Assembly: GCA_037129835.1 (NCBI GenBank)
Contig: JBAXUE010000002.1
Location: forward strand, 66,334 to 130,333
From: a bacterium
GTDB taxonomy: Bacteria > Patescibacteriota > CPR2 > UBA1875 > CAIMLA01
Direction: 5' to 3'
DNA length: 64,000 nucleotides
Part shown: positions 1 through 64,000 of the stretch, piece after piece
Position numbering within the stretch: the stretch's first letter is position 1
How the letters are laid out: every line of letters starts with the position of its first letter
Notes under the pieces: model-generated
What the model was told of the DNA's origin: nothing
Seen by the model: the letters and a program-made list of their open reading frames with translations, nothing else
Database searches by the model: none
Program-made: the position numbers and the translations under genes

Positions 1-953
1 GTAGCATTGTAATTCTTCTTTTGGTTTTTGTACCGGGACTTAAGTTTTCTCATAATGGTGCCTCGCGATGGATTAATATTTTTGGGATTCAGTTTCAGCC
101 TTCAGAACTGATGAAAATTAGTATGATTATATTTTTAGCGAGCTGGCTCGAAAAAAGAAAAAATGAAATCGGAGATTTTCAAAAAGTGGTAGTACCATTT
201 GCCGGTATCGTTATTTTAGTACTCGGCCTGATATTAATCGAACCAGATATGGGAACAGCTACGGTTCTTGCGCTTACAGCAGGGGTAATGTTTTTTGTAG
301 CTGGGTCCAAAATGTCACATGTTTTCGCAGCAGTGGGTACCGCTATCGGAGGAGTAATTGTTTTAATAGCTGCCGCTCCCTATAGAATGGCCAGGTTTAC
401 TATCTTCTTAAACCCTACAGCAGATAAGTCTGGTAGTGGTTATCAAATTTCGCAAGCGCTGGTGGCAATTGGAAGTGGCGGTTTGTTTGGGCTTGGGTTC
501 GGCAGAAGTCGACAAAAATTCAATTATTTACCCGAGGCAGCTACAGATTCGATTTTTGCTGTTATCGCTGAAGAGCTTGGACTAATCATTTCCTGCGCCA
601 TCGTCTTTGTTTTTTTGCTTTTTGGCCTTCGTGGTTATAAAATATCTAGGGGAGCACCTGATATGTTTTCCAGGTTGGTAGCTACGGGGATAACTACTTG
701 GATTATTTCTCAGGCATTTATTAATATTTTAGCGATATTAAGCCTAATGCCCCTTACTGGGGTGCCTTTGCCATTTTTTAGTTATGGCGGCACATCATTA
801 ATGATGATTTTGGCTAGTTGTGGAATATTATTAAATATATCAAAATCTGCAAATCAAGGAGGAAGCGATGAGAATAATAGTATCGGGCGGTGGAACTGGC
901 GGACATATTTCCCCAGTTTTAGCAGTAATAGGCGAATTACAAAAAAAAGATAG
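1..953 (+). CDS. ftsW: Cell division/peptidoglycan polymerase FtsW/RodA (SEDS family), 5'-truncated by window edge
   Basis: Open frame continues upstream of position 21 to the window start. Multi-TM protein with a SEDS-type C-terminal region (…GVPLPFFSYGGTSL…). Lies immediately upstream of murG in the classic dcw order. Confidence 0.8.
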   Translation, partial: SIVILLLVFVPGLKFSHNGASRWINIFGIQFQPSELMKISMIIFLASWLEKRKNEIGDFQKVVVPFAGIVILVLGLILIEPDMGTATVLALTAGVMFFVAGSKMSHVFAAVGTAIGGVIVLIAAAPYRMARFTIFLNPTADKSGSGYQISQALVAIGSGGLFGLGFGRSRQKFNYLPEAATDSIFAVIAEELGLIISCAIVFVFLLFGLRGYKISRGAPDMFSRLVATGITTWIISQAFINILAILSLMPLTGVPLPFFSYGGTSLMMILASCGILLNISKSANQGGSDENNSIGRWNWRTYFPSFSSNRRITKKR

Positions 954-2058
954 TTCAGTTGAAGTTTTATATATTGGTTCTTCGGAGGGGCTAGAGAGCA
1001 AGATTATCCCTCAAACTGGAATTAAATTTGTCGAAATTCATTCAGGTAAATTTCGTCGATATCACAAAAATAAAATATTAAATATTATTGATCCCACTAC
1101 TATTTATAAGAATTTTGTAGATCTTATCAAATTCAGTAGAGGTTACTTCGAGGCTAAAGAAATTATTTCAGAATATGATCCAGATGTTGTTTTTTGCAAA
1201 GGGGGATACGTTAGTTTCCCAGTCGGACTGGCGGCTTCTTCATTGAAATACCCTCTCGTTATCCATGAATCTGACAGTATTATGGGTATGGCAAATAAGG
1301 CGCTAGCTAAAAGGGCAGACAAGGTTTGCGTTTCATATCCGCTCAAAAACTTCACTGATGTTCCAAAAGATAAACTTGTTTATTCTGGTAATCCAGTCAG
1401 AGGAGATATTTTCGAGGGAGATAGAGGTAAGGCTGTAGAGGAATTTAGCCTTGTAAGGACGCTTCCGACACTTTTAATAATTGGGGGTAGCCAAGGTTCT
1501 CTGGTTATTAATCAAGTCGTTTCTGAGGCGCTTAGGAGTTTATTGAAAAGATATCAAATTATTCACGTATCGGGGGAAAGAGATTACGATTGGCTGAGTT
1601 TTCAAGCCGGCAAGCTACCAGAGGATGTAAAGGCGAACTATCATTTATATAATTTTCTTTCTGGAAGTCTCAAGCACGCATACAAAGTATCTGATTTGGT
1701 TATTTCTCGGGCGGGTAATAACGTGATTTCCGAACTTGCAGTACTTGGTAAGCCAACTATCTTAATTCCACTTCAGTCCTCTGCTAATGACCATCAGGTT
1801 TCAAATGCAAAGATTCTTTCTAGAATGGGTGCTGCTATGTTGGTCAAGCAGGACAGCCTAACAGCCCAATCGCTTGAGCGGAAAATAAATTATTTATTTG
1901 ATAATAAGGAAGAGCTAGATGGACTTGCTAGGAAAATTTCGGAATTATCAGCACCCGAAGCTTCTAAAATAGTAGCAGATATTATTAACGAAGAAGGAAA
2001 TAAGTTTATTCAAGAAACAAGCTATGAAGAAAATGAAAATAAGTCAGAGGAGAAATAA
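868..2058 (+). CDS. murG: UDP-GlcNAc--undecaprenyl-PP-MurNAc-pentapeptide GlcNAc transferase MurG, with acidic C-terminal tail
   Basis: N-terminal GGTGGHI glycosyltransferase-28 motif. Perfect SD AAGGAGG 5 nt before the ATG. 396 aa, ending in an E/N/K-rich extension. Confidence 0.9.
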   Translation: MRIIVSGGGTGGHISPVLAVIGELQKKDSSVEVLYIGSSEGLESKIIPQTGIKFVEIHSGKFRRYHKNKILNIIDPTTIYKNFVDLIKFSRGYFEAKEIISEYDPDVVFCKGGYVSFPVGLAASSLKYPLVIHESDSIMGMANKALAKRADKVCVSYPLKNFTDVPKDKLVYSGNPVRGDIFEGDRGKAVEEFSLVRTLPTLLIIGGSQGSLVINQVVSEALRSLLKRYQIIHVSGERDYDWLSFQAGKLPEDVKANYHLYNFLSGSLKHAYKVSDLVISRAGNNVISELAVLGKPTILIPLQSSANDHQVSNAKILSRMGAAMLVKQDSLTAQSLERKINYLFDNKEELDGLARKISELSAPEASKIVADIINEEGNKFIQETSYEENENKSEEK

Positions 2059-2845
2059 TTCACGAAATATTCGAAGGGCTGTTCGTCAACCTTCTCTATA
2101 TTCAAGGACAGAAGAGCCAGCTCCTAAGCCATTCTCTTTCCGTTGGATAATTATCTTCGTTATTTTGTTGTTAATAACTGGGATTATATTTTTAGTATTT
2201 ATTTCTGACGTATTTAGGGTTAATAATGTGGTTTTTTCTCCTACGAAATACATTAGTAGGGAAGAGTTGGAAAAAACTAAGAATAATAATCAGACACTTT
2301 TTGATAATAATATTATTTCTTTTGGCTTTTTTGGTCTGGCGGGAAAGCTTGAGAAAGTGACTGGAGTTTCTAAAATTTCTGTTATTAGAAAAAGCAACCA
2401 TGACATCTATGTAAATATAAAGGAAGAATATCCTCTCTTGGTTTGGCAGACGATGAATAAAAAATATTTGGTCAATAACGATGGAATTATCTGGGCTAAT
2501 TTTGAAGATAAATATGCCAGTGTCCCGATTATAATTGATACCAAGAATGTACCCGTAGAACTGAACTCAAAGGTAATTCCGGGTACCTTTATCTCTTTTA
2601 TTACTGAACTACAGAATAATTTTCCAAAGAAAACCGCTAATACAATTATAAAAATGGAAGTTTTGGATATAATCAGCGATCTTAGGGTCACTACCAAAGC
2701 TGGCTGGTGCGTTTATTTTGATACATCGAGAACTGCCGGTAACCAGATCATAAGCTTGGGCAGAGTTCTAACCGAAGTCGCTGCTAAAAAGCAACCACTT
2801 GAATATGTCGATCTTCGGGTCAGAGACAGAATATTTTATAAGTAG
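2024..2845 (+). CDS. ftsQ: Cell division protein FtsQ/DivIB-like (basic N-terminus, single TM, POTRA-like region)
   Basis: Basic cytoplasmic N-terminus, one TM helix, then an extracytoplasmic domain. Positioned directly after murG as in dcw clusters. Confidence 0.65.
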   Translation: MKKMKISQRRNNSRNIRRAVRQPSLYSRTEEPAPKPFSFRWIIIFVILLLITGIIFLVFISDVFRVNNVVFSPTKYISREELEKTKNNNQTLFDNNIISFGFFGLAGKLEKVTGVSKISVIRKSNHDIYVNIKEEYPLLVWQTMNKKYLVNNDGIIWANFEDKYASVPIIIDTKNVPVELNSKVIPGTFISFITELQNNFPKKTANTIIKMEVLDIISDLRVTTKAGWCVYFDTSRTAGNQIISLGRVLTEVAAKKQPLEYVDLRVRDRIFYK

Positions 2846-2889
2846 GTTCGATGCTCGCTTCGGGGGAGAGGACCACAATATTTGTATAA

Positions 2890-2913
2890 TAATTTATTAA
2901 TATTAATAAATTA
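2890..2913. repeat. 24-bp perfect AT-only palindrome (TAATTTATTAAT|ATTAATAAATTA)
   Basis: Verified base by base: every position from 2890-2913 pairs with its mirror partner. Confidence 0.6.
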
Positions 2914-2954
2914 ACTTCTAGGTATAAACGTATAAATGCCATAATGTTAATTTA

Positions 2955-2994
2955 ACTAATTATTTGATAATAATACAATTATCAAATAATTAGT
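2955..2994. repeat. Inverted repeat with 17-bp perfect arms and 6-nt spacer (AACTAATTATTTGATAAT-aataca-ATTATCAAATAATTAGT)
   Basis: Arms 2955-2971 and 2978-2994 are exact reverse complements. Sits in the convergent intergenic gap and abuts the dif-like site. Confidence 0.6.
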
Positions 2995-2999
2995 ATTTT

Positions 3000-3028
3000 A
3001 CAGTTCAAATAATATATTATGTTAAACT
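3000..3028. other. dif: Candidate dif site (Xer recombinase target) at a replication-terminus-like strand switch
   Basis: ACAGTTCAAAT-AATATA-TTATGTTAAAC. The right arm matches the E. coli XerD arm TTATGTTAAAT at 10 of 11 positions. The AT central hexamer and A-rich left arm resemble the B. subtilis dif ACTTCCTAGAATATATATTATGTAAACT. It lies exactly where + strand genes meet - strand genes. Confidence 0.5.
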
Positions 3029-3456
3029 ATACATTTAACAATTTACTTGCAAAGAAAACTCCAGCCACATACTGCAGAGCTATTACAGATACAGAATAAC
3101 TTTCTCCAATATTTAGGCTTTGCAAAGATATAAACGATGTATTTTTATCGTTTTCTATGACCACTTACACCCCCAAGTCGATATAATCAAATAGTCGTCC
3201 AAGATATATTGTGCGACACAATGCTTCAAGCAGTTCTGGTAGGTAAGGGTGAGGCTATGGTAGTCATCTAAGTATTTAATTAGGTCGACCCATACCGTTT
3301 AGACTTAGGGCGCAGAGAAAAAAGGGGGAACTTCTTTTACTTTATAATGTAACAATTCTATTGTATTTTGATTAAGTAATTGAGTATTTTAAAAATAATC
3401 CCCCCAAAAAAAATTGGATATAATTTGTAATCATAAACGATAACTTAATATATTAA

Positions 3457-6453
3457 TTAAAACCGGATTTCTTCGCCTGGCTTTATCTCTTTAGTACTAC
3501 TGATGATTATTTTTTCATGTGGAAGTATCGTGGTTATGTCTTTAAAGTCACTAGGAGCTATCTCTCGTTGCTTTTTGTCGCTATGAGTACTGTTTGTATG
3601 TATTGTACTCGGTTTCGCCACTGTGACGATGATTTCTTTTATCTCAGTCTTTGTCTCCAATTTTGGTTTTTCAATGGGGGAATCCAGCTTCTTGGGTTCT
3701 ATATTTTTTGTATTTTCGGTAATTGCCTGTTTTAACTTATCTGCCAGCTGAGTGTTATCGTTTTTTACTTCACTCTTTCCCCTATTTAAATTTGAATTAG
3801 AACGAGAATTTGTGTTCTTTTCTTTATTGTTACTATTAAATTTGTTTTTACTTCTCTCATTATTGTCGTTATGATCATTACTACTATTATTGGAAATATT
3901 GGTATTACCGCTAGCGCTAGGTTTTTCTTTATCTGGTTGCGGAGTAACCATTTCTTTGTTAGCAGGTGGAATGTAATTAGGATTTGTAATAGGTCTATCG
4001 CCTTCGTTGGCATTCACGCCAGCGATTACCGAATCGATATTGTACCATTTCCGAATATCGTCTTCTACTTTCTTTTTTGGAGTACCGTATTTTTTTCGCG
4101 AAATAGCAATTACTATGCTCGTTAGATCTTCCGTTGGCTCTGCAGAGGGAATACTTTTTGCTGAGAATGGTGAGCTATTTACTCCATTTACTGGCATATT
4201 AAGGTATAAATGCCGATTGTCTAGATTGATAAGGTCATTCTGTGAAAATATAGGCTCAAATTCTTTTTCTAGAAAGCTAGCATCTGTTGCGCCCACCCTA
4301 AATGATATCAGAGTACCTACGTTGCCAAATACCGCGTCTCTAACCTCTTCCTCCATCTGTGCAACGTATTGGTTGGCCACAGCTAGGGAAAGATGGTATT
4401 TTCGGGCTTCAGAAAGAATGGTTCCAAAGGATTCTGTGGCAAAATTTTGAAACTCATCAACGTAAAGATAGAAGTCTTTCCTCTCTGATTCAGGAATAAA
4501 CGCTCTTTGCATGGCAGCGAGCTGGATTTTTGTGATTATTAATGAGCCAAGAAGTTCTGAGTTTATCTCCCCTATTTTGCCCGTTGATAGATCTACTAGT
4601 AATATTTTTCCCGTATCCATTATTTCTGAAAAGTTAACAGTGCTTTTTGGTTGACCAACAATATTGCGAATAGTTTCTGAAGCTGTAAATTGGCCAACTT
4701 TATTAAGAATAGGCGCTACAGTCTCAGTAGCCATTTTATCATTATAGGTAGAAAACTCTTTGAGCCAGAACATCTGTACTACTGGGTCAGTTACTTGGCT
4801 AACTACATTTTTGCGATAATTTTTATCGGTTAGCATTCTGACAATACCTAGCATAGTAGAGCCCTCAACTTCTGCTAGCGCTAGTACCGTGTGATTTAAG
4901 ACATATTCTAGCCTTGGCCCCCAGGAGAACCCAAACATTCTCTTCAGTACTGATATAAAGCCCTTTGCAGTCTCTTCACGCATTCCAGGGGGGCTTTCCA
5001 GGGGATTAAAACCTAGGGGAAACTCTTTATCAGAGGGGTTAAGATAAATAACATCATCTAGGCGCTCTTTGGGGATAAATTTAAGAATATTATCTATAGC
5101 CTCTCCATGAGGATCAATAAAGGCTACACCCTCCCCTCTTTGGATATCTTGTATCGCTAAACCTTCAAGAAGCCTAGACTTTCCTACTCCAGTTTTCCCG
5201 ATTATGTACATATGTCTTCGTCTATCATCTCTTTTGATCCCGAACAGTTTATCGCTATTTCGGAAAGTTGTAATCGCAAGGGGTGAAATGTCTTTATCGT
5301 TAATGTTTTCATCAGTAATGAAGGGCAAGCTTGATGGTGGTTCGCCTTTTTTCGAAGATGTCCATACGATATTGGGCGTTTCTACCGAAACATGTGGCAA
5401 GTGATATAAACTTGCAAGTTCTTCAATATTAAGATCATAGCCCTTGTCATTAAATAGTCTTGCCCGATAAGCGTTTAAGAATTCTTCACTTGTAAATAAA
5501 CCCTTCCCAGTAAAGCCATTTAAGTTTGTTGTATTAAATTGTTTAAAAGCACCAACAACGGCTTGAATTTTATCGGTAGCCTTTTCTCTGGACTTAGAAA
5601 GATATACAACCCTTATCATGACGCGATACCCGAGTTTGGCGCTCTTGTCTTCAATGGCTGTTAACTCAGTTTCTTCTGCATGAGAAAGTTTAGGCGCCTC
5701 AGGCTTAGCATCTTTTTTAGCTTCTACGGGTGCAACATTGAGCGCATTGAATATAAAATCTAGAGGGAGGGTGCCGGAGTTGGGTTTTATGGTTTTTTTA
5801 GACGCGATATATGAAAGAGCTTTTTTCCTCCAGTCGTCATTTTCTGGTTTTGCGAGTATTTGAATCCAAATTTGTTCATTTGGCTCATTGGTCATAGAAA
5901 GCATGCCCGTAATTCCTGCCAGCGGGTCAACATCAAAGTTCAAAAAAGTTTTTATTGGGTAAATATCATCTTTTGTAAGAAGTAATTCTGTTCCCGCAAT
6001 AGCATCTGGATTTTTATCACCGTCTACATCGGTTGTTTTTGAGTAGTCATTAACCACTGATATTTCCGCAGTCGGATATTGAGCATAGACTTGACCTTCT
6101 ACAAATTCTTTAATCTTCTTGGGCACCCAGATGAAAAATTCTATAGAATTTAACGTAGAGACGATTTCAAGGCTGAAATGTTCTTGTACGGTGGTTCCCT
6201 TTTTTTGTTCGCTTTTTGAATGAAGAATACCGTGTAGGGCTGCGAACATCATTTCTGCTGCCACAGGGCCTTTCTCATTATTTTTAGGTATTTTTATTGA
6301 TAAGACAGTATGTTCAATTTCGTTTACGTATGAAGCTTTTTTAAAATTTTTCCATGAAAAAAATAGAACTAGTGGTACTATAAACCACCAAGTCCAAACT
6401 ACAACACTCCACATTCCTCCAAGTATCGCTAAGCTAAGTTCCTGCAAAAACAT
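3457..6453 (-). CDS. Membrane-anchored P-loop ATPase of the VirB4/TraC-VirD4/TraD (FtsK-HerA) superfamily with disordered N/S/K-rich C-terminal tail
   Basis: N-terminal hydrophobic anchor. Walker A GKTGVGKS is followed by FIDPHGE (compare the TrwB/TraD VIDPxGD). Walker B LYVDEF and an RKYHLSLAVANQ box are present. The last ~170 aa are low-complexity N/S/K-rich. Confidence 0.6.
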   Translation of the reverse strand: MFLQELSLAILGGMWSVVVWTWWFIVPLVLFFSWKNFKKASYVNEIEHTVLSIKIPKNNEKGPVAAEMMFAALHGILHSKSEQKKGTTVQEHFSLEIVSTLNSIEFFIWVPKKIKEFVEGQVYAQYPTAEISVVNDYSKTTDVDGDKNPDAIAGTELLLTKDDIYPIKTFLNFDVDPLAGITGMLSMTNEPNEQIWIQILAKPENDDWRKKALSYIASKKTIKPNSGTLPLDFIFNALNVAPVEAKKDAKPEAPKLSHAEETELTAIEDKSAKLGYRVMIRVVYLSKSREKATDKIQAVVGAFKQFNTTNLNGFTGKGLFTSEEFLNAYRARLFNDKGYDLNIEELASLYHLPHVSVETPNIVWTSSKKGEPPSSLPFITDENINDKDISPLAITTFRNSDKLFGIKRDDRRRHMYIIGKTGVGKSRLLEGLAIQDIQRGEGVAFIDPHGEAIDNILKFIPKERLDDVIYLNPSDKEFPLGFNPLESPPGMREETAKGFISVLKRMFGFSWGPRLEYVLNHTVLALAEVEGSTMLGIVRMLTDKNYRKNVVSQVTDPVVQMFWLKEFSTYNDKMATETVAPILNKVGQFTASETIRNIVGQPKSTVNFSEIMDTGKILLVDLSTGKIGEINSELLGSLIITKIQLAAMQRAFIPESERKDFYLYVDEFQNFATESFGTILSEARKYHLSLAVANQYVAQMEEEVRDAVFGNVGTLISFRVGATDASFLEKEFEPIFSQNDLINLDNRHLYLNMPVNGVNSSPFSAKSIPSAEPTEDLTSIVIAISRKKYGTPKKKVEDDIRKWYNIDSVIAGVNANEGDRPITNPNYIPPANKEMVTPQPDKEKPSASGNTNISNNSSNDHNDNNERSKNKFNSNNKEKNTNSRSNSNLNRGKSEVKNDNTQLADKLKQAITENTKNIEPKKLDSPIEKPKLETKTEIKEIIVTVAKPSTIHTNSTHSDKKQREIAPSDFKDITTILPHEKIIISSTKEIKPGEEIRF

Positions 6454-7553
6454 TATTCCCTCCCGTTAGAAATGGTATAAGTAGCCCGAGATATTCGCCT
6501 AAATCGATCTCTTTGGAGATTGAGTAATATCGTCGTTTCTTTTACAACCCTTCGTTTCAATACCTCTATTATAATATCGTCTTTATGCATAGGTTCGCCA
6601 GATGTAATTAATATTTCTGCTATTACATCCTCTACCACGCCAGAAGTATAACCCCACTCCTTGAGCGCATAGATACCTCGACCGATTAAAATAAATCTGT
6701 CATCACGTATAAGTTCATTGTGTACGGCTTGTCTGGTAACGGTTTTTTTCTTAGTTCCAACATCTTGAATCTTTTTTGATATTTCAGAATAATGAAGAGG
6801 TTTTTTGTGTTTCTTTAAGATGTAATATGTTTTATCCTTAATACTTTTAGGATTAATTTCACGCCATTTGGTAAGGCCGAAGTGTCCTGCTTCGGTTTTG
6901 ATGATTTCCTTAGCGGTCGATAATATCGCGATAATATTTTTAGTATCTGTATTTGCTTCAGGGATAGTCATTTTTATTTCTCGTATAAGCTTTACTTCTT
7001 CTATGGGATTTTGTTCTTTTTCGAGGATACTAATAGCTGCAGCACTAATCGTTTTAATTAAGGGTATTGTAATTGGTTCGACAAAATACGATTTTTTAAA
7101 GTTATCAGCGTCAGAGAGCGTTGAGATGTTGTTACTGCAAGAGATCAAAAAACTTAGTTGATATCGTTGTTTTGTAGTAACCACAGCGGTGAAAATATCC
7201 TTTTCTAGGTCGCCAGAAACGATGATGCCACCGTTATTGATTATAATATCTTTAATGATTATATATATTTCTTGAGCTCGCATGTCGGTTTTGCCGAAGT
7301 CGCGAAGCTTACCAATGGCGTTCTTCTCTATTTGTCGTACGCGTTCCCTAGTAATGCCTAGACTCTTACCTATTTCTTCGAGAGTTTTTGGTTTTAGGCC
7401 ATCAACACCAAAGCGTTCGCTCAACACTTGTCTTTCGCGATCTTTTTTTATTTTTGCAGAATTCAAAAAAAAATTAACCTCGTCTGTTGCATTAAATTTT
7501 GCAACCGAAGGTATCTCTACTGTATTCGTGTTTTTTTCTTGTTTTCTAGGCAT
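6453..7553 (-). CDS. Sigma-70 region-4 HTH plus C-terminal HARE-HTH domain protein (sigma-factor-like DNA-binding regulator)
   Basis: LSERFG…[28 protein letters not shown] matches sigma region 4.2. C-terminal YSEISKKIQ…[17 protein letters not shown] matches the HARE-HTH of the RNAP delta subunit. Its stop overlaps the start of the downstream ATPase. Confidence 0.55.
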
Positions 7554-7613
7554 AATTCGTAATACGATTATAGCATAAAATAGCCTGTTGTGTCAACTTA
7601 TTTGCCTATAGCG

Positions 7614-8462
7614 TTATTTTATGAATATATCTATTAAAGTGCCCGCAACGGTGCTGATAACCACCAGAATCAGGGCTATTTGTGCGAGATTTTTCCACTT
7701 AATGCCTCTAGCTGCTAGAACGACGAAGACCTCTCCACCAGCGGCAGAAAGTCCAGCTACTACGGCGCCAAAGGTAATGATTTTTTCAATATATAGAGTC
7801 GCTATCGCTATAGAGGTGCCACAACCTGGTATCAACCCCACTAATGACGCAAGGAAAGGCTGTAGCCATAAAATATTCGCAAAAAAGTCGTTTAAAAAAG
7901 TCATTGTATAGGTGTCTTGAATATAATTAAAAATAGCAAGCGTGATAAATACAATAAAGACCACTCGGATAGCATGTTTGATGGCATGTATGATCTCGCC
8001 TTTCAGGCCATCATGGTGCGGATGTTGTGCGCAACAAAACTCTATTTCTTTTTCAATTTTGGTTCTGCGTATCTTAAATCCAGGGAAGAAGTCTACTAGG
8101 TAGCCAGCCGTTATGGCTATAATTAGCTTAGCCAGTAAAATCGGTATAAACTTTTCTATCCCAAGCGGTATAAATACATATATCGCTTCGTCAGAGATAG
8201 CAATAATCGCGGCTACCAAGGTTCCTAGGGTCGCTATCCCTTCCGTAAACAATATCGCTATTACAACAGCTACATTACATCCGGGAAGCATTCCGAAAAG
8301 TGCAGCGAACAGAGGCATCATTTTCTTGGATTTTTCGAGTTTATGTTCAACCTTATGTCCGTATCGATGATTAAAATAATCAACAATCACAAAGATAGGC
8401 AGGATTATTACTCCTACTCTTAGCGCAGTTTTTGCTGCTTCTATTATTGGTTCCCAATTCAT
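7614..8462 (-). CDS. Polytopic inner-membrane protein with internally duplicated halves, each carrying a PGC motif (putative small-solute or metal exporter)
   Basis: About 8 predicted TM helices. Two LPGCN/IPGCG motifs sit in equivalent positions of the N- and C-terminal halves. No confident family assignment. Confidence 0.45.
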   Translation of the reverse strand: MNWEPIIEAAKTALRVGVIILPIFVIVDYFNHRYGHKVEHKLEKSKKMMPLFAALFGMLPGCNVAVVIAILFTEGIATLGTLVAAIIAISDEAIYVFIPLGIEKFIPILLAKLIIAITAGYLVDFFPGFKIRRTKIEKEIEFCCAQHPHHDGLKGEIIHAIKHAIRVVFIVFITLAIFNYIQDTYTMTFLNDFFANILWLQPFLASLVGLIPGCGTSIAIATLYIEKIITFGAVVAGLSAAGGEVFVVLAARGIKWKNLAQIALILVVISTVAGTLIDIFIK

Positions 8463-8477
8463 TAGGTTATTTTACCA

Positions 8478-9287
8478 CTATTTAAACAATCTTTTATAAT
8501 TTAGCCAGCTAGAAAGTTCGCTTTCATTTTGAATGTATCCACGATATTCTATATTTTCTCCGAGATGTATGCCTAGGTGCAGGTGTTTTCTCTCCCCCCC
8601 ACTATTAGTACTGTAGGCTGGTGCCAAATTTGCTATTAAACTTTTTTTGTTTAAAATGTCGTTAACTTTTAGGTTTGATGAAGCAATATCAAGATGACCG
8701 TAAAGCACGGTTACTACTTGTTCTCCCACGTTGCAATCTTGGATAACAGCTCCTCCATATCCTTCTATTGGTCCGATTAGACGTATTTTTCCGTTACATA
8801 TTGCGGTTATTGGCACCGCGATATCTGCCTCATTAGATAGCGTTTCAAAATCAATGCCGGTATGAAATCCTATAAAATTCTCGGGCTGTATTGGTGATTC
8901 AGTAGGCGTGACATAGATTCCAAAAGGTTTTTTTGTTATTCTGGATAAAGAATTTGAGATGGGTTCGCCTAATGTCCCTATATTCGATGTCGTCGTCGGT
9001 ATTGGTGTAGGCGTTGGCGTTAACATCGGCGTCACACTAGGAGAAGATTTTGCATTAATGCTTCGTTGTAAATATACCCTACCTTTTACGACGCATTTTC
9101 GTGGATTGCTCATCTGAACTGGGATGCCAGCCTTTATACAACTTTCATAACTATTTATTTGGCTTAAGGTAAATTGTTTATATGCGTATACTAGAACAAT
9201 AAATATAATAAAAATTATTAATAATAAAAAATAATATATTCGCTTATTGTGTATCTTAATTCGTAAAAATTTACGTTTCCTATACAT
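8478..9287 (-). CDS. M23 family (LytM-like) peptidoglycan metalloendopeptidase, membrane anchored
   Basis: N-terminal TM helix, T/P-rich linker, then HTGIDF (HxGxD)…YGHL…HLHLGIH (HxH), the M23 zinc-ligand pattern. Confidence 0.7.
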   Translation of the reverse strand: MYRKRKFLRIKIHNKRIYYFLLLIIFIIFIVLVYAYKQFTLSQINSYESCIKAGIPVQMSNPRKCVVKGRVYLQRSINAKSSPSVTPMLTPTPTPIPTTTSNIGTLGEPISNSLSRITKKPFGIYVTPTESPIQPENFIGFHTGIDFETLSNEADIAVPITAICNGKIRLIGPIEGYGGAVIQDCNVGEQVVTVLYGHLDIASSNLKVNDILNKKSLIANLAPAYSTNSGGERKHLHLGIHLGENIEYRGYIQNESELSSWLNYKRLFK

Positions 9288-10584
9288 CTTGCTTTCTTTC
9301 TTCTAGCCTTTTTTTGATCTCTAACTCTGCACCATTTGAGCTCGGTTGATAATATTTCTTGTGCTTTAATTCTGGTGGTAAATATTCTTGTTCAACGAAG
9401 TGTCCAGGATAATCATGAGGGTACTTATACCCCTTCCCTTTTCCTTGACTTTTATCAAAACCTGTTGGTGCATTTACGATATGTTTAGGCACACCGCTGA
9501 ATTTTTCTTCTCGAACATCACGAAGTGCATTATCGATAGCAAGATATGAGGCATTCGACTTTGGTGCACTGGCGAGATATATAACACATTGTGCGAGATT
9601 GATTCTTGCTTCTGGAAGGCCGATTTTTGTAACTGCATCGAAGGTGGTATTCGCAAGCACTAGTGCCATCGGTGCTGCATTGCCGATATCTTCAGAGGCA
9701 AAGACCAACATTCTGCGAGCAATAAACTTAGGATCTTCACCGCCCTCTATCATTCTTGCTAGCCAGTAGATTGCTGCGTCAGGGTCACTACCACGCATTG
9801 ATTTGATAAAAGCCGAGATAATATCGTAGTGCTCGGCGCCCTGTTTGTAACTACTGATGAATCTTTTACTAATTGCTTGTTGTAAAATATCTTGAGTAAT
9901 TTTGTTATTCAATAATTTGGAATTTGACGCGATTTCTAATGAGTTTAGGGCCACTCTTGCATCACCGCTAGAATATTCAGCCAGAGTCTCGAGTGCTTTC
10001 TTGTCTATCTTGATTCCCCTGTCCCCAAGACCGTTTGTTTTATCCTTTAGTGCAGCCTTAATAATGTTTATTATATCTATTTCTTCAAGTGGTTTTAGTT
10101 CGAATAGTTTCGACCGAGACATGATGGCAGAGTTGATTTCAAAACCTGGATTCTCGGTCGTCGCGCCTATCAAAATAATAGTACCGTTCTCAATATGAGG
10201 AAGAAAACCGTCTTGTTGAGATTTGTTAAAACGATGTATTTCGTCAACGAAAAGAACAGTTTTTTTGTCATAAAGCTCTCTGTTTTCTTTTGCTTCTTTG
10301 ACTACTCTACGGAGATCGGCTACACCGCTAGTAACTGCGCTAAATTCTTCGAAATTGCTCTTTGTTTGGTTTGCGATAATCCGTGCGAGAGTAGTTTTGC
10401 CAGTTCCCGGTGGCCCCCATAGGATTATCGAAGAGAGAGTATCATTTTCGATAATTTGTCGTAGAAGTTTCCCTTCACCGACGATGTCCTCCTGACCAAA
10501 AAAGAGATTAAAATCAGTGGGCCTCATTCTGTCAGCAAGAGGTTTGTGAGAATTATTTTTATTAAAGATATTTGGTATTTCCAT
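9280..10584 (-). CDS. rarA: Replication-associated recombination protein A (RarA/MgsA AAA+ ATPase)
   Basis: ILWGPPGTGKTTLARIIA Walker A, a VDEIHRFNKSQQD box, and an MgsA-type C-terminal helical domain. Confidence 0.9.
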   Translation of the reverse strand: MEIPNIFNKNNSHKPLADRMRPTDFNLFFGQEDIVGEGKLLRQIIENDTLSSIILWGPPGTGKTTLARIIANQTKSNFEEFSAVTSGVADLRRVVKEAKENRELYDKKTVLFVDEIHRFNKSQQDGFLPHIENGTIILIGATTENPGFEINSAIMSRSKLFELKPLEEIDIINIIKAALKDKTNGLGDRGIKIDKKALETLAEYSSGDARVALNSLEIASNSKLLNNKITQDILQQAISKRFISSYKQGAEHYDIISAFIKSMRGSDPDAAIYWLARMIEGGEDPKFIARRMLVFASEDIGNAAPMALVLANTTFDAVTKIGLPEARINLAQCVIYLASAPKSNASYLAIDNALRDVREEKFSGVPKHIVNAPTGFDKSQGKGKGYKYPHDYPGHFVEQEYLPPELKHKKYYQPSSNGAELEIKKRLEERKQDV

Positions 10585-10627
10585 AGTCTTATTCTAAGCT
10601 TAGAGTAAGCATAATTCAAGTGTACGT

Positions 10628-12157
10628 CTAGACTGTCTGTATGCCATCATGTGTTATCTCAAGTACCTTACTTGGTTTTATGGCTTCAAGAAACTCTCTG
10701 TCGTGAGTAATTACTATGTACGTTCCAGAGTATTTGTTGATAGCGGACTGAAGCTCTTCTGCGGCAGCAATATCCAAATGATTGGTTGGTTCATCAAAGA
10801 GCAGGACATTGGCTCCTTTCCACGACAAGCTAGCAAGTATCAATCTCTGTCTTTCTCCTGGGCTCATCTTTTCAGCAACTATATTATTCTTTTCATCTAG
10901 GTTAAATCTAGCGAGAACTTGTCGTAGTTTTCCTTCGGTTAAGCTTGATTTATCTGCCTCTAGTCCAGTCATGATCTTGAAATTATCTAGTAAGCTTTTA
11001 TCTGGTGCTGGAATCGATTGATCCTGGTCAATAAGGCCAAAGTGGACACTGGGACCGATGGATATATCTCCCGAAGTGGGCTTCAGTTCTTTGAGTAATA
11101 TTTTTAATAATGTAGTTTTACCTACACCATTAGCTCCCACTATCGCTATTCTATCCCCACGATTTACCTCTAGAGTCAGGGGTCCTATCTTTCGTTCTTT
11201 GCTTAGGTTTATTTCGACTTTATCTAGCTTTGCAATCGAGTCACCCAGATATTCGTGGTTATCAAACAGGAAATTTAAGTCCAACTCCTTTTGAGGCTTC
11301 GACTTATCGTCCATTCTACCGATTCGATTTCTTAAAACTTCAGTTTGACGCCCTAGTTTTCTGGTAGCAGATTCTTTCTCCCTATTGAAAGCGAGCTTAT
11401 CGTTATCCTTTTTGTTTTTTGAATTATTCGATTTTGTCGCATTTCTTTGCATTTCCCGATAAGCTTTTTCTGCTCGTTTTTTGTCTTCTAAGTAGTTCTC
11501 ATAATCAGATTTGATTTTTTCTTTTTCTAGATGTTTTTCGTTGAGGTAATCATCATAGCTCATATTGTATGTCGCCAGTCCAGTCGCGTTAGCGCTAAGT
11601 TCCAGTACTTTTGTGCTCAATTTACGGATAAAGGTTCGATCATGAGAAACAAAAATCACAGCCTTTTTGTTATTTAGTAAATACTCTTCTAAAAGTATCA
11701 GGCCTTCTTTATCGAGGTTATTTGTAGGCTCGTCGAGTAAGAGAATGTCACTACCCGCAAGCATAATAGTAGCCAGAAGAAGCTTCGTTTTTTCTCCCCC
11801 AGAAAGTGTGCCAACCTCTCTATCTAGAGATATCTCTCTAATTCCGGTCGAATCAAATACCTTTAATCTTTGAAACTCTTCGATATCCCCTATTCTTAGC
11901 TTTAGATATTCAAGAACGCTGCCCTTATAATTTGCCGGTATTTCCTGGGGGAAATAGCAGATACTTTGTTCTTTATCTTTCACTATTTCTCCCGAGTTTG
12001 CTTCTAATTCACCGGCAATTATCCGCAAGAGAGTACTTTTACCGACCCCGTTTTCACCTATTAGGGCGACCTTTTCACCCAAATCCAAAGTAAGAGAAAT
12101 ATTATTTAGTATTTCTCGACCTGCTATATTATAGTAAATATTATTTATTTTAATCAT
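10628..12157 (-). CDS. ABC-F family translation-associated ATPase (two tandem ABC domains, no TM)
   Basis: Two Walker A sites (GENGVGKST, GANGVGKTT), two signature motifs (LSGGEKTKL, MSPGERQRL), and a charged inter-domain linker. Confidence 0.85.
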   Translation of the reverse strand: MIKINNIYYNIAGREILNNISLTLDLGEKVALIGENGVGKSTLLRIIAGELEANSGEIVKDKEQSICYFPQEIPANYKGSVLEYLKLRIGDIEEFQRLKVFDSTGIREISLDREVGTLSGGEKTKLLLATIMLAGSDILLLDEPTNNLDKEGLILLEEYLLNNKKAVIFVSHDRTFIRKLSTKVLELSANATGLATYNMSYDDYLNEKHLEKEKIKSDYENYLEDKKRAEKAYREMQRNATKSNNSKNKKDNDKLAFNREKESATRKLGRQTEVLRNRIGRMDDKSKPQKELDLNFLFDNHEYLGDSIAKLDKVEINLSKERKIGPLTLEVNRGDRIAIVGANGVGKTTLLKILLKELKPTSGDISIGPSVHFGLIDQDQSIPAPDKSLLDNFKIMTGLEADKSSLTEGKLRQVLARFNLDEKNNIVAEKMSPGERQRLILASLSWKGANVLLFDEPTNHLDIAAAEELQSAINKYSGTYIVITHDREFLEAIKPSKVLEITHDGIQTV

Positions 12158-12193
12158 TTTGTGGCCTTATTCTAGGCCAAACACGGCTTATAT

Positions 12194-13444
12194 TCAAGTA
12201 GGTATCAGGGTGTTTTCTCGAAGCAACTTATCTAGTTCCCTTGCTTCATCGCTGACCTTTAAGGACATTTCATTATATCCTAGCAAGCTTAAGCCATCGA
12301 GTTCACGAATACGAGAGAGCGCGACATATCCAAGTCCATATGTAAATGCTCGGCTGAGGTCTATTTCGGCATAATCAAGAGTCATTCCTTGGCTTTTGTG
12401 TATTGTTATCGCCCATGCAAGCCGTAGCGGAATTTGTTCGATCCAGCCATCGAAGTCGATTTCTTCTATTCCCCAACGGATCGGCATCGCGATTATTTTG
12501 TTGCCCTTAAATGTTTCTACTATTGGATTGTTGGTTTCTAAATCGAAACCGATTATTGTACCCGTGGTGCCATTTACGTATCCTTTGGCAAGATTATTAA
12601 ATACGAACATTACAACGGCGCCGATCTTTAGCTTTAGTTTCTCGGGTGCGAGACAACCTTTTTTCATTTGGCCGACGATAAAGTCATCACCGCTCGACGA
12701 CATCAGATAGACTCTTTCGGCTTCATCTATCACTGCTAATCTCTGGAGATTATAGTCATCGACATTAGAATTGTGGGTAAAAAGCTTGGTGGGTATTATT
12801 CCTTCATCGAAGCCACAGTTTATTCTAGAGCTTAGTAGCTCGCAGGATTCTTCTGTCACTCTAGATTCTCTGATCTCGTTTAGAAGCCTATAAAGGTCGT
12901 TATTGTCGCTCTGTCTGTATTGTTTCTCGAGATAACATATCTGGAGGTCCATCTGTTGCCAGGCAGTGGATTTATTAACAAAATCACCACTAGATTTACC
13001 TTTCGCAACCGGAGGCAATTGGAAAAAATCTCCACAAAGCACTACTTGCAAGCCACCAAATGGCCCTAGATCCGTTCTTACTCTACGGCAAATCTCATCT
13101 ATCATGTCTAGTTGATGGGCGTGTAGCATCGATACTTCGTCTATTATCAGAACTTTTGCTTCTTGGATTCTTTTTACTGTAGATTTGTTACGACTAAAAA
13201 GCTTTTTGATATCTGCGCTAGTTATATTGTCCTTGATCCCTATCCCCGACCAAGAGTGGATGGTCACCCCGTTTAGATGTGTCGCAGCAATGCCAGTAGA
13301 GGCGGTAATGCCAACAGCAATATCGTTTTTATTTAAATACTGAATAAACTGGTTTAGTAGAAATGTTTTTCCAGTTCCTGCTTGGCCAGTTATCAGAGCA
13401 TTTTTGCCGCTTACTAATATTTCAAAAGCTTCTTCTTGGGTCAT
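12194..13444 (-). CDS. Pif1/RecD-like SF1B DNA helicase (compact 416 aa)
   Basis: GQAGTGKTFL (motif I), LIIDEVSML (motif II), and a C-terminal ITIHKSQGMT box typical of RecD/Pif1/TraA helicases. Confidence 0.75.
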   Translation of the reverse strand: MTQEEAFEILVSGKNALITGQAGTGKTFLLNQFIQYLNKNDIAVGITASTGIAATHLNGVTIHSWSGIGIKDNITSADIKKLFSRNKSTVKRIQEAKVLIIDEVSMLHAHQLDMIDEICRRVRTDLGPFGGLQVVLCGDFFQLPPVAKGKSSGDFVNKSTAWQQMDLQICYLEKQYRQSDNNDLYRLLNEIRESRVTEESCELLSSRINCGFDEGIIPTKLFTHNSNVDDYNLQRLAVIDEAERVYLMSSSGDDFIVGQMKKGCLAPEKLKLKIGAVVMFVFNNLAKGYVNGTTGTIIGFDLETNNPIVETFKGNKIIAMPIRWGIEEIDFDGWIEQIPLRLAWAITIHKSQGMTLDYAEIDLSRAFTYGLGYVALSRIRELDGLSLLGYNEMSLKVSDEARELDKLLRENTLIPT

Positions 13445-13552
13445 TTATGTATTATCCCGTTTATTGGGAATATATTCCAGTAGACAGTCCATATATTTTG
13501 AGTACGAGTGTGTTTTTATAGATGAAGGGTTAAGGTTATTGAAAATTATGAC

Positions 13553-14188
13553 CTAAATATTTTTTAATGTCTTGACCGCCCTGTTTGTTTGTTCAATAAA
13601 ATCACCTTTGTATTCTATGATACGGAGGTTATATTTGTTTGTTTCTTTTGTAATTTTATCAGAATATTGGCTGAGCATATTGGCAATTTTGGGATAAATT
13701 TTGTTATTTTTTGATTTATTTTTCACCCAGCATGACTCACTTTGATCTAGTAGTATATTATTGATAAAATCTTCAGATTTTTGTTTCGTCACTATTACTG
13801 CCTTTATCTTTTTTTCGCCGTACTGGTCTATCATCTCTTTTATAAATTTCGGCGCCAGGTGATATCCTTCTATTATGATATTGTGTCCGTCTCCCAGGGT
13901 ATACGCTATTAGCCCCCCGATTGCAGGTTGTGTAATTGCTCCTTGAGCGGTGTAGGCACGGATAATGTCTGTTGCAGAGTTATTGTTATACATTTCTTCA
14001 TTTGATGATGTATTCTCTCTAATTGTATCGATGGGAAATAGCCTCGCAATATCAGCTTTATCAATATAAGGCTTTACCATACCCTCGATAGTGTCTGTGG
14101 AGACCCACGGGATGCCAGTATCTATGGACAGTTTATTTGCGACCGTTGTTTTCCCACATCTTGGCGGCCCGCCTATAAGATATATCAT
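13553..14188 (-). CDS. P-loop NTPase / small-molecule kinase family protein
   Basis: N-terminal IYLIGGPPRCGKTT Walker A. Size and layout resemble a nucleotide-kinase or AAA_33-like protein. Substrate unknown. Confidence 0.5.
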   Translation of the reverse strand: MIYLIGGPPRCGKTTVANKLSIDTGIPWVSTDTIEGMVKPYIDKADIARLFPIDTIRENTSSNEEMYNNNSATDIIRAYTAQGAITQPAIGGLIAYTLGDGHNIIIEGYHLAPKFIKEMIDQYGEKKIKAVIVTKQKSEDFINNILLDQSESCWVKNKSKNNKIYPKIANMLSQYSDKITKETNKYNLRIIEYKGDFIEQTNRAVKTLKNI

Positions 14189-14220
14189 ATATTACCTCAA
14201 AATTATTTTGTTCTTTAAGC

Positions 14221-15708
14221 TCATTGAATTTTTCCGAGAAATTCCCATATCTTGACCATCGCTAGTGTGTCGAGTCCACAGTAGTCCCAGAGGTCTTTTA
14301 GAATTTTCTCTTTTTCGTCTGGATTATTACCATCGAGGACCGCTCCCATCCACAGTCTTTGGGCAGCCAGTCCTTCGGATATTTCTAGGTCTTTGTGTGA
14401 AAGCTCGGGAATAAGTACAGGTAGAACGTGTTTTATTGAAGCACTACCGCCAAATCTAGCGTCCACGTAGTCAAACTCTATAAATGGAGTGATTAGATCG
14501 ATGATTCTCTCATTCAGATTATGATAAAAGGTATGAAACTCGGGCAACATCTCTCCCATATCCCGATTACATCCCTTTTCGAAATCTTCCCACCAGACTA
14601 GTACACTGCCTTTTTTGCCAATATTTTCTGCAAGAGATTGTGATAGTGGTAATACTGGATTGCTATTGTCCTTGTGTAGATATTCGAGATGTCTTACTTC
14701 TGCCCCAGGGCTATCTATAATATGTAGTGAATATTGGAAAGGCACTTGTTGAAACGGTTTATGACCGTCAAAATACGGTATCACACTGCTCATAGTCTCA
14801 TAGTCAAGAAAATATATAGGATACTCTATTGTTGCCAAGAATTGTTTAATATTTTCTTTATTAATAAGCGCTTTATTCTGTTTTAGGGCCTTTATTTGCC
14901 ATCCTTGTTTATCAGAGAGACCAGCGAAATCTTCTGGAACCTCGGCAATCTTCGTGTAACCAGCTTTTTCTAGCTTTCCTATCAGGGTCGCGCTAGGATT
15001 ATAGATATCATAGATACTGCCATCACCGCTTTTTATCCCTGCTAGTAGTTTGTATATTTCTATCCAGTCAGAAGTAGCCGAAAGACCACAGTGTGCAGGT
15101 GAAATATCTGGCATTTTATCTAGCTTGGCAGTTCTAAGAGCTTCTGCGATATTTTCTCTGGCCGCAGGTATTCGTTTTTTTACGGCATCGGTAATATCTG
15201 TGACCGTAGTAATGTCCTCGGGTTTTATTTCTCCTTGTCGAACGAAGTCTTTGTTCACATGAGCTACCATAATGTTGCGTACATGGTATCCCGAGTCCTC
15301 GATCACTATTGTCTGAAATGCCAGATCATGTTCGTGATATACTCGTGGTCCCGTGGAAGATTTGATTTCATATAGATCAATCATATTCTCGTCAACAAAC
15401 TGGATTACGTCAAAAATACAGGTTAGCTCCCCTGCTTCGAAACGACCTTGGAATATAGTTTTAGCGCCAGATTCGATTACCAGTTTTGTTCTACCCGGTA
15501 GAGATAGATACTCTTTGTAGCCGTCCCAGTTTAGCTTCACACCATCTGGAAAAAGCTTCTCGGCGTAGGTTTCAAAACGAAAACCCGCTGCGAATATCGC
15601 TTGAGTAGCCGCGTCGTATGGCGGCAGTTTCTTGGGCTCATTCTTTTTGAGCCAAAGCCAAGCAGGGTGTTTTAAATATAATAAATAATCAGATTTGGAT
15701 AATTGCAT
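14221..15708 (-). CDS. PD-(D/E)xK (RecB/Cas4-like) nuclease domain protein with DUF2779-like C-terminal region
   Basis: N-terminal RecB-like fold. D…DVIQFVDEN…DLYEIK fits the D-(E/D)xK catalytic motif. Large C-terminal domain of unknown function. Confidence 0.55.
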   Translation of the reverse strand: MQLSKSDYLLYLKHPAWLWLKKNEPKKLPPYDAATQAIFAAGFRFETYAEKLFPDGVKLNWDGYKEYLSLPGRTKLVIESGAKTIFQGRFEAGELTCIFDVIQFVDENMIDLYEIKSSTGPRVYHEHDLAFQTIVIEDSGYHVRNIMVAHVNKDFVRQGEIKPEDITTVTDITDAVKKRIPAARENIAEALRTAKLDKMPDISPAHCGLSATSDWIEIYKLLAGIKSGDGSIYDIYNPSATLIGKLEKAGYTKIAEVPEDFAGLSDKQGWQIKALKQNKALINKENIKQFLATIEYPIYFLDYETMSSVIPYFDGHKPFQQVPFQYSLHIIDSPGAEVRHLEYLHKDNSNPVLPLSQSLAENIGKKGSVLVWWEDFEKGCNRDMGEMLPEFHTFYHNLNERIIDLITPFIEFDYVDARFGGSASIKHVLPVLIPELSHKDLEISEGLAAQRLWMGAVLDGNNPDEKEKILKDLWDYCGLDTLAMVKIWEFLGKIQ

Positions 15709-15718
15709 ACTCGCCTAT

Positions 15719-15997
15719 CTAGTTGGTAAAGCCAACGTGCTTGGTATTTTCTTCTGCTTGCTCTATCTTAACTCCAAAACCGCTTTCATACTGTTCTATA
15801 TTGGTTTTGAGTGCCTCGTAGAGCCTTTTGGTGTGTCCTGGTGACATTATTATCCTTGAGAGCAACATTCCTTGGTTCTGGAAGATATTAATGAAATCTA
15901 GGGTAAATTCTTCTCTAGTATGTCCGATCATCGCGACATTGGCATAGTTTCCCTTCAGGGTGGCGTCATCGGCTTTTATTTGTACTTGTTGTTCCAT
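15719..15997 (-). CDS. DUF3467 family small protein
   Basis: 92 aa. The pattern GNYANVAMIGHTREEFTLDFINI…SRIIMSPGHTKRLYEALKTNIEQYE matches my recollection of the DUF3467 consensus. Confidence 0.55.
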   Translation of the reverse strand: MEQQVQIKADDATLKGNYANVAMIGHTREEFTLDFINIFQNQGMLLSRIIMSPGHTKRLYEALKTNIEQYESGFGVKIEQAEENTKHVGFTN

Positions 15998-16017
15998 AGT
16001 GTCTCCTTTTCTCTCTT

Positions 16018-16103
16018 CGTCATTCTGAACCGAGTGAAGAATCTAGGATTGTATCTGGATTCCTGCTTACCGCAGGCAAGCTTCTTTCCGACTCAGGATG
16101 ACG
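16018..16103. repeat. 86-bp GC-rich MITE/REP-like element (GTCATCC family) with imperfect terminal inverted repeats
   Basis: The ends CGTCATTCTGAACCGAGTG and, reverse-complemented, CGTCATCCTGAGTCGGAAA are inverted repeats. An internal CCTGCGGTAAGCAGG hairpin is present. 45 of 48 nt are identical to the copy at 19816-19863 in opposite orientation. Confidence 0.65.
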
Positions 16104-16122
16104 ATTTGGGGGTGTTAAATTA

Positions 16123-18852
16123 TTATTTTGATACTAATTTCTCTGCTACTAGTTGGGTTATTCTCTTTGGAGGTTTATTTCTAGCTTTAAATGTTTCTTG
16201 AACCAAAAGATAGAATAAAGCGATAAATATTGCTATTGCCCAGGCAGAGAAGTTAAGCGGTGCCATGCCAGCGAATTTCTGGAGAAAAGGAACGTAAATT
16301 AATAAATTTACAAACATAAAAGACACGGCCAGTCCTATCCAGACTCTTTGTGAACCAAGTAGTTTCCATACTGGTTTTCTGGCTGACCGTATAGAAAAAG
16401 CGTTGGCATATTGGCACAGGGCCATGGTGGCATAAGTGACAGTAGTGGCCGCAATATATGTTTCGTTATTCGGAAAAGCACTCCCCCAACGCCAACCATT
16501 TAGATATCCATATATGCAAAATCCCGCCACCGAAAAAACACCCAGCATTATACCACTCCTTACGATGTAGTAGATAGTATCTGTACCAAAGAGGATATCC
16601 TTTTTGTCTCTTGGCGGTTTTGACATCACATCATCCTCTTCTATATCGCCTGCAAGTGCGAGAGCCGGAAAAGCCTCTGCGCAGAGGTCGATTAATAGTA
16701 TTTGGATAACAAAAATCGGAGGCAAGCCGATAACTAGCCCAAAAACAACAGCAGTGAACTCCGCCATATTTGCAGTAAAGACATATTTTGTTGCTTTTTT
16801 GATATTGTCATAGACGATTCTGCCCTCTTTTACCGCCCAAACAATAGAAGAAAAACTGTCGTTCAGCGAAACCATTTCTGCAGCTTCTTTGGTAACATCT
16901 GTTCCTGTCAGCCCCATCGCTACGCCAATATCCGAGGTCTTTAGAGCCGGAGCGTCATTGACGCCATCGCCTGTGACCGAGACGATATTTCCATGTGCTT
17001 GTAGTACTTTCACTAGCCGCAGCTTGTGGATTGGGTCTACCCGAGAGAATATTACATCTCCAGTTTCGATAATCTGATATAGTTCATCGTCTTTCAATTG
17101 ATTTAGTTCATTACCGTCGATGACGCGCGGATCTATGTTCAGCTTGATTCTCTTACCTACGGCTGCTGCTGTCAGGCCATAGTCGCCAGTCGCCATTATT
17201 ATCTTTATTCCAGCTTCTTTAGCGATTCTGACAGTTTCTGCTACATCTTCTCTTGGTGGATCGATAATACCAAGAAGTCCTAAGAAAATCAGGTCAGAAT
17301 CGATTGTACTGCCATCCATAGGCTTATAGGCAGAGGCTATTACTCTCAGCGCATCCTTGGAATATTCGTCATTTGTTTTTTCGATATCTTTTCTATCAGC
17401 TGTAGTTAGTTCGACTGCTTTGCCACCCTTAAGTATTTTTGTACATTTTTGTAAGATAACCGCAGGCGCCCCTTTGACGTATACCGTCTTTTCACCTTTG
17501 TAGTCGACTGCCTTGGCCATGAATTTTCGTTCTGAAGTAAAGGGTATTTCCTCTACACTTTTCGCTTCCCTCTGCATCGTATAAGTATCTAGTCCTGCCT
17601 TTTCTGCTGCCACAAGCAGAGCGATCTCGGTTGAGTCACCGATATAATCTGGTTTGTGATGATTTTTTGTATCGACTTCGGCATTATTGGAAATAGTTAC
17701 AGCTTGAAACAATATATTAGTTTCATCCAGACAGCTTCTGTTGCACAGTTTTCCTTCACGGGTGATTTCCCCGTCGAGACTATATCCCACGCCCTTTATA
17801 TGATAATTTTCGTTATTAAAGTAAATCTCTTTTACGGTCATCTGGTTCTTGGTTAGGGTGCCTGTTTTGTCAGTAATGATGTAGTTTGCCTCACCTAGGG
17901 TTTCCACTGCCGAAAGTCTGCGGATAGCAGCCTTTCTTCTGGTCATTTTTTGGATGCCGATCGCAAGTGCGATAGACACCGTGGCTGGTAAACCCTCAGG
18001 GACAAGAGAAGATGCTACTCCGATGGCAAAACGAAAAGATTCTAGTGCGTCAAAGTGACCCTTTGCTACTGTATCGACTACGAGCAGGATGAGAACGACC
18101 CAGAAGGTTGCTTTGGCTACAGTCTTGGCAATCCGGTCTATCTCTATTTGTAGCGGTGATTTTGATACCTTTTGGGTCGAGGTTATTTTGGCAATTTTAC
18201 CAAAGCTAGTTTCCATTCCGGTGGATACCACCACACCGATACCGTTACCAGAGATTACGTCAGTTCCCATAAATACAGAGCCTGTTACATCGACTACGTT
18301 TCTCTCGTTCTCCTCTGTTACCATCGCTACTTTGGATTGTGTTTCAGATTCTCCTGTAAGTGCTGCATCATTCGTTTCTAACTCATTTGCAGATATTAGC
18401 CGGATGTCTGCTGGTATCTTCATTCCCTCGGAAAGAACAATAATGTCACCGGGTACGATATCCATGGCGTCGATAGTCTGGCGGTCATTGTCTCTGATAA
18501 CGGTTGCAGACTGAGCGACAAATTTCTTAAGAGCGTCTATCGCTTTATCAGCTTTGTATTCTTGGAAAAAACCAATAGTGCTATTGGCAATCACAACTAA
18601 AAAGATGACAATTGCATCTTTAGGTGCTCCTAGAATATATGCGAGACCGGCGGCCGTCAGAAGAACTATCGCTAGAAGGTCAGTGAATTGGACAAGAAAT
18701 TTGACTATATATGGAGTTCGTTTTTGCTGTACTAGCTTATTGTGGCCGTATTTATTGAGACGCGTTGTAACTTCTGCGCTCGAAAGACCTTTGTCAGTCG
18801 TCTTTAGAGTATCTAATACTTTAGTAATATCGTCATAGAGCAATGAATTCAT
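16123..18852 (-). CDS. P-type cation-transporting ATPase (P2-type, Ca2+/Mg2+-like)
   Basis: Cation_ATPase_N-like start, phosphorylation site DKTGTLT, hinge GDGVNDAPAL, and about 10 TM helices. Confidence 0.9.
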   Translation of the reverse strand: MNSLLYDDITKVLDTLKTTDKGLSSAEVTTRLNKYGHNKLVQQKRTPYIVKFLVQFTDLLAIVLLTAAGLAYILGAPKDAIVIFLVVIANSTIGFFQEYKADKAIDALKKFVAQSATVIRDNDRQTIDAMDIVPGDIIVLSEGMKIPADIRLISANELETNDAALTGESETQSKVAMVTEENERNVVDVTGSVFMGTDVISGNGIGVVVSTGMETSFGKIAKITSTQKVSKSPLQIEIDRIAKTVAKATFWVVLILLVVDTVAKGHFDALESFRFAIGVASSLVPEGLPATVSIALAIGIQKMTRRKAAIRRLSAVETLGEANYIITDKTGTLTKNQMTVKEIYFNNENYHIKGVGYSLDGEITREGKLCNRSCLDETNILFQAVTISNNAEVDTKNHHKPDYIGDSTEIALLVAAEKAGLDTYTMQREAKSVEEIPFTSERKFMAKAVDYKGEKTVYVKGAPAVILQKCTKILKGGKAVELTTADRKDIEKTNDEYSKDALRVIASAYKPMDGSTIDSDLIFLGLLGIIDPPREDVAETVRIAKEAGIKIIMATGDYGLTAAAVGKRIKLNIDPRVIDGNELNQLKDDELYQIIETGDVIFSRVDPIHKLRLVKVLQAHGNIVSVTGDGVNDAPALKTSDIGVAMGLTGTDVTKEAAEMVSLNDSFSSIVWAVKEGRIVYDNIKKATKYVFTANMAEFTAVVFGLVIGLPPIFVIQILLIDLCAEAFPALALAGDIEEDDVMSKPPRDKKDILFGTDTIYYIVRSGIMLGVFSVAGFCIYGYLNGWRWGSAFPNNETYIAATTVTYATMALCQYANAFSIRSARKPVWKLLGSQRVWIGLAVSFMFVNLLIYVPFLQKFAGMAPLNFSAWAIAIFIALFYLLVQETFKARNKPPKRITQLVAEKLVSK

Positions 18853-18967
18853 AAATATATTTTATGCTATATATAGATAATAATGAAGAGAAATAAATAC
18901 AAATGGAGAAGGTCCGCGCCGGGAAGACGCTTTATATAGCTACCTTCTCGTTGCGGACCTCTTGGAC

Positions 18968-19342
18968 CTAGTCTTCGACCTCATCGATCCCGAGCATCGC
19001 TCTCGCGACTTCGATATCGGGTGCCAGGTCGAAGTTGTTGGTGTACTTCACCAACTTCTTAGAGACCTTCTCGTCCTCGGGGACTACGATCACAAACGGA
19101 ATGTGATCATTCATCAGGTACCGACCAAAGCTGTAGATACGGCCGATAGCCGCGCTACAAAGCTTGGTGACCATTGCGAGGTCGAGAATGACTCCGGCCT
19201 TGCGGGCCTTTATCAGAGTCTTGTCGAACTCGAGTCGGAGAACCGGCTCGACACTGTCGTCGAGATTTCCTCCGAGCTTCAGGATCACGGCCTTGTGGCC
19301 GTTACCTGCTTCGAACTTTTCGATACTGTGTACACAATGCAT
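18968..19342 (-). CDS. STAS domain protein (anti-sigma-factor antagonist SpoIIAA-like) in GC-rich module
   Basis: AVILKLGGNLD…GVILDLAMVTKLCSAAIGRI matches the STAS pattern v.l.G.LD…viDls.v.fiDSsGlg.l. Strong SD GAGGGGGA 4 nt upstream. Coding GC is visibly higher than in neighbouring genes. Confidence 0.55.
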   Translation of the reverse strand: MHCVHSIEKFEAGNGHKAVILKLGGNLDDSVEPVLRLEFDKTLIKARKAGVILDLAMVTKLCSAAIGRIYSFGRYLMNDHIPFVIVVPEDEKVSKKLVKYTNNFDLAPDIEVARAMLGIDEVED

Positions 19343-19351
19343 ATATCCCCC

Positions 19352-19666
19352 TCAGTCGGTTTCTAGTATTGCCGGGTTTTCGGAAAAGAACCATGAACCC
19401 CACAGCTCTCTCTTGACACCTACTTGCAGCGAATGTACCCACATTCCCCCTATGGGGATTTCGAAAGAGGGAAAGAAATCGAGTTCGATCTCTCCCTGCC
19501 AAACCACTTTCTCACGGTCAACGATATCGTAGATGACAAGTGAGTCACCGGTCTGGAGCAAGTGCAGGCCATCATAGCCGCCTTGCCTTCCTTCTTCTTC
19601 GAAGGCCCAGAAACCTCCTTCGGTTCCGGTCTCGAAGTAGAAATGTAACGTACCCACAAGTTTCAT
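19352..19666 (-). CDS. Hypothetical 105-aa protein (GC-rich), first gene of STAS two-gene module
   Basis: Start re-assigned to MKLVG, which has SD GGAGGTG 6 nt upstream. The longer ORF prefix overlaps repeat elements. No recognisable motif. Stop lies 9 nt before the STAS gene. Confidence 0.45.
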   Translation of the reverse strand: MKLVGTLHFYFETGTEGGFWAFEEEGRQGGYDGLHLLQTGDSLVIYDIVDREKVVWQGEIELDFFPSFEIPIGGMWVHSLQVGVKRELWGSWFFSENPAILETD

Positions 19667-19711
19667 GTGGCTCACCTCCCAAACGATGTTATCGTGATTG
19701 AGACAAAGAGG

Positions 19712-19740
19712 ATTATACAACATAATGAGTGTTCTGTAAA
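19712..19740 (-). promoter_or_regulatory. Near-consensus sigma-70-type promoter TTTACA-N17-TATAAT
   Basis: On the - strand: TTTACAgaacactcattatgttgTATAAT, positioned about 45 nt upstream of the 105-aa gene start. Confidence 0.5.
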
Positions 19741-19758
19741 GATAAACATATACTCCCC

Positions 19759-19863
19759 AGTCATCCATGGCCCGCTTTCGTCATCCTTGCGAACGCGAGG
19801 GTCTCTTTTGGCAACGTCATCCTGAGTCGAAACGAAGCTTGCCTGCGGTAAGCAGGGATCCAT
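19759..19863. repeat. Cluster of three GTCATCC-family repeat units (second terminus of the inverted pair)
   Basis: AGTCATCCATGG, CGTCATCCTTGCGAACGCGAGGGTCTC and CGTCATCCTGAGTCGAAACGAAGCTTGCCTGCGGTAAGCAGGGATCC. The last unit is 45/48 identical to the inverted copy at 16.06 kb. Confidence 0.65.
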
Positions 19864-20230
19864 GTCCACTCTCCTTATCGTTCGAATTCTAATGAGAACT
19901 ACAGATACAGGTTATATGTAGTTTTCATAGGATCTACGTAATCCAACCATCAGTTCGAAAAGAAAGAGAGTAAAGTAACGAAGTTATAATAAATAACTTC
20001 CGGTATCGGCTTGTTGTTATTTATTATATTTGAGCTACTGCAACGAATGATACTTTAAAGAATCTGTTAGGTTGGGCTTTTTGCACCACTTTTATTAAAA
20101 AAGTGGCATATATTATAATATAACGTTTAAAAGATATTCGCTAAAGTCGTAATTGCTCGACCTCGAAGATAGTCGAGTACACGGTACCAAGGCGATTTTT
20201 CATTGGGATTAACGCTTAAATATACCGCCC

Positions 20231-20335
20231 CTTTGTCATCCCTGGTCGCACTTGTCCTCCAGTAGCTTGTTAGCGAAGTAGGAACCCCAGTCTGCCCGAG
20301 CCGTACGCTCGTGTCGGCCAGGGGGATCTCTCTAG
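20231..20335. repeat. Extended GTCATCC-family repeat (TGTCATCCCTGGTCGCAC…GGCCAGGGGGATCTC)
   Basis: Shares the GTCATCCCTGG…CCAGGG(G)GATCTC termini with the copies at 21.28 and 34.77 kb. GC-rich relative to the flanks. Confidence 0.45.
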
Positions 20336-20619
20336 TTCCCTTTTATAAATTCCAAAAGTTTCCTTTTAGTTTCCTCTGGGTCATTCGTATATATAAAGAT
20401 ATACTGTCTCGTCGTATTCCCACGGACGACGCATTTAAACCCACTATCGATGTCGAGAAGCTTGATGTTGCGTATTCCCCTGCCGATAACCTTGATTTCA
20501 CCGAGAGAAATCTTACTCACTTCTGGATATTTGGATGCAGCATCGACAAAATCCTCCGCAGCATCGATGATGGTGGTGTGACTGCCGGCATATTTGCTGC
20601 CAGAGCGGTGCGGACTCAT
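20332..20619 (-). CDS. Hypothetical 95-aa protein, translationally coupled (ATGA overlap) to upstream metallopeptidase-like gene
   Basis: ORF with 4-nt overlap to the preceding gene's stop. No confident family assignment. Confidence 0.4.
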   Translation of the reverse strand: MSPHRSGSKYAGSHTTIIDAAEDFVDAASKYPEVSKISLGEIKVIGRGIRNIKLLDIDSGFKCVVRGNTTRQYIFIYTNDPEETKRKLLEFIKGN

Positions 20620-21254
20620 TTCTTATTCTCTCTGGCCTTCTCCCACCGTATTTCTAGCTCTTGTTTTACTTCAGTCTCGAAATCCAAAATTGATATGCCG
20701 TATACTTTATTAAAATCCTTTGCAAAGCCCTTTTCTGTCATATCTGGGCCCATATATTTGATCATTTCTAGTAGCTTATCTTTACCGTAGTCTCGGACTA
20801 ACTTGTTTACCATCAGGATTCCCCAGCGATATGTTTGCTGATCACAGCTAGAATAATGCTTTGCACAGACATTTTCGTCAGTTTCTACTGGGAGATATGT
20901 TTTCTGTCCCGCCATGTGTTCGGCTAGTCCCTCGACAAACCAAATAGGCTCCCCGTTGTATCTTCCGACGATATGATCAAAGTACCAGTGGCTCATCTCG
21001 TGGTGGACTACTTTCCAAAAATCCCCCTTTTTATGCGGGGTGATGTCTTCCAAAACACTTTCGTCGATAAAGGCCAGTCCCCTGCTATGCGTAGTCGCCC
21101 TGACCCAGTCCTCTGTTTTCCTACCTGTGAATTCGTCCATCTCAGCCCTAGTAAATAGAAACTTTATCGGCGGATCAGGGACTTTATCAGCATCGGTGAG
21201 CTCGAAGAACTCTCGACACAGTTTTTGTATTTCTTTTATCTTCTTTGTATTCAT
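20616..21254 (-). CDS. Peptidase_MA_2-like putative zinc metallopeptidase (HExxH…EG gluzincin motif), cytoplasmic
   Basis: HHEMSHW followed 17 aa later by WFVEGLAEHMAGQ. Clear paralog of the gene at 56359-56931, which has HELVH…WLIEGVCGYVAGQ. Confidence 0.55.
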   Translation of the reverse strand: MNTKKIKEIQKLCREFFELTDADKVPDPPIKFLFTRAEMDEFTGRKTEDWVRATTHSRGLAFIDESVLEDITPHKKGDFWKVVHHEMSHWYFDHIVGRYNGEPIWFVEGLAEHMAGQKTYLPVETDENVCAKHYSSCDQQTYRWGILMVNKLVRDYGKDKLLEMIKYMGPDMTEKGFAKDFNKVYGISILDFETEVKQELEIRWEKARENKK

Positions 21255-21280
21255 AATTACTTTTCCTCTCCTGTGTCATC

Positions 21281-21311
21281 CCTGGCCACAAACCAGGGAT
21301 CTCCTGCTTAT
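21281..21311. repeat. GTCATCC-family hairpin repeat TGTCATCCCTGGCCACAAACCAGGGATCTCC
   Basis: Near-identical to the reverse complement of 34762-34792 (TGTCATCCCTGGTCACAAACCCAGGGATCTC). Confidence 0.55.
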
Positions 21312-21369
21312 TGTTCGAAGATCGGCAGTAGCCGAAGCGAGAACTAAAAAATAGCCTCTTGGTACTAGT

Positions 21370-22356
21370 TTATACCTCGCTAATTACGTCAAAGCCCTTG
21401 AAACTACCAGTTATGGCAAGGCCAATTATTTTGCCGTTTGTTAGGTGTTTTTCTCGCATTTTTCCAGCGATTTCATTAATAGTTGCGCCAGAACCGACGG
21501 CATCATCTATTATCAAGATATTTTTGTATTTACTGTTATCTTCTACCACGAATGTTTTTCTAGCATTTTCTATACGGTCCTCAAGTTTATTGAGAGTTTT
21601 CTGGGGTACTATCACTTGAGTTTTTATCTTTACGATACCTATCGTTCGAATGTGCAGATTTAGCTCTTTCTCCAGCTCTTTCATAAACTGAAGTTCACGT
21701 TTCACGGTAGGCTGAACAAAAGCCACCCCGTCTACATTCTTGTCATGTATCAGCTTCATAATCTGCGGTTTGATACTATCCACCAGATCATCGATGAGCT
21801 CCCTATTTTGGCTTTGTTTAGAATATAGTAGTAGTTGACCCAGGCGAGTTTTACCAAATCTTTCGATACTATAAAAATCGAGATAATATAGGTTGTCTAC
21901 ATTCACTTGTTCGAAACTAGTTCGAAGCTTGTCTATGCCAGATATCAAACCATTTTTTGTGTATTTCAGATACTTTTCGAGTGTTTTGATATACTCCACA
22001 GCTGTTTTTGTGATGTCTAGATGGTTTTTCTGAGTCCAGTATGCGAAACCCTCCCATCCAGTTTTCATTTCGCCAGCAGGCGTAATAATGAGGTAGTTTT
22101 TGTCTATAGTATTGATTATTTTTCTATCAACATTAAGACCGTCTAGGGTTTTGCCAGCCTCACCAGACTCACTTAGTGAATAATACACCTTGGGAGGCGT
22201 GCCACTCTTTACTAGGGCACCATTTTCTATCAGATTCTTGAGCTGTTTGTGAATAGCCTGTTCTGATATATCAAACTCAACAACCAATTCCTTGGGAGTT
22301 GCTTGTTTGTGTTCTGAGATGTATCTGATTATATTTTTTGAGGTATCTGTTTTCAT
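21370..22356 (-). CDS. Winged-helix DNA-binding domain fused to phosphoribosyltransferase (PRTase) domain; PurR-like architecture
   Basis: N-terminal wHTH (ELVVEFDISEQAIHKQLKNLIENG). C-terminal PRPP-binding loop ILIIDDAVGSGATINEIAGKM. Confidence 0.5.
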   Translation of the reverse strand: MKTDTSKNIIRYISEHKQATPKELVVEFDISEQAIHKQLKNLIENGALVKSGTPPKVYYSLSESGEAGKTLDGLNVDRKIINTIDKNYLIITPAGEMKTGWEGFAYWTQKNHLDITKTAVEYIKTLEKYLKYTKNGLISGIDKLRTSFEQVNVDNLYYLDFYSIERFGKTRLGQLLLYSKQSQNRELIDDLVDSIKPQIMKLIHDKNVDGVAFVQPTVKRELQFMKELEKELNLHIRTIGIVKIKTQVIVPQKTLNKLEDRIENARKTFVVEDNSKYKNILIIDDAVGSGATINEIAGKMREKHLTNGKIIGLAITGSFKGFDVISEV

Positions 22357-22431
22357 AGTAAGATTATATATGGTTTATGGTTTAGTGTCAACTATAAACT
22401 ATAAACTATTAATCAAATAATATTTCTGGTC

Positions 22432-22617
22432 TTATCGTATTACCCCTTCTCTTTTCTCGGCTTCTTCAAGGATTTCGTTGATTCCTCCATCAGATACGAG
22501 GAATTTGAAGGGCTGTATCAGCCTCTCGCCTTTTTTGGTGATGACTGTAGCAGTTTCATTCTTCATATTTACCTTTACTACTGTGACTTGGTTCTCAAAA
22601 TAATCAAATACTGTCAT
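22432..22617 (-). CDS. Hypothetical 61-aa protein, 8 nt downstream of DUF2130 gene
   Basis: Short ORF tightly coupled to the upstream gene. No motif. Confidence 0.3.
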   Translation of the reverse strand: MTVFDYFENQVTVVKVNMKNETATVITKKGERLIQPFKFLVSDGGINEILEEAEKREGVIR

Positions 22618-22625
22618 AATGCCCC

Positions 22626-24428
22626 TTACTTCTTATCGAGTATTTTTACATTTTTTTTAGCATAGTCAGCAGAGAGCATTTTGATCCCCGTATCTTTAAA
22701 AGAAACTCGAATTTCATCATCAGATATTCCCTCTACTTCGCCTATTCCGAAATCAGGATGACTGATAAGATCCCCAACTTCCAAGAAAGTTTCCGACTCT
22801 TCATCGATGTGTTCTACCACAGGTTCTTCGTCTGACCTATCTTCTACTCCTTTAGTATTTCCACTAAATATCGCTCGAAGTATTTTTTCTTCTGACGACT
22901 GAATAGCTTTTTCCTCTTCTACAGAAACAACTGTTTTTTCTACTTCTGTAACAGGTTTCTGGAAGTCATCTCCACCAGGAAGCTCTAGTGCCTTTATCTC
23001 AGGTAGGGCTATGTGACCACCAATATCACCATACATTCCTACAGTATTTGTGAGTACTCTGCTAAGCTGCTTTTCTCTCTCACACCATATCTTTTCGAAA
23101 GCGTTTCGCTCTTTGCGTATACCACTTTCCATAGCTCCAAAAGCCTCTACTATGGCCTCTACCCTTTGTTTAAACTCATTGCCCGTAAGGTATGTATATA
23201 GGTAGTCCATCTTGTCGTTCTTGTTGACTGCCAAGGCCTTCTCTCTATAGACATCCACCAGGCCTTTTCTCAGCACTGTAGCGAGTGCAATAGCATATTT
23301 TAACTCACATACCCAAATCTTTTCTATTTGTACGAATCCATGAGCATCTCCAGGCATAGCTGCTGTTACTATCACTCCGATATCTGCCTTTATAGCCCTC
23401 ATATCTTCTTTTAACTTATCTACCCAACCTGCACTCCAAGACTTGGTTTGCTTGGATTCCCAAGCTATTTTGCCACACAGAGCACCGGCTTTGTTTTGTA
23501 CTAGCTGTACCACATCAGCACCGTTTACACCCTTTGGTACTGGCGCGATAGCGTCAAAAGGAAAAGCGTCGGTTAGCACTTGTTCTAGCTCGAGCTCCTG
23601 AACTTCGCCTTGGGTTTGCATGGAGCCTTGCTCCAGCTTCCTAGCTAGATCGTCCTTTGCCCTGCTGACATTCGATAGCTTCATCTCTAGCTCAGCAATC
23701 TTTTTGTGCTGTTGCTCTTCGGCCTTTCTACCCGCTTCTTCTTGAATCTTCTGACGCTCCTCGTCTAGCTGTCTCATCTTCTCTAGCTCAAAGCTCTGCT
23801 TGTCTTCCTCTAGGGTAATCTTTTGCTTTCGAAGTTCCAGCTCTTTTTCCTGAGCTTTACGGAGCTTCTCGTCCTTTTCATTCATTTGCTCTTGGAAACT
23901 ACGTTTCTCTAGCTCCAGCTCTTTTTGAGTTTCGTCGGCTAGCTCTTTTTTGAGCTCTAGGCGATAGGCCTCAGTCTTCTCGGCGTATTTCTTCTCGACT
24001 TCGAGCTCTATCTTGATTTTTTCCTCTTCTAGCCTAGTCTTTTCTTTTCTGAGCTCTATTTCACTCTCTTGAGCTTTTTCGAGCTTTTCATTTTTTTCCA
24101 AAATTAACTGCTCAAAATTATGTTTTTCTAGCTCTAGCTCTTTTTTTGCCTCTATTGATAATTCTTTTTTGAGTTCTAGCCGATAATTTTCTATCTTTTC
24201 GGCATACTTTATCTCAGCCTCTAGTTCTATCTTGGTTTTCTCTTTTTCTATCTCAGATTCTCTGGTGGCCAGAAGCCTATTAGTCTGCTCTAGCTCATCT
24301 TTTAGCTTTTGCTGTTCACTACTTAGCTCTTTGCGAACCTTTAGTTCCATCTGCTCTTTTAGGATGTCGTCGATGTCTATATCCCAACCGCATTTTGGGC
24401 ACTTAATGTTTTGTTCTGAATCTGTCAT
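22626..24428 (-). CDS. DUF2130-like protein: N-terminal Zn-ribbon, long duplicated coiled coil, conserved C-terminal alpha/beta domain
   Basis: A CPKC…C start, then about 250 aa of E/K/L heptad-rich sequence containing two ~73-aa near-identical blocks. The C-terminal region (AIAPVPKGVNGADVVQ…IWVCELKYAIALA) resembles DUF2130. Confidence 0.5.
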   Translation of the reverse strand: MTDSEQNIKCPKCGWDIDIDDILKEQMELKVRKELSSEQQKLKDELEQTNRLLATRESEIEKEKTKIELEAEIKYAEKIENYRLELKKELSIEAKKELELEKHNFEQLILEKNEKLEKAQESEIELRKEKTRLEEEKIKIELEVEKKYAEKTEAYRLELKKELADETQKELELEKRSFQEQMNEKDEKLRKAQEKELELRKQKITLEEDKQSFELEKMRQLDEERQKIQEEAGRKAEEQQHKKIAELEMKLSNVSRAKDDLARKLEQGSMQTQGEVQELELEQVLTDAFPFDAIAPVPKGVNGADVVQLVQNKAGALCGKIAWESKQTKSWSAGWVDKLKEDMRAIKADIGVIVTAAMPGDAHGFVQIEKIWVCELKYAIALATVLRKGLVDVYREKALAVNKNDKMDYLYTYLTGNEFKQRVEAIVEAFGAMESGIRKERNAFEKIWCEREKQLSRVLTNTVGMYGDIGGHIALPEIKALELPGGDDFQKPVTEVEKTVVSVEEEKAIQSSEEKILRAIFSGNTKGVEDRSDEEPVVEHIDEESETFLEVGDLISHPDFGIGEVEGISDDEIRVSFKDTGIKMLSADYAKKNVKILDKK

Positions 24429-24514
24429 CTTATCTCCTTATTCTTTTTAGCATTTATTAATAGCTCCTGCATTATACACCCCAATAATGCCAAAAGTGCC
24501 CATTTACGAAAAAA

Positions 24515-24757
24515 TTAATCAAAAAGTATAAAAGGATTCATCTCCGCCGGTGTTTTCCAGCGTATTTTATACTTCTTCCTAAGTATTTCTTTTTTCTTAT
24601 GCCAAAAGGTATGGCAATATCCCAAATCACCTTCTTTGATTGGCGAATCTTTCAACGCATCCGTGACTTCATTATTGATTTTTGCGAAAATATCACGATA
24701 CCTCGGGTCTCGCTCTATTGGATCGTTAGCTATGTCGTCATCGTACATATTAATCAT
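24515..24757 (-). CDS. Hypothetical 80-aa protein
   Basis: ORF only. Basic C-terminus. Confidence 0.3.
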   Translation of the reverse strand: MINMYDDDIANDPIERDPRYRDIFAKINNEVTDALKDSPIKEGDLGYCHTFWHKKKEILRKKYKIRWKTPAEMNPFILFD

Positions 24758-24768
24758 CTTTGTTCTTC

Positions 24769-25110
24769 TTATTCCGGAGCTTGAATTGGCTTCGCTTCTC
24801 GTCTTTTCTTTATGTAGCTAACTAGGTTAATTATATCTACAACGAATGACCCAAGCAAAATCACTACGAAAAAGAATAGACCAAGTGCATAAGAGATGGC
24901 ATCACCCCAGGCCTGGTTTGGTAATGTGCGTATATAGGTTCCGAATAGAAAAAATCCGACGGCTACTACGACGCTAGTTATCTTTAGACCTATTGATAGA
25001 TCTCCGAGTTTTTTCCCGGTCTTGATATAGATAATGATCGAAGGTGCGACCATAGCCGCGATAGCAAGCAAGAGTATGAATAGCCCAGTAATTAGACCCA
25101 TAAGCACCAC
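24769..25110 (-). CDS. Hypothetical small membrane protein (3 TM)
   Basis: Three hydrophobic helices and a basic C-terminus. Confidence 0.4.
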   Translation of the reverse strand: MVLMGLITGLFILLLAIAAMVAPSIIIYIKTGKKLGDLSIGLKITSVVVAVGFFLFGTYIRTLPNQAWGDAISYALGLFFFVVILLGSFVVDIINLVSYIKKRREAKPIQAPE

Positions 25111-25146
25111 CCTCCAGACGCGATACGTAACGATTTTGTTATGATA

Positions 25147-26121
25147 TTACTTTTGTACATGTTCCTCTCCTTTTGCATGAATTATATTTTCCATATTATC
25201 ATACAGATAAACAAAATATTTTTCTATTTCATTCATTTTATTTGGTAACATATTTTTTGTAAGAGCTGCCGATTCTGCAAAAAACTCTTCGAAATATTCT
25301 GCATATTCAAGAATAAAGTCGTCAGTGAACTCTCCCTTAATTATACATTCATCATAGAGTGGTTTGATCGCCTTTACTCTGGTCTTTAGATATGGGGTAA
25401 AGGGATTATCTATTAGATATCCCATCCCTGGTGGGTTGTAATACATATTGCCTTCGTCATCTTTGATAAAGAAGAACTGTCCGAATTCGGTATTTGCTAG
25501 TATTCCTCGTTCTAGTTGAGCGCCAGTCCCGTTTTCTGTAGCGTAAAGATTTTTAAAATAAAAATGTCCGATTTCATGTGCAAGTAGATATTCGAGTAGC
25601 GCCTCTTCTTTGTTATCTGCTTCTTTTACTACATCTGGCATCTCGTATGGATAGTCATAGGTATCAAATAGCTTTATATCGCCAAAGTGCTCGCTTTCTC
25701 TGTCGGAAATGGCATGTGCCCGTACCCTCAACCACTCATCACCCTCAGGTAGCTCGTTGTTTGCTTTGGCTTTTTCGTATTCTTCCCTGTTATAAAGCTT
25801 CTTTTCATTCTCTATTCCTGGGGTGTAGACATACATTATTACATTATCATAGATTATTTTTGATATACCGACTTTTTTAAAATCCTCTAATTCGTAATTT
25901 CTCGCGATGAACTCCAAGGCGCTCTCTCCTAGATTCTTGTTTTCTTCAAATCCTTCGAAACCGAGATATGCTCGAAAATCATCTAGCTTCTCCTTTGATA
26001 TTTCATCATGAGTTTCCGTATAGACACTACTAGTAGGCGCACTTTCTTTAAGTTTTGTTCTTTCCCACAGCTTACTAGCCTCACGCTCAGCAGGTCCTAT
26101 TGGTAATGGTATATGTTCCAC
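25147..26121 (-). CDS. Hypothetical cytoplasmic protein with HExxH (AHEIGHF) zinc-binding motif
   Basis: HEIGH motif in the middle of an acidic 324-aa protein. No other recognisable domain. Confidence 0.4.
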   Translation of the reverse strand: MEHIPLPIGPAEREASKLWERTKLKESAPTSSVYTETHDEISKEKLDDFRAYLGFEGFEENKNLGESALEFIARNYELEDFKKVGISKIIYDNVIMYVYTPGIENEKKLYNREEYEKAKANNELPEGDEWLRVRAHAISDRESEHFGDIKLFDTYDYPYEMPDVVKEADNKEEALLEYLLAHEIGHFYFKNLYATENGTGAQLERGILANTEFGQFFFIKDDEGNMYYNPPGMGYLIDNPFTPYLKTRVKAIKPLYDECIIKGEFTDDFILEYAEYFEEFFAESAALTKNMLPNKMNEIEKYFVYLYDNMENIIHAKGEEHVQK

Positions 26122-26140
26122 TATTATCCTTTCTTTGTAT

Positions 26141-26812
26141 TTATTTCTCTTTCGTCACCAAGAACGGAAAAACTCTGTTCATTTCATCGTTCCGAAGGAT
26201 AAATGCCGCCTCGAGGAAAGTATACAGTAAATCTTTTGTATTTTTCAGTACATCAGCACTACAAAAGACGACGAAATCAGCTTCGTTTATCTCTGAGGGC
26301 GATTGGATGTGGATCTTGTTTCTCAAGTTCTTGAGCTGTTTCAAATCATTTCGATAAAAGGCAAATGACAGCCCGAATGTCTGCTCCTGCGCAGACTTAT
26401 AGAGTAAGCTCTTAAAATCATGGATATCGTCATAGCTGGCACCTGTTTCTTTGTGCTGGATATACAGAATAGACTCTATTATTAGTGCCGATATCAGAAC
26501 AAATGTCTTCACATTCTGCCCATAGAGAGAGCTGGTGAGATATAGCTGCTTGGTGCATTCGTCTAGATAGTGAAGATATTGGAGATTATAGGCGATGTTA
26601 CTAAAAGCAGCATACTTTGGGTCATCATCAGAAAATTCGTAATCTATCAGCCGTGGGAATATAGTACTGCGATAGAAATCTATTGAGTTTGGCAGAAACT
26701 TGTTCGAACCCTCCTCTTTGGAACAAACCCGACACAAGATATTAGGCTTGTCTGGATTGTACAAGTCCTGCTTTACAAAGCCTGAATTGCTGTGTTGTTC
26801 TGTTTTAGTCAT
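26141..26812 (-). CDS. Hypothetical protein at the edge of defense island (N-terminal CxxC)
   Basis: 223-aa ORF with an N-terminal CRVC pair. Helical C-terminus. Confidence 0.4.
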   Translation of the reverse strand: MTKTEQHSNSGFVKQDLYNPDKPNILCRVCSKEEGSNKFLPNSIDFYRSTIFPRLIDYEFSDDDPKYAAFSNIAYNLQYLHYLDECTKQLYLTSSLYGQNVKTFVLISALIIESILYIQHKETGASYDDIHDFKSLLYKSAQEQTFGLSFAFYRNDLKQLKNLRNKIHIQSPSEINEADFVVFCSADVLKNTKDLLYTFLEAAFILRNDEMNRVFPFLVTKEK

Positions 26813-26873
26813 TTTTCCCTTTTATAAAAGAATACATTGTTCTATCTTACTTTGTAAAAAATTATTAACTAAA

Positions 26874-28229
26874 CTAGTCTCTGCCACCCCTTTGTCTATT
26901 ACAATATCGGTGGACTAATCTGGCGTTTGATAGCTTGGTTTCTCCACCTCGCCAGTAAAACTCAATATGATCAACCTCAGAATCGTCTAAAACACGTATT
27001 TTTTGACCACATATTTTACAGGTTGAATCAGTGTCAAAAAGTTGCTTTTTCTCGTCGTGTGAATAGTTTCTTGTCTGTGACTTGGAATAATCTACGATTT
27101 TCCTCAAAGATTCTAGCCATTTCTCAAATCTGTATTGCACATTTTCTGGCTTATCTGTTGATGACTTCAAGGAATCTTCAAATTTCTTGACAGCTGTCAT
27201 TAAGTGTAAAAGTTCTTCGCGAATAGAATCAAGGTGAGGGATAATTTCGTTTTTTTGATACATCGTGAAACCCCACATTACGATGTCAAATAAGCCTTTG
27301 TTTATTTTTGTATTTTCCCACTTTCCGTTTGAGTCAGATTCTTCGCCTACAACAAACCTACGAAAAGCATTGTCACCAAATACTGAGCGAGTTAGGTCAA
27401 CAGATTTTTTAAAAACCTCACGAAGTTCTTTTGCTTTTTCTTCATTTAGATTTTGGTTATTATGCATTTCTTGATTTAGAAACTGTCTCATGGGTGCTTT
27501 GTATTTTAAGTATGAGTTATTATAAAAAGCGAAAAATCGTAATAAAAGCTCTCTATCAATCATTCTTATGGACATAGCTGGTGATTTTAATAATGTTTGA
27601 TATTCTTTATTTTCGGCAAGCTCGATTAGTAAGTCGTTATATTTTCCACGGTAAATACAGTTTCTGAGTTCCTGGTCGTTCAGCTTCACTGCGCCAGTAT
27701 TTAGTCTTTCGAAAACCTCAAATCTAACATTGATATCAGAATCCTTTTTGATTCTGATAAATGGTATAAGATAAGAATCAACTTTTCGCTGTGTTATTTT
27801 GTCTAGTTCCTTAAATGATTTCCTGTTTAGTCCTGTCAAAACCTTTAATCCCGAAAGGGCAAATTTTTCGTGCTTGTCTTGAAAGTACCCGTCCTTAAAA
27901 GAAAAGATAGAAATTAGTCTTTGTTGCCCGTCTATTACTGATTGGGTACCGTCATCTTCTTCGGCAGTGTATATTACTGGTATCGGGACTCCCAAGAGAA
28001 TAGATTCTATCAGTCTACTAGCTTTGCTTTTATCCCAGACATATCCTCTTTGAAAGTATGGTCTTACATCAAGTTCCCCTGCCTTGTAATCAGAATATAA
28101 GTCTTTTATGGCTCTACTGGGGTTGTCAAAGGTAATTCTTCTTTCATCCTCAGGTATATCAAAAACCAGTGGTTCGTTGTCATTATTGTCTTCTTCAAGA
28201 ATAACGTCATTATTATCTATTACCGTCAT
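26874..28229 (-). CDS. GmrSD-like type IV restriction protein: DUF262 (ParB-like NTPase/nuclease) N-domain + HNH/DUF1524 C-domain
   Basis: VIDGQQRLISIF is the DUF262 hallmark. The C-terminus CKICGQ…DHIEFYWRGGETKLSNARLVHRYCN is an HNH motif. Confidence 0.8.
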   Translation of the reverse strand: MTVIDNNDVILEEDNNDNEPLVFDIPEDERRITFDNPSRAIKDLYSDYKAGELDVRPYFQRGYVWDKSKASRLIESILLGVPIPVIYTAEEDDGTQSVIDGQQRLISIFSFKDGYFQDKHEKFALSGLKVLTGLNRKSFKELDKITQRKVDSYLIPFIRIKKDSDINVRFEVFERLNTGAVKLNDQELRNCIYRGKYNDLLIELAENKEYQTLLKSPAMSIRMIDRELLLRFFAFYNNSYLKYKAPMRQFLNQEMHNNQNLNEEKAKELREVFKKSVDLTRSVFGDNAFRRFVVGEESDSNGKWENTKINKGLFDIVMWGFTMYQKNEIIPHLDSIREELLHLMTAVKKFEDSLKSSTDKPENVQYRFEKWLESLRKIVDYSKSQTRNYSHDEKKQLFDTDSTCKICGQKIRVLDDSEVDHIEFYWRGGETKLSNARLVHRYCNRQRGGRD

Positions 28230-28285
28230 AATTCTCCTTTACTTTGATCTATCGTTTTTGCTTATCAAGTTTTTTCATTGGTTCG

Positions 28286-29449
28286 CTATTTATTTCCCTT
28301 GGCACGGTTATGTGTTTTACAAAGCATCTCACAGTTATTGATATCTGTGGCGCCACCTTTACTCCATGCTGTAACATGGTCAGCATCCATTTCGGTAAGA
28401 CTCCAGATTTTTGTCTTGTTGGCGTCGTGACCGATTACGCAATTCGGACAATTTGAAATGCCTTTAGATTTAGCGGTCGTAGTTTGTGACGAATATACCG
28501 CTTTTTTAGTTGCCTCATCAAAAACACGAACTTCAAGTAGTTTCTTTTCATTAGACCCACCTAGAATATATTCAAATATTCCCTTTCGATTTTTTATGTA
28601 TGGGTCTCCATAAAGCTTTTGTACGGCCAATGACACTTTTGCAGGATCATAGGCTTTTGTATGAAATTTTTTATAAAGTCGACCCCAATCCAGGCCTCGC
28701 ATTTCACTTTCAACATCTATAAATACACCAGAAACCCATTCTATTACGCTTTTAAAATATGCTTTTAACTCAGTGATATTGTTATCAAAGCGGTGACGAC
28801 TCATATATTCGCCGTTATTACCACAACTAATCCAGTCTAAGGCTCTCTCTAGAAATTCCTGTCTGTTGGCACTGCCAGTTACATAAGCACTCCATTTTTG
28901 AATGTTGGCATTTTGACTATTACTGAATTCCTCTTTACCAAGTGTGACAAATGGACCAGAATAAACCGCATTTAATAGTTCTTGATTATTTAGCGGTACA
29001 CCGGCAATGTTTATGGTTTTGAACCACTCTTTTATTTCACTTTCTTCGCCCTCGCATTCGTATATAAGAAGCTCAGCGTTCATGATTTTAGCCTGCTTAT
29101 CTGAAGCAATTCCACTGAAGTATTGTTCCATGCCGTTTTCGTCTTTTATGGCAAATTTGTTATAAACGAATCGTCCGATACTAGTGATACGTTGTTGTCC
29201 GTCCAATACTTCTAAGTTGTCAGTGCTCACTTTGTTAAAATATATTAAGCCCAGCGGATAGTCTTTGAGTAATGAGTCAATGACCGCGACGTCTTTTTTA
29301 CCATCAGCATAGATGTAGTTACGTTGATACTCTGGCTGAATAGTGAGCTTGCCAGAGAGTCCGAACAAACCCTTGCCTTCATGCTGGTTATACACAAATC
29401 CTTCACATATATTTCTTACGGTTATGTTAGTTACTAAAGTAGTTTTCAT
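28286..29449 (-). CDS. Second DUF262 + HNH (GmrSD-like) protein, paralog of upstream gene
   Basis: [14 protein letters not shown] (DUF262). The C-terminus CPNC…[25 protein letters not shown] is an HNH motif. Confidence 0.75.
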
Positions 29450-30648
29450 GCTATACCTTTCTTGTGTTTGATTAAAATCCTAGCGAATGGAACCACAACA
29501 GTTTCATCTTTTATCATATATAAATCACCGTTCACCGTTCCTCTTTTTTGCACTTCTTTCCGATACTTTTTATGCTCAGGTTTATACGGTTTGACTCCGA
29601 TGGATAAGCCCAGGTTTGCTATTCCCAAACCAATAATATCAAATTGTTCAGGAGAATATTTGTCAAGGAAACTAATTGGCACGCCCATAATACCCTTAAA
29701 GTCTCCAGGAATATGTTTAACGAAAGGAACTTCTATTGCATTAAAATTATCATAATTATCAAAAGATCTTTTAGTGCCAAATTTTATAACGTCTGACAAT
29801 TTCATTAATGGTAAGAATTCGTGAAGCCTTCCGTGGTCAAGATTAGTAAACCAGCGAACACCTTGGACTCTCGTGATGTAAACTTTCTTACCATTTTCAT
29901 CCGTCCGTATTTCGCGTACTTGCTCTAGATTGGCAATATCTTCTGGTATTTCATAAAACATTGCTCCACCATTCACTTTATGATTATTGCCAAGCCAAAT
30001 CTTGTTATCCTTAATTAATGGAAAGACTTCTTTATAAGTAATAGCGTTCATACTACCAATTATTAAGAACTTTTTTTTGTACTCAATAAGTTGTTTTAAG
30101 TACTCGCGGAACAAACTGAAAGGCGGGTTAGTTACCACTATATCAGCCTGCTTTAGTAGCTCAACACACTCGTTGCTCCGAAAATCTCCGGCTGCGTATT
30201 TATCATCGCCAAGTAAAAGCGAATAAGCATTATTGTCATGTTCTAAAAGCCATTTCACATCATTAAGGTTGGTTATGCCATCTTTATTAAGGTCTGAAAC
30301 CTCATTGATCTCAATTTTAAATGCTTTTTTATTTTTTCGATTAGAAAGTGTCTTATTTTTACCCATTTCTTCGAAACCCGGTATTTGTATCTGTGTTTGT
30401 ACAATCGGCGAACCAACGTAGCTTGTCGTTATCAACTTTTTTAAGCCAAATTCCTTAAATTTATTTGCAAAATACTTGAAGAAATTACTTTCAAATGGGT
30501 CATCGCAGTTGCAATAGACTATCTTGCCGCGAAAAACATCAGGATCGTAATCAATGTAGGCTTGGATTTCCTTCTGAATATCTTGATATTGAGTATAAAA
30601 CTCGTCGTTTTTAGTCTTTTTTGCGTTATGTAAATTTTTTTGTGCCAT
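29446..30648 (-). CDS. N6-adenine DNA methyltransferase of the M.EcoRI family
   Basis: The N-terminus …[19 protein letters not shown]…[18 protein letters not shown] and the catalytic [15 protein letters not shown] closely resemble M.EcoRI as I remember it. Its stop overlaps the downstream DUF262 gene start (ATGA). Confidence 0.8.
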
Positions 30649-30660
30649 TTAAAACCTTAT

Positions 30661-31128
30661 TTATTTTTCAAAGCAAATTGGATTAAATATCTTTTCAGGA
30701 AAATCGTTATCTCCAATTTTATATTTTAATTCACCGTTTGTTCCATGTACTGAATATTTTTCTCGATTGCGCTTTGACACAGAAATTGATTTGACTCCGG
30801 ACTGGCTAGGCCTTAACAACCTCTCAATTTCGTCATAGTTTAAGCAACAAACTCCTGCATCGTAACATACAAGTAGGACAAAAACCTTCTCAAACTTTGA
30901 TTTTAGCTCTAATAGTTTTTCGAGATGATTCTCCGAAAATGTAAAGCTCCAGGGGATTAACCGACTCTCAGTATATTTAACATATAAGCCACTTTCTCTG
31001 AGCTGAGAGAGAATCTTAAAACTAGAATTGTCATCATCAACATAATCACTAACACCAAGACATCTTTGGTCTTGAATTATTTTTAGTAAAGCTGCCCCGT
31101 AATATAGTTGATATTTAAAATTTGCCAT
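30661..31128 (-). CDS. Hypothetical 155-aa protein between Z1 NTPase and methyltransferase (candidate effector/specificity partner)
   Basis: 7-nt gap to the Z1 gene and 13-nt gap to the MTase gene. No confident motif; there is a possible acidic cluster after a beta-strand (VFVLLVCYDAG…NYDEIE). Confidence 0.4.
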   Translation of the reverse strand: MANFKYQLYYGAALLKIIQDQRCLGVSDYVDDDNSSFKILSQLRESGLYVKYTESRLIPWSFTFSENHLEKLLELKSKFEKVFVLLVCYDAGVCCLNYDEIERLLRPSQSGVKSISVSKRNREKYSVHGTNGELKYKIGDNDFPEKIFNPICFEK

Positions 31129-31134
31129 AATAAT

Positions 31135-33018
31135 TTATCTTAGCCTATAGTTTGCCTTTTTAAGGCTATCTTTAAAATAGTAAACAAATCTACACTTTCC
31201 TGCCTCGTTTCTGATCAACATAATATGGTGCTTTGCATTGGGAAAAGCGACCATTTCTGTACCACCAAAAACACCCCTACTTCTGTATAAAAAGTCCTTA
31301 TATTCAAGGTCATCTGTTTTTGAAACCATTCTTATTGGATGGAATGCTATGTCCTTGTCTGCAGTCATTCCACTGTATACAATAAAATTAATTAGAAATA
31401 GAGGCACCACACTGCCACCGTAAAGCCGGTTAACTTCTTTTAGCTTTTGGATATTACTTATTCCTTTTTTACTAATAATATCTGAAAAAATGCTAGCGTA
31501 ATCAAACATAGGAAAATACATTTCGTTTTTGTCAGTTAATATATTCTTCTTGTCGATACTAGAACTAGAGGCGGGCTTAACTCTTTGGCTTGAAATCCAA
31601 ACTGGTGCTGCACCCTCGTCATTGCTTTTTAATGATTTTAAAGATAAATCATGAAAAATAAAACAACGGTGCCAGTCCTCGAAAAGTGATTTTGGTATTG
31701 AGAGTTCAAAGAAGTCTTTGTATTTGCCTCTACTGCCGAACATTCTAGCTCTTTGGATATAAGTGTCTTGTTGAATCCTGTGTTTAGCAGTTCGTGTGAA
31801 GAACATGCCCAAAAGATTCTTTATTGTTAAGCCCCGGGAAATTATATTTCCACCAATTATTATTGTAAAAAGAGCTGGTGCATTAGTTGGGTCTTCTTCC
31901 ATTTTATTATTTGAGTTAATAACATAAACTTTTTTCTTATTAACATAATCTTTGACAAATGTTGTCACTTCTTTTGCTGCTATATCACCAAATCTTTCTT
32001 CTGCAATACTGTGTATTATTCCAAGGTAACGTTCCCATTTGGGACCCTTATTTGTATCTGCCAGTGCGTCAAAAAAATTATCTACAATTTTTTTATCTCT
32101 TTCGTGTTCACTTTTAATGCCACTTGTATGAATAATAAAAGCAAAATTAACATCATCATTATTCGCATTTTGTTCTACGAGCTTTTCCTTGTACTCGGGA
32201 TTTATATTTAAATAAGAAGCATTAACTAAAAAGCTTGCTAAAGCTTCATGTAAATATGATGGGTCATCTCCATTCTCAGGAAGTATATTCACCATGTATT
32301 CAACTTCGGTTATTTTTTCTAGATTAATTGGAAAAAAAAAGTCTTTGCCTACATAATTTTTATGAGAATCAAAAAATACCCATTCTTCAGATAAATTATC
32401 AAAAGTATTGTTAAGATCTAGTCGTGCTGGAGTGGCTGTTACCCCAACGTAGGTGCCGTCTCTTCGAAGTAATTTGCCGATTTCGTTATTAATTGCCGTT
32501 ACTTCATCTTTATTTATTTTAGAATTTGGGCTGGCATAATCAGCCTCGTCATCAATTATTATTAAACCACTTCTATTTCTTAGTTTTTCGTTTAAATTTG
32601 TTAAATTGCGGATATTTTTCTTTGAAAAAATTATAACCTGCCCATCATTTAAGTCTTCTTCAAGAAAAGCCCTGCTAGACATGGTATCTGGTGTAGGGTC
32701 GATACCTGAACTAGTAAATCTTTCGAGATTTTGAAGTTCAAGCTTTTTATTGTCATTCATGAGAATAACAATAGTGTTGTTGCCAATATCAAGTAATTTT
32801 GCTGTAAGCGATATCATCATTTCGGTTTTGCCACTTTGTGGCTCACCGTAAATCACAAATGATGTTATACCCTTTTGAATTTTTTCTACTGAATCTGAAA
32901 CAGCGTTTTCAATTTGAAAAGTATCAATACCCTTTTTATCTCTAAGGAAATTAATTCTTTTCTCATATCGGCTGTTTCTTCTATTTTCTGAGTCTCTATA
33001 ATCATCTGGATTAAACAT
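31135..33018 (-). CDS. Z1-domain P-loop NTPase (restriction-modification-associated ATPase family)
   Basis: Walker A GEPQSGKTEMM and a Walker B/DEAD-like LIIIDDEADYAS, the pattern I recall for Z1-domain proteins (…QSGKT…DEADxAS). Confidence 0.55.
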   Translation of the reverse strand: MFNPDDYRDSENRRNSRYEKRINFLRDKKGIDTFQIENAVSDSVEKIQKGITSFVIYGEPQSGKTEMMISLTAKLLDIGNNTIVILMNDNKKLELQNLERFTSSGIDPTPDTMSSRAFLEEDLNDGQVIIFSKKNIRNLTNLNEKLRNRSGLIIIDDEADYASPNSKINKDEVTAINNEIGKLLRRDGTYVGVTATPARLDLNNTFDNLSEEWVFFDSHKNYVGKDFFFPINLEKITEVEYMVNILPENGDDPSYLHEALASFLVNASYLNINPEYKEKLVEQNANNDDVNFAFIIHTSGIKSEHERDKKIVDNFFDALADTNKGPKWERYLGIIHSIAEERFGDIAAKEVTTFVKDYVNKKKVYVINSNNKMEEDPTNAPALFTIIIGGNIISRGLTIKNLLGMFFTRTAKHRIQQDTYIQRARMFGSRGKYKDFFELSIPKSLFEDWHRCFIFHDLSLKSLKSNDEGAAPVWISSQRVKPASSSSIDKKNILTDKNEMYFPMFDYASIFSDIISKKGISNIQKLKEVNRLYGGSVVPLFLINFIVYSGMTADKDIAFHPIRMVSKTDDLEYKDFLYRSRGVFGGTEMVAFPNAKHHIMLIRNEAGKCRFVYYFKDSLKKANYRLR

Positions 33019-33241
33019 AGCTCTCCAAATTTAATATATATTATATTCTACTCTCCTTTTGTGCTTATCGCAAGCATAAATTCGGTTTGACGGCTCTAGG
33101 CATCGGATATTGACAACTAAAATACGCGGAGTATAATTATTCATGAAGAGAGCAGTAATGCCTATGTAACGCCGAGTGGAGGCACCTCGATAGAGGGCCC
33201 GTGAAGCGAGGAGCACGAGTATATAGGTCACCTCTTCTTTT

Positions 33242-33877
33242 TTATAGCTTATTTTCTAAATATATTAAATTAACTTTTTTACCTAGTTTAGTCAGAGTTT
33301 TTTTATTTCCATACAGGTGACTATGAATAATTCCACATATCTGATCTGCTATTTGTAGATTTGCTTCTTCTGACGTGCCAAAATCAATACGAAAGTCCGA
33401 CTCTGGGTACTCTAGTTTTAGTTCGGTCTCGATAGTTCTTGATAAACCTTCTTTATTAATTAATTTTGTTTTAAAACTATCTAAAGTCACTATAGTCACC
33501 TTTTCACGTTTAAATGTTTTGCTAGATTCAAGCAAAACCTTCTTTACAAGGTTGATGTACAACCTGTCATAGACAAGCTTACTTTTGTAATAATATTTCT
33601 GAGACAGCAGATTCTTGCTCTGAGAAGCAGCGAATACTGTAATCTCAGGTGCTGGACACTCAGGACTAAAGATATATGGCAATATATACAAGTCTGATAA
33701 AGCATTTGAGCTCTTTATTTCACCTTTCGGATAACTGGCAGGTAGTGCCTTCCTCTTAACCTTCTTATACCATTTCGCCGTCTCACCCGGATTTGCAGTG
33801 CTAAAACCGGCCACAGCCATAAACTGATTTTTTGTGCCCTTTTCTAAGTTAAAAGTTTCGTCGATATAGATAAACAT
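33242..33877 (-). CDS. DUF3800-like protein
   Basis: MFIYIDETFN… start, typical of DUF3800 (…YIDESG…). About 210 aa. Confidence 0.45.
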   Translation of the reverse strand: MFIYIDETFNLEKGTKNQFMAVAGFSTANPGETAKWYKKVKRKALPASYPKGEIKSSNALSDLYILPYIFSPECPAPEITVFAASQSKNLLSQKYYYKSKLVYDRLYINLVKKVLLESSKTFKREKVTIVTLDSFKTKLINKEGLSRTIETELKLEYPESDFRIDFGTSEEANLQIADQICGIIHSHLYGNKKTLTKLGKKVNLIYLENKL

Positions 33878-33941
33878 ACTTATATTTTACCCTTGCCATA
33901 GGATAAAACTAGTAGACAAGTTGAAACAGCACGCTAGCCTA

Positions 33942-34661
33942 CTATTTCAAATCACGTAATTCCTCTATCACTCCGACTTTATTAAGAATGGGTATCATTT
34001 CGGAGCTACCTTCATAATTACTATAGTAGAAAGTTCCACCGATTTCGTACCATCTTTTAAATGGTTTCCCTTTCTCTGGAGTGAACAAAAAATGTGTCCA
34101 AAGTCTGTAGTCTAGCATGTCGATGTGATTTGTCTCGACATGTAGAAATGAGTGCGGCTTCAACACGCCTAGTGAGTTCTCTGCTATCCCCATCGGTGCT
34201 GGCGGGTCATCATCTTGAGGTATATTACCCCCTACAATATCCTCGACACTGGTATAGTGATTACTTGAATCATTTATAATATAGGCGTCATAGAAGCCAG
34301 ACTCTTTTTCGTCAAAGACGATTGCAATGTAGAGTCCCTTGTTATGTTTTCTGATTTTGTCCCACTCTTTCTGTTCTTCTATCTCTGGACATATCATCTT
34401 GGCACTGCATTTAGGGCATGGATGACTAGCTGGCCAGATGTGATACTTTTCGTCATGACAATATGGGCATAGATTCACTAGAGACTGAAAGTATTTCTCT
34501 GGATCCCACGGCACATCCCAAGCCTTGGTAGTGACTTCTACTAATATCTTTCTTCTATCACAGACACAAGTCCGCGTTTCCTGATCGGCACAGCGGCCAA
34601 AACCAGCAATAGTCTTTTTTTGATAATTACACTTTGTGCATTTGTATAACTTGTGTGTCAT
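33942..34661 (-). CDS. Hypothetical Cys-rich protein with multiple Zn-ribbon-like CxxC pairs
   Basis: Start re-assigned to MTHKLYKCTKC, because the longer ORF prefix consists of repeat hairpins. CxxC…CxC…CPYC…CPKC pattern. Confidence 0.45.
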   Translation of the reverse strand: MTHKLYKCTKCNYQKKTIAGFGRCADQETRTCVCDRRKILVEVTTKAWDVPWDPEKYFQSLVNLCPYCHDEKYHIWPASHPCPKCSAKMICPEIEEQKEWDKIRKHNKGLYIAIVFDEKESGFYDAYIINDSSNHYTSVEDIVGGNIPQDDDPPAPMGIAENSLGVLKPHSFLHVETNHIDMLDYRLWTHFLFTPEKGKPFKRWYEIGGTFYYSNYEGSSEMIPILNKVGVIEELRDLK

Positions 34662-34688
34662 ATTTGCAATATACGCTCGTTTTGTGCC

Positions 34689-34792
34689 TGGGGCAAGACC
34701 CAGGAGGTCATCCTTACGAAAGTAAGGATGACCTCCGGAGGGTAAGAAAGAGATCCCTGGGTTTGTGACCAGGGATGACAACGGGTGTTCCC
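34689..34792. repeat. Cluster of three GC-rich hairpin repeats (GTCATCC family), BIME-like
   Basis: CCTGGGgcaagaCCCAGG; GTCATCCTTACgaaagTAAGGATGAC (a perfect 10-bp stem); GAGATCCCTGGGTTTGTGACCAGGGATGACA. Confidence 0.6.
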
Positions 34793-34976
34793 ACGAAAAA
34801 TAACTCAGTCCGCAGACCGACACTTTGAGAAATATGTATGCTGTAGCTCGGCTACTAAAAGTATTTTTAAAAGAGAGTTGTTATTTTTCTTGAACTTAAC
34901 TCCATTTTCTTTCAAGAGAAAATGGATAATAAATAATTAATAAATTTTTAGTTAGAATAAATTGGTATATTGCGAA

Positions 34977-35546
34977 TTAATGTCCGCCGTAGACAGTGAA
35001 GCCTTTTTGTTTTAGCTCTTCGGCGAGCTTTATCTCGGCCTTTTTTGCTTCTTCTCTATTTTCTATCTTTCCTATCTTGCCGTAGAGGTCTGGGCGGAGC
35101 TTTGGATTGTCTGCCTTTCGGACCTTTACTGATGAGTTCAGCCCTGCCATGTGTTGCTCCAGTCGTATTTCTGGATCATAGATACTTTGCCCGATATATA
35201 TTTTCTTCTCGTTGTTATCTAGTTCGATAGCATATACTTGCCAAAAATCATTCTGGACCATGGGTCCAGCGATAACCATATATTTTTTTGCTTCGAGAGC
35301 GACGATAACCGCTTTTGCGGCCTCTATCGCCTCTTCGGCAGTATCATACTCTGGTAATTCTTTTGTCCATTTGGTCAGATTAGCGGGGTGACGTTCTTTG
35401 CGAACGCTAGTCACAAACTTTTCAAAGGCTTGCTGGTGATTGCTCGTGCCATATCCGACAAATACTTTTTTCTTACCTTGGTCTATTTCAAATACGTTTA
35501 CTATGTATTTATTATCTTCCATTTTTTTGGTCTCCTGTAGCGTCAT
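34977..35546 (-). CDS. Protein with C-terminal GIY-YIG nuclease-like domain
   Basis: KIYIGQSIYDPEIRLEQH…N fits GIY-YIG (YIG…R..EH). The N-terminal ~110 aa are unassigned. Confidence 0.5.
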   Translation of the reverse strand: MTLQETKKMEDNKYIVNVFEIDQGKKKVFVGYGTSNHQQAFEKFVTSVRKERHPANLTKWTKELPEYDTAEEAIEAAKAVIVALEAKKYMVIAGPMVQNDFWQVYAIELDNNEKKIYIGQSIYDPEIRLEQHMAGLNSSVKVRKADNPKLRPDLYGKIGKIENREEAKKAEIKLAEELKQKGFTVYGGH

Positions 35547-35577
35547 TTTACTCCTATTTTGTGCTTAGAGCAAGGGA

Positions 35578-36651
35578 TTATTTATCCCAAACGCAGCTAC
35601 TCCCAAAGTGTCCGTGCTTTGCGGTTTCTAGATACATTGGCTTTTTTAGTTTTAGAAAACTGATGATTCCCCGAGGGGTCAAGTCGTACTCGTTCGATCC
35701 CAGTAGGTTTACCTCGGTTCTGTTATCAATAATAGCGATGGCCATCACCGGCTCTGCGACACCGATACTATAAGCAAGCTTCACGAGCACTTCATGGGCA
35801 TTTTCTTTGCGGAGATAGTCTACGGCGATACGGCGCGCCATATAGGCAGCGCTTCTGTCTACCTTCGTGGCGTCTTTGCCACTAAAACAGCCACCTCCTA
35901 TGGGAATCTGAGGACCGTAATTGTCTACTGCTAGCTTGCGACCGGTGAGACCAGTGTCGGCGGTAAAGCCTCCTACTACAAATTCCCCTGTCGGGTTAAT
36001 GTGAATATGTTTTGGTTCAAGTGTTTCCGCTAATATTCTCAGGGGTGTAAAGTCTGCGCCTTCAAGATGCTGGGCACTGATGACTACTGTGTCTACTTTA
36101 CCATTTTCACCCAACGTTACTTGACTTTTCGCATCTGGACCGAAACCTTTCGGTAAATTCTTCATCAGTTGTCTGGCTAAATATAGCTCCTGCGGGATCA
36201 TTTCTTCGTTTTCATCGCAGGCATATCCGACCATGATTCCTTGGTCCCCCGCCCCACCAGTATCTACTCCTTGGGCGATTTCTGGGCTTTGATGAACGAT
36301 ATTTATGTGTATCTCGAGTTCGTCAGAATATCCGATTTCTGAATAAATATTTTGTACAATATTTTTGACGTCTACTTTTGCACATGATGTCACTTCTCCG
36401 GTGATATATATGTGCCCATGACCTCCCATCGTCTCTATCGCTACCCTACTTTCTGGGTCTTGTCTTAGATATTCGTCTAGTAATCCGTCGGATATTTGGT
36501 CGCAGACTTTATCGGGGTGTCCAGGGCTGACGCACTCGGCTGTCCGTATCCCCTTCTTGCTATAATATTCTACTTTTTCTTTTCGCGAGTTTATCGCCGT
36601 CATCGCTTCTTTCACTACTTCCTCCTTTGTCTTACCATGGGTATCGATCAT
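35578..36651 (-). CDS. metK: S-adenosylmethionine synthetase
   Basis: GHPDKVCDQISD signature, GGGCFSGKDATKVDRSAAYMARRIA, and a C-terminal MetK domain. Confidence 0.9.
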   Translation of the reverse strand: MIDTHGKTKEEVVKEAMTAINSRKEKVEYYSKKGIRTAECVSPGHPDKVCDQISDGLLDEYLRQDPESRVAIETMGGHGHIYITGEVTSCAKVDVKNIVQNIYSEIGYSDELEIHINIVHQSPEIAQGVDTGGAGDQGIMVGYACDENEEMIPQELYLARQLMKNLPKGFGPDAKSQVTLGENGKVDTVVISAQHLEGADFTPLRILAETLEPKHIHINPTGEFVVGGFTADTGLTGRKLAVDNYGPQIPIGGGCFSGKDATKVDRSAAYMARRIAVDYLRKENAHEVLVKLAYSIGVAEPVMAIAIIDNRTEVNLLGSNEYDLTPRGIISFLKLKKPMYLETAKHGHFGSSCVWDK

Positions 36652-36668
36652 AAATAATAGTTCTTTTG

Positions 36669-36881
36669 TTATTTCTTCCTTCTTTCTTTTTCACATCTAT
36701 CAATATAATTAATAGTTACTTCTGCAATTGTTTCTGGTGTTTCATTTAGCACATCAGTCAGGTATCCTATCCCGAATCGAATTTCTTGTTTTTCTTTTTC
36801 TGTTAGATACATAAACATCCCTTTCTTTTCTTTCTTTTCTTTTGAAAAATCATTAGGTAGCCTCAGCTGCCCGACTATCAA
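36669..36881 (-). CDS. Small ORF in the metK leader (possible uORF/leader peptide; doubtful)
   Basis: 70-aa ORF ending 17 nt before metK. Basic C-terminus. It sits in a long structured leader. Confidence 0.2.
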   Translation of the reverse strand: MIVGQLRLPNDFSKEKKEKKGMFMYLTEKEKQEIRFGIGYLTDVLNETPETIAEVTINYIDRCEKERRKK

Positions 36882-37370
36882 CGATTGCCAGAAATTGCGT
36901 TAAACGAATTTCTTAATGAGTTGAAGGAGTCGATTTTCCTGAACCTGGCGCCACCTGCTTTCAAGAGGAGGTGGCAATTAATAAAATTAATCTGCCGTAA
37001 TCTATAACTATTTAACTACTTATTTTGATACCTTTGTCTTTCGTCACAAAGGTATCGCCAAAAGACTCTTTTCATGCGGACTCACTGCGGTTCACCGCAA
37101 TGTCTGATAATATTTTGTTTTCAGAAACATCGTTGTCATTGAATCAACTTTCATCAAGTTAGTTATTTACCAATCAAAAAATCTTTCCATTTGGAAAGAT
37201 AAGTTCGACCTTTGAGTTTTCACTCCTTATCGTTCCGCATTTGCGGCTAGCATTGGCACCCATTTGGTGTGGGTTGCCGGCAGGTACCGCCGTCGCGACG
37301 CTATGTCGGTCAGGCATCGGGCTAGTTCCCTATCTGCACTCTTGATATATTTGATTGTAGATATATTATA

Positions 37371-37940
37371 TCACATCTTTGATTTTCTCGTTTCGGTAAG
37401 TAGCCTTTCATATTCGTCTATTATATTGCTATCTAGTTTTGTTTTCAGCACTCTTAGTATTTCTTCGTGATACCAGAGTCTTTCTTCTGGAGTGGAGTTA
37501 AAGTTTTTTCCAGCTTCTTCGCCTACTAATTTCTTGTCGTCTAATAGGTTTCTCATATTATGAATTTTGTCTGCGGCACACACCATCAGAGACTCTACTC
37601 TGTCGTTTTCCAGATTCTCAATATAGGCATCTTTTCTGACTTTCCATGGCAGTTTCTCTTTGCCATCTGATTTCTTTTCAGTAACGCCCATAACTATCTC
37701 ACAGACATCTGGTCCAAAATCTCTGGTAAGCTCCTCCGGAGTGTATTCTGAGTCTTCTATCGTATCGTGAAGTAGCCCGGCTACTATGGTATTTTCGTCA
37801 TCGGTGTAGTTTGACAAGATAATAGCGACAGCAAAAGGATGAATGATATATGGAATGGCTACGTCTGATTTTCTTAGTTGATCTCGGTGGCAGACTGCTG
37901 CTACCTTTAGGGCTTTTTCGATCTTTGGTGTATATTTCAT
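37371..37940 (-). CDS. HD-domain hydrolase of the RelA/SpoT (p)ppGpp-hydrolase type (small alarmone hydrolase-like)
   Basis: HP…VA…LLHDTIEDSEYTPEEL…FGPDVCEIVMGVTE matches the RelA/SpoT HD (HD_4) pattern. Confidence 0.7.
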   Translation of the reverse strand: MKYTPKIEKALKVAAVCHRDQLRKSDVAIPYIIHPFAVAIILSNYTDDENTIVAGLLHDTIEDSEYTPEELTRDFGPDVCEIVMGVTEKKSDGKEKLPWKVRKDAYIENLENDRVESLMVCAADKIHNMRNLLDDKKLVGEEAGKNFNSTPEERLWYHEEILRVLKTKLDSNIIDEYERLLTETRKSKM

Positions 37941-38093
37941 ACAACCTCCATTTCTTTGTTAATGCATTTATAAACAAAAAGCGGTCAATAAACAAGGTAC
38001 AATCCTTGTAATAACCGCAATGGACGCTCCTCGGAGCCGCTGACCTATTACATGTTTATTATATCATTATGGGTTGAAAAATCAACTTTAGGA

Positions 38094-39956
38094 TTAGCAC
38101 CCGCCTCCACCGCCACCGCCGCCACCACCACCAGCTCCACCAGAACCAGACATCGAAGAGCTAGCGACAGATGATGAAACAGAAGACATGGCCGATGAAA
38201 AAGAGTCGGCATTGAAGTTATTAAAAGAGCCGACATACCAAACGGGTGCATATGTATTGAAGTATTCCTTGCCATAGATATCTTCCATTTTCTTTGCCCA
38301 TTCTTTGGTAATGCCAAATACGATTGCATAGGGCAGTAGCTTTTCAAATATCCCCTCTTTTTCATAGAATCTTTGGCGATATTTTTCGGCAATATTCATA
38401 TAATATCTCAGTCCTTCTATTCTCCATCTAGCTTCTGCTCCCTTGGGCGTTACTTTGTCCATCAGAATCCCAAAGATAATGAGTATAGCCGCCGAGATAC
38501 CAAATGATGCGGTAACAAAAAAATTGGAACTTGCGATAATATAGGCAAGAAAAGCAAAGAAGCCACCTATGCTTAAAATAATTATTTGATTTTTACTACC
38601 GCTAGTATCTAAATATCCAGCTGAAACCAACTCTGCTTTTATTAGTTTTTCTACCATCGTATACGTGGTTGTGAATTTATTTTTTAAAGCCGATAGTTTC
38701 CTAGTTGTTTGAAGACCCATATCTACTTCGTTTTTGGGGTCATAGTCTCCTGGAGTTATTTTTGGCTTGCCCGAGAATATTAGTCCAATTTTGCCGATAA
38801 CATTTACCGGATCCATAAAAACACCTCGAATAAGTATCCTTTGATGCTCTTTGAGTTTACTAAAGTCCCGATTGAGTAGGGTGAATTGAAAATCCTTTCC
38901 GAGTCCTAGAAAGCTACCCTTGATTTCCTCGATTTTTAGATATTTGTTTGTTGCTAGATATACAAGTTCAGCAGCGATAAATTTATCTTTACCACCACCA
39001 CCTTGTAAGTAGCTGATCTCCCCAGGAGATAATTCGTCTGGTGGGTCGTATTCGGCAACTATCGCGGCTTTCTTCTTTGGGTCGCGGCCGTATTTATACC
39101 AAAACCAAAATACAAACGGGAAGAGGAACAAAGGGATTATTAACCAAAAAACATCAAAAGGAACGATATCGAAGAGTCCGAGCTTGGCGGCCGTGAATGT
39201 GTTTTTGGGTAGTTTTGCATCAATCGTAATCCCATCCCCTTTTCGCATAAGTTCTGTCCGCGTAAGTGATAAGGTGTTGTCGGTGTTCCAAGAAGCCGTA
39301 GAGCTAATGTTATTAGTGCCCCCTTGACTACCGTAGTATATCTTGTAATCTATCTGGTTTTCGGTAACGTTATCAGGGAATCTAATCGTCGCGACAACTT
39401 GGTCTATCTCCATGTCCCAGCTGTTGCCAGTAATATTCCAATTAAATCTGTCATAGTCAGAATTGGAATAGTCTATACCGTTTTTGACATGATAAGTTAC
39501 CATATATTCATTCACCCCCGATACATTTACTAGGTCATCCGCGATTCTCAAAGTGATGAGGCCACTTAAAGAATCAATAGTAGTTGTATAGTATCGGTTT
39601 TTTCCGGAAAAGTCAGTAACAGAAGAAATAACTATTGGCGTAAAGATAATATTACCCTGATCGCTTAGATAGCGAGTAGGTAAAACTCTAAAGATACCGT
39701 GTTTGTCATATACATCGCCAATATCTGCGGTAATTTTCTCCGTAATGTCTAATGATGAGTCCTGATTTACTATAATATTGGTCTCAAAATTCTGTACGTA
39801 CCACTCGGTGATGTTGGTGCGGCGAGGTGGTATCGATAACTCATTAAAGGTTAAATTGTCTGTGTTTAAGCTATCAGCTGTGAAACTATTTAGGGTCTGA
39901 GCTGATACGGTGATTGGAAACAATAATAAAGTTAAGAATATAAAAATTTTCTTCAT
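38094..39956 (-). CDS. DUF2207-like membrane protein with signal peptide, large extracytoplasmic domain, TM helices and C-terminal poly-Gly tail
   Basis: Signal peptide, about 270-aa ectodomain, 3 or more TM helices, and a tail GSGGAGGGGGGGGGGGC encoded by a (GGN)n tract at 38101-38150. Confidence 0.5.
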   Translation of the reverse strand: MKKIFIFLTLLLFPITVSAQTLNSFTADSLNTDNLTFNELSIPPRRTNITEWYVQNFETNIIVNQDSSLDITEKITADIGDVYDKHGIFRVLPTRYLSDQGNIIFTPIVISSVTDFSGKNRYYTTTIDSLSGLITLRIADDLVNVSGVNEYMVTYHVKNGIDYSNSDYDRFNWNITGNSWDMEIDQVVATIRFPDNVTENQIDYKIYYGSQGGTNNISSTASWNTDNTLSLTRTELMRKGDGITIDAKLPKNTFTAAKLGLFDIVPFDVFWLIIPLFLFPFVFWFWYKYGRDPKKKAAIVAEYDPPDELSPGEISYLQGGGGKDKFIAAELVYLATNKYLKIEEIKGSFLGLGKDFQFTLLNRDFSKLKEHQRILIRGVFMDPVNVIGKIGLIFSGKPKITPGDYDPKNEVDMGLQTTRKLSALKNKFTTTYTMVEKLIKAELVSAGYLDTSGSKNQIIILSIGGFFAFLAYIIASSNFFVTASFGISAAILIIFGILMDKVTPKGAEARWRIEGLRYYMNIAEKYRQRFYEKEGIFEKLLPYAIVFGITKEWAKKMEDIYGKEYFNTYAPVWYVGSFNNFNADSFSSAMSSVSSSVASSSMSGSGGAGGGGGGGGGGGC

Positions 39957-40063
39957 AAATATATCTTACACTTTATTGAAATTATTTAATACTAAAGTAT
40001 AAAATCTTAATTAAAATAATCTTTACAGTAATTCAGAAAGCGTTAAAAACTAAGCTTATGAGA

Positions 40064-43000
40064 TTATTCTTCTTTGCTTTCGATTTCCGCAGCTGCCTTG
40101 ATGGCTATCATGGTTTTCCAGAGATCTTGTAATGTGCTTAAGCCCTCGGTATGGCTAAGTGCGGCCTGACTCGGTTTGCTTATTTCGACGAAACCGGCTT
40201 TACCGATAATCTCAGGGACAAAACCTTGTGAGTCATCATTAATCGGTTTCTCATAGTCAGTCCACGGGTCTACAAAGGCTACTTCCATGTGTTTTTCGGT
40301 CGGCATTATCTCAACAAATTTTGTATGATCTTCACCGACACCATCCTTGGTTTTACCAAAAAATCGTAATGTTACTCCACCGAGAGATTCCTGTCTTCTG
40401 TTTAAAAAGTTGTAAAGACACTCGAGAGATCGGGGTGCTCTTCTAGTAGATTCATCCATAAATAAAGCTCTTCCTCCAAGCATTGAAATCATTTTGAGGA
40501 ATGTGAGATACTCATCGATCCCCTCTGGCTCATCTTTACTGGCGTTAGAAAGACTAGAAGGAATTTTCGTGCCATATATTGGTATTATAAGCTCATCGTC
40601 ATATCCAATAGCTTCTTTTGCCTCTGTAATTAATGTTTCGTCTAAGGCGCCAGTTTGTTCATACTCTTCAAAGGCGGCTTCAATCCGATCTTTATTTGCT
40701 CGTACAAAATTGCGAATATCATCGGTACGAAGCTCTTGGAGTATTTTTCTTTCTTTAGCAAACTGTTCTGGTAAGTATTCGGCTGCTACATCGGCAGGAC
40801 CAGTCCTCTCATTGGCAAGCAAAAAAACAGGGCTTTCTGGATTTTCTCTTTGATATAACAGAGCCGTATTCCAAGTAGTGACTGATGACTCAATATTATG
40901 TTCCATAGTTTCTATCAATTGCTCTGGAGTAAAATTTGATTTTCTACGATTTCTACCTTTTTTGTCTTCTAGTGAACCAAGCTGTTCGTAAAAAATATCT
41001 CCAGTAGTATAGGCTGAACCCTTTTCTATAATTTTTTGTGCGATATATTTTGCCATTTCTACCAGTGGTATTGCATTAGGATGTTCTCTTTTTATCTTCA
41101 CAAATTCTCTTAGAAACTCAACAGGCATCTTAAAATTCTTTGGCTTAATATTTAGATCGCTGACAATCTCATCGTAGATCTTTCTGATGTGTATATAATC
41201 GGAGGAAAAACGGTCAATCTGTGCTGCATCTTGGGAAAAAGGAACAAAACCTTCCTTGAAACCATCCAAAGAGGCTTCTAGCTTACTCTGTATCTGCTCT
41301 ACAGTATCATCTAGGGTTACTTGGTCTTCTGTCAGCCACCTAAGTGCCCGTGAAATTATTTGAAATCTATCGGCGTCAGAATAATTTTCTAGTTCCCTTG
41401 TTAGTATTTGTAGTTTTATTGGGTTATCAAACTGTTTATAACAGGAAATGTCCAGTAGTATCTGTGTGGCTTCTTTTCCCTCTGCAAACAAAGATGCTGT
41501 CAACTGTCCCAACTCAGAATTTTTTGTTTCCTCTAGGTCAGATATTCTTTCGTCGGAAATATTCGTAATGTTATCCACAAAAGTCATAAAAGAATCAAGT
41601 AATAGTTCTCGATTTTCTTTTTTGATACTACCGCTTTCTATAGTGTCTTGGTAAACGTCTATAAAATACCAGAAATTATCAAGACCGGTTTTGTCGATCA
41701 CTTTACTAAAAAATTCTATATCATCATCTCCGCTAAATAATTCGGGATTCGACACAAGATATTCGCAAAGCCTTGTATAATTTATTGCTTCAGTGTGATC
41801 TGTGGCAGACCCCAATATTTTATTTATAAAATCCTTGAAACCAGGCTTTTCGGCAAGAATAAAGACATTCGGCAAAGCCTCTTCGGATAAATATAGGTCA
41901 TAAAATAATTCATTATTTGCCCTTAAGTCTGTTATGTATGCGACATATTCGCTAGCTGCAGTCACCTGCTCTTTTGTAACTCCATGTACCTGTCCATATA
42001 ATTCGAACCCAGACTCGGAAATTTTGTCAGAAAGGAAAAGAGCATCCAATAACATTTTTGCAGTATTTTTGCTTTTCCCAAGCCTTTCGTAATTGTTCAA
42101 CAATACAAGGATAGCAGTCCTAACATATTCTAAATCTCCTTTATAGGTAAATTCTTGGAAGATTTCCACTAAAGAAGCTATAACTCTTGGGTTGGTAGCG
42201 GTTTGAAGTGCTTGGTCGAGCTCGTTTAGATGATCAGCTTTTGCTTGCTCTACATTCTCACTACCATCTTTATCTTTTTCTGGAAAATCTTCCATAATCC
42301 CAATGATAAAAAATCGCTCTTCTTCAGTTCCATTGTTGGCAAAATATAGTGCAGTTTGCCTTAAAAGGCGGCGAAATTCACGGTCATTGTCAAAATTACT
42401 TTTTTCTCCACTGTCTTGATACCAAAGTTGCAGGGTATTCGGATTGGCCTTGATGAAAAGTATAAAATCCAGAAGCTCTTTGGGGAGCTCTATTAGGTTT
42501 CTCAAGTCATCAGATGAAAGTGACTCTAGATATCCGGGTAACTGATCAATATATGGCCAACCTCCAGAATAACCTACCTCTCTAAAGGCATTTAGGACAT
42601 TAATCTTTACGGCCTCGGGATCTTTAAAAGAAAGAAGCATAGAGCTACATCTCACCGAAAGGTCTGAATGGTCGTTTATTACTGTCATTTCATCGATAAT
42701 TGATCTTTTTATTTTAGTACGGATTATATCGACTAGGGTTTCTCCAAAAATATCTGACAAACCAGGGGCTTCTATTAAGAATTTGATTAAATCACGTTTT
42801 TGATTAAGAAAATCACCATCAATTTCAGTTATTAATCGTTTTAGCATTGTGGTATCTGCAATTGAGTCTTTTTGAGGGTTGCTTTCGACTTGTCGTATGC
42901 GTTTTCTTATCAATTCGGCTAGATCATTGTATTTATCGAATTCTGTAAAAATAGTAACGGCATCTGCAATATTATTTCTACTAATATTCATTGATTTCCT

Positions 43001-43846
43001 GATCTCAGAGGCTAAATCATGGCCACCGATCTCCCTAATTTTTTCTTCAGTCTCTGAAAAGTCACCGTCTTGGTAAAATTCTAAAAGGGGTACTCTCGCT
43101 TTTTCTAAGTTTTCATCAGAAAGTGCTTTTATTTGTTTGACCAGATAGTCGCGATAAGGCCAGACAATCAATTCTTTTTCTGCTTCTTCTCGTGTCTTCC
43201 GAGCTTCTTGAACAAAGTATTCATAGAAGGAAAGACCCATCTTCTTTTGTAATTCTACCCCTGGATCTAACTCATCTTTTTCGGTTAGGATGCTATTTAC
43301 GGCTTGTTTCATCTCGTCGATCTCTTCCCAACCGACAGACATAGATGGTTCTGCGATACTAATGATTGAACTTATAGTTAGCGCGCCATTAAAATTATAA
43401 TATTCTGGTTGTACGGGGCTAGTAATATTTGAAGATTCTTTAAGTCTTGGGAGGTTATTTTGTAAAACCTTGATTCTAACGTTATTTTCTCTGATGGAAA
43501 TGCTCAGCTGGACAATTTCTGTGATGATTGTTTCTAGTTCTTGATTTGTATTATCTTTAGATAATATCTCTCTCAATTGAGACATTAATGTGAATAATTT
43601 TTCATCAAACCTGCCGTTCATTTCCACCCAAATTTTAAGAGACTTGCATAGTTCTTCATACTCCGTCACATCAATTTGTTCTTTCGACTCTAGTTCCATC
43701 TTATAGTCTACGATAGAGGGCAAAAGCGGTTTTGTAATGTCAATATATAGACGAGAAAGTAGTTCGTTCTTGTCAATGCGTTTTTCTAATCTTTGATAAG
43801 GCGTTTCCGGGAACTCTGTATTCTCATGTTCTATTTCTTGGCTCAT
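40064..43846 (-). CDS. Giant (1260 aa) acidic, predominantly alpha-helical cytoplasmic protein without recognisable domains
   Basis: Uninterrupted ORF with no TM helix and no nucleotide-binding or catalytic motif I can recognise. Last gene of a three-gene same-strand cluster. Confidence 0.6.
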   Translation of the reverse strand: MSQEIEHENTEFPETPYQRLEKRIDKNELLSRLYIDITKPLLPSIVDYKMELESKEQIDVTEYEELCKSLKIWVEMNGRFDEKLFTLMSQLREILSKDNTNQELETIITEIVQLSISIRENNVRIKVLQNNLPRLKESSNITSPVQPEYYNFNGALTISSIISIAEPSMSVGWEEIDEMKQAVNSILTEKDELDPGVELQKKMGLSFYEYFVQEARKTREEAEKELIVWPYRDYLVKQIKALSDENLEKARVPLLEFYQDGDFSETEEKIREIGGHDLASEIRKSMNISRNNIADAVTIFTEFDKYNDLAELIRKRIRQVESNPQKDSIADTTMLKRLITEIDGDFLNQKRDLIKFLIEAPGLSDIFGETLVDIIRTKIKRSIIDEMTVINDHSDLSVRCSSMLLSFKDPEAVKINVLNAFREVGYSGGWPYIDQLPGYLESLSSDDLRNLIELPKELLDFILFIKANPNTLQLWYQDSGEKSNFDNDREFRRLLRQTALYFANNGTEEERFFIIGIMEDFPEKDKDGSENVEQAKADHLNELDQALQTATNPRVIASLVEIFQEFTYKGDLEYVRTAILVLLNNYERLGKSKNTAKMLLDALFLSDKISESGFELYGQVHGVTKEQVTAASEYVAYITDLRANNELFYDLYLSEEALPNVFILAEKPGFKDFINKILGSATDHTEAINYTRLCEYLVSNPELFSGDDDIEFFSKVIDKTGLDNFWYFIDVYQDTIESGSIKKENRELLLDSFMTFVDNITNISDERISDLEETKNSELGQLTASLFAEGKEATQILLDISCYKQFDNPIKLQILTRELENYSDADRFQIISRALRWLTEDQVTLDDTVEQIQSKLEASLDGFKEGFVPFSQDAAQIDRFSSDYIHIRKIYDEIVSDLNIKPKNFKMPVEFLREFVKIKREHPNAIPLVEMAKYIAQKIIEKGSAYTTGDIFYEQLGSLEDKKGRNRRKSNFTPEQLIETMEHNIESSVTTWNTALLYQRENPESPVFLLANERTGPADVAAEYLPEQFAKERKILQELRTDDIRNFVRANKDRIEAAFEEYEQTGALDETLITEAKEAIGYDDELIIPIYGTKIPSSLSNASKDEPEGIDEYLTFLKMISMLGGRALFMDESTRRAPRSLECLYNFLNRRQESLGGVTLRFFGKTKDGVGEDHTKFVEIMPTEKHMEVAFVDPWTDYEKPINDDSQGFVPEIIGKAGFVEISKPSQAALSHTEGLSTLQDLWKTMIAIKAAAEIESKEE

Positions 43847-43945
43847 AAAGTAATATTAATATTATTTAAGCTTTATTACAAGAAACTATTATCATTGAGA
43901 TTCTTATTTCCTAGATATATGACATGGGTCTATTTTGTATATATG

Positions 43946-44752
43946 TTATAAAACTTTTAATTCTTTCGCACGCTTTATTTGAGAAATATCTTCTGGTATT
44001 TTCCCAGCTAGAGAGTTTCCTTTAAATGATTGAATAATCCTAACTTCTTCAATATCAATATCGACTCGACTGGTAGAGGCTAATACCAGTCCTGGTTCTC
44101 TGATTGTGCCTTTTGACGGACCACCCGTGATAAAGCATTTTCTAGCATCCATAATGATGAGATCTGGTGTATAGATAGTATTCATCTCAGCGACTTTCTC
44201 GGATACTTTGCCGAGATGTAGACTGATTCTCTCTGTTGGCTTCATAAAGCCAATAATAATCTTCAGTGCACCGGTAAAGTCAGCGATAAAGTGGGTTTTG
44301 CAGCAGGGCAAGAGAATAATCTTGTCTACTTCATCCATGATCTTTGGCACTGATACTTTCTTTAGATATTTTCCTTCTGGGATTTGTTTTGTCACCCACT
44401 GATGGTCATCAAAAATGTATATATCCGGTGGTGTCTTGGATTTCTGCAGGTCATAGACACATGCCTTGCACAATGTCTTTTCTGTTGATATAGAGTGATT
44501 ACTGATAGTAAAAGTTGAGCTCTCGCCCACTATCACCCTTTTGGCTCCAGCTGCGAAGACGAGCTCGACAGTAGCTGCCAAGAAGTCTGGTGCTGTCGAT
44601 GCCGGTGATTCATCCGCGGTATTGTAGTTGGGCTTTATTAGTACAGTCTCACCTTTTTTAACGAAATTATCAAAACCACCAATTTCATCAACTGCTTTTT
44701 GAATTGATGGCTTAATATCTTTTTCTGCTTTTACCTTGGCTATATGCATCAT
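43946..44752 (-). CDS. DUF362 domain protein
   Basis: ETVLIKPNYNTADESPASTAPDFLAATVELVFAAGAKRVIVGESS fits the DUF362 N-terminal pattern (vliKPN…tT.p.vv.a…ag). Confidence 0.5.
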   Translation of the reverse strand: MMHIAKVKAEKDIKPSIQKAVDEIGGFDNFVKKGETVLIKPNYNTADESPASTAPDFLAATVELVFAAGAKRVIVGESSTFTISNHSISTEKTLCKACVYDLQKSKTPPDIYIFDDHQWVTKQIPEGKYLKKVSVPKIMDEVDKIILLPCCKTHFIADFTGALKIIIGFMKPTERISLHLGKVSEKVAEMNTIYTPDLIIMDARKCFITGGPSKGTIREPGLVLASTSRVDIDIEEVRIIQSFKGNSLAGKIPEDISQIKRAKELKVL

Positions 44753-44765
44753 AATTTTTTTATCC

Positions 44766-46043
44766 TTATCTGATTATGTCTTCCATCCCATGTTTTAAAA
44801 GTAATCTAATGAACTCCCCAGAGGTAAATATCTTTGCGAAGTTTGGTCCACTAGCGGTAAGGTCCGCACCTTCTTTTTCTGAGAGCAGCTTAAGTAGCGC
44901 TTCGGCTTCTTCTGGGTCAACGATATTTTCTACTGAGTGTGAGCTTTTCCCTCCGATTTGAATAGCTGATTTTCTTCTTTGTTTTCTTGTTTCTGACATG
45001 TAATAATCAGTCATAAATTTATCATAGTCTGGGTCCATCATAGATACCTCTCGATAGATTCCTTCATTGGTTAACTCAGTCATTTCTTCATTTATCTCAT
45101 ATCCGGTCATCATGACAGTGTCGCCTTCACTATTATCTATCCTGATTCTCCCACCCAAAATCTTAACAGCATATCCGTCTTTTAGTGTTCCGTCTGGTTT
45201 TAGTAGCCTTTCTTTGTAAAAGTTTTCAACTCTAGTCTTGAACTCGGCATTCTGCTTATAATGATTGTTATTTTTGATAAAACTGTTTATCAGCTGTCTT
45301 TCGAAATTAGCTATTATCACTTTTGCTAGTCTATCTTTTTCTTCTGGGTCGGTTACTAACTCTGGCTTTGACTCTAGGTGAATATATTCATGAGACAGTG
45401 TATGTGATACATCAAGTAGCTTCATTTGTCGTATTTGCTCTGGTGTATGAATAGCTGTGATCTCTGGGCTCTCAAACTGATATGAAAATTCCTGCATATT
45501 CTTTTTTACGTCTGCATAAGTCATATATGCCTTACCGTCCTCGACGAAGCTAGTAGTGGCAAATACATAATCTTTTCCTGGTTCTAGGTACATGGTGAAT
45601 TCAAATTCGTCCTTAAGAATCTTTTGTAGATCTTTTGTTTCAGTAGAACGACTGTCAGATTCTTTCTTTTCTATTACTTCGCCGTCCACTATTTCGAATA
45701 AATCGGCTGAGAAATCTGCTGCGATATCTGGGACAATTTTTTCCATTGCTTGTTTTACAGATATAGATGCTTCAGCTATCAATGATTGCATAACAGGGAT
45801 AATCTCTGCCTTTTCTTTCTCAATATCTCGGGTCATCTCATTAGCTTCATTTATTTGATCAATACTGTCTTGAGACCCCTTGGGGTCGTTCTCACGGTGT
45901 TTTGTAAAAAATCCCTCTGCTCTTGAGTAATCTTCTGTGCTAGGCAATGTAACATTGCGATCACTCGCTATTGCTTCTGCAATTTTCTTTACTACGAGTC
46001 CTTCTTTGTAGGCTTCGTCGTTGCTAAGTCTTTCTGGTGTCAT
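44766..46043 (-). CDS. Hypothetical 425-aa protein with HExxH (SHEYIH) motif; first gene of the giant-protein operon
   Basis: HEYIH motif. No TM. 13-nt gap to the DUF362 gene. Confidence 0.45.
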   Translation of the reverse strand: MTPERLSNDEAYKEGLVVKKIAEAIASDRNVTLPSTEDYSRAEGFFTKHRENDPKGSQDSIDQINEANEMTRDIEKEKAEIIPVMQSLIAEASISVKQAMEKIVPDIAADFSADLFEIVDGEVIEKKESDSRSTETKDLQKILKDEFEFTMYLEPGKDYVFATTSFVEDGKAYMTYADVKKNMQEFSYQFESPEITAIHTPEQIRQMKLLDVSHTLSHEYIHLESKPELVTDPEEKDRLAKVIIANFERQLINSFIKNNNHYKQNAEFKTRVENFYKERLLKPDGTLKDGYAVKILGGRIRIDNSEGDTVMMTGYEINEEMTELTNEGIYREVSMMDPDYDKFMTDYYMSETRKQRRKSAIQIGGKSSHSVENIVDPEEAEALLKLLSEKEGADLTASGPNFAKIFTSGEFIRLLLKHGMEDIIR

Positions 46044-46168
46044 ATTATTCTTCCCTTATTATCAAATATTACCTCAGTTAGTTGTTGTAAACAACCTTAG
46101 TTTACAAAAGTTCGGAGCCCAAGATCGGGCCCCATTAGGGTGCCGTCCATGGGCTCATATTGTTCTAC

Positions 46169-46492
46169 TTACTTCTTCTCGAAGGCTGGTGGTTTTACCC
46201 ACACACCTCTTTTGCGAAGTAGCTTATAGAAACCTTTTAGGATATCTTGGTATTCCGACTCTACAGTCGAAATGTTGAGCTGTTGCCAAGCCTCCTTTAG
46301 TTCTCGATACGAGATGTTGCTCGCTAGTGACTTCCACTGGTCTTGAGCCCCAAAGTAGAAGATATAGCTACTAGGGCCGCATCGCTTTCCGGTGATGTGT
46401 ATCACTATTTCTCGACGACGATTCGACTTGCATAAATAGACTTTGACACAGTTGTGTCGAAAGCATCTGCCGATAAAGCCAAGCTTACTCAC
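46169..46492 (-). CDS. Hypothetical ~107-aa Cys/His-rich protein in GC-rich island (probable GTG start)
   Basis: SD GAGAGGAGGA lies 6 nt before the GTG (VSKLGFIGRCFRHNCVKVYLCKSNRRR…). GC-rich coding sequence unlike its surroundings. Confidence 0.4.
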   Translation of the reverse strand: MSKLGFIGRCFRHNCVKVYLCKSNRRREIVIHITGKRCGPSSYIFYFGAQDQWKSLASNISYRELKEAWQQLNISTVESEYQDILKGFYKLLRKRGVWVKPPAFEKK

Positions 46493-46533
46493 GATGGGTC
46501 CTCCTCTCACTAGGGGCAGATTGTGCGACTACT

Positions 46534-46650
46534 CTAGCTGCGGTGCTTCTTCTTCCCTTTTCTTGGGTGAGCAGCAGTTACGGCCTTGCCACAACCTCTG
46601 GCGCAACATTTCCTGCAACGCCGCAGATCCTTTTCGTTACAGATTCGCAT
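46534..46650 (-). CDS. Candidate 38-aa Cys-rich basic peptide (MRICNEKDLRRCRKCCARGCGKAVTAAHPRKGKKKHRS)
   Basis: Strong SD GGGGGGAG 5 nt before the ATG. The longer annotated ORF prefix is AT-rich and probably non-coding. Confidence 0.35.
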   Translation of the reverse strand: MRICNEKDLRRCRKCCARGCGKAVTAAHPRKGKKKHRS

Positions 46651-47066
46651 GCTCGCTCCCCCCGATAGTAATGGATACCAGACTAGGTGATAATATACTA
46701 AAATATTTGTCAGAGCAAGGTAAATCTGCTCAAAATTAATTAATAATTGTAAATATATTTTGTAATATGCGGCCATTTTCTTTGCATAAAGCCACAAAGG
46801 TTCTCTCAGCTTTTGCTCAGATTTGATGTATACAATATAGATGTCATTTAAACAAGGAAGGAGATGAATGACAAAACCTGGCGAGTAGTGATCGCCGCTA
46901 TCAAGACTTGGCGCCACTGGAGGACACGAATTTCACAAAGAGTTGGTGCTAGTGTGTCGCAAAAGTCGGATAGCAAATACAGTTCAGGGCTAGAAGTACA
47001 TATTCTCAGCTCGGGCAGGGTCACGAAAACCACCACAACTAAATATATATTTTTCATTCCACTCAA

Positions 47067-47099
47067 AATAATAGAGGCCATCCCCCGGCCTCTATTATT
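47067..47099. terminator. Perfect 13-bp stem-loop AATAATAGAGGCC-atccccc-GGCCTCTATTATT, probable intrinsic terminator
   Basis: Verified stem and 7-nt loop. T-rich flanks on both strands. Confidence 0.5.
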
Positions 47100-47269
47100 A
47101 TTAATATCAATAATGCAAAAAGCCATCGTTTGGGAACGATAGCTTCCATAGGCATTCCTCTCTGTTGTTGGAATAATAGATGGTTTGCTGTTTGGTCGAA
47201 GTCCTCTGCGATATTACTCGCTCTCTCACCTACTGGTGAGACCCATGGGCTCCATTGTTGCGGTGTTGA

Positions 47270-47512
47270 CTAGCTTGGGAATTTGATTCGCTTGCCAATT
47301 TTTTCGGCTCTTACTGCCTTAAGGAATTCTTCGGGTTCTATCCCAAAGTGCTCCGAGAGCCAGTTTTGAACCTCACAGAGGGCGTAGTTGCGTTCCCACA
47401 ACGTATCTCCTCTAAAGGACTGTGAAGCCAAAGCGATAACCTCCGCTCTGCTAAAACTGTCATAACCGTCTTTGTTGGTACTGTTACTCCCTTTCTTCAT
47501 GATTGTCTCCAA
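47270..47512 (-). CDS. Hypothetical 80-aa protein (GC-rich island)
   Basis: ORF with acidic/aromatic composition. No motif. Confidence 0.35.
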   Translation of the reverse strand: METIMKKGSNSTNKDGYDSFSRAEVIALASQSFRGDTLWERNYALCEVQNWLSEHFGIEPEEFLKAVRAEKIGKRIKFPS

Positions 47513-47630
47513 TCGCTAAACGCTGGTTTGATCCAACGCTGTCGTCTTATGAACGACAAGAACTGATAGGACTTAACACAAACGATATTATAGTCATTTA
47601 ACGGGGTTTTGTCAATAAGCATCAATAATA

Positions 47631-47664
47631 AAGCCGAGGTGATCTTTCCCCCTCGGTTTTATTT
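47631..47664 (-). terminator. Intrinsic terminator downstream of ABC transporter operon (bidirectional character)
   Basis: AAGCCGAGG-tgatctttccc-CCTCGGTTT stem-loop followed by TTTTATTT. Lies 10 nt after the ABC ATPase stop. Confidence 0.55.
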
Positions 47665-47672
47665 AATGGTAA

Positions 47673-48554
47673 TTATTTTGCTACTTTGCCGTCGACTATC
47701 GTGATCGTACGAGTGCAGAGTTTGGCCACTTCTGGATTATGGGTAACAATTATAAATGTCTGCCCGTGCTGATTGAGTCGAACTATAAGATCCATTATTT
47801 CTTTGGTCATTTTGATATCTAGTTCTCCTGTAAGCTCATCACCAAATATAATTGCTGGTTTATTTACTAGAGAGCGAGCTATTGCTACTCTCTGCCGTTG
47901 ACCGCCCGAAAGTTCGTTTGGAGTGTGAGTAAGTCTATCTCCAAGCCCCACAAGCCTTAACGATTTTTCTGCAAGTGCCCTTCGTTCGTTTCTCGGAGTT
48001 TTTCCATAACGGAGTGGTAGCATCACATTTTCTATGGCTGTCAGCGTTGGAATCAGATTGAAAGATTGAAAGACAAAGCCGAGCTCGCTAGATCGGACTT
48101 CTGGTAGTTTGTTTTGACTAATTCCAGTAACATTGACGCCTCGTAGAAATATCTGCCCAGTCGTTGGCTCGTCTAGAAGGCCTAGCATATTTAAAAGAGT
48201 TGATTTCCCAGAACCAGATGGTCCCATAATAGCAACCATCTCCCCCTTTTTAATATCTATGTCCACGCCATTTAGGGCATGGACAACAACCCCTTTTTCA
48301 TTTTTGCCTTCTTTTATTTTTTTACCCGTTAGAAAATGATAAGTTTCGACGTATTTTTCTTTATCAAATAAATCTTGTGCTTTTTCTAGTCTTATCTCAA
48401 TTTCAGAAATTTTTTCAGTATTATTCTTTGAAACTGCTTTTTCATAAGCATGATGAAGTTTGTGGATTGCTTCCTGGGCCTTTATTGCCACCTTCTTATT
48501 CCCCATAATGTAAACCTTGCGAAGGTTATTAAGCTTTAGAATAGTATCGGCCAT
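47673..48554 (-). CDS. ABC transporter ATP-binding protein (FtsE/MacB/LolD-like) with unusual ~70-aa coiled insertion near N-terminus
   Basis: GPSGSGKSTLLNML Walker A, LSGGQRQRVAIARSL signature, and FGDELTGELD Walker B. Confidence 0.85.
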   Translation of the reverse strand: MADTILKLNNLRKVYIMGNKKVAIKAQEAIHKLHHAYEKAVSKNNTEKISEIEIRLEKAQDLFDKEKYVETYHFLTGKKIKEGKNEKGVVVHALNGVDIDIKKGEMVAIMGPSGSGKSTLLNMLGLLDEPTTGQIFLRGVNVTGISQNKLPEVRSSELGFVFQSFNLIPTLTAIENVMLPLRYGKTPRNERRALAEKSLRLVGLGDRLTHTPNELSGGQRQRVAIARSLVNKPAIIFGDELTGELDIKMTKEIMDLIVRLNQHGQTFIIVTHNPEVAKLCTRTITIVDGKVAK

Positions 48555-48556
48555 GA

Positions 48557-49711
48557 TTATTCCTCCCTCAGTGATTTAACAATACTGATTTTCACCGCAT
48601 AGTAAGCGGGGTAAATACCCGCAATTACGCCGATGGCGAGCGAGAATATCATTGAACCGATAAGTAACCTAGGAGTGAGTAAAAATATCTTGTCCCCAGT
48701 CTGCTCCATATAATAGTTCACTAAATATACAATAACAGCTCCAAGGGCTATCCCGATGGCGCCACCAAAAAATCCGATAACGCCAGCTTCTGTAAGATAT
48801 TCGAGTAATATATTGCGGTTTTTTGCCCCTAGAGCTTTCTTTATCCCTATTTCCTTAGTTCTTTCTGAAATTGACATCGTCATGGTATTGACTATTGATA
48901 GCGTGCCAACAAGAAGTGAGATGATACAAATTCCGTAAATAATTGAGTTAAAAGTTTGCATTGTAGATGCTATTTGGTCTTGAAATTGTTTCGGTCCAAG
49001 AGTATCAACGCCTTTGACCTCTTTCTTTATTTTTTCTGATAATTTATTTGGGTCTACACCTTTTTTAGGATAGGCAATAAAGCCATAAACCAGATCGTCT
49101 GGTTTCGTAGTATTTCTAAGTAATTCGGGTAATTCATTGTACATTATTTCTCTACCATCATGTAAAGAGACGGATATTTGAGTATCAGGTAGAGTGAAAG
49201 TTTTTTCGGCAATGCCAACAACTTCAAAATTTTTACCTCTAATTTTGATATTTTCTCCCACCTTGGCTTTTAGTTTTTTTACTAGGTCTGCGCCGACCAA
49301 TGCCTTGTTACGGTCTGAAGCAGTAATAGCTCGCCCACTAGTAAGTCTAATTTTAAAGCTTTCGTAATCGTTGGATTTTTCGTCAATGCTAATAATGTTT
49401 GCTAGTGGTCCAAGACTAGCAGTGATGTTATCACTAAGTAGTGAATAAGTTTCGGCCGCTACATATGCGACGCCATCGACTTTTTCTATTTCTTTTTTCT
49501 TATCAATCTTTAATGGGCTACTATATGTACTTATTTTGGCAGATATTTCTACTTTGTCCTTATAATATTCTGCCCCTCCATCTACAAGCAAACTCAGTTT
49601 CTCGGCGATAGCTCCCATAACCACAAGGGCCAGGATACCGATGGCGATACCAAAAACCGTCAGTAGTGTTCTGGTTTTTCGTCTCCACATATTTTTTAAG
49701 ATTTCAAACAT
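48557..49711 (-). CDS. ABC transporter permease of the FtsX/MacB/LolC family
   Basis: N-terminal TM helix, large extracytoplasmic domain, and a C-terminal 3-TM FtsX domain (…LGAKNRNILLEYLTEAGVIGFFGG…). Confidence 0.8.
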   Translation of the reverse strand: MFEILKNMWRRKTRTLLTVFGIAIGILALVVMGAIAEKLSLLVDGGAEYYKDKVEISAKISTYSSPLKIDKKKEIEKVDGVAYVAAETYSLLSDNITASLGPLANIISIDEKSNDYESFKIRLTSGRAITASDRNKALVGADLVKKLKAKVGENIKIRGKNFEVVGIAEKTFTLPDTQISVSLHDGREIMYNELPELLRNTTKPDDLVYGFIAYPKKGVDPNKLSEKIKKEVKGVDTLGPKQFQDQIASTMQTFNSIIYGICIISLLVGTLSIVNTMTMSISERTKEIGIKKALGAKNRNILLEYLTEAGVIGFFGGAIGIALGAVIVYLVNYYMEQTGDKIFLLTPRLLIGSMIFSLAIGVIAGIYPAYYAVKISIVKSLREE

Positions 49712-49761
49712 TTAATTCCTTATGATTATGAAAATATTTTAACATAATTATGAATGATAAA

Positions 49762-49816
49762 TAATAAAAAGAAAAGGCCCGCACTAGGGTAGGTGTGAAC
49801 CTTCTCTTTGCGGGCC
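49762..49816 (-). terminator. Intrinsic terminator (GGCCCGCA…TGCGGGCC 8-bp stem + TTTTCTTTTTATT) for GC-rich three-gene module
   Basis: Stem 49776-49783 pairs with 49809-49816. The U-tract on the - strand lies immediately 3' of the stem. Confidence 0.55.
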
Positions 49817-49828
49817 GTTGTGTCTTGT

Positions 49829-50191
49829 TTAGAACAGGGAGGGCTGGTCTTTCCCAGCAGCATCAGACGTATCTGATACTTGCAGTTTGTCGATAGGTCC
49901 CTTTGGAAACCTCTCGACAAACTCCTCGAGATTACTGTCTTGCACCAACCAGCTCTGTTCTATCTTGCGATTGAACTTCCTACTCAGTGCATTGCTGATG
50001 ATGTGTGAGAAGTTCACAGTAGTAGTGAACTCCCGGGGACGAGCGTGCCACGCGTCGTGTTGCTTCTGCGTGACATAGATACCGACACTCAAGCCGGCGA
50101 CCTTGAATACCCCGATGTAGGGGCAATTGGGTCTGGTGACCTTCATTTTTGTTACATCTGTAGTGCTAGTGCGTTTGGCCAAGCCAAACAC
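49829..50191 (-). CDS. Hypothetical 120-aa protein (GC-rich island B)
   Basis: ORF with 5-nt gap to the upstream gene. No motif. Confidence 0.4.
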   Translation of the reverse strand: MFGLAKRTSTTDVTKMKVTRPNCPYIGVFKVAGLSVGIYVTQKQHDAWHARPREFTTTVNFSHIISNALSRKFNRKIEQSWLVQDSNLEEFVERFPKGPIDKLQVSDTSDAAGKDQPSLF

Positions 50192-50196
50192 CCCCT

Positions 50197-50550
50197 TCAG
50201 TTTAGTGAGATGTACAGGTCGGTTCTTGCTCTTTCAGGTTCGTGCCGGGCTGCCATAAAGAGTAAAACAATCGCTCTTCTGCTGGCCAAAACCAGTGTTT
50301 CAGGATCTTTGGTTGTTGGGCCGAAGCAACCGCTTTCGATGTACTCGATCTGATCGCCGATAATCTCAGCAATCGTGATCATGTCATCGGGCACTTGATA
50401 ATGTGCCGCGAAGTTTAGTACCGCCTCTCTTTGGACAGAAGCCGTTAACAGTACAGTAATACTGAGTTCAGGCTCGAGACCTAGATCTTCACAGCGTTGA
50501 ACTAGCATGTCTTGGACTGCCCCAAGTATTAGTGTGCTTAAAGCCGCCAT
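50197..50550 (-). CDS. Hypothetical ~118-aa protein (GC-rich island B); start re-assigned to MAALSTLILG
   Basis: SD GAGGGG lies 8 nt before the internal ATG. The longer annotated prefix would cover the promoter. Confidence 0.4.
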   Translation of the reverse strand: MAALSTLILGAVQDMLVQRCEDLGLEPELSITVLLTASVQREAVLNFAAHYQVPDDMITIAEIIGDQIEYIESGCFGPTTKDPETLVLASRRAIVLLFMAARHEPERARTDLYISLN

Positions 50551-50598
50551 TGACAATCCCCTCGTTTCTAGACGAATTGTGTAGGTACAATGTAAATT

Positions 50599-50627
50599 AC
50601 TATACCACTTTATGGTATATTTGTAAA
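50599..50627 (-). promoter_or_regulatory. Sigma-70-type promoter TTTACA-N17-TATAGT with ATACCAtaaagTGGTAT palindrome in spacer
   Basis: On the - strand: TTTACAaatataccataaagtggTATAGT. The 6-bp inverted repeat in the spacer is a candidate operator. Confidence 0.5.
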
Positions 50628-50635
50628 GCATGATT

Positions 50636-50667
50636 TACGCAAAAAACAGCCCTAAGTCGGGGCTGTT
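50636..50667 (-). terminator. Intrinsic terminator AACAGCCC-taagtcg-GGGCTGTT + TTTTTTGCG
   Basis: Verified 8-bp stem, and a T6 tract on the - strand directly after it. It terminates the 115-aa gene upstream. Confidence 0.6.
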
Positions 50668-50842
50668 TGTAATAAATTGCAGGTTGAGCCGCACTGTAGG
50701 GTAACAGTAGTGCGCGGCTTTGCCCATAGGCGAATCCTCTCTCATGAAGGGTTGTGGTATCTTACTTGAGTTATTGAGATTGACCTAATCCCAGAATCAA
50801 ACTGTTTCCAGTTACCCTTGATTCTGAGTGCAGAGTTTTGGG

Positions 50843-51190
50843 TTATCTTTTTTGGAAGAAGACTTTGCGACCAAGGTCCTGTGGTTTACAAACGGCCCAG
50901 AAAAGACTAAGTCCCATCTCGGATAAACCAAGAAGGTCATCTAGTAATTCTGGGTTATTCCATCGAACCTCTTTGCCGGCATACTTCTTGAGTAGTTCGT
51001 CGACGTCCCTGATATTTTGGTCTCTTTCGATTTCACGCCGTTGTTCTTCAAGGTCTACTAAGACCTCAATGTGATACCCATTACGCTGCAGAGCTTGTAA
51101 AAGAGCTAATTGAGTCATAAAGACTCCCTTCGTTTGACAGCACTTCGCAATATTGCGGAGTAACTGCATCATCACGTTGCCGCGACTCAT
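50843..51190 (-). CDS. Hypothetical 115-aa protein (GC-rich island B)
   Basis: ORF with charged helical composition. No motif. Confidence 0.4.
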   Translation of the reverse strand: MSRGNVMMQLLRNIAKCCQTKGVFMTQLALLQALQRNGYHIEVLVDLEEQRREIERDQNIRDVDELLKKYAGKEVRWNNPELLDDLLGLSEMGLSLFWAVCKPQDLGRKVFFQKR

Positions 51191-51268
51191 GTGCGGTATT
51201 ATACTCTTTTTTACCTATATGTCAAGATAATTTACTGTTACAAGTTTTTGTTATAGGAATAGGTTGCT

Positions 51269-53377
51269 TTAGTTGAATTTAACTTCTGCGACCTTTGAGA
51301 TATCGCTAAGTTTATGACCCTGAATCATCGAATCCGAAATTGTGTACAAAATGTCACCAATATATAAAATTCTAGATATTGTACTGTTGGCTGCATAGTC
51401 GTAAGAATAATTATTTTTTGAGTTTTCGTTAGTTGTTTTGTGTGTGATGCGATCGCGGAACTGGAATCCTTTTTCTAAGTCCACTTTGTAAACATAGGCT
51501 CCTTGGAAAGTATCCGTACCATATGTATTTGCCTCTGCCCCAGTACTCGCCTTTTGTTCTGGTGTTAGCTCGGCAAGAGATATTGGTAACGATAATAGGC
51601 TTTTTGCTTTATCAAACAGAAACGCCTTTGGGTCTGTAAGGACTGGTGAATCAGTCCCTCGGTCACCTATTACCGTCTTGAACATTTCTTTTGGATTGGT
51701 AACATCTGTAACATCAAATATAGCCATCTTTACGCCCTGGTACCAAGCGAAGTCCAAATTTCTGCTTTCGATCGCTTCGGTGGAGGCGTCGATAGCTTCT
51801 TTTCCGATGCCGATAATGTGGTTTTCGTCATATGGATGTAAATAGTCAGAGTATCCCGGTATCTTTAGGTATCCAAGAACAGCGGGTTTCTCGGGATCCT
51901 TAAGGTCAATAACATAAAAAGGATCTACTTTTTTGAAAGTGACAAGGTACCCTCTATCTCCCATAAATCTGGCGGAATATATCTCTTCTCCTGGCGCAAG
52001 ATCTTCTAGGGCGCCAACTTGTTTCATGTCACCATTAAAAACATAAATATTATTTGTCGATTTATTGACTGTATCAGTAATACTTCCCTTGGTAGCGGCT
52101 ACTCTAAAAAATCCATTGCTCTCGTCCATAGAATATTGATTAAGCGCACTACCCTCTATCGAAGCCGAACTAAGATATTCAGAATTGTTACCTACTAGTT
52201 TAAATTTGTGGAACTGTGTTTTTGAGACAGTGTTCCTGGTATAGTTTGTATAAATTGGTTGTTCAAGACTGGCAAGATACAGGTTTTGGCTGGATGCATA
52301 TACAATGTCTGAATTTCCGATAATTGTCCGTCTATTGATTTCCTTGGTTTCGTCTTTGATCGATAGACTCACAACACTTACAAAGGTGTTATTGGTCTTA
52401 TCTTCTATATTATTAACGTTTTTGAAATATTCCACATCGGCACAGCCACAAGTGGGTTTATAAACTGCTTTGGCAGAACCTTGAACATCAGAATATTTAG
52501 GAAGTAGAGATAGGGCATCTGTTTGGGGTGTAATGACATTATAATTTGGATATGTATTAAGAACTAAGTGAACATTGTCACCAATCATTCTGCCAGCACT
52601 ATAATTACCTTCATACTCAACACTTCTAGTGAGTTTTGGGTTTGTCTTATTGCTAGTATCCCAGATTTTGATAAAAGTATAGGTGGTAGAGGGATTATAG
52701 GGTTTTGTAAACCTTTCGATAATACTATTATTTGTAGAGGTCTCTTTTGTAACTGTTTTATTGCCGATGGCTAATAACCTATTTTTCGCGATAAATAATT
52801 GACTAACATTTCCATAATCGCTACCCGTATATTCTTCAGGCATTATAGAGGAAGGGCTAGCATCGGTATTGTTACTTTCTACTACCTTGATTGTTTTTAC
52901 AAGTTTGGCATCTTCGGCGGGATAAGCTTTAACGATGTCAATGTTACCTTGCCTGACAGTATAGATATATTCACCATCATTCTTAACAGTATCAGCTTCG
53001 TCAACTCCCTCAACTTGCACATTCGTTTTAGAATAATCACTACTACCTCCTGTAGTATCTGCGGTAGTGGCTTCACCGGCCTCTATACTCATGCCAAGCG
53101 GGGCATTAACGCCTATGTTTTTTGTTTGTACATCTCTTGCGAGCATTTTAGTAATATCTCCGCAGGATTTTGCAGTTCCAATGTACGTATTATTAACTTT
53201 GATAGCGCTTTTCGATGTATTTCTTACGCGATAATACCAGCCCAAGGCGATAATTGAAAATAAGAATATAATTGCTATAGATCCAAAGAAAATTTTCATA
53301 AAGACAGGGCTTTTGTAAAAATTATTTTTTATAGAGTCCTTTTTTGTTATATCCATATCATCTCCTTTAATATACAT
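51269..53377 (-). CDS. Secreted/membrane-anchored beta-propeller domain protein (Beta_propel-like)
   Basis: N-terminal TM/signal anchor. C-terminal region …YVFNGDMKQVGALEDLAPGEEIYSARFMGDRGYLVTFKKVDPFYVIDLKDPEKP… resembles the archaeal/Firmicutes beta-propeller family. Confidence 0.5.
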   Translation of the reverse strand: MYIKGDDMDITKKDSIKNNFYKSPVFMKIFFGSIAIIFLFSIIALGWYYRVRNTSKSAIKVNNTYIGTAKSCGDITKMLARDVQTKNIGVNAPLGMSIEAGEATTADTTGGSSDYSKTNVQVEGVDEADTVKNDGEYIYTVRQGNIDIVKAYPAEDAKLVKTIKVVESNNTDASPSSIMPEEYTGSDYGNVSQLFIAKNRLLAIGNKTVTKETSTNNSIIERFTKPYNPSTTYTFIKIWDTSNKTNPKLTRSVEYEGNYSAGRMIGDNVHLVLNTYPNYNVITPQTDALSLLPKYSDVQGSAKAVYKPTCGCADVEYFKNVNNIEDKTNNTFVSVVSLSIKDETKEINRRTIIGNSDIVYASSQNLYLASLEQPIYTNYTRNTVSKTQFHKFKLVGNNSEYLSSASIEGSALNQYSMDESNGFFRVAATKGSITDTVNKSTNNIYVFNGDMKQVGALEDLAPGEEIYSARFMGDRGYLVTFKKVDPFYVIDLKDPEKPAVLGYLKIPGYSDYLHPYDENHIIGIGKEAIDASTEAIESRNLDFAWYQGVKMAIFDVTDVTNPKEMFKTVIGDRGTDSPVLTDPKAFLFDKAKSLLSLPISLAELTPEQKASTGAEANTYGTDTFQGAYVYKVDLEKGFQFRDRITHKTTNENSKNNYSYDYAANSTISRILYIGDILYTISDSMIQGHKLSDISKVAEVKFN

Positions 53378-53397
53378 TATTATTAATACTTTACACT

Positions 53398-53871
53398 TTA
53401 CAATTTCTTTTGAAAAGTAACATCTGTTTCCGTAAGGCCCATTTTGGTATAAAAGTTTCTGCCAAAACTATTATTGTAAGACGCAGTAATAGTCATTAGA
53501 TTTGAATCTTGCGCTATGGCCCATTTTTCAATCATCGTATACAACTGTTCACCGATACCCATTCTGCGGTATTCTTTTTTGATGAAGGTGTTTTCAACTT
53601 CTGCTAATTTTAGGTCCTTTCGCATATGGTCGGGAGTTTCTGTCAAATGTGCAATCATGTACCCAATAATCTTTTCGTCAGTTTCAACTACAAGAACTAG
53701 CGAGTCGCTTATGTTTATTCTTTTTTCGAAATAGTCTCTACCCCACTGAGAATCTGGCCAGGCAACATCCAATGTATCGTCAAAAACATAATCGTGTTCA
53801 AATAGCGCGGTATTTAAGTTTACGATAGTATCGATATCTTTTGTTGTAGCTTTTCTTATATTGGTATTCAT
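53398..53871 (-). CDS. GNAT family N-acetyltransferase
   Basis: RRMGIGEQLYTMIEKWA acetyl-CoA binding motif. 157 aa. Confidence 0.8.
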   Translation of the reverse strand: MNTNIRKATTKDIDTIVNLNTALFEHDYVFDDTLDVAWPDSQWGRDYFEKRINISDSLVLVVETDEKIIGYMIAHLTETPDHMRKDLKLAEVENTFIKKEYRRMGIGEQLYTMIEKWAIAQDSNLMTITASYNNSFGRNFYTKMGLTETDVTFQKKL

Positions 53872-54007
53872 ATAAAAATCCGTTAGTAGACCATTTTATA
53901 GGTTATTCTAACCTAACTTCGAGATAATGCAAAATTACGTTTTTTTTGTATAATTAATAAGCTCAAAATATTATCTATCCGAGAGCACAAATAAATATAT
54001 TATAGTA

Positions 54008-54109
54008 TTATTTCTCGGCTTGAACTGAAGAAGTAATTTGAATACCTTTAGGCTTTTTTGCCTGCTTTGGTTTCTTGGTATTCTTTTGTGAATTTTTTCC
54101 TTTAGCCAT
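54008..54109 (-). CDS. Unlisted 33-aa basic small protein MAKGKNSQKNTKKPKQAKKPKGIQITSSVQAEK, coupled downstream of topA
   Basis: Perfect SD AAGGAGG with a 5-nt spacer before the ATG. Starts 17 nt after the topA stop. It is below the 60-aa cut-off of the ORF track. Confidence 0.4.
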   Translation of the reverse strand: MAKGKNSQKNTKKPKQAKKPKGIQITSSVQAEK

Positions 54110-54126
54110 TTTTCCTCCTTGTAGCA

Positions 54127-56289
54127 TTATACATTTTTATGTGGATTATGATTAGGACAATCTTTGCTAGAACAACGCTCTGGGATAGTTTTGGTCCCTT
54201 CCATCATCAGAGAGCCGCATTCTTTACATATATTACCTGTCGGTTTCGCTTTAATAGCGTATTTGCATTTTGGATAATTGTTACAAGAATAGAATATTCC
54301 GAAACGACCTTTTCTTTCAGCCATTTCACCTTTTTTGCAGACTGGGCACTTTACGCCAGTACCATTATCGATTACAGCCGTTTCGTCTTTTCTGATATAT
54401 TTGCATTTCGGATAATTTGAACAAGAAATGAATTTGCCGTATTTTCCCTCACGTTCAATAAGATCTCCGCCACATTCGGGGCAGGGTTCACCGATTGGTT
54501 TCGGCCCTTCCATCTCTTCGCCTTCCATAGTAAGTGCACCCTGGCATTCTGGATACTTGGAGCAACTAAGAAATTTACCGTTCTTCCCAAGCTTTATTAT
54601 CATACTACTTTTGCATTTTGGGCATTTGAATTTTGGATCCGCAGGTTCTGGTTTTACTGGTTCTTTGAGCTCTGTTTTTACTTTTTTGATAAATGGACCA
54701 TAAAATTCTGACAGTATTTGGACATACTTGGCTTTTCCGTTAGCTATAAGGTCAAGTTCATCTTCCATTTCAGCAGTAAAGGTGTCGCTGATGTATTCGG
54801 CAAAATATTTTTCAAGAAAGGTACTAACAACATCGCCGGTATCTGTAGGAATGAGTGTTCGACCCTCTTTTGTAACATAGCCACGATCTTCTAGTGTTTT
54901 CATAATGGAAGCATAAGTACTAGGTCTGCCGATACCTCTTTTCTCTAATTCCTTAATCAGGCCAGCTTCCGTGTATCTGGTTGGAGGTTCGGTCTGTTTG
55001 GCAGTAGTAACAAAATCTATCAGTGTTAGCTCGTCACCGATATTAACTTTTGGTAGGTTGACTTCTTCGCCTGCCACTGCCGGATCAGCTGAAAGCCAGC
55101 CGGCGAATAGTTGATGACTACCATTGGCTGTAAATAAAGGAAATTTGTTGTCATCGTAATACTTGGCAGTTATCTTGCTTCGAAGAAGTTTGGCATCAGC
55201 CATCTGACTTGCCACTGTTCTGCCCCATATCAGCTTGTAGAGTTTCTTTTGTTCGTCATTGTGACCAGCATTGTCATGTTCAAAATTTGTGGGACGGATT
55301 GCCTCATGAGCTTCCTGGGCATTTTTACTCGTAGTTTTGTATTTATGAGGGGATAAATATTCTTTGCCGTACTTACTCGTCACCACTTGGTTTATTTGTT
55401 CTAGCGCTGTCTCTGAAAGATTAGTACTATCGGTACGCATATAACTGATTAAACCTGCTTCATATAGTTTCTGTGCTACTCCCATGGTTCGTGATGGCGA
55501 GAATCCTAGTCTAGTGCTCGCTGTCTGCTGTAGTGTAGATGTAGTAAATGGTGGTTTTGGTGCTCTTTTTGCTTCTGTACTTGTGACATTGGCAACTATC
55601 CATTGTCCATTTTTGGCAACGGTTTCTATTTCGGTTAATCGTTCTATATTTTTTGGCTCTTCGGTACAGGTAAGCGAAAGATTATCTTTGCCCAGAGTCT
55701 TTGTTTCGGCAACTAGTGTCCAAAAATCTTCACTGACAAAAGCTCGTCTTTCTCTTTCTCTTTCCATAATAATTCTAAGTGCAGGAGATTGTACTCGGCC
55801 TGCAGATAGACCATATCGAACCTTTTTCCAGATGACTCCAGAAAGGTCATAGCCAACAAGACGGTCTAGGACACGCCTAGCCTGTTGTGCATCTACTAAG
55901 TCAATATTTATCTTGCGTGGATTATTGGCGGCATGTTCAACTGCGCTTTTGGTGATTTCATGAAATTCAATCCTGTCATAATCGCTTTCTTTTAGCTTCA
56001 ACGCTTGGGCCAAGTGCCACGAAATTGCTTCACCTTCACGATCAGGATCAGTCGCCAGTAGTACTTGGTCGGCTTTCACTGCTACCGCTCGTAGATCACT
56101 GATAATTTTTTTACCACGGGGAGTAATAATGTATTTTGGTTTAAACCCGTGTTCGATATCTACGGCGTCTTTATTGCTTTTTGGTAGATCTCGCACATGT
56201 CCAAAAGAAGCCATTACTTTGTGGCCTGGACCTAAATATTTTTCTATTGTCTTCCCTTTTGCGGGAGACTCTACAATTACAAGTTTCAT
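54127..56289 (-). CDS. topA: DNA topoisomerase I with C-terminal zinc-ribbon repeats
   Basis: Toprim start MKLVIVESPAKGKTIEKYLG. Active-site region GLISYMRTDS. Multiple C4 zinc ribbons at the C-terminus. Confidence 0.95.
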   Translation of the reverse strand: MKLVIVESPAKGKTIEKYLGPGHKVMASFGHVRDLPKSNKDAVDIEHGFKPKYIITPRGKKIISDLRAVAVKADQVLLATDPDREGEAISWHLAQALKLKESDYDRIEFHEITKSAVEHAANNPRKINIDLVDAQQARRVLDRLVGYDLSGVIWKKVRYGLSAGRVQSPALRIIMERERERRAFVSEDFWTLVAETKTLGKDNLSLTCTEEPKNIERLTEIETVAKNGQWIVANVTSTEAKRAPKPPFTTSTLQQTASTRLGFSPSRTMGVAQKLYEAGLISYMRTDSTNLSETALEQINQVVTSKYGKEYLSPHKYKTTSKNAQEAHEAIRPTNFEHDNAGHNDEQKKLYKLIWGRTVASQMADAKLLRSKITAKYYDDNKFPLFTANGSHQLFAGWLSADPAVAGEEVNLPKVNIGDELTLIDFVTTAKQTEPPTRYTEAGLIKELEKRGIGRPSTYASIMKTLEDRGYVTKEGRTLIPTDTGDVVSTFLEKYFAEYISDTFTAEMEDELDLIANGKAKYVQILSEFYGPFIKKVKTELKEPVKPEPADPKFKCPKCKSSMIIKLGKNGKFLSCSKYPECQGALTMEGEEMEGPKPIGEPCPECGGDLIEREGKYGKFISCSNYPKCKYIRKDETAVIDNGTGVKCPVCKKGEMAERKGRFGIFYSCNNYPKCKYAIKAKPTGNICKECGSLMMEGTKTIPERCSSKDCPNHNPHKNV

Positions 56290-56358
56290 AACTAAGTGTT
56301 AATGTTATTTTAATTAGTGCTATGTGTCAATCTTTTCCATTCATGGCTGCCGGTAAAG

Positions 56359-56931
56359 CTATTCTTTGTTTAGCCATGGAAACATTTTGACGAGCTCTAT
56401 GTTTCTTTCGTCATTTTTTTCTAACGAGGCAAGGTTAAATAGTTTTTCTTTGCCAAATTCGGACATGATCAAATTGACCATAGTTATACCCACTTGATAT
56501 TTATCACCGTTTTGGGTGTAGCTAAGTTTATTCAGTAACTGTATATTTATATCTTCTTGGGTCCAAGTACTACTTTGGCCAGCAACGTATCCGCAGACAC
56601 CTTCTATTAACCATCCTGGCGTATGCTTATTGCTGACAGGGCGTAAATATTTATGAACCAGTTCGTGTTTTAAAACTTTCTGAAATCTGATGTGACCTGG
56701 ATCCTTTTGCGGGGGCATTCCATTTGGACCAATAATGTAAATATGGTTTTGGGGAGAAAAGCCAACGAGGTAGTCTGGGGCTGGGATATCATCATTTCTG
56801 TTTTTGTCATAAAAAGTAATAATATCTTTTTGACTATCAAACAAAACAACGTCTATATCTTTTAGTGGTTTGGTGCCGAAAAAGTCTGCCACTTCCTGAT
56901 TGTACCTTTGGGCTAGATCGTTTGTATCCAT
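56359..56931 (-). CDS. Peptidase_MA_2-like putative zinc metallopeptidase, paralog of 20616-21254
   Basis: HELVHKY…GWLIEGVCGYVAGQ…VGITMVNLIMSEFGKEKL aligns with the first copy (HEMSHWY…IWFVEGLAEHMAGQ…WGILMVNKLVRDYGKDKL). Confidence 0.55.
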   Translation of the reverse strand: MDTNDLAQRYNQEVADFFGTKPLKDIDVVLFDSQKDIITFYDKNRNDDIPAPDYLVGFSPQNHIYIIGPNGMPPQKDPGHIRFQKVLKHELVHKYLRPVSNKHTPGWLIEGVCGYVAGQSSTWTQEDINIQLLNKLSYTQNGDKYQVGITMVNLIMSEFGKEKLFNLASLEKNDERNIELVKMFPWLNKE

Positions 56932-56949
56932 ATTATCTCCTTAAATATT

Positions 56950-58095
56950 TTAATTGATTCTATATACCATACCACCAATATGCTTAATTTTGCCAGATAT
57001 TTCCATAATGGTTATAGCAGAGCTTATTTCACTTTGGGAGAGCCCGGCTTTTTTTGAAATCTCGTCAATGTGTTTTGGTTCTAGTCTTAGCACTTCGATA
57101 ATTGTTTTTTCTGTTTTATTGCTACCAACTGCTTGGCGCATCTCGGAAACTACTTCAGGGCAAGAAAACCCAAATTCATCATAGACGTCTTGAACACTGG
57201 TAAGGACATGAGCTCCAGATTTGATCAGGTTGTTTGTTCCAATACTGGCTAAACTAAATATATTTCCAGGAACGGCAAAAACTTCTCTGTTCTGGTTCAG
57301 TGCCGAAAGCGCAGTGATGAGGCTTCCAGAGCTCTCTGCTGCTTCGGTAACGATGAGACCCTGAGATATACCGCTAATGATTCGGTTTCTGGCTGGGAAG
57401 TTTTGTTTTAATGGAGGAGTGTCGAATGGATATTCAGAGATTATTGCTCCGTTACCGATGATTTCGCGAGATAATCTAAAGTTGCTGCTCGGATAGATCT
57501 GATTCAGGCCGCAGCCGATAACCGCAATAGTCTGCCCACCGCCAGATAGGGCTCCTTTGTGAGCGGCAGTATCGATGCCAATTGCTAGCCCACTAACGAC
57601 TGTCACACCTCCCATGGCAAGTTCGCTGGTAATCTTTTCTGTGACGCGGAGGCCATAGTCAGAGGGTCTTCTACTGCCTACTACGCCGATACATAACTGA
57701 TTTAGCTTGGCTGTGCCCTTTTTGTATAGAATAAATGGAGGATCGTAAATCTGTTTCAACAGTTCGGGGTAGTCATTTTCAAAAATAAAGACAGGCTCTA
57801 TATTATTTTGTTTAAGTTCGTGGAGAACGTTTTCTGGTTTGTAGTTCTCTTTTGAGAATATGAATTCTTTGAGACATCGCTTGCTTAGTTTGAGAGCTCT
57901 TAGCTTGCTATCGGGTAGCTCGAACAAATTATTTATGGGAGCGTCTAAGGCGAAAACCTCAAGAAACAGAGAGGCAGTGAATCGAGCATTTCTACCTAGT
58001 GTAAGCCAATATATGTAGTCTTCAATATTCTTTTCCACAACCCCTCCAAAAAACACTTGACAAAAGTAGCCAACAGTGCTAGAATAAATAGTCAA
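56950..58095 (-). CDS. dprA: DNA-processing protein DprA (Smf) with N-terminal extension
   Basis: GVVGSRRPSDYGL…VVSGLAIGIDTAAHKGAL Rossmann core, and a C-terminal wHTH. Confidence 0.85.
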   Translation of the reverse strand: MTIYSSTVGYFCQVFFGGVVEKNIEDYIYWLTLGRNARFTASLFLEVFALDAPINNLFELPDSKLRALKLSKRCLKEFIFSKENYKPENVLHELKQNNIEPVFIFENDYPELLKQIYDPPFILYKKGTAKLNQLCIGVVGSRRPSDYGLRVTEKITSELAMGGVTVVSGLAIGIDTAAHKGALSGGGQTIAVIGCGLNQIYPSSNFRLSREIIGNGAIISEYPFDTPPLKQNFPARNRIISGISQGLIVTEAAESSGSLITALSALNQNREVFAVPGNIFSLASIGTNNLIKSGAHVLTSVQDVYDEFGFSCPEVVSEMRQAVGSNKTEKTIIEVLRLEPKHIDEISKKAGLSQSEISSAITIMEISGKIKHIGGMVYRIN

Positions 58096-58297
58096 CCTAA
58101 ATCAGGATGACATTTGACAATAAGTTTCTCTAGGTAAACGCCAGTTATGGCGAGTGTCCTATCAATGAGTAAGGCCTTAAACACCCTCCTTTAAGCTTAC
58201 TTGTTGGTAGGGTTCTCCCCGTAACCGCCAGCCAATATTTTGGGCTAGGTAAAGTCTTCGGATCGAGTTACACTAACGGGAGAACTTTGAAACAAAA

Positions 58298-58335
58298 GTA
58301 AGGGAGTCGTATTTATACGGCTCCCTTACTTTATT
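58298..58335 (-). terminator. Intrinsic terminator GTAAGGGAGTCG…CGGCTCCCTTAC flanked by T-tracts on both strands
   Basis: 11/12-bp stem. The - strand has TTTTGTTTC after the stem, 46 nt downstream of the 322-aa gene's stop. Confidence 0.5.
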
Positions 58336-58375
58336 ATATTTAAGTGTTTATGACTAGTGGACAAGGAAAAATTAA

Positions 58376-59344
58376 CTATTCTTTAACTATTTTCACAACA
58401 TTAATTTTCGGGGTTACTTTTACCACTACAGGTTGCTTTATTTTTGGTAGGCTCACATCACTTCCCTCTCGCACTTCAGCTGTGGCAAAGATGTTATTAG
58501 ATTCTTTCGGTAATACTCTCTCTCGGATAAACGCCAGTCTTTCTGGGTCTAAAGAGTCAGGATCTACAATTGCTGCTACCATACTGTCACAAAAATCTTC
58601 AGCAGCAGAATGGATTGCATATTCGCTGATACACCTTGATGGATCTTTGGGTTTAAAATACAAAGTAAGGCCACCAGGTGTTGTTATGCCTTCTGGGACG
58701 TGTTCCCAGCCAAAATCTTTCTGCCATTTATCTAGTTGTTTAGAGGCCAAACTGTGAGAAAGCTCATGAATTAATGTCCCTTCAAAGTTTGATGTAGCCG
58801 ATATTCGGTGTTGTTTGTCTTCTAACGCAGGAGGATAAAGCTTAATTGCACCTTCGCCTGTTTCTGCGTAACCATTTAGTGGCTCATTAGTGTATTTATT
58901 AATCTCGTTTTTGTCATCAATTAGAATATATTTAACGGTATTAAGAGCTTCGCCACCTAAGATATTAGAGAATTTCTCTAATATGGATTTTAGCTGAAAT
59001 ATTCTCTTGTCTTCTATTTTTTGACTAAAACTGTATAATTCAAGGCTGTACTCACCTACTTTAATCGATACTTGTTGTTCTGGTATGCCTTTTTCTCTCC
59101 ACTTATCCTGTAACCACCAATTATTACTAATAATTTCTTCTTTTGCTTTTTCTTCAATATTTTCTTGAGAAACTGTAATATCTGCCACTCGATCACTACC
59201 ATCTTCTAGAAATTCAAATTTAATGTCGTTTATTTTTTCATACTCTCGATCTTTCGGTAATTGGAATTCAGAAGCCTTGATATTAGAAATAATTTTGTGA
59301 CTTTCTTTTTTCATTTCTTGAAAATCTACTAGTTGTTTTTCCAT
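58376..59344 (-). CDS. Hypothetical cytoplasmic protein with HExxH (HELSH) motif
   Basis: HELSH followed about 35 aa later by EYAIHSAAEDF. No signal peptide. Confidence 0.45.
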   Translation of the reverse strand: MEKQLVDFQEMKKESHKIISNIKASEFQLPKDREYEKINDIKFEFLEDGSDRVADITVSQENIEEKAKEEIISNNWWLQDKWREKGIPEQQVSIKVGEYSLELYSFSQKIEDKRIFQLKSILEKFSNILGGEALNTVKYILIDDKNEINKYTNEPLNGYAETGEGAIKLYPPALEDKQHRISATSNFEGTLIHELSHSLASKQLDKWQKDFGWEHVPEGITTPGGLTLYFKPKDPSRCISEYAIHSAAEDFCDSMVAAIVDPDSLDPERLAFIRERVLPKESNNIFATAEVREGSDVSLPKIKQPVVVKVTPKINVVKIVKE

Positions 59345-59383
59345 ATAAACCCTTAATCTTTTACTATTGCTGGATACTGTTAT

Positions 59384-59938
59384 TTAAATACTAATATGCT
59401 CTATGCCTTCTGCGAGGGCTTTTTCTATTTCTGACACTGTTTTTGTGACAACTTCTTGTGCAAGGGCCTCTTCATCTTTAGTAAATTTCTGTAACACAAA
59501 AGCTTCTGTGGGTATATTATCACATTCTTTTGTTTTGATTCCCATTCGAAACCTGGCAAATTCATCAGTGCCGATACACTCTATGATAGATTTAACACCT
59601 TTGTGTCCCGCAGAGCTACCACCTTGTCTGACTCTGACTACACCAAGCTCGAGATCGATATCGTCATAAGCGACCCAGAGATGTTCAGTATTAATATTAA
59701 AATAACTCATTACAGATTGTATAGCTTCTCCAGATAGGTTCATAAAAGTCTGAGGTTTAAGAAGTTTGATCTTTTCGCCACTTACTATTATTTCGCAGAT
59801 CTCAGCCTTGAACTTTTTCTCAAGCTTAAAATCACCGTCATATTTATCTGCTAGGTTATCAACCGTAGCGAAGCCGAAATTATGGCGTGTGCCGATATAT
59901 TCTTTTCCCGGATTACCAAGTCCAACGATTAGTTTCAT
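59384..59938 (-). CDS. pth: Peptidyl-tRNA hydrolase
   Basis: MKLIVGLGNPGKEY…TRHNFGF signature. Confidence 0.95.
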   Translation of the reverse strand: MKLIVGLGNPGKEYIGTRHNFGFATVDNLADKYDGDFKLEKKFKAEICEIIVSGEKIKLLKPQTFMNLSGEAIQSVMSYFNINTEHLWVAYDDIDLELGVVRVRQGGSSAGHKGVKSIIECIGTDEFARFRMGIKTKECDNIPTEAFVLQKFTKDEEALAQEVVTKTVSEIEKALAEGIEHISI

Positions 59939-60036
59939 GGTTTATGTACTTTCCCCCGTCATGCTGAATTTATTTCAGTATCCCGAGATCCTGAATCGAG
60001 TTCAGGAAGACGCAAAGAGGTGTGCGACGAGTGTAG

Positions 60037-61437
60037 TTATTTTTTCTTTTTACTTTTCTTATTATACTCAGCATTTTTCTTTTTGAAAACCAGTCTTATG
60101 GCCGTACCTGAGAAATCCCAGTGGTCGCGAATTCGATTTTCGAGATATCTTTTGTAAGAAAAGTGAATATGTTCTGGGTGACTTGAGAAGAAAATAAATG
60201 TCGGTGGATTGATATCGGCTTGAGTGATGTAGTTGATTTTGGGTAATACATTCTTCTTTGCTGGTGGTGATTTTTTCAAGATGTCCGCACCTATAAGTAG
60301 GTTTAGCTCGGATGTTGGGATTCGGCGGGCACGTGCTTCTGTTACTTCGAAGACTACATCGGGGATTTTCTCGATATTTTTACTTGTTTTTGCTGAAACG
60401 AATACAACTGGAGCAAAAGGTAGGAATGAAATCTTGTTATGAAGATAGGCAAGATAGTTTTGCATGTCGGTTTCGTCTTTATCAATTGCGTCCCATTTGT
60501 TAACAACTATTACAACACCTTTTGCTTGATCGGCGGCGAATCCTGCGATGTGTAGGTCTTGTGATGTAAGTCCTTCTGTTGGATCTATAAGTATTAGCAC
60601 GATATCAGCGTCTTCAACGGCACGGAATGAACGAAGGACTGAGTATTTCTCTATTTTACCTTCTTCATATTTGGTTCCTAGATCTCCAACTTTACCTCTT
60701 CTTCGGATTCCAGCAGTATCGATAAAGTTTATTTTTCCTCTTTCGTCTTCGAAACTCGAAATAGTAAAGTCTCTGGTGGTGCCAGCAATATCAGAGATAA
60801 TTGCTAGCTTTTTGCCGATGAGAGCATTGAAAAGGCTTGATTTGCCGACGTTCGGACGACCCGCAATAGCGACGTTTATTCCTTCTTCGTTGTCTATGAC
60901 CACTTTTCTTTGTGGTTCGATATCTTTTAGATTTGTGACAATACCGTCCATAAGATCGCCCATATTGCGGCCTGTGAGCGCAGATATCGGTGTTATTTCA
61001 CTTGCGCCAAGGCGGTGAAGCTCTGATAAATTTGAAAGATATTTTTCACTATCATATTTGTTGGCAGCAACAATAAACGGTTTTTTTGCTTTTTGTACCA
61101 TTCTAATGGCATTGTCATCGTCTTTAGTCGGTCCGACAGAGGCATCAACGATAAATACTATTAGATCTGCTTCATCGAGTGCTACTAATACCTGTTCTTT
61201 GACATCTTCATCGAGAACTGTGTAAGCAGTTCCTTCTGATTCTATTCCTGCGGTATCAACTAATATAAATTCGGTACTATTCCAGGTTGTCCTTGCATAT
61301 AGACGGTCTCTAGTCGTTCCAGCCCAGTCGGCAGTAACTGCTTGTTGTTTTCCTAAGATACGATTAAAAAGAGTCGATTTTCCGACATTCGGTCTGCCCA
61401 CAATGGCAATAACTGGGATATTAGCATTTTCTGACAT
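60037..61437 (-). CDS. der: Ribosome-biogenesis GTPase Der (EngA), two G-domains + KH-like domain, Lys-rich C-terminal tail
   Basis: Two GRPNVGKSTLFN/GRPNVGKSSLFN P-loops, two DTAG motifs, and a tail …KKKNAEYNKKSKKKK. Confidence 0.9.
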   Translation of the reverse strand: MSENANIPVIAIVGRPNVGKSTLFNRILGKQQAVTADWAGTTRDRLYARTTWNSTEFILVDTAGIESEGTAYTVLDEDVKEQVLVALDEADLIVFIVDASVGPTKDDDNAIRMVQKAKKPFIVAANKYDSEKYLSNLSELHRLGASEITPISALTGRNMGDLMDGIVTNLKDIEPQRKVVIDNEEGINVAIAGRPNVGKSSLFNALIGKKLAIISDIAGTTRDFTISSFEDERGKINFIDTAGIRRRGKVGDLGTKYEEGKIEKYSVLRSFRAVEDADIVLILIDPTEGLTSQDLHIAGFAADQAKGVVIVVNKWDAIDKDETDMQNYLAYLHNKISFLPFAPVVFVSAKTSKNIEKIPDVVFEVTEARARRIPTSELNLLIGADILKKSPPAKKNVLPKINYITQADINPPTFIFFSSHPEHIHFSYKRYLENRIRDHWDFSGTAIRLVFKKKNAEYNKKSKKKK

Positions 61438-61468
61438 ATTTTCTCTTTGGTTTACTTAACGATGTATT

Positions 61469-62368
61469 TTACCACACAAAGTGGGTAAAAATCCATGAGT
61501 TTATGTTATAAGATTCAGAAAATCTACTCGCTGAGCCGATCACTGCCGTCAGAACCTCGTGGCCATCTTGCTTTTCTAGGGATATTAGGCACTCTCCTGC
61601 CCCAAAAGTATAACCGGTTTTGACACCGAAATATTTCTTTCCATCGAGCAAGATATTTGTATTCGTGAGATAGATCGGTCTTCCGGCCGTGGTGTAGACC
61701 ACCTTTTGTGTTGTCGCCACTGTTTCTGCGAAGAAATTATTTCTGAGTAATATTCGGCTTAGCTCTAACATGTCTTTGGCGCTAGAATAGTTGCCTGCAT
61801 CGTCCCAACCTACAGGATTGGCAAAATGAGTATTTGATAGGTTTAGGCTCTCTGCTGCTAGATTCATTTTTGTCACAAAACCATCAACGCTCCCAGCATC
61901 TAGAGTCGCTAGCGAGGTAGCGGCGTCAGAGCCAGAATTCAACAGCATTCCAGTAAGTAGATCGCGCTTAGATATTTCCTCGCCTTTACTTATGCCCATC
62001 AGGGCGTCGCCAGCTTGAGTGATGTAATCTGGGATTGTAACTTTCTCGTCTAGGTTTGGGCTGTCTTTTAGGACTACATATGCCGTCATTAGCTTCGTTA
62101 GGCTGGCAATCTGAAGCTTTTCGTCTTTGTTGCTCTCGTTTAGAGCTGTGTTGCTGCCAAGATCAATACTATAAACTGATTTCGCCAAATTTTGGTATTC
62201 TGCATCAACGCTAGATAAAGTAGGACCGCTTACAATCTCCGGCAATTTTGTAACTACAGTTTCTTTTTGAGGGGATGGCTTCAAAAAATTATCAAGATAA
62301 GCCCTTGGTCCGTCGAAAATATGCCAACCGGGTGTCAGTAATAGTAGTATTAAGGCTATTTCACGCAT
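61469..62368 (-). CDS. Serine-type D-Ala-D-Ala carboxypeptidase (PBP5/S11-like)
   Basis: Signal peptide. SxxK as ASLTKLM, an SGSD box, and KTG in YFGVKTGYT. Confidence 0.75.
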   Translation of the reverse strand: MREIALILLLLTPGWHIFDGPRAYLDNFLKPSPQKETVVTKLPEIVSGPTLSSVDAEYQNLAKSVYSIDLGSNTALNESNKDEKLQIASLTKLMTAYVVLKDSPNLDEKVTIPDYITQAGDALMGISKGEEISKRDLLTGMLLNSGSDAATSLATLDAGSVDGFVTKMNLAAESLNLSNTHFANPVGWDDAGNYSSAKDMLELSRILLRNNFFAETVATTQKVVYTTAGRPIYLTNTNILLDGKKYFGVKTGYTFGAGECLISLEKQDGHEVLTAVIGSASRFSESYNINSWIFTHFVW

Positions 62369-63059
62369 CTAGAAGGCTCCTGAGCTCTTTTTCTGTTAGA
62401 TTGCGATATTCACCCATCTTCAAATTACCTAGTTCTAGTGGGCCTACTTTGGCCCTGTGAAGCTTGGTAATGTTTTTACCAAAGTGCTCAATAGAACGCC
62501 GAATCAGTCTATTTCGGCCCTCGTGGACTCTAACCAGATATTTACCCTGAGAAAGCACTTCTAGGTGATCTGGTTTAAACTCGCCATCTTCTAGGGCAAT
62601 CCCCTTTTTCATCTTCGCTAATTCTACATCAGAGAGCGGTCTATCTACTGAAAAACTATATTCTTTGAGTTTTTGATGGCTCGGATGTGTAATCTTTTGG
62701 GTTAGGTCTCCGTCATTTGTCATAATAATCAGACCCGAGGTGTTTTTGTCTAGTCTACCAACAGGCCAAACGCTGGGACTTCCTGGGACGAGCTCGGTAA
62801 TAAGAAGATCGGCGTGTCTGTCTGAGACCGTAGAAGTATAGCCAACGGGCTTATTTAGCAGATAATACACCTTATTGCTTATCTGCACTTCTTTACCATC
62901 AAGTAATATCTTATCTACTTCAGACACAGAAAAAGCAGGATCGATAATGTTTGTACCGTTTACTGTAACTCTGCCAGACTGAATAATGTCTTCACTTTTT
63001 CTTCTCGAAGAAACCCCGGTAGATGCTAAATATTTAGCTAGCCTCATCGTTTTTCTCAA
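62361..63059 (-). CDS. rluB: 23S rRNA pseudouridine synthase, RsuA/RluB family (S4 + catalytic domain)
   Basis: S4 RNA-binding N-terminus and catalytic GRLDKNTSGLIIMTNDG. Confidence 0.85.
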   Translation of the reverse strand: MRKTMRLAKYLASTGVSSRRKSEDIIQSGRVTVNGTNIIDPAFSVSEVDKILLDGKEVQISNKVYYLLNKPVGYTSTVSDRHADLLITELVPGSPSVWPVGRLDKNTSGLIIMTNDGDLTQKITHPSHQKLKEYSFSVDRPLSDVELAKMKKGIALEDGEFKPDHLEVLSQGKYLVRVHEGRNRLIRRSIEHFGKNITKLHRAKVGPLELGNLKMGEYRNLTEKELRSLLDA

Positions 63060-63585
63060 AAAGATTTAATTCTTCCATCTTGGGTAGTGCATTTTCGTTT
63101 TCTAGACCACAATATTGGATAAATTCCATAGTAGTACCGTAAAGTATCGGTTTACCGACACTTTCTTTGCGGCCTATTTCGGCTATAAGCCCTCGAACCA
63201 TTAGATTTCGAACTATCTGGTCGGAGTTTACTCCTCGGATTTCTTCGATTTCGGCTTTTGTCAGGGGCTGTTTGTAGGTAATTATAGCTAGTGTCTCTAG
63301 AGCTGCTTGTGATAAATCGTGTCTGAGCTCTTCGTTGAGTAGTCTGCTTACTTCCTTTGAATTTTCAGGAGCCGAGATAAGGGCAAAATATTCACCTTTA
63401 TTTATGAGGCTTATTCCCCTATTTTTGTAATCAGCTTCAAGCTCTTTTAGCGATTTCTGTATCTCCGAAACTGGGATGCCGATCGCTTCGGCGATTTCTA
63501 GTAGAGAAAGTGGTTTTTCGGCAACAAAAAGTAAGCTTTCTACGATAGATTTGATATTAATATTTTTTGTTTCTATTCCGCTCAT
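63034..63585 (-). CDS. scpB: Segregation and condensation protein B
   Basis: Tandem wHTH; IVESLLFVAEKPLSLLEIAEAIG. Confidence 0.85.
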   Translation of the reverse strand: MSGIETKNINIKSIVESLLFVAEKPLSLLEIAEAIGIPVSEIQKSLKELEADYKNRGISLINKGEYFALISAPENSKEVSRLLNEELRHDLSQAALETLAIITYKQPLTKAEIEEIRGVNSDQIVRNLMVRGLIAEIGRKESVGKPILYGTTMEFIQYCGLENENALPKMEELNLFEKNDEAS

Positions 63586-63589
63586 AGCT

Positions 63590-64000
63590 TTATTTTAAAC
63601 CCATTATAAGGATATCCGCAAAGGATTCTTTTTGGATGACCCCTATTTCTTTCTGTTTTATCATTTCTAATATTGCCAAAAAGGTCACAATAACCTCGGT
63701 TTTATTCTTTGCACCAGCTAATATTTCTTTGAATCTAATAGTTTTTTTCTTTTTAGTTAGGGAATAAATAATCTTTTTTTTGTCTTCTATGGTAATTTTT
63801 TGCTCAGGTGAATCTGTAATAACTCTTTCCTCTATTTGCTCTGGTAATTTGTTTAGAGTTTCTTGGAAAATCGCGAAAAGCATTTGATGATTAATGTCCT
63901 GTGGAGGTAAAAAGATTATTTCTGACTCTGATTTTGCGCGTCTGGAATAGCCTCTTTGGCCGTCTATAAGGATAGATTCTAAATTTGCTGCCGCTTTTTT
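63590..64000 (-). CDS. scpA: Segregation and condensation protein A (kleisin), N-terminus beyond window edge
   Basis: C-terminal ScpA region (…IVTFLAILEMIKQKEIGVIQKESF…). The same frame stays open, with no stop, up to position 64000. Conserved scpA-scpB-rluB order. Confidence 0.7.
   Translation of the reverse strand, partial: KKAAANLESILIDGQRGYSRRAKSESEIIFLPPQDINHQMLFAIFQETLNKLPEQIEERVITDSPEQKITIEDKKKIIYSLTKKKKTIRFKEILAGAKNKTEVIVTFLAILEMIKQKEIGVIQKESFADILIMGLK

What the first reader, a model, noticed from the sequence alone, without database searches (positions are those of the whole stretch)
18968..19740. GC-rich two-gene module (unknown 105 aa + orphan STAS) with near-consensus promoter; probably horizontally acquired
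Coding GC is strikingly higher than in neighbours. Both genes have strong SD sites (GGAGGTG, GAGGGGGA) and are driven by TTTACA-N17-TATAAT. The STAS (anti-sigma antagonist-like) protein has no partner kinase (RsbW/SpoIIAB) or PP2C phosphatase anywhere in the window. The co-transcribed 105-aa protein has no recognisable motif. This may be a compact regulatory or toxin-immunity-like pair imported from a higher-GC donor.
Basis: partly seen in the sequence, partly recalled or inferred. Interest (0 to 1): 0.5.

Follow-up and report, generated by a model that had tools for sequence, protein, structure and literature searches.

The report
Foreign two-gene cassette, hypervariable first gene
Two small, unusually GC-rich genes with their own strong promoter were probably imported into this AT-rich uncultured bacterium; the first belongs to a large unnamed protein family of ultra-small microbes and phages and differs sharply between near-identical strains, and its function is unknown.

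Summary
On the minus strand, a TTTACA-N17-TATAAT promoter (19740-19712) precedes a 104-aa gene (19666-19352) and, 9 nt later, a 124-aa gene (19342-18968), followed by a terminator-like hairpin. GC3 is 0.55 and 0.70 against a background of 0.36. These are the 3rd-highest and highest of 55 ORFs, and the 124-aa gene uses AAG for all 11 lysines.

The 104-aa protein is not motif-less. It belongs to a family of at least 536 clusters that is absent from Pfam, NCBIfam, PHROGs, PADLOC and the PDB. The family occurs mainly in CPR bacteria, DPANN archaea and some phages. Its AF2 model is confident (pLDDT 94) and has no solved analogue.

The "STAS" call is only weakly supported (TIGR00377 E=1.7e-4, below cut-off; no Pfam hit). 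This protein has no detectable relatives outside this lineage.

The pair is not a conserved module: 48 other loci of the family carry no STAS neighbour. Three alleles of the 104-aa gene, with synonymous sites saturated, sit next to a STAS+ATPase tract that is nearly identical between strains.

Best reading: a horizontally acquired, strain-variable accessory cassette, possibly conflict-related. A toxin-immunity pair is not supported. Interest is moderate.

The parts
19712..19740 (-). Sigma-70-type promoter TTTACA-N17-TATAAT that drives the cassette
   Evidence: It matches 11 of 12 consensus positions. This class of site is enriched in the window, 5 found against 0.97 expected. It is conserved in strains L001, L002, L004 and L147 while the DNA upstream of it and the gene downstream vary.
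19667..19711 (-). 5' leader with the Shine-Dalgarno sequence GGAGGTG, 6 nt before the ATG
   Evidence: Read directly from the sequence. It is nearly invariant across strains.
19352..19666 (-). 104-aa gene. It is a member of an unnamed beta-rich domain family (ETGTEGGxWAF motif) and is hypervariable between strains.
18968..19342 (-). 124-aa gene. It is lineage-restricted and only weakly STAS-like, and it has the most foreign codon usage in the window.
   Evidence: TIGR00377 E=1.7e-4 (21 bits, cut-off 53) and TIGR02886 E=2.9e-4. PDB STAS proteins 4hyl (E=0.086) and MlaB 7ch8_K (E=0.52) are the two best hits. No Pfam STAS hit. It finds only itself among 5.8 billion proteins. GC3 0.704.
18909..18961 (-). 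GC-rich stem-loop followed by a U-rich stretch (18890-18908). It is a terminator-like end of the cassette.
   Evidence: RNA fold centroid -28 kcal/mol; for the whole 123-nt spacer the z-score is -2.5 and 3 of 200 shuffles fold as well. The simple terminator scan did not call it because the loop is too long.
19815..19871 (.). Arm of a 57-nt inverted repeat (MITE/REP-like, CGTCATCCTGAG terminus) just upstream of the promoter. Its partner is at 16047-16103, downstream of the ATPase.
   Evidence: The arms are 88% complementary. With up to 3 mismatches there are 2 matches against 0 expected. Both arms are also present in L001.
16047..16103 (.). Second arm of the inverted repeat, between the ATPase stop codon and the DUF3467 gene
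16123..18852 (-). Context, not part of the cassette: a P-type cation ATPase with native composition, 115 nt downstream. It shares a nearly identical tract with the 124-aa gene across strains.
   Evidence: Pfam domains. GC3 0.387. 0 differences in 2730 nt against L001 and at most 2 differences in the whole tract against L147.

Best explanation
The cassette is a small, horizontally acquired, strain-variable accessory unit in an uncultured bacterium. NCBI labels the MAG only as 'bacterium'; the gene content looks CPR-like, which is inference.

Shown:
- A near-consensus promoter is followed by two tightly spaced genes and then a terminator-like hairpin.
- Both genes carry synonymous-site composition typical of a roughly 50-55% GC donor.
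- Gene 1 belongs to a widespread unnamed small beta-barrel family of CPR bacteria, DPANN archaea and phages. In other genomes this family occurs alone or fused to KTSC, HTH, Xre-antitoxin C-terminal, HAD_SAK_2 or ankyrin modules.
- Gene 1 exists as at least three deeply diverged alleles in strains whose neighbouring DNA is nearly identical.

Inferred:
- The alleles were swapped in by homologous recombination between the conserved promoter/leader on one side and the 124-aa gene on the other. They came from an external, GC-richer gene pool, and all three alleles keep GC3 at 0.52-0.62 although their synonymous sites are saturated.
- That pattern, together with the phage and conflict-system associations of the family, points to a gene under frequency-dependent (conflict-type) selection. 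It would act as a small nucleic-acid- or nucleotide-associated binding or sensor domain.
- Gene 2 is a very divergent STAS-like protein that was recruited locally. It most likely acts as a protein-binding or regulatory adaptor. It is not part of a canonical partner-switching system with a kinase and a phosphatase.

The biochemical activity of both proteins remains unknown.
For: - Composition and codon usage are outliers.
- In 46 other loci the family gene's GC tracks the GC of its locus, with a mean difference near 0. Here the difference is +0.11.
- The pair is detected only in near-identical strains. Relatives whose ATPase is 69% identical lack both the pair and the synteny.
- The family has 536 clusters and is found in 16 CPR, about 15 DPANN, 5 'Methanosarcinales' and 4-5 Bacteroidota MAGs. 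It is also found in T4-like and jumbo-phage-like contigs and in one BFVD phage protein (TMq 0.80).
- Fusions: KTSC in 8 of 74 members, Xre_MbcA_ParS_C in 2 of 74, plus HAD_SAK_2 and ankyrin. Aravind's group calls KTSC DNA-binding (PMC9503650).
- Allele data: window vs L001 vs L147 give pS 0.64-0.79 and pN 0.19-0.28. The flanking STAS+ATPase tract has at most 2 differences in about 3.3 kb. The outer flanks differ by 4-10%.
- Promoter. Hairpin.
- Defence genes (an EcoRI-like methylase, two GmrSD genes) lie about 7-11 kb away.
Against: - There is no integrase, transposase or tRNA nearby.
- No 'empty site' was found in a syntenic relative, so the insertion itself is not demonstrated.
- Composition was compared with 64 kb only. 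A second GC3-rich ORF exists at 49829-50191, so some native heterogeneity is possible.
- The conflict or binding role is inferred from associations only. PADLOC and PHROGs give no hit, and neighbours in other genomes are mostly housekeeping genes.
- The third allele (L147) has lost the near-invariant ETGTEGG motif and His78, which could instead mean relaxed constraint or decay.
- The mosaic pattern comes from short-read metagenome contigs, which can be chimeric between co-occurring strains.
Confidence: 0.55

Rival explanations
1. The two proteins form a dedicated interacting pair, either toxin-antitoxin/immunity-like or a mini partner-switch. In this reading the STAS-like protein binds and neutralises or regulates the 104-aa protein.
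For: The genes are co-oriented with a 9-nt spacer, and the Shine-Dalgarno sequence overlaps the upstream stop codon. They share one promoter. Ser63 aligns with the phospho-acceptor Ser58 of SpoIIAA (plus my memory of the SpoIIAA sequence). Two family members are fused to an antitoxin toxin-binding domain.
Against: None of 48 other family loci has a STAS-like neighbour. The STAS-like protein is invariant while its neighbour differs at 30-45% of residues between strains, which is the opposite of cognate-pair co-variation. The 104-aa protein is all-beta and lacks GHKL kinase motifs. Neither protein matches a known toxin, antitoxin or defence model.
Confidence: 0.15
2. The STAS-like protein is an accessory regulator of the adjacent P-type cation ATPase, as MlaB is for MlaF or the STAS domain is for SulP transporters. 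In this reading the promoter also serves the ATPase by read-through.
For: The ATPase is on the same strand, 115 nt away. No good sigma-70 site was found in the spacer. The STAS-like gene and the ATPase share one nearly identical tract across strains. MlaB is the second-best PDB hit. Two other family loci sit next to cation transporters: L043 next to a P-type ATPase and L013 next to CorA.
Against: A strong hairpin with a U-rich tail separates the two genes. The ATPase has native composition and the STAS-like gene does not. ATPase orthologues at 69% identity have no such gene upstream. The transporter neighbours in L013 and L043 are convergent or divergent, and the category was chosen after seeing the data.
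Confidence: 0.1
3. The genes are native, and the high GC3 reflects selection on codon usage or expression level rather than horizontal transfer.
For: The promoter and the Shine-Dalgarno sequences are strong. MetK has a somewhat raised GC3 of 0.44. Another GC3-rich ORF exists in the window.
Against: The codon shift is global (AAG 11/11, CTC/CTG, GTC, ATC) and resembles a GC-richer genome, not just a preference for C-ending two-fold codons. Family members in other genomes show no intrinsic GC excess. The distribution is patchy and the alleles are replaced.
Confidence: 0.1
4. The sharp mosaic of hypervariable gene next to identical tract is an artefact of short-read assembly of mixed strains. This rival concerns the allele pattern only, not the cassette itself.
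For: All data are MEGAHIT, Logan or JGI contigs. Many contigs break exactly at the borders of the variable segments: L150 starts at the STAS gene, and L010 and L148 start 180 nt upstream of gene 1.
Against: The first two alleles recur in independent samples and assemblies: P0001 on 7 contigs and P0002 on 4. Contig L001 shows divergent, then identical, then divergent segments, which would need two chimeric switches.
Confidence: 0.1

Closest known systems
STAS / anti-sigma-factor antagonists (SpoIIAA, RsbV; TIGR00377, Pfam PF01740/PF13466)
   Same: The size is similar (124 aa). The best database matches over nearly the full length are STAS proteins. A Ser aligns with the phospho-acceptor residue.
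   Different: All scores fall below family thresholds and there is no Pfam hit. There is no cognate kinase/anti-sigma factor or PP2C phosphatase in the window. No homologues were detected outside this lineage. The fold could not be confirmed (pLDDT 36).
MlaB-type STAS accessory subunits of transporters
   Same: It is a single-domain STAS-like protein encoded next to a transport ATPase, and MlaB (7ch8_K) is the second-best PDB hit.
   Different: The neighbour is a P-type ATPase, not an ABC ATPase. A hairpin lies between the two genes, their composition differs, and the linkage is absent in ATPase orthologues.
Phage 'morons' and small genomic islets (promoter-gene-terminator units with foreign composition)
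   Same: The unit has its own strong promoter and a terminator-like end, atypical GC, a patchy and strain-variable presence, and family members in phage genomes.
   Different: It is not inside a recognisable prophage and has no integrase. It lies among chromosomal housekeeping and defence genes.
Hypervariable or polymorphic loci kept by recombination between conserved flanks (polymorphic toxin-immunity cassettes, specificity-gene swaps, DGR targets)
   Same: Deeply diverged alleles lie between nearly identical flanks with sharp borders.
   Different: There is no recognisable toxin or immunity domain. The partner gene does not co-vary. This is not a DGR: there is no reverse transcriptase and no template repeat, and the substitutions involve all four bases and the whole gene.
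KTSC-domain proteins of phages and conflict systems (PF13619)
   Same: Eight of 74 longer family members carry an N-terminal KTSC domain.
   Different: The window protein is the bare C-terminal domain with no KTSC. The function of the fused domain is undescribed.

Membership tests
STAS / anti-sigma antagonist (SpoIIAA/RsbV) | Sequence match at or above the curated family threshold | tested here: not met
   TIGR00377 scores 21.4 bits against a cut-off of 53.45, and TIGR02886 scores 20.8 against 114.75. Pfam STAS and STAS_2 give no hit at E<=1.
STAS / anti-sigma antagonist (SpoIIAA/RsbV) | STAS alpha/beta fold | tested here: inconclusive
   The single-sequence AF2 model has pLDDT 36. No homologues exist to build an alignment.
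STAS / anti-sigma antagonist (SpoIIAA/RsbV) | Conserved phosphorylatable Ser/Thr at the start of helix 2 | tested here: inconclusive
   Ser63 aligns with the Ser of 4hyl and with SpoIIAA Ser58. The alignments are weak, and the DSSG context is replaced by CSAA.
STAS / anti-sigma antagonist (SpoIIAA/RsbV) | Cognate GHKL kinase/anti-sigma factor and PP2C phosphatase encoded nearby | tested here: not met
   Precomputed Pfam hits across the whole window and its edges show none. The rest of the genome was not examined.
Toxin-antitoxin / toxin-immunity pair | The pair recurs together in other genomes | tested here: not met
   phmmer with the 124-aa protein against all ORFs of 51 family loci finds no hit. 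Pfam scans of the flanking and tightly linked neighbours of 46 of the 48 family loci show no STAS and no recurrent partner.
Toxin-antitoxin / toxin-immunity pair | A recognisable toxin, antitoxin or defence domain | tested here: not met
   Pfam, NCBIfam and PADLOC give none for either protein, and PHROGs gives none for the 104-aa protein or its family; the 124-aa protein was not scanned against PHROGs.
Toxin-antitoxin / toxin-immunity pair | The two partners co-vary between alleles | tested here: not met
   The 124-aa protein is 100% identical in strains whose 104-aa protein is 55-70% identical.
Horizontally acquired genomic islet | Composition and codon usage outside the host's range | tested here: met
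   GC3 z-scores of 4.8 and 2.6, the worst and third-worst codon fit of 55 ORFs, and a tetranucleotide outlier. Codon table. The reference is the 64-kb window only.
Horizontally acquired genomic islet | Patchy distribution among relatives | tested here: met
   Found only in near-identical strains. Absent next to ATPase orthologues at 69% identity, although synteny is lost there as well.
Horizontally acquired genomic islet | Mobility genes, a tRNA target or direct-repeat borders | tested here: not met
   There is no tRNA in the window and no integrase or transposase in the precomputed Pfam hits. The only repeat is a 57-nt inverted repeat that also encloses the ATPase.
Diversity-generating retroelement target | A template repeat, a reverse transcriptase and adenine-specific changes | tested here: not met
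   The gene has no second copy in the window. No reverse transcriptase appears in the Pfam hits. Substitutions arise from all four bases.
Unnamed 'ETGTEGGxWAF' beta-barrel family (no database accession) | Full-length significant similarity and the conserved motifs | tested here: met
   176 representatives at E<=1e-10. The motifs ETGTEGG-WAF, GD-L-I, W-G-I and W-(I/V)-H are present in the window protein.

The most novel reading that the evidence does not exclude
The unnamed ETGTEGGxWAF beta-barrel family could be a new component of virus-host or symbiont-host conflict in CPR bacteria, DPANN archaea and their phages. Here it would be held as multiple ancient alleles by frequency-dependent selection, with the orphan STAS-like protein acting as its lineage-specific switch or adaptor. 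That would make this a new kind of two-gene conflict module.
Probability: 0.15. Interest if true: 0.65.

Novelty: new member of a known kind. Interest (0 to 1): 0.37.

Why it matters
CPR and DPANN genomes are full of unnamed genes. This locus points to one sizeable family, with at least 536 clusters at 50% identity, that has three notable properties. It has a confident predicted fold with no solved analogue. It is shared across bacteria, archaea and phages. Here it behaves like a swappable, fast-turnover cassette next to a recently homogenised transporter tract. If the family proves to be conflict-related, it would add a component to the poorly known defence and counter-defence repertoire of ultra-small episymbionts. 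If not, this is an ordinary small horizontally transferred islet. Nothing here answers a long-standing open question.

Tried and rejected
- DGR hypervariation. Rejected: there is no template repeat, no reverse transcriptase and no adenine bias.
- The 104-aa protein as the missing RsbW-type kinase. Rejected: the model is all-beta and there are no GHKL matches.
- A non-coding RNA in the 666-bp upstream spacer or in the GC-rich stretch 20100-20335. No Rfam match was found at gathering level for the window, or at E<=1 locally beyond chance-level hits. The fold z-score is -0.5.
- The 63-65-aa ORF over the promoter and repeat (19672-19869), which some pipelines call a gene. Judged spurious and repeat-derived. 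A mirror ORF arises at the other repeat arm.
- The 138-aa start used in the NCBI record. Rejected in favour of the 104-aa start, because of the Shine-Dalgarno position, the overlap with the promoter and the N-termini of homologues.
- Structure of the STAS-like protein. The AF2 single-sequence run failed, so no fold search was run on it.
- The afdb50 fold library was unavailable.
- A search for the STAS-like protein in phage, plasmid and IMG/VR collections found nothing significant.
- A tblastn search of the INPHARED phage collection with the 104-aa protein found nothing.
- Genomic context of a family member fused to the Xre-antitoxin C-terminal domain (P0017). No RES toxin lies next to it.
- The first attempt at search for related loci, using the broad alignment, failed. 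It was repeated with a narrower alignment.

Full report
WHAT IS THERE

The window is 39% GC and nearly all of its genes are on the minus strand. Between a DUF2103 gene (20332-20619) and a P-type cation ATPase gene (16123-18852) lie two small minus-strand ORFs. One is 19352-19666 (104 aa) and the other is 18968-19342 (124 aa), and they are 9 nt apart. The promoter TTTACA-N17-TATAAT sits at 19740-19712 and matches 11 of 12 consensus positions. Sites of this quality occur 5 times in the window against 0.97 expected, and 4 of them are on the coding strand. So this promoter type appears to be used by the organism.

GGAGGTG lies 6 nt before the first ATG, and GAGGGGGA overlaps the first gene's stop codon. 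After the second gene there is a GC-rich stem-loop (18909-18961) followed by a U-rich stretch. Its centroid energy is -28 kcal/mol, and the whole spacer has a z-score of -2.5. I read this as a terminator-like end of the unit.

The NCBI record starts gene 1 at 19768, giving 138 aa. The 104-aa start fits better with the Shine-Dalgarno position, the promoter and the N-termini of homologues.

COMPOSITION

The bin 19001-19500 has the highest GC of all 128 bins, at 0.518. GC3 is 0.704 for the 124-aa gene and 0.552 for the 104-aa gene, against a length-weighted background of 0.355. That gives z = 4.8 and 2.6, ranks 1 and 3 of 55 ORFs. The two genes also have the worst and third-worst fit to the window's codon usage. 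Their 700-nt windows are about 4 sd out in tetranucleotide distance.

GC2 is normal (0.30-0.33), so the shift is at synonymous sites and is not an amino-acid effect. The 124-aa gene uses AAG for 11 of 11 lysines (background 31%) and CTC/CTG for 11 of 13 leucines (background 22%), and it prefers GTC and ATC. That is the usage of a GC-richer genome, not a simple expression bias. The reference for all of this is the 64-kb window only.

THE 124-aa 'STAS' PROTEIN

Pfam gives no STAS hit at E<=1. NCBIfam gives TIGR00377 at E=1.7e-4 and TIGR02886 at E=2.9e-4, both far below their cut-offs. The two best PDB sequence hits are STAS proteins: 4hyl at E=0.086, covering residues 20-119, and MlaB 7ch8_K at E=0.52. 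In these alignments Ser63 falls on the phospho-acceptor position of SpoIIAA. The numbering of that SpoIIAA residue comes from my memory.

AF2 without an alignment failed (pLDDT 36). The protein finds only itself among 5.8 billion proteins. It finds nothing in IMG/VR or in plasmids, and only chance-level matches (E=0.2) in phage genomes.

It is a real gene. All 4 differences from strain L001 are synonymous in its frame. I rate 'divergent STAS-like fold' at about 0.65, and membership of the anti-sigma-antagonist family as not established. Precomputed Pfam hits on the public contig that contains the window show no RsbW/SpoIIAB kinase, no PP2C and no other STAS across the window.

THE 104-aa PROTEIN

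This protein is not motif-less. An exhaustive HMMER search of 1.84 billion cluster representatives finds 536 proteins at E<=1e-3 and 176 at E<=1e-10. They share the motifs ETGTEGGxWAF, Y.GLH.L..GD.L.I, W.G.I.L and G.WIH..Q.G..R..WA.WF. The domain occurs alone (100-130 aa) or at the C-terminus of longer proteins. Many members carry a Cys-rich insert after the first hairpin; reading it as a zinc ribbon is my inference from the sequences.

Of 74 longer members, 8 carry KTSC, 2 carry Xre_MbcA_ParS_C (an antitoxin toxin-binding domain), 1 carries HAD_SAK_2 and 1 carries ankyrin repeats. KTSC is called a DNA-binding domain in PMC9503650.

A pattern-based scan of one genome per species returned 44 loci. 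They comprise 16 CPR, about 15 DPANN, 5 MAGs labelled Methanosarcinales, 4-5 Bacteroidota, 1 gammaproteobacterium and 2 MAGs labelled only 'bacterium' or 'archaeon'. The search pattern biases this census. Other members lie in a T4-like phage contig, a jumbo-phage-like contig next to NAD-salvage genes, and a proteobacterium next to a staphylococcal-type nuclease.

IS THE PAIR A MODULE?

No. In 48 other family loci, phmmer with the 124-aa protein finds nothing. Pfam scans of 86 flanking ORFs and of 10 tightly linked neighbours show no STAS and no recurrent partner. The family gene often stands alone between convergent or divergent genes. Its GC follows the GC of its locus elsewhere, with a mean difference near zero, but is +0.11 here.

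STRAIN COMPARISON: THE MOST INTERESTING RESULT

The window is identical to ENA contig ERZ27300174 k141_20016. Contigs from other samples carry the same locus with different versions of gene 1.

Against L001, the ATPase has 0 differences in 2730 nt, and the 124-aa gene has 4 synonymous differences, 3 of them in its first 40 nt. The DUF2103 gene differs by 8% and the DUF3467 gene by 4%. Gene 1 is only 68% identical in DNA and 69% in protein.

A third allele, in L147, is 55% and 61% identical in protein to the other two. It has lost the ETGTEGG motif and His78. Its STAS+ATPase tract again differs from the window at no more than 2 positions.

Pairwise pS is 0.64-0.79, which is saturated, against roughly 0.2 in the flanking genes. 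pN is 0.19-0.28. All three alleles keep GC3 at 0.52-0.62. The promoter and leader are conserved. The DNA upstream of them varies through presence or absence of MITE-like repeats.

The substitutions involve all four bases and the whole gene. There is no second copy of the gene and no reverse transcriptase nearby, so this is not a DGR.

My inference is that the alleles are far older than the strains, or were imported from outside. They would be exchanged by recombination between the conserved leader and the 124-aa gene. The STAS+ATPase tract itself appears to have been homogenised recently.

One caveat applies. All of these are short-read metagenome contigs, and several break exactly at the variable borders. 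However, two of the three alleles recur in independent assemblies.

WIDER LINEAGE

ATPase relatives at 69-71% identity (L062, L124) have a GreA-like gene directly upstream and entirely different flanks. So the pair is not conserved in the wider lineage. These loci are not a true empty site either, because synteny is lost as well.

VERDICT

The horizontal-transfer interpretation is supported, although the insertion event itself is not shown. The STAS label is weak. The idea of a toxin-immunity or regulatory pair is not supported.

The best explanation is a promoter-equipped accessory cassette of foreign composition. Its first gene belongs to a large, unnamed family found in CPR bacteria, DPANN archaea and phages, and it turns over between strains. 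That pattern is typical of conflict-related genes, but no activity can be assigned.

Rivals remain open at low probability: an interacting pair, a STAS regulator of the ATPase, native codon bias, and assembly artefact.

Interest is moderate. The finding adds an uncharacterised family with a confident, unmatched predicted fold and a tidy population-genomic pattern. It provides no mechanism and resolves no open question.

Noticed in passing
window 49829-50191 (-), with the neighbouring ORF 50197-50631 (-): This is a second compositional island. A 120-aa ORF has GC 0.50 and GC3 0.61, and the second-worst codon fit in the window. It has no Pfam hit and is not called as a gene on the public contig. 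No Rfam match was found.
   Followed up: partly
window 16047-16103 and 19815-19871; window 34783-34939; L001 1058-1226; L147 25-97: MITE/REP-like intergenic repeats with CGTCATCCTGAG-type termini. One pair forms a 57-nt inverted repeat that encloses the ATPase and the cassette. A second repeat family is present upstream of the promoter in strains L001 and L147 but lies elsewhere (about 34.8 kb) in the window. So these elements differ in position between strains.
   Followed up: partly
window about 15850-19300: This tract is nearly identical (1-2 differences in about 3.4 kb) to strains L001 and L147. It covers the ATPase and most of the 124-aa gene, while the flanks differ by 4-10%. That looks like a recent gene-specific sweep or recombination tract.
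   Followed up: yes
L147 186-500 (ENA ERZ27300155 k141_381785): The third allele of the 104-aa gene has a degenerate ETGTEGG motif (LEIGTGYS) and His78 changed to Gln. This suggests either functional divergence or decay.
   Followed up: partly
window about 22600-31000 (-): A defence-type gene cluster lies 3-11 kb upstream of the cassette. It contains DUF2130, two GmrSD_N/HNH genes and an EcoRI-like methylase.
   Followed up: no
L043 944-3670 and L013 1322-2413: Two other family loci also lie next to cation transporters. L043 has a P-type ATPase 37% identical to the window's, transcribed divergently, and L013 has CorA, transcribed convergently. This may be chance, and the category was chosen after seeing the data.
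   Followed up: partly
window 22363-22391 (-) and 47587-47615 (-): Two perfect TTGACA-N17-TATAAT promoters. The first ends only 7 nt before the ATG at 22356, which suggests a leaderless or very short-leader transcript.
   Followed up: no
window 3457-7553 (-): A Sigma70_r4 + HARE-HTH protein (366 aa) lies next to a 998-aa DUF8128/TrwB-like ATPase. The family locus L013 contains a similar DUF8128/T4SS-coupling-type protein.
   Followed up: no
window 19672-19869 (-) and 15920-16201 (+): ORFs of 63-93 aa that share the peptide CLPQASF..TQDD are generated by the two repeat arms. Some public annotations call the first one a gene, but it overlaps the promoter and is probably spurious.
   Followed up: yes

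Follow-up and report, generated by a model that had tools for sequence, protein, structure and literature searches.

Island A (46100-47560) lies in the window, by which we mean the whole 64,000-nucleotide stretch of DNA that we analyzed. It is a 1.6-kb spacer, from an uncultivated and narrow lineage of Patescibacteria (CPR), with an ABC transporter operon on one side and a 425-aa gene on the other. The transporter cassette (47619..49762, minus strand) lies between islands A and B and encodes an FtsX/MacB-type permease and an ABC ATPase. The initial annotation had proposed that islands A and B bracket an FtsEX-like ABC transporter, and the Pfam domains (MacB_PCD and FtsX permease; ABC ATPase) confirm this arrangement. 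The right edge of the spacer is a terminator-like hairpin at the end of the ABC operon (47625..47672, minus strand; CCGAGG...CCTCGG with a U-rich tail; folding z -3.9). We compared the locus to related strains (L005, L009, L010, and L011); for the small ORFs, the comparison was with strains that are 84-93% identical.

Next to the transporter is a gene for a 76-aa ORFan protein (47270..47500, minus strand), which is neutral and hydrophilic and is predicted to form three helices. An 80-aa ORF had been reported here, but the ATG at 47500, which gives 76 aa, is the more likely start. The ORF is intact in the relatives, with a dN/dS of 0.14-0.26. (We considered a ribbon-helix-helix identity for this protein, but neither profile nor fold searches supported it.) A promoter scan found P1 just upstream (47587..47615, minus strand), with TTGACA and TATAAT separated by 17 nt and 12 of 12 consensus matches. 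The two hexamers are invariant across L009, L010, and L011, while the spacer has changed in L010. Given the predicted transcription start, the 5' UTR would be about 80 nt long (47501..47580, minus strand), with two hairpins (fold z -2.98). Its sequence matches L009 completely (100%) and L010 at 95%, and in hairpin 2, a U.G pair is replaced by U-A in L010. Part of the Shine-Dalgarno sequence (GGAGA) is base-paired to the 5' end of the mRNA. An invariant 20-mer within this UTR had no match in the genome collection.

The coding region is followed by a structured 3' region of about 160 nt (47112..47269, minus strand; fold z -4.07). All 37 of the predicted pairs are kept in three sequences, and nearly all of the variation is confined to unpaired columns or loops. 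L010 has two insertions here (2 nt and 1 nt), and these speak against a coding role for the region. (An ORF that begins with MRERV was rejected, as these indels put its middle out of frame in L010.) The region ends in the terminator hairpin T1a (47122-47143, minus strand), which is followed by UUUUU (47115-47121) and has a fold z of -4.35 on its own. Beyond T1a lies T1b (47067..47099), which has perfect 13-bp arms and a 7-nt loop and is predicted to be a bidirectional terminator, common to two convergent transcripts. A repeat search confirmed this inverted repeat, which the initial annotation had described as a perfect 13-bp terminator hairpin. As checked by eye, its stem has a compensatory change from G-C to A-T in L010.

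At the other end of the island are genes for a 38-aa basic peptide (46534..46650, minus strand) and for a 107-aa basic ORFan protein with a GTG start (46169..46492, minus strand). Their Shine-Dalgarno sequences are GGGGGGAG (46656-46663, 5 nt upstream of the 38-aa gene) and GAGAGGAGGA (46499-46508, 6 nt upstream of the 107-aa gene). The 38-aa peptide has five Cys (C4, C12, C15, C16, and C20) and two His, with a pI of 10.7, and 14 of its 38 residues are Lys or Arg. Relative to L005 and L009, the ORF has four synonymous and two non-synonymous substitutions, for a dN/dS of 0.13, and all five Cys are kept. This coding signal comes from six substitutions only (one-sided p about 0.02). The peptide had no match in Pfam, in NCBIfam, or in sequence searches of the PDB. 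In the 107-aa ORF, dN/dS is 0.32 and the frame is intact in relatives. Upstream of the 38-aa gene is a control region (46651..46788) that is AT-rich (GC 0.34), unstructured (z +0.41), and absent in L010.

The description of island A as having small Cys-rich genes with strong Shine-Dalgarno sites holds in part. The ORFs and their Shine-Dalgarno sequences are present, and the 38-aa peptide is indeed Cys-rich and basic. The 107-aa protein, which was also said to be Cys/His-rich, does have its GTG start and Shine-Dalgarno, but it contains just four Cys and two His; three of the four Cys are replaced in an 83%-identical homologue, and its N-terminal Cys are not conserved. Its structure is predicted weakly as a PUR/Whirly-like beta-beta-beta-beta-alpha arrangement (model pLDDT 69), and the top match of the model in a fold search was a de novo designed protein. 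In an exhaustive phmmer search, its sole match was an EF-hand-like repeat protein, which we judged to be spurious. The terminator of the 38/107 operon is a long hairpin followed by CGAACUUUUG (46103..46156, minus strand), as identified by the promoter scan, repeat search, and folding. A GAGCCCA...TGGGCTC hairpin had been placed at 46112-46147; the hairpin exists, but its arms are at 46115-46121 and 46150-46156. On the minus-strand RNA it has a z of -3.2 (-4.5 in a relative), and it is kept in L009 despite seven substitutions. Overall, the terminators of island A fold significantly better than shuffled sequences, and three sites have the features of Rho-independent terminators: 47067-47099, 47122-47143 with UUUUU, and 46113-46134/46156 with UUUUG. 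We rejected a motif (AACAAT..GAGCCCATGG) that follows the stops of both the 76-aa and 107-aa genes, which is at chance level and is not conserved in L009.

In relatives, the reading frames of 38, 76, and 107 aa are unbroken and evolve under purifying selection, which supports the proposal of a small-peptide locus. Judging from these substitution patterns, the three appear to behave as real genes, and all of them are ORFans. Pfam, PHROG, NCBIfam, and PADLOC searches gave no match for any ORF of the island, and neither did sequence searches of PDB chains with the island proteins.

The remaining unit of the island is on the plus strand (46846..47105). Prodigal calls a 92-aa ORF here (46864-47142), and the initial annotation had listed it as a possible small ORF. 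The ORF is present, but it is not conserved: in L010 it is shortened to 40 aa by a 1-nt deletion, with 3- and 11-nt indels further on. Across three strains, Prodigal calls three different ORFs in this region, and dN/dS over the 92-aa ORF is 0.64 in the plus frame and 1.28 in the minus frame. The region folds well on the plus strand. RNAalifold predicted 52-68 pairs with six compensatory changes, from three distinct sequences only, for which covariation statistics are weak. In this fold, 96.4% of pair cells are standard, and 2 of 500 shuffles equaled the observed score (a control, not a probability); controls in which the alignment was slid had 0-2 double changes. The consensus energy is -49.4 kcal/mol for the plus strand and -35.2 for the minus strand, with fold z of -3.26 and -1.71, respectively, and the G.U pairs are workable on the plus strand only. 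Thus, a kept fold, compensatory changes, no conserved frame, and its own terminator, as expected for a structured sRNA, are all seen, in three sequences only. Just upstream, 46789..46845 is conserved (80% identical to L010, where homology stops at 46789) and contains TACAAT (46831-46836, plus strand), which may be the -10 element of the sRNA's promoter and is TATAAT in L010. We found no good -35 element upstream of the sRNA.

Could this element encode a protein instead, either the 92-aa product or a basic peptide of about 30-40 aa, possibly from a dual-function RNA? No stop codon interrupts the 92 codons in the window, and the L009 frame likewise stays open as far as the two sequences were compared. 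A stretch of 24 nt (AAGGAAGGAGATGAATGACAAAAC) does not vary and places the Shine-Dalgarno at a workable distance, and AAGGAAGGAG-ATG is conserved along with about 13 well-kept codons, in which the changes are mostly synonymous or conservative; this leaves room for a short translated ORF. But by our hand count, dN/dS is about 0.5 or higher even in the first 30 codons, the 1-nt deletion truncates the frame in L010, and the gene calls are inconsistent across strains. The replacements R17H and H18R correspond to exactly the bases that are compensated about 40 nt downstream in an RNA helix, and in the consensus fold, the Shine-Dalgarno-like GGAGA is paired with a downstream CU-rich stretch. We therefore consider a protein-coding role to be unlikely. 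From the alignment, the most plausible identity of the plus-strand element is a structured sRNA, about 250 nt long and convergent with the 76-aa gene, and the ORF calls are best read as gene callers mistaking this candidate sRNA for a protein gene. It is the sole plus-strand unit within about 60 kb. Rfam 15 gave no matches at gathering thresholds in the whole window; over island A, there were only sub-threshold, terminator-driven matches (the best had 26.7 bits vs. a threshold of 55). A search of the window with a covariance model did not find a second copy of the sRNA, and blastn and tblastx found no paralogues of the island elsewhere in the window. Searches for trans-targets of the sRNA (duplex folding and blastn-short) found only chance-level matches of 11-12 nt.

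The comparison of strains separates the island into two parts. The core (the 76-aa gene and the plus-strand element) is found in L009 and L010 with the same GC content (0.43-0.44); the L011 contig is cut inside the terminator. The accessory 38/107 module occurs in two lineages out of three. In L010, the 76-aa gene and the sRNA remain, whereas the genes for the 38-, 107-, and 425-aa products and the ABC transporter are missing: 49763 is joined directly to about 47618, and islands A and B adjoin. So the expected presence/absence polymorphism among relatives does exist for the 38/107/425 block, but not for the core. Between the window and L009, the ABC cassette does not differ at all (100% identity), while its flanks differ by 7-25%; overall, tracts with 0% and tracts with 7-25% divergence form a mosaic. 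We infer that this locus is a recombination hotspot at which whole cassettes (including the ABC transporter and the 38/107/425 block) are gained and lost between co-occurring strains. L011 may have only one of the two, the transporter or the peptide gene; its sequence is too short to tell. When the flanking 425-aa gene was used as a query, JGI metagenomes gave a single short contig and the GTDB genome collection gave no match. Its homologues in other Patescibacteria (38-41%) are not syntenic, so they are uninformative about the presence or absence of the island. The named homologues of this neighboring gene do place the taxon within the Patescibacteria. We also considered a diversity-generating retroelement as the source of a hypervariable patch at 49823-50042 and rejected it: the substitutions affect all four bases and there is no reverse transcriptase nearby.

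The initial annotation described island A as abruptly GC-rich and as resembling imported DNA, for example a degraded mobile element. Its GC content is raised relative to the window mean (0.448 vs. 0.391; the standard deviation for same-size windows is 0.030, which gives z = 1.93 and places the island in the top 2.8%), and 300-nt peaks reach up to 0.51. But the rise is modest, and five other bumps within the window are as strong or stronger (18.9-19.9 kb, with a GC of 0.54, and 23.3-23.9, 35.5-36.1, 49.7-50.6, and 57.3-57.8 kb). The tetranucleotide check of foreign origin came out native-looking, with 14% of windows equally far or farther, and the dinucleotide signature is also ordinary (89% of windows). 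The atypical compositional trait is the GC content at third codon positions (GC3) of the small ORFs, which is 0.51-0.56 vs. 0.353 +/- 0.047 for 41 reference genes (maximum 0.473), or more than 3 standard deviations high. In other words, GC and GC3 deviate, but the oligonucleotide signatures do not. The GC excess is due to GC-rich RNA helices, terminators, and the high GC3 of the three small genes, and not to a foreign signature. The raised GC, the GC3 values, and the ORFan status of the genes would fit the remains of a mobile element (a prophage, integrative element, or transposon) that was acquired horizontally from a higher-GC donor, as would the absence of the 38/107/425 block from L010 and the recombination mosaic of the region. 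Yet the window contains no tRNA, the genes within +/-10 kb of island A have no integrase or transposase Pfam domains, and its flanks have no significant direct or inverted repeats (the 10-nt repeat CCATGGGCTC is at chance level). No relative turned up in two scans of viral contigs, and no donor was found among 5.8 billion proteins. Nor is the island degraded: its ORFs are intact and under selection. The core keeps its composition in both of the other lineages that span it, which, for this part, is what the initial annotation had said would speak against an import. A mobile-element remnant is thus quite improbable. We lean, without great confidence, towards viewing island A as a set of small, autonomous transcription units that is intact and varies between strains, rather than as a degraded import.

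The initial annotation also raised the possibility of a toxin-antitoxin locus. In a type I-like arrangement, the 76-aa protein or a small ORF in the 3' region would be toxic, and the convergent sRNA would neutralize the mRNA via the overlap of their 3' ends. The predicted units do converge on one bidirectional terminator (47067-47099), and this linkage is kept in both of the other lineages that span it. Also, the 76-aa mRNA has a strong, constitutive-looking promoter, and its 5' UTR partly sequesters the Shine-Dalgarno. However, type I toxins are small hydrophobic peptides, usually under 60 aa, and the 76-aa protein is hydrophilic (GRAVY -0.67; its highest Kyte-Doolittle average over 19 residues is 0.23) and has no transmembrane segment. 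The sole hydrophobic mini-ORF (28 aa, 47149->47063) lacks its hydrophobic stretch in L010. The overlap of the mRNA and the sRNA is at most the hairpin of about 33 nt, and because there is no overlap if the 76-aa mRNA stops at T1a, antisense action by the sRNA is doubtful. As for type II systems, island A has no adjacent pair of toxin and antitoxin from known families, and no toxin-antitoxin model matches it. A toxin-antitoxin system is therefore rather unlikely. We give even less weight to an export role for the locus, in which the 38-aa peptide would be secreted without a leader, like a defensin or bacteriocin, and the MacB/FtsX-type transporter would export it or confer immunity to it. The peptide's five conserved Cys and strongly basic composition would be suitable, the permease and ATPase are 1 kb from its gene, and L010 lacks both the transporter and the 38-aa gene, which occur together in the window and in L009. 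But this co-occurrence comes from effectively two independent genomes, and the ABC cassette and the 38-aa gene are separate transcription units with the 76-aa/sRNA module between them. The peptide lacks a leader and a double-glycine motif, no modification enzyme accompanies it, and it matches no bacteriocin family. Furthermore, five Cys are insufficient for three disulfide bonds, and the operon partner is a basic, soluble 107-aa protein.

Returning to the reading of island A as a cluster of small transcription units, we propose that it has a core module and an accessory module. In the core, a sigma-70 consensus promoter would drive a 76-aa mRNA with a hairpin-rich 5' UTR, a structured 3' region, and its own terminator, and an sRNA of about 250 nt would be transcribed from the opposite strand and end at the shared bidirectional terminator. 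The accessory module would be a two-gene operon with strong ribosome-binding sites and its own terminator, encoding the 38-aa basic peptide with five Cys and the 107-aa basic protein. The sRNA may be a regulator that is tied to the 76-aa gene, via the complementary terminator and 3' region; alternatively, it might keep transcription that runs past the end of the 76-aa unit from entering the operon downstream. The 38-aa peptide could be a metal-binding (via Cys/His) partner of the 107-aa protein that binds nucleic acids or is chaperone-like. It is a long shot, but the 76-aa gene and the convergent sRNA could be a CPR-specific, antisense-controlled module, maybe a non-canonical type I-like toxin-antitoxin or addiction element with a soluble effector, which anchors a hotspot where co-occurring episymbiont strains swap the ABC transporter cassette and the Cys-rich-peptide/PUR-like block.

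Almost nothing is known about regulatory RNAs or small proteins in the Patescibacteria (CPR), and our literature searches turned up no reports of sRNAs or type I systems from them. If confirmed, the locus would provide an sRNA family supported by covariation where the annotation now shows a hypothetical protein, as well as three small ORFans whose products have been maintained by evolution. It would also be a clear case, within an ultra-small genome, of cassettes (a whole ABC transporter among them) being gained or lost at the strain level. More broadly, modest GC bumps with conflicting gene calls in AT-rich metagenome-assembled genomes may hide non-coding RNAs.

Finally, we compared these units to known systems. 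In Bacillus subtilis, txpA/RatA and bsrG/SR4 are type I systems in which a convergent sRNA and mRNA overlap at their 3' ends. Similarly, in island A, a candidate sRNA of about 200-250 nt and an mRNA converge on one terminator, and their linkage is kept between strains. In contrast to those systems, the island's protein is hydrophilic and 76 aa long, rather than hydrophobic and under 60 aa, and the overlap is at most about 33 nt. The 38-aa peptide brings to mind bL36 and its paralogue YkgO, which are small, basic zinc-knuckle/zinc-ribbon peptides. Like them, it has about 38 aa, is very basic, and has a Cys cluster with CxxC, a later His, and a Lys/Arg-rich tail. It differs from bL36 in its spacing (C-x7-C-x2-CC-x3-C-x7-H), in lacking database matches, and in not being in a ribosomal operon. 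The 107-aa protein has no sequence similarity to PUR/Whirly proteins, which bind single-stranded nucleic acids (Pur-alpha, 3k44; Borrelia Pur-alpha, 3n8b), and its moderately confident model has three helices after the sheet, not one. AT-rich genomes show an enrichment of structured non-coding RNAs in intergenic regions that are long and GC-rich, the basis of the GC-IGR approach (Stav et al. 2019, PMC6429828). Unlike the RNAs found in that way, our candidate sRNA has no Rfam family, is represented by three sequences from one lineage, and is a convergent unit rather than a 5' leader or riboswitch. What it shares with them is its setting, a gene-poor spacer with elevated GC in a 39% GC genome, together with compensatory helices and inconsistent ORF calls.

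Island A, a GC-rich region around 46100-47560 in the initial annotation, is a spacer of 1.6 kb that separates the stop codon (47673) of an ABC ATPase gene from the start (46043) of a 425-aa gene. It is best described as several small, autonomous transcription units clustered together. The window is identical base for base to a metagenomic contig of 372 kb (ENA ERZ27300174 k141_20016) and to shorter Logan/ENA contigs, and the NCBI entries for the same proteins are named "MAG: hypothetical protein WCP14_019xx [bacterium]". All long ORFs from 3.4 to 63.6 kb (3457-63585, about 60 kb) are on the minus strand. (The only plus-strand unit that we saw across this span is a candidate sRNA at 46846-47105.) No tRNA was found in the window, and no Rfam family reached its gathering threshold there. 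Protein searches with the island's ORFs each yielded just a handful of near relatives, whose contigs represent three further lineages: L005/L009, which shares 93% identity with the island's left part; L010, with 84% identity; and L011, in which an L010-type 76-aa allele adjoins a window-type ABC gene.

The island had been described as abruptly GC-rich. Its GC content is indeed raised (0.448 versus a mean of 0.391; z 1.93; top 2.8% of same-size windows), with 300-nt peaks of up to 0.51, but this is a moderate bump, and similar or stronger ones lie at 18.9-19.9, 23.3-23.9, 35.5-36.1, 49.7-50.6, and 57.3-57.8 kb. The tetranucleotide check that had been proposed gave an ordinary signature, as did dinucleotides. 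An unusual feature is the GC3 of the small ORFs, 0.51-0.56, compared with 0.353 ± 0.047 (highest value 0.473) among 41 reference genes. RNA helices, terminators, and these high-GC3 small genes account for the GC excess, in keeping with the fact that, in AT-rich genomes, GC-rich intergenic regions are known to be enriched for structured ncRNAs (PMC6429828). Elsewhere in the window, a second, stronger GC-rich island (18876-19900; GC up to 0.54) adjoins a P-type ATPase gene and holds two small ORFs, 18968-19342 (GC3 0.70) and 19352-19768, neither with a Pfam match. The window's strongest tetranucleotide and dinucleotide outlier, 22400-23900, lies within a 600-aa DUF2130 gene (22626-24428) with strong negative GC skew.

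The 76-aa ORF (47500->47270, minus strand) has dN/dS of 0.14-0.26 in frame, versus 0.9-5 in other frames. Upstream is a promoter that matches the consensus at 12 of 12 positions (47615->47587) and whose hexamers are invariant in all relatives. The 80-nt 5' UTR is 95-100% conserved and has two hairpins (z -2.98). Structure and conservation are also found in the approximately 160 nt beyond the stop codon (fold z -4.07): each of the 37 predicted pairs is retained, nearly all variation falls in unpaired columns, and insertions of 2 nt and 1 nt in such columns are incompatible with coding. This region closes with a terminator hairpin of its own, followed by UUUUU.

A possible plus-strand small ORF (46864-47142) had also been noted. 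On this DNA, Prodigal's calls differ between strains: a 92-aa plus-strand ORF in the window, a minus-strand one of 78 aa in L005/L009, and one of 34 aa, in a different frame, in L010. The plus frame is shortened to 40 aa in L010 by a 1-nt deletion, with 3- and 11-nt indels downstream, and dN/dS is 0.64 for the plus frame and 1.28 for the minus frame. The element is better read as RNA. Three sequences share a fold with a 5-bp hairpin, a 78-nt irregular hairpin, and a second hairpin of 35 nt. Six pairs changed on both sides and still pair (0-2 in slid controls), and standard pairs fill 96.4% of pair cells; in 500 shuffles, these values were reached just twice. The plus strand is favored by the consensus energy (-49.4 kcal/mol, with a favorable covariation term, versus -35.2), by single-sequence z-scores (-3.26 versus -1.71), and by 17 G.U cells whose opposite-strand counterparts would be A.C mismatches. 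The 3' end is a perfect 13-bp hairpin (47067-47099); in L010 a G-C pair of its stem is replaced by A-T, a compensatory change. Upstream, conservation is limited to a -10-like TACAAT (TATAAT in L010), so the promoter is putative. An Rfam search of the region gave no match, and a covariance model found no second copy. A short translated ORF may also be present at the 5' end of the RNA.

The other listed ORFs, Shine-Dalgarno sequences, and hairpins were all found, with the arms of GAGCCCA...TGGGCTC relocated to 46115-46121 and 46150-46156. The 107-aa ORF (46492->46169) kept its length despite 34 substitutions (dN/dS 0.32). Its product is hardly "Cys/His-rich": it has only four Cys, of which the relative keeps just one, so a conserved metal site is not indicated. 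The 38-aa ORF (46650->46534) shows four synonymous and two non-synonymous changes and retains five of five Cys; at such small numbers, the coding signal is suggestive. Alternative plus-strand frames at 46021 and 46443 acquired stop codons in the relative. The adjoining 425-aa protein (44766-46043), whose nearest named homologue is from "Patescibacteria group bacterium", has an HExxH motif (HEYIH) and no Pfam family. Other Patescibacteria carry homologues with 38-41% identity, where the gene neighborhoods are unrelated.

In L010, 49763-49936 (just upstream of the permease gene) is fused directly to the 76-aa promoter (~47618), so the whole ABC cassette is missing and island A is contiguous with island B, the GC-rich island across the transporter. 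Homology to L010 ends at 46789; beyond this point L010 has a terminator, then an oppositely oriented, unrelated gene for a 237-aa protein, then a DUF362 gene, and it therefore also lacks the 38-, 107-, and 425-aa genes. (The N-terminus of the 237-aa protein, encoded at 1113-1826 of L010, resembles a signal peptide, and the protein contains two internal repeats, ...LTE(T/S)LTQAV(K/T)DGKLTE(A/D)QK....) Presence/absence polymorphism, a check that had been proposed, is seen for the 38- and 107-aa genes; the 76-aa/sRNA core is kept, and its GC is 0.43-0.44 in all three of the window, L009, and L010. When the window is compared with L009, the ABC cassette is 100% identical and most of island B is identical, 45355-47066 diverges by about 7%, and 49823-50042 diverges by 25% (55 differences in 220 nt) amid identical sequence. 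This patch is the C-terminal half of a 120-aa ORFan gene in island B, and, with a dN/dS of 0.25, it has the appearance of a recombined allele and not of a decaying sequence. (The substitution pattern does not fit a diversity-generating retroelement.) Together, the losses in L010, the mosaic between the window and L009, and the mixed alleles of L011 indicate that the locus is a hotspot for recombination and cassette exchange, with the 76-aa/sRNA pair as its constant core. The FtsX/MacB permease and ABC ATPase operon (47619-49762) acts as a cassette between flanks that diverge from those of L009 by 7-25%, and a short AT-rich repeat (TTTATTATT) lies at both of its junctions (window versus L010 1-330). 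Also in island B, the minus-strand stretch 50632-50842, which separates ORFs of 115 and 144 aa, has a more stable fold than shuffled sequences (z -3.07). A strong terminator, ACAGCCCCGACUUAGGGCUGUUUUUU, lies at its end, and the stretch may be a further structured 3' region or an sRNA.

The initial annotation was right in part about what it observed, and its interpretation likewise holds in part. To it, the island looked like imported DNA: a degraded mobile element, a toxin-antitoxin, or a small-peptide locus. The 76- and 107-aa ORFs, and probably the 38-aa ORF, are under purifying selection, and we found no mobile-element hallmarks, toxin-antitoxin family membership, or defense-system matches for island A, which is not degraded and not demonstrably imported. 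A type I toxin-antitoxin, with the sRNA as antitoxin, would require a hydrophobic toxin, and the hydrophilic 76-aa protein fails that test. A reading in which the ABC transporter exports the 38-aa peptide depends on the co-occurrence of their genes in just two independent genomes and is unlikely.

As a cluster of small transcription units, island A would comprise a conserved 76-aa protein gene with a convergent structured sRNA, and an accessory operon for the Cys-rich 38-aa peptide and the basic 107-aa protein. The sRNA may control the 76-aa mRNA or block read-through, and the 38/107 pair may bind metal or nucleic acid. The unclassified sRNA and the ORFan small proteins would be new members of kinds already known.

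Follow-up and report, generated by a model that had tools for sequence, protein, structure and literature searches.

What a compact run of three short, G+C-rich genes is doing among the housekeeping-type genes of a bacterial chromosome is the question raised by one locus of the window, the 64,000-nucleotide stretch of contig JBAXUE010000002.1 analysed here, which derives from a member of the Patescibacteria. Genomes in this group are tiny and the cells rely on hosts; to our knowledge, almost nothing is known of their accessory genes or of the regulation of their replication. An initial annotation had described three small minus-strand genes, a promoter with a palindromic operator and two intrinsic terminators, and had likened the layout to a toxin-antitoxin or phage-derived regulatory cassette. 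The genes, promoters and terminators read from the sequence form an island of two units, P1-geneA-T1 and P2-geneB-geneC-T2, with the following features:

49766-51225, minus strand: GC-rich island of two promoter-to-terminator units
51198..51225, minus strand: promoter P1, upstream of gene A, with the perfect sigma-70 consensus TTGACA-16-TATAAT
51119..51191, minus strand: 5' leader of gene A
50843..51118, minus strand: gene A (91 aa), no recognisable family
50641..50668, minus strand: intrinsic terminator T1 (9-bp stem, then a U-rich stretch; -13.3 kcal/mol)
50599..50627, minus strand: promoter P2, upstream of genes B and C, TTTACA-17-TATAGT with a TG extended -10
50197..50550, minus strand: gene B (117 aa), predicted all-helical, no recognisable family, its ATG following GAGGGG
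50173..50189, minus strand: hairpin GUUUGGC-UUG-GCCAAAC, a perfect 7-bp palindrome
49829..50182, minus strand: gene C (117 aa, TTG start), a folded core at residues ~18-95 followed by a disordered acidic tail
49766..49816, minus strand: intrinsic terminator T2 (hairpin with a long loop, then a U tract; -21.6 kcal/mol, z = -3.4)

The GC content of the island is 0.457, against 0.391 ± 0.030 in windows of the same size, which places it in the top 1.4%, and the GC3 values of genes A, B and C (0.40, 0.46 and 0.61, respectively) are raised relative to those of the neighbouring genes (0.32-0.39). The GC-rich coding sequence initially described is thus borne out by the compositional analysis, and the enrichment is genuine though modest. 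The flanks are chromosomal, with genes for a MacB/ABC transporter, a beta-propeller protein, a GNAT acetyltransferase and TopA. In partial support of the initial reading, the cassette is compositionally foreign and self-contained, and consists of small unassignable genes rather than housekeeping ones. It has no counterpart next to the MacB/ABC genes of the three Saccharibacteria/Patescibacteria MAGs that are closest, and a scan of the GTDB species representatives with gene C returned no relative. Neither an integrase, att repeats nor a tRNA was found near the island. A reading of the island as an integrated element, flanked by att repeats or inserted at a tRNA, was accordingly rejected, with neither flanking direct repeats nor a tRNA present. 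The proteins of the window's second GC-rich island (18.9-19.8 kb) were rejected as relatives after comparison by hhalign.

All three genes initially called are present, with best lengths of 91 (or 115), 117 and 117 (or 120) aa. Gene A could alternatively occupy 50843-51190 (115 aa), but the 91-aa start is more likely, its ATG being preceded at 6 nt by the Shine-Dalgarno sequence AAGGGAG, while gene C could be extended to a GTG start at 50191 (120 aa). A divergent copy of the island (L010) retains all three genes intact at 91, 117 and 117 aa, with amino acid identities of 59%, 47% and 76%, respectively. In the comparison of the window with this copy, pN is lower than pS for each gene (0.24 and 0.41 for gene A; pN/pS ~0.3 for gene C). 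Given the kept lengths and the excess of synonymous change, all three ORFs are real genes. The coding sequence of gene A shares only 73% nucleotide identity with L010, unlike the part of the leader covered by L010 (51176-51101), which is 100% identical. The fold of this leader is not exceptional (z -1.8), and it would instead comprise the first 24 codons of the gene if translation begins at 51190 on a near-leaderless mRNA. Gene B has diverged further (51% nucleotide identity), around a kept core of DDxxTIAEIIGDQIxYIExGCFG. An antisense ORF of 102 aa (50045-50353, plus strand) is broken in L010 and was discarded, and paralogy of B and C was ruled out by hhalign.

The three proteins had been called unassignable, and the wider searches concur. 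No match was obtained for A, B or C in Pfam, NCBIfam, PADLOC or the PDB sequences, nor in PHROGs below an E-value of 0.02. A word-indexed search of 5.8 billion proteins returned only one metagenomic population, a JGI metagenome scan recovered only known contigs, and across the protein searches A and B were recovered only from that population and L010. The single-sequence AF2 model of protein B is of low confidence (pLDDT 51) and too poor for a fold search. Genes B and C are separated by 14 nt and lie between one promoter and one terminator. The TTG start of gene C is held in the loop of the 50173..50189 hairpin, ~8 nt past the gene B stop, and the hairpin is 100% conserved in L010. This structure looks like a translational-coupling device, and with the start codon placed in its loop, B and C are probably translationally coupled.

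Promoter P1 was not listed in the initial annotation; perfect sites of the TTGACA/TATAAT type occur five times in the window, versus the 0.05 expected by chance. The promoter that had been listed, P2, is present and carries the TG extended -10; its hexamers are kept in L010 and, at equal spacing, precede a gene C homologue at another locus (L015). The palindrome reported in its spacer (TATACCA-N5-TGGTATA, 50601-50619) likewise exists, but its reading as an operator is not supported. Per kb, the window contains 5.2 perfect palindromes whose arms are 6 bp long, so that this one is not beyond chance. Its right arm coincides with the extended -10 element, and in its left arm three of six bases are changed in L010 without a compensating change, leaving it only half conserved. 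Both intrinsic terminators that had been claimed were found. T1 consists of AAACAGCCC-N7-GGGCUGUUU followed by a U-rich stretch, and in L010 its stem is kept while the loop varies. T2 consists of GGCCCGCA...UGCGGGCC followed by UUUUCUUUUU; it is conserved in L010, and homology with that locus stops just past it. A kissing interaction between UACCCU in the T2 loop and AGGGUA in the RNA upstream of T1 was considered and rejected, as the T2 loop is changed in L010 without compensation.

Comparison of the contigs carrying the island identified two blocks of concentrated variation:

49823..50041, minus strand: hypervariable block 1, codons 48-117 of gene C and a few bases past its stop (pS ~0.5, pN ~0.16)
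51226..51421, minus strand: hypervariable block 2, the last ~51 codons of the beta-propeller gene and the intergenic DNA up to P1 (pS 0.44, pN 0.05)

The C-terminal half of gene C occurs as three alleles which differ at ~20-25% of nucleotides, while the flanking 2 kb is identical between contigs that differ in block 1. Block 2, which ends at 51226, directly before the -35 hexamer of P1, carries the signature of recombination with a diverged lineage. The island core is unchanged between the two recombination tracts, and gene B is near-invariant (at most one residue) beside two different gene C alleles. Diversification of the gene C half by a diversity-generating retroelement was rejected, as all substitution types occur rather than adenine-specific ones, pN/pS is ~0.3, and there is no reverse transcriptase among the genes examined. 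The island is thus compositionally foreign and mosaic, with its expression signals present, and the best guess at its nature is a horizontally acquired, strain-variable accessory cassette in a Patescibacteria chromosome.

Within the first unit, the stretch between gene A and T1 is a conserved non-coding element, absent from the initial annotation:

50641..50833, minus strand: candidate structured RNA of 193 nt, conserved in L010 and ending in T1

The element is ~95% identical to L010, compared with 73% and 51% for the flanking genes A and B, and synonymous divergence from that copy in the neighbouring genes is 22-82%. A 210-nt stretch containing it (50636-50845) has a minimum free energy of -61 kcal/mol (z = -3.6), and the single change relative to L010 that falls within a predicted helix converts a G-C to a G-U pair. 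No promoter of its own precedes the element, which is a candidate either for the gene A 3'UTR or for a gene A-derived sRNA. No model in Rfam reached its gathering threshold in the window, the best island hits by E-value being spurious snoRNA or leader models far below threshold, and a covariance model of the element (R1) detected no further copy, either elsewhere in the window or at the other loci with gene C homologues, even with the filters off.

The conservation of the element could come from recent recombination, and the 193-nt stretch may therefore not be a functional RNA at all, but a tract exchanged by recent recombination within a mosaic locus, or the coding sequence of a ~30-aa peptide. 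The locus is indeed mosaic, with pS in adjacent segments ranging from 0 to above 0.8, covariation is not seen for the element between the window and L010, and there is no homologue in the other loci. A small ORF beginning MGKAAHYCYPTVRLNLQFIT... can also be read after a Shine-Dalgarno-like box, GAGAGAGGA. The conserved stretch, however, begins just past the gene A stop and continues to the terminator, so that its boundaries are functional ones, its divergence is below any synonymous divergence measured against L010, its fold is significantly stable, and its substitutions lie in the less structured central part or convert G-C to G-U. The peptide variant must further accommodate a 1-nt insertion in L010 which shifts the frame of the small ORF and a strain SNP at 50739 which weakens the Shine-Dalgarno-like box. 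A non-RNA origin of the conservation is somewhat unlikely, although it is the strongest of the competing explanations considered for the island.

A hint at a role in replication comes from the end of gene C, a feature that the initial annotation had not listed:

49832..49846, minus strand: the five codons at the end of gene C, encoding Q-P-S-L-F, a candidate motif for beta-sliding-clamp binding that is conserved in the family

An exhaustive HMMER search with a gene C profile identified three distant homologues, P0006, P0008 (a full ORF in L016) and P0009, while a fourth hit, P0007, is a spurious repeat protein. Gene C thereby founds a tiny family with a conserved terminal motif. Every full-length member ends in Q-x-[S/T]-L-F (QPSLF, QQTLF, QLSLF or QGSLF), invariantly at the extreme C-terminus, though the homologues are only 28-45% identical and their tails are unalignable except for these final five residues. 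P0006, encoded in L015, ends before the tail. Gene C is the sole ORF of at least 60 aa with such an ending in all six frames of the window; dnaN is absent from the window. The clamp-binding consensus is QL[S/D]LF, in which positions 1, 4 and 5 are the most important (PMC3919608; PMC9690074). The family motif matches it at precisely these positions (Q, L and F) and carries S or T at position 3. An AF2 model of protein C built on a six-sequence alignment has a pLDDT above 88 in the core and below 50 at residues 1-15 and 98-116, so the candidate motif sits in a predicted disordered tail, conserved where the surrounding tail is not. The core is predicted to be a small novel alpha/beta domain. The structure and homology check for HTH, RelE/ParE, HEPN and MNT folds that had been suggested for these proteins gave no family match, and the confident core of C has no structural neighbour, so the fold gives no functional clue.

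The explanation put forward tentatively here, at somewhat less than even confidence, is that of an acquired accessory island of two autonomous units, whose protein C docks on the sliding clamp. P1 would transcribe gene A and then the ~190-nt RNA element ending at T1, whereas P2 would transcribe B and C, coupled in translation through the start-codon hairpin. Protein C would combine the novel alpha/beta domain with a flexible, acidic tail that ends in Q-x-S/T-L-F, and docking on the clamp would either tether its N-terminal domain to replisomes or bring it into competition with polymerases and repair factors. The cassette may in this manner modulate DNA replication or repair. Clamp binding by protein C is suggested by the five-residue motif alone, and a function for the RNA, like any physiological role of the island, is likewise only proposed.

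The motif could also serve a purpose unconnected with the clamp. Several systems make use of short hydrophobic motifs at the C-terminus behind an acidic tail, and the orphan genes may be real while Q-x-S/T-L-F docks a non-clamp partner or acts as a degradation signal, as for a protease adaptor or an SSB-like interaction, in which case the island would be unrelated to replication. The residue at position 2, which is P, Q or G rather than L in most members, is compatible with this. Against it stand the invariance of positions 1, 4 and 5, the very ones published as most important for clamp binding, and the exact QLSLF in one member, which make docking elsewhere than on the clamp doubtful.

A more specific alternative retains the clamp and revives the toxin-antitoxin layout: B and C would form a type II pair of the SocAB kind, with C as a clamp-blocking toxin, B as its antitoxin or adaptor, and P2 autoregulated through the palindrome. 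SocB provides the precedent for a clamp-binding toxin (PMC9690074). As in type II systems, B and C are small, adjacent and co-transcribed. They are of equal size, 14 nt apart and behind one promoter with dyad symmetry, and C carries the clamp-motif tail. The island is strain-variable around its unchanged core, the homologue without B in L015 is the one truncated before the tail, and a weak B-like ORF (pairwise E 0.0095) lies upstream of the homologue in L016. However, neither protein has a recognised toxin or antitoxin fold or family in the Pfam, NCBIfam, PADLOC and PHROGs searches and the fold search with C. Toxin and antitoxin are also not always found together. A full-length gene C homologue stands alone in L014, as a GC-rich unit between an HD-domain gene and rplC for which its own promoter-like site and a downstream G+C-rich hairpin can be read, L015 similarly lacks B, and L016 is ambiguous. 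Moreover, B is nearly unchanged beside two C alleles, and shares 47% amino acid identity with its counterpart in L010, versus ~85% conservation of the N-terminal half of C; there is therefore no sign of B-C co-evolution. The palindrome that would serve autoregulation is at chance frequency and half lost in L010. A type III (ToxIN-like) system was rejected, as there are no tandem or direct repeats in 49700-51300. The toxin-antitoxin layout initially proposed is thus neither supported nor excluded, the homologues without B arguing against an obligate pair, and a SocAB-like pair is distinctly unlikely.

Least probable, and quite improbable, is the reading of the island as what is left of a regulatory cassette of a phage (as the initial annotation had also proposed) or plasmid, with a repressor and its operator. 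Its own promoters and terminators and its deviant GC do give the island a moron-like architecture, and another consensus promoter directly after the gene C terminator in L010 and L016 suggests that small units occur in chains. However, neither DNA nor protein searches found similarity to A, B or C in 50,697 phage records, 72,556 plasmids and IMG/VR contigs (the last in six scans with protein patterns and RNA-element patterns), nor was any HTH domain detected, and, with no PHROG match below an E-value of 0.02 and no integration hallmarks nearby, the island is flanked by chromosomal genes.

With clamp docking by protein C as the preferred reading, small mobile clamp-docking proteins would, if real, give a concrete and readily testable way into how Patescibacteria control replication or how genetic elements within them conflict. 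A bolder extension, as improbable as the SocAB-like pair, is that gene C represents a new family of small mobile Patescibacteria effectors, borne in promoter-terminator units and docking on the clamp to control or sabotage replication, with B as a partner and a new structured RNA alongside. Such a family would amount to a clamp-targeting module for addiction or replication control, of a kind not described before. Should clamp binding fail, what is left is an orphan island, well annotated but no more. Non-coding RNAs of this lineage are poorly catalogued, and the conserved element would contribute one more candidate RNA outside known classes. The strain-level mosaic shows that recombination is active at the locus in a natural population.

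Several known systems resemble parts of the island. The element downstream of gene A is predicted from sequence and has no known family match, in which it differs from 3'UTR-derived sRNAs and structured mRNA 3' ends, but shares with them a conserved, stable fold of ~190 nt between a stop codon and an intrinsic terminator. Phage morons are autonomous promoter-gene-terminator inserts of deviant base composition. In each unit of the island, too, a strong sigma-70 promoter and an intrinsic terminator accompany atypical GC, and the single-gene insert in L014 follows the same design, although the island lies in a bacterial chromosome among housekeeping-type genes, with no prophage and no phage relatives. 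The SocAB system of Caulobacter crescentus has no detectable homology to B and C, and the gene C homologues of L014 and L015 are partnerless, but in both cases a small two-gene operon encodes one product aimed, here putatively, at the clamp via a clamp-binding motif. Finally, protein C, with 117 aa and a novel core, is without sequence or fold similarity to known clamp partners such as Hda, PolC/DnaE, Pol II and SocB; its likeness to these beta-clamp-binding proteins lies in the QL[S/D]LF-type motif on its disordered tail, the extreme C-terminus of such a tail being the usual setting of the motif.

Three small ORFs on the - strand separate a beta-propeller gene (stop at 51269) from a MacB-type permease gene (start at 49711) and lie in an island whose GC content (0.457) exceeds that of same-size windows (0.391 ± 0.030) and is equalled in only one other region of the window, at ~17.8-19.3 kb. 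GC3 reaches 0.61 in gene C, against 0.32-0.39 for the neighbouring genes. The components of the island are:

Gene A, - strand: 91 aa from an ATG at 51118 with a Shine-Dalgarno sequence upstream; alternatively 115 aa from 51190
Gene B, - strand: 117 aa
Gene C, - strand: 117 aa, TTG start
51225..51198, - strand: promoter P1, a perfect TTGACA-16-TATAAT upstream of gene A
Upstream of gene B: promoter P2, TTTACA-17-TATAGT
50668-50641: terminator T1, hairpin of -13.3 kcal/mol, then a U tract
49816-49766: terminator T2, hairpin of -21.6 kcal/mol, then a U tract

The GC-rich island with three small genes, P2 and the intrinsic terminators were thus all found where the initial annotation had placed them, and the positions of the promoters and terminators divide the island into a P1-A-T1 and a P2-B-C-T2 unit, each complete in itself. 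Perfect sigma-70 consensus promoters (TTGACA-N16-18-TATAAT) occur five times in the 64-kb window (7567-7596, 22363-22391, 33110-33137, 47587-47615 and 51198-51225), while 0.05 are expected by chance, and at least four of the five lie directly upstream of ORF starts (three were compared with the ORF list). This Patescibacteria-like genome therefore uses textbook promoters, which makes P1 credible. The perfect site at 47615..47587, TTGACA-17-TATAAT, opens a - strand stretch (46100-47615) comprising an 80-aa orphan ORF (47512-47270), ~1.1 kb (GC 0.44) in which all ORFs are weak, overlapping and without a Pfam match, and a closing 9-bp terminator hairpin (46134..46113); differences from the same-population contig L003 are concentrated at 47652-47282 and 47068-47013. 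The stretch may represent a further autonomous unit or else a long non-coding RNA. The other GC-rich island (18960-19770, - strand, GC up to 0.52), presumably 'island A' of the initial annotation, contains two orphan ORFs of 124 and 138 aa (GC3 0.70 and 0.53) with no Pfam match and no relation to gene C by hhalign, and a TTTACA-17-TATAAT site (19740..19712) within the 138-aa ORF as listed.

Metagenome look-ups returned contigs of the same population (L001-L009 and L011) and one divergent copy of the island, L010. The latter retains ORFs A, B and C at exactly 91, 117 and 117 aa (59%, 47% and 76% amino acid identity) as its longest open frames, and pN is lower than pS for gene A (0.24 versus 0.41), gene C (0.13 versus 0.36) and gene B, in which synonymous sites are saturated. 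All three ORFs are genes. A 102-aa antisense ORF of the window is broken in L010 and was rejected. As initially annotated, the proteins are unassignable, none of them matching Pfam, PHROGs, NCBIfam, PADLOC or PDB sequences, and a single-sequence model of the gene B product is all-helical at a confidence too low for use. An exhaustive profile search with gene C among 1.84 billion representatives yielded three small true homologues, P0006, P0008 (full ORF L016:167-505) and P0009. A further hit, P0007 (E 3e-14), was disregarded; this 1658-aa 'protein' consists of ~120-aa repeats, its score arises from seven short stretches, and it looks like translated repetitive DNA.

The window is part of a bacterial chromosome, encoding TopA, DprA, Der, Pth, ScpAB and a D-Ala-D-Ala carboxypeptidase. 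From 3.4 kb to its end all long gene-like ORFs are on the - strand, and neither tRNA or tmRNA genes nor Rfam families at the gathering threshold were found in it. Defence-type genes with interspersed orphan ORFs cluster at 21370-28229, coding for an HTH and PRTase-CE protein (21370-22356), a DUF2130 protein with a CarD/tudor-like C-terminus (22626-24428) and a GmrSD-N and HNH type IV restriction enzyme (26874-28229). A comparison with 185,579 species representatives placed the MacB permease nearest to those of Candidatus Saccharibacteria and Patescibacteria MAGs (58-65% identity), where the loci retain the MacB/ABC gene pair but neither A, B and C nor the beta-propeller neighbour. No relative of any of the three genes was found in IMG/VR, nor of gene C among GTDB representatives, a JGI metagenome scan with gene C recovered known contigs only, and phage and plasmid records gave no match at the DNA or protein level. 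Given their absence from related loci and the empty searches, these are not housekeeping genes conserved throughout the lineage.

Within the population, nearly all differences between the window and contigs L001-L004 and L008 fall in two blocks with sharp boundaries, and identity is complete over the next 2 kb downstream and 450 bp upstream. One block (50041-49823) covers codons 48-117 of gene C, with ~55 substitutions in 219 bp (pS 0.55, pN 0.16), and the other (51421-51226) the 3' end of the beta-propeller gene together with the DNA as far as the -35 element of P1 (pS 0.44, pN 0.05). The substitutions are of all types, ruling out a diversity-generating retroelement. The C-terminal half of gene C exists as three roughly equidistant alleles under purifying selection (pN/pS ~0.3), indicating imports from diverged lineages rather than hypermutation. 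Synonymous divergence from L010 likewise differs between segments (0.22 for the N-terminal half of gene C, 0.41 for A, >0.8 for B), so that recombination certainly shapes the locus. A hairpin with perfect 7-bp arms, AGTTCAC-N7-GTGAACT, lies in gene C at the EFTTTVNF codons (50011-50031); its arms are the same in all three alleles while the loop varies, and it may be due to chance or be an mRNA structural element.

Counted per 30 nt along the alignment with L010, identity is complete in the gene A leader (51160-51101; 30 of 30) and high between the gene A stop and T1 (50832-50654; 26-30), against 17-27 in the gene A and 5-24 in the gene B coding sequence. The 193-nt element following gene A (50641-50833, - strand) differs from L010 at ~9 positions and folds at -61 kcal/mol (z = -3.6), the sole substitution within a predicted helix changing G-C to G-U. 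Since no promoter-like site was found inside it, the simplest reading of this candidate structured RNA is that it forms the gene A 3'UTR, or is processed from that 3'UTR as an sRNA, sharing T1. It has no Rfam match, its three near-identical sequences display no covariation, and a covariance model found no further copy in the window or the gene C homologue loci. A possible 30-codon ORF inside the element, with a Shine-Dalgarno-like box upstream, is frame-shifted in L010 by a 1-nt insertion, and a strain SNP weakens the box. Recombination at the locus is the main caveat on functional constraint as the cause of the element's conservation.

The palindrome TATACCA-N5-TGGTATA at P2, from which a self-regulating repressor had been proposed, is real. 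However, perfect palindromes with 6-bp arms number 5.2 per kb in the window, the TG-extended -10 element accounts for its right arm, and L010 differs in half of the left one, so that it cannot serve as an argument for autoregulation. The hairpin GUUUGGC-UUG-GCCAAAC is more convincing among the small features: its loop contains the gene C start codon TTG, ~8 nt past the gene B stop, and it is 100% conserved in L010, suggesting translational coupling of genes B and C.

Homologues of gene C occur in other contexts. In L014, the full-length homologue P0009 is encoded alone in a GC-rich patch (0.51 versus ~0.40) between an HD-domain gene and rplC, with its own promoter-like site and, as read from the sequence, a G+C-rich hairpin directly 3' of its stop codon. 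Divergent from it is a ~340-nt GC-rich unit (2995-3338, - strand) with a TTGATT-17-TATAAT site at one end and a 13-bp terminator hairpin at the other, folding at -130 kcal/mol (z = -4.2), with no ORF >31 aa on its strand and no match to Rfam or the RNA element of the window; a strong Shine-Dalgarno box precedes an 8-codon mini-ORF (MKRISLSA). In this locus (84-4944), from another small-genome bacterium, ~3.9 kb lies between the ribosomal protein genes for S10 and L3, with a GC-rich zinc-ribbon ORF, PRPP synthetase, the HD-domain protein and the homologue of gene C, so that the S10 operon is interrupted in an unusual way. The L015 homologue (P0006), which ends before the tail, lacks gene B and is preceded by a promoter with the same TTTACA-17-TATAGT hexamers as P2, while in L016 an upstream partial ORF weakly resembles the gene B C-terminus. 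The portable core of the island is therefore gene C, for which gene B is no obligate partner. Consensus promoters (TTGACA-17-TATAAT) pointing onward follow a terminator past the L016 homologue (560-590) and open the unrelated flank after T2 in L010 (1420-1450), suggesting that in such cassettes small autonomous units are strung together in chains; both contigs end soon after.

The tails of the gene C family are unalignable apart from the last five residues, the proteins ending in DQPSLF (window), DQQTLF and GQQTLF (alleles), EQLSLF (L016) and GQGSLF (P0009). These ends match the beta-clamp-binding motif QL[S/D]LF, in which positions 1, 4 and 5 are reported as most important (PMC3919608) and which is usually located at protein termini, the toxin SocB being among its users (PMC9690074). 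Such an ending is unique to gene C among window ORFs of at least 60 aa in all six frames. The L016 ending, QLSLF, has the exact form carried by Hda and PolC (PMC3919608). With its conserved sequence and its position on a disordered acidic tail, the terminal motif strongly indicates a docking peptide, and its match to the clamp consensus points to DnaN as the putative partner.

The toxin-antitoxin or phage-derived cassette initially envisaged is partly supported: it agrees with the architecture, but neither defining homology nor obligate pairing nor an operator was shown. What the evidence supports best is an accessory island that was acquired and recombines. It encodes protein C, a small effector or adaptor with the beta sliding clamp as its probable docking site, along with two orphan proteins and a candidate structured RNA. 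Rather than being a categorically new system, the island belongs to known kinds, those of clamp-motif proteins and moron-like autonomous units.
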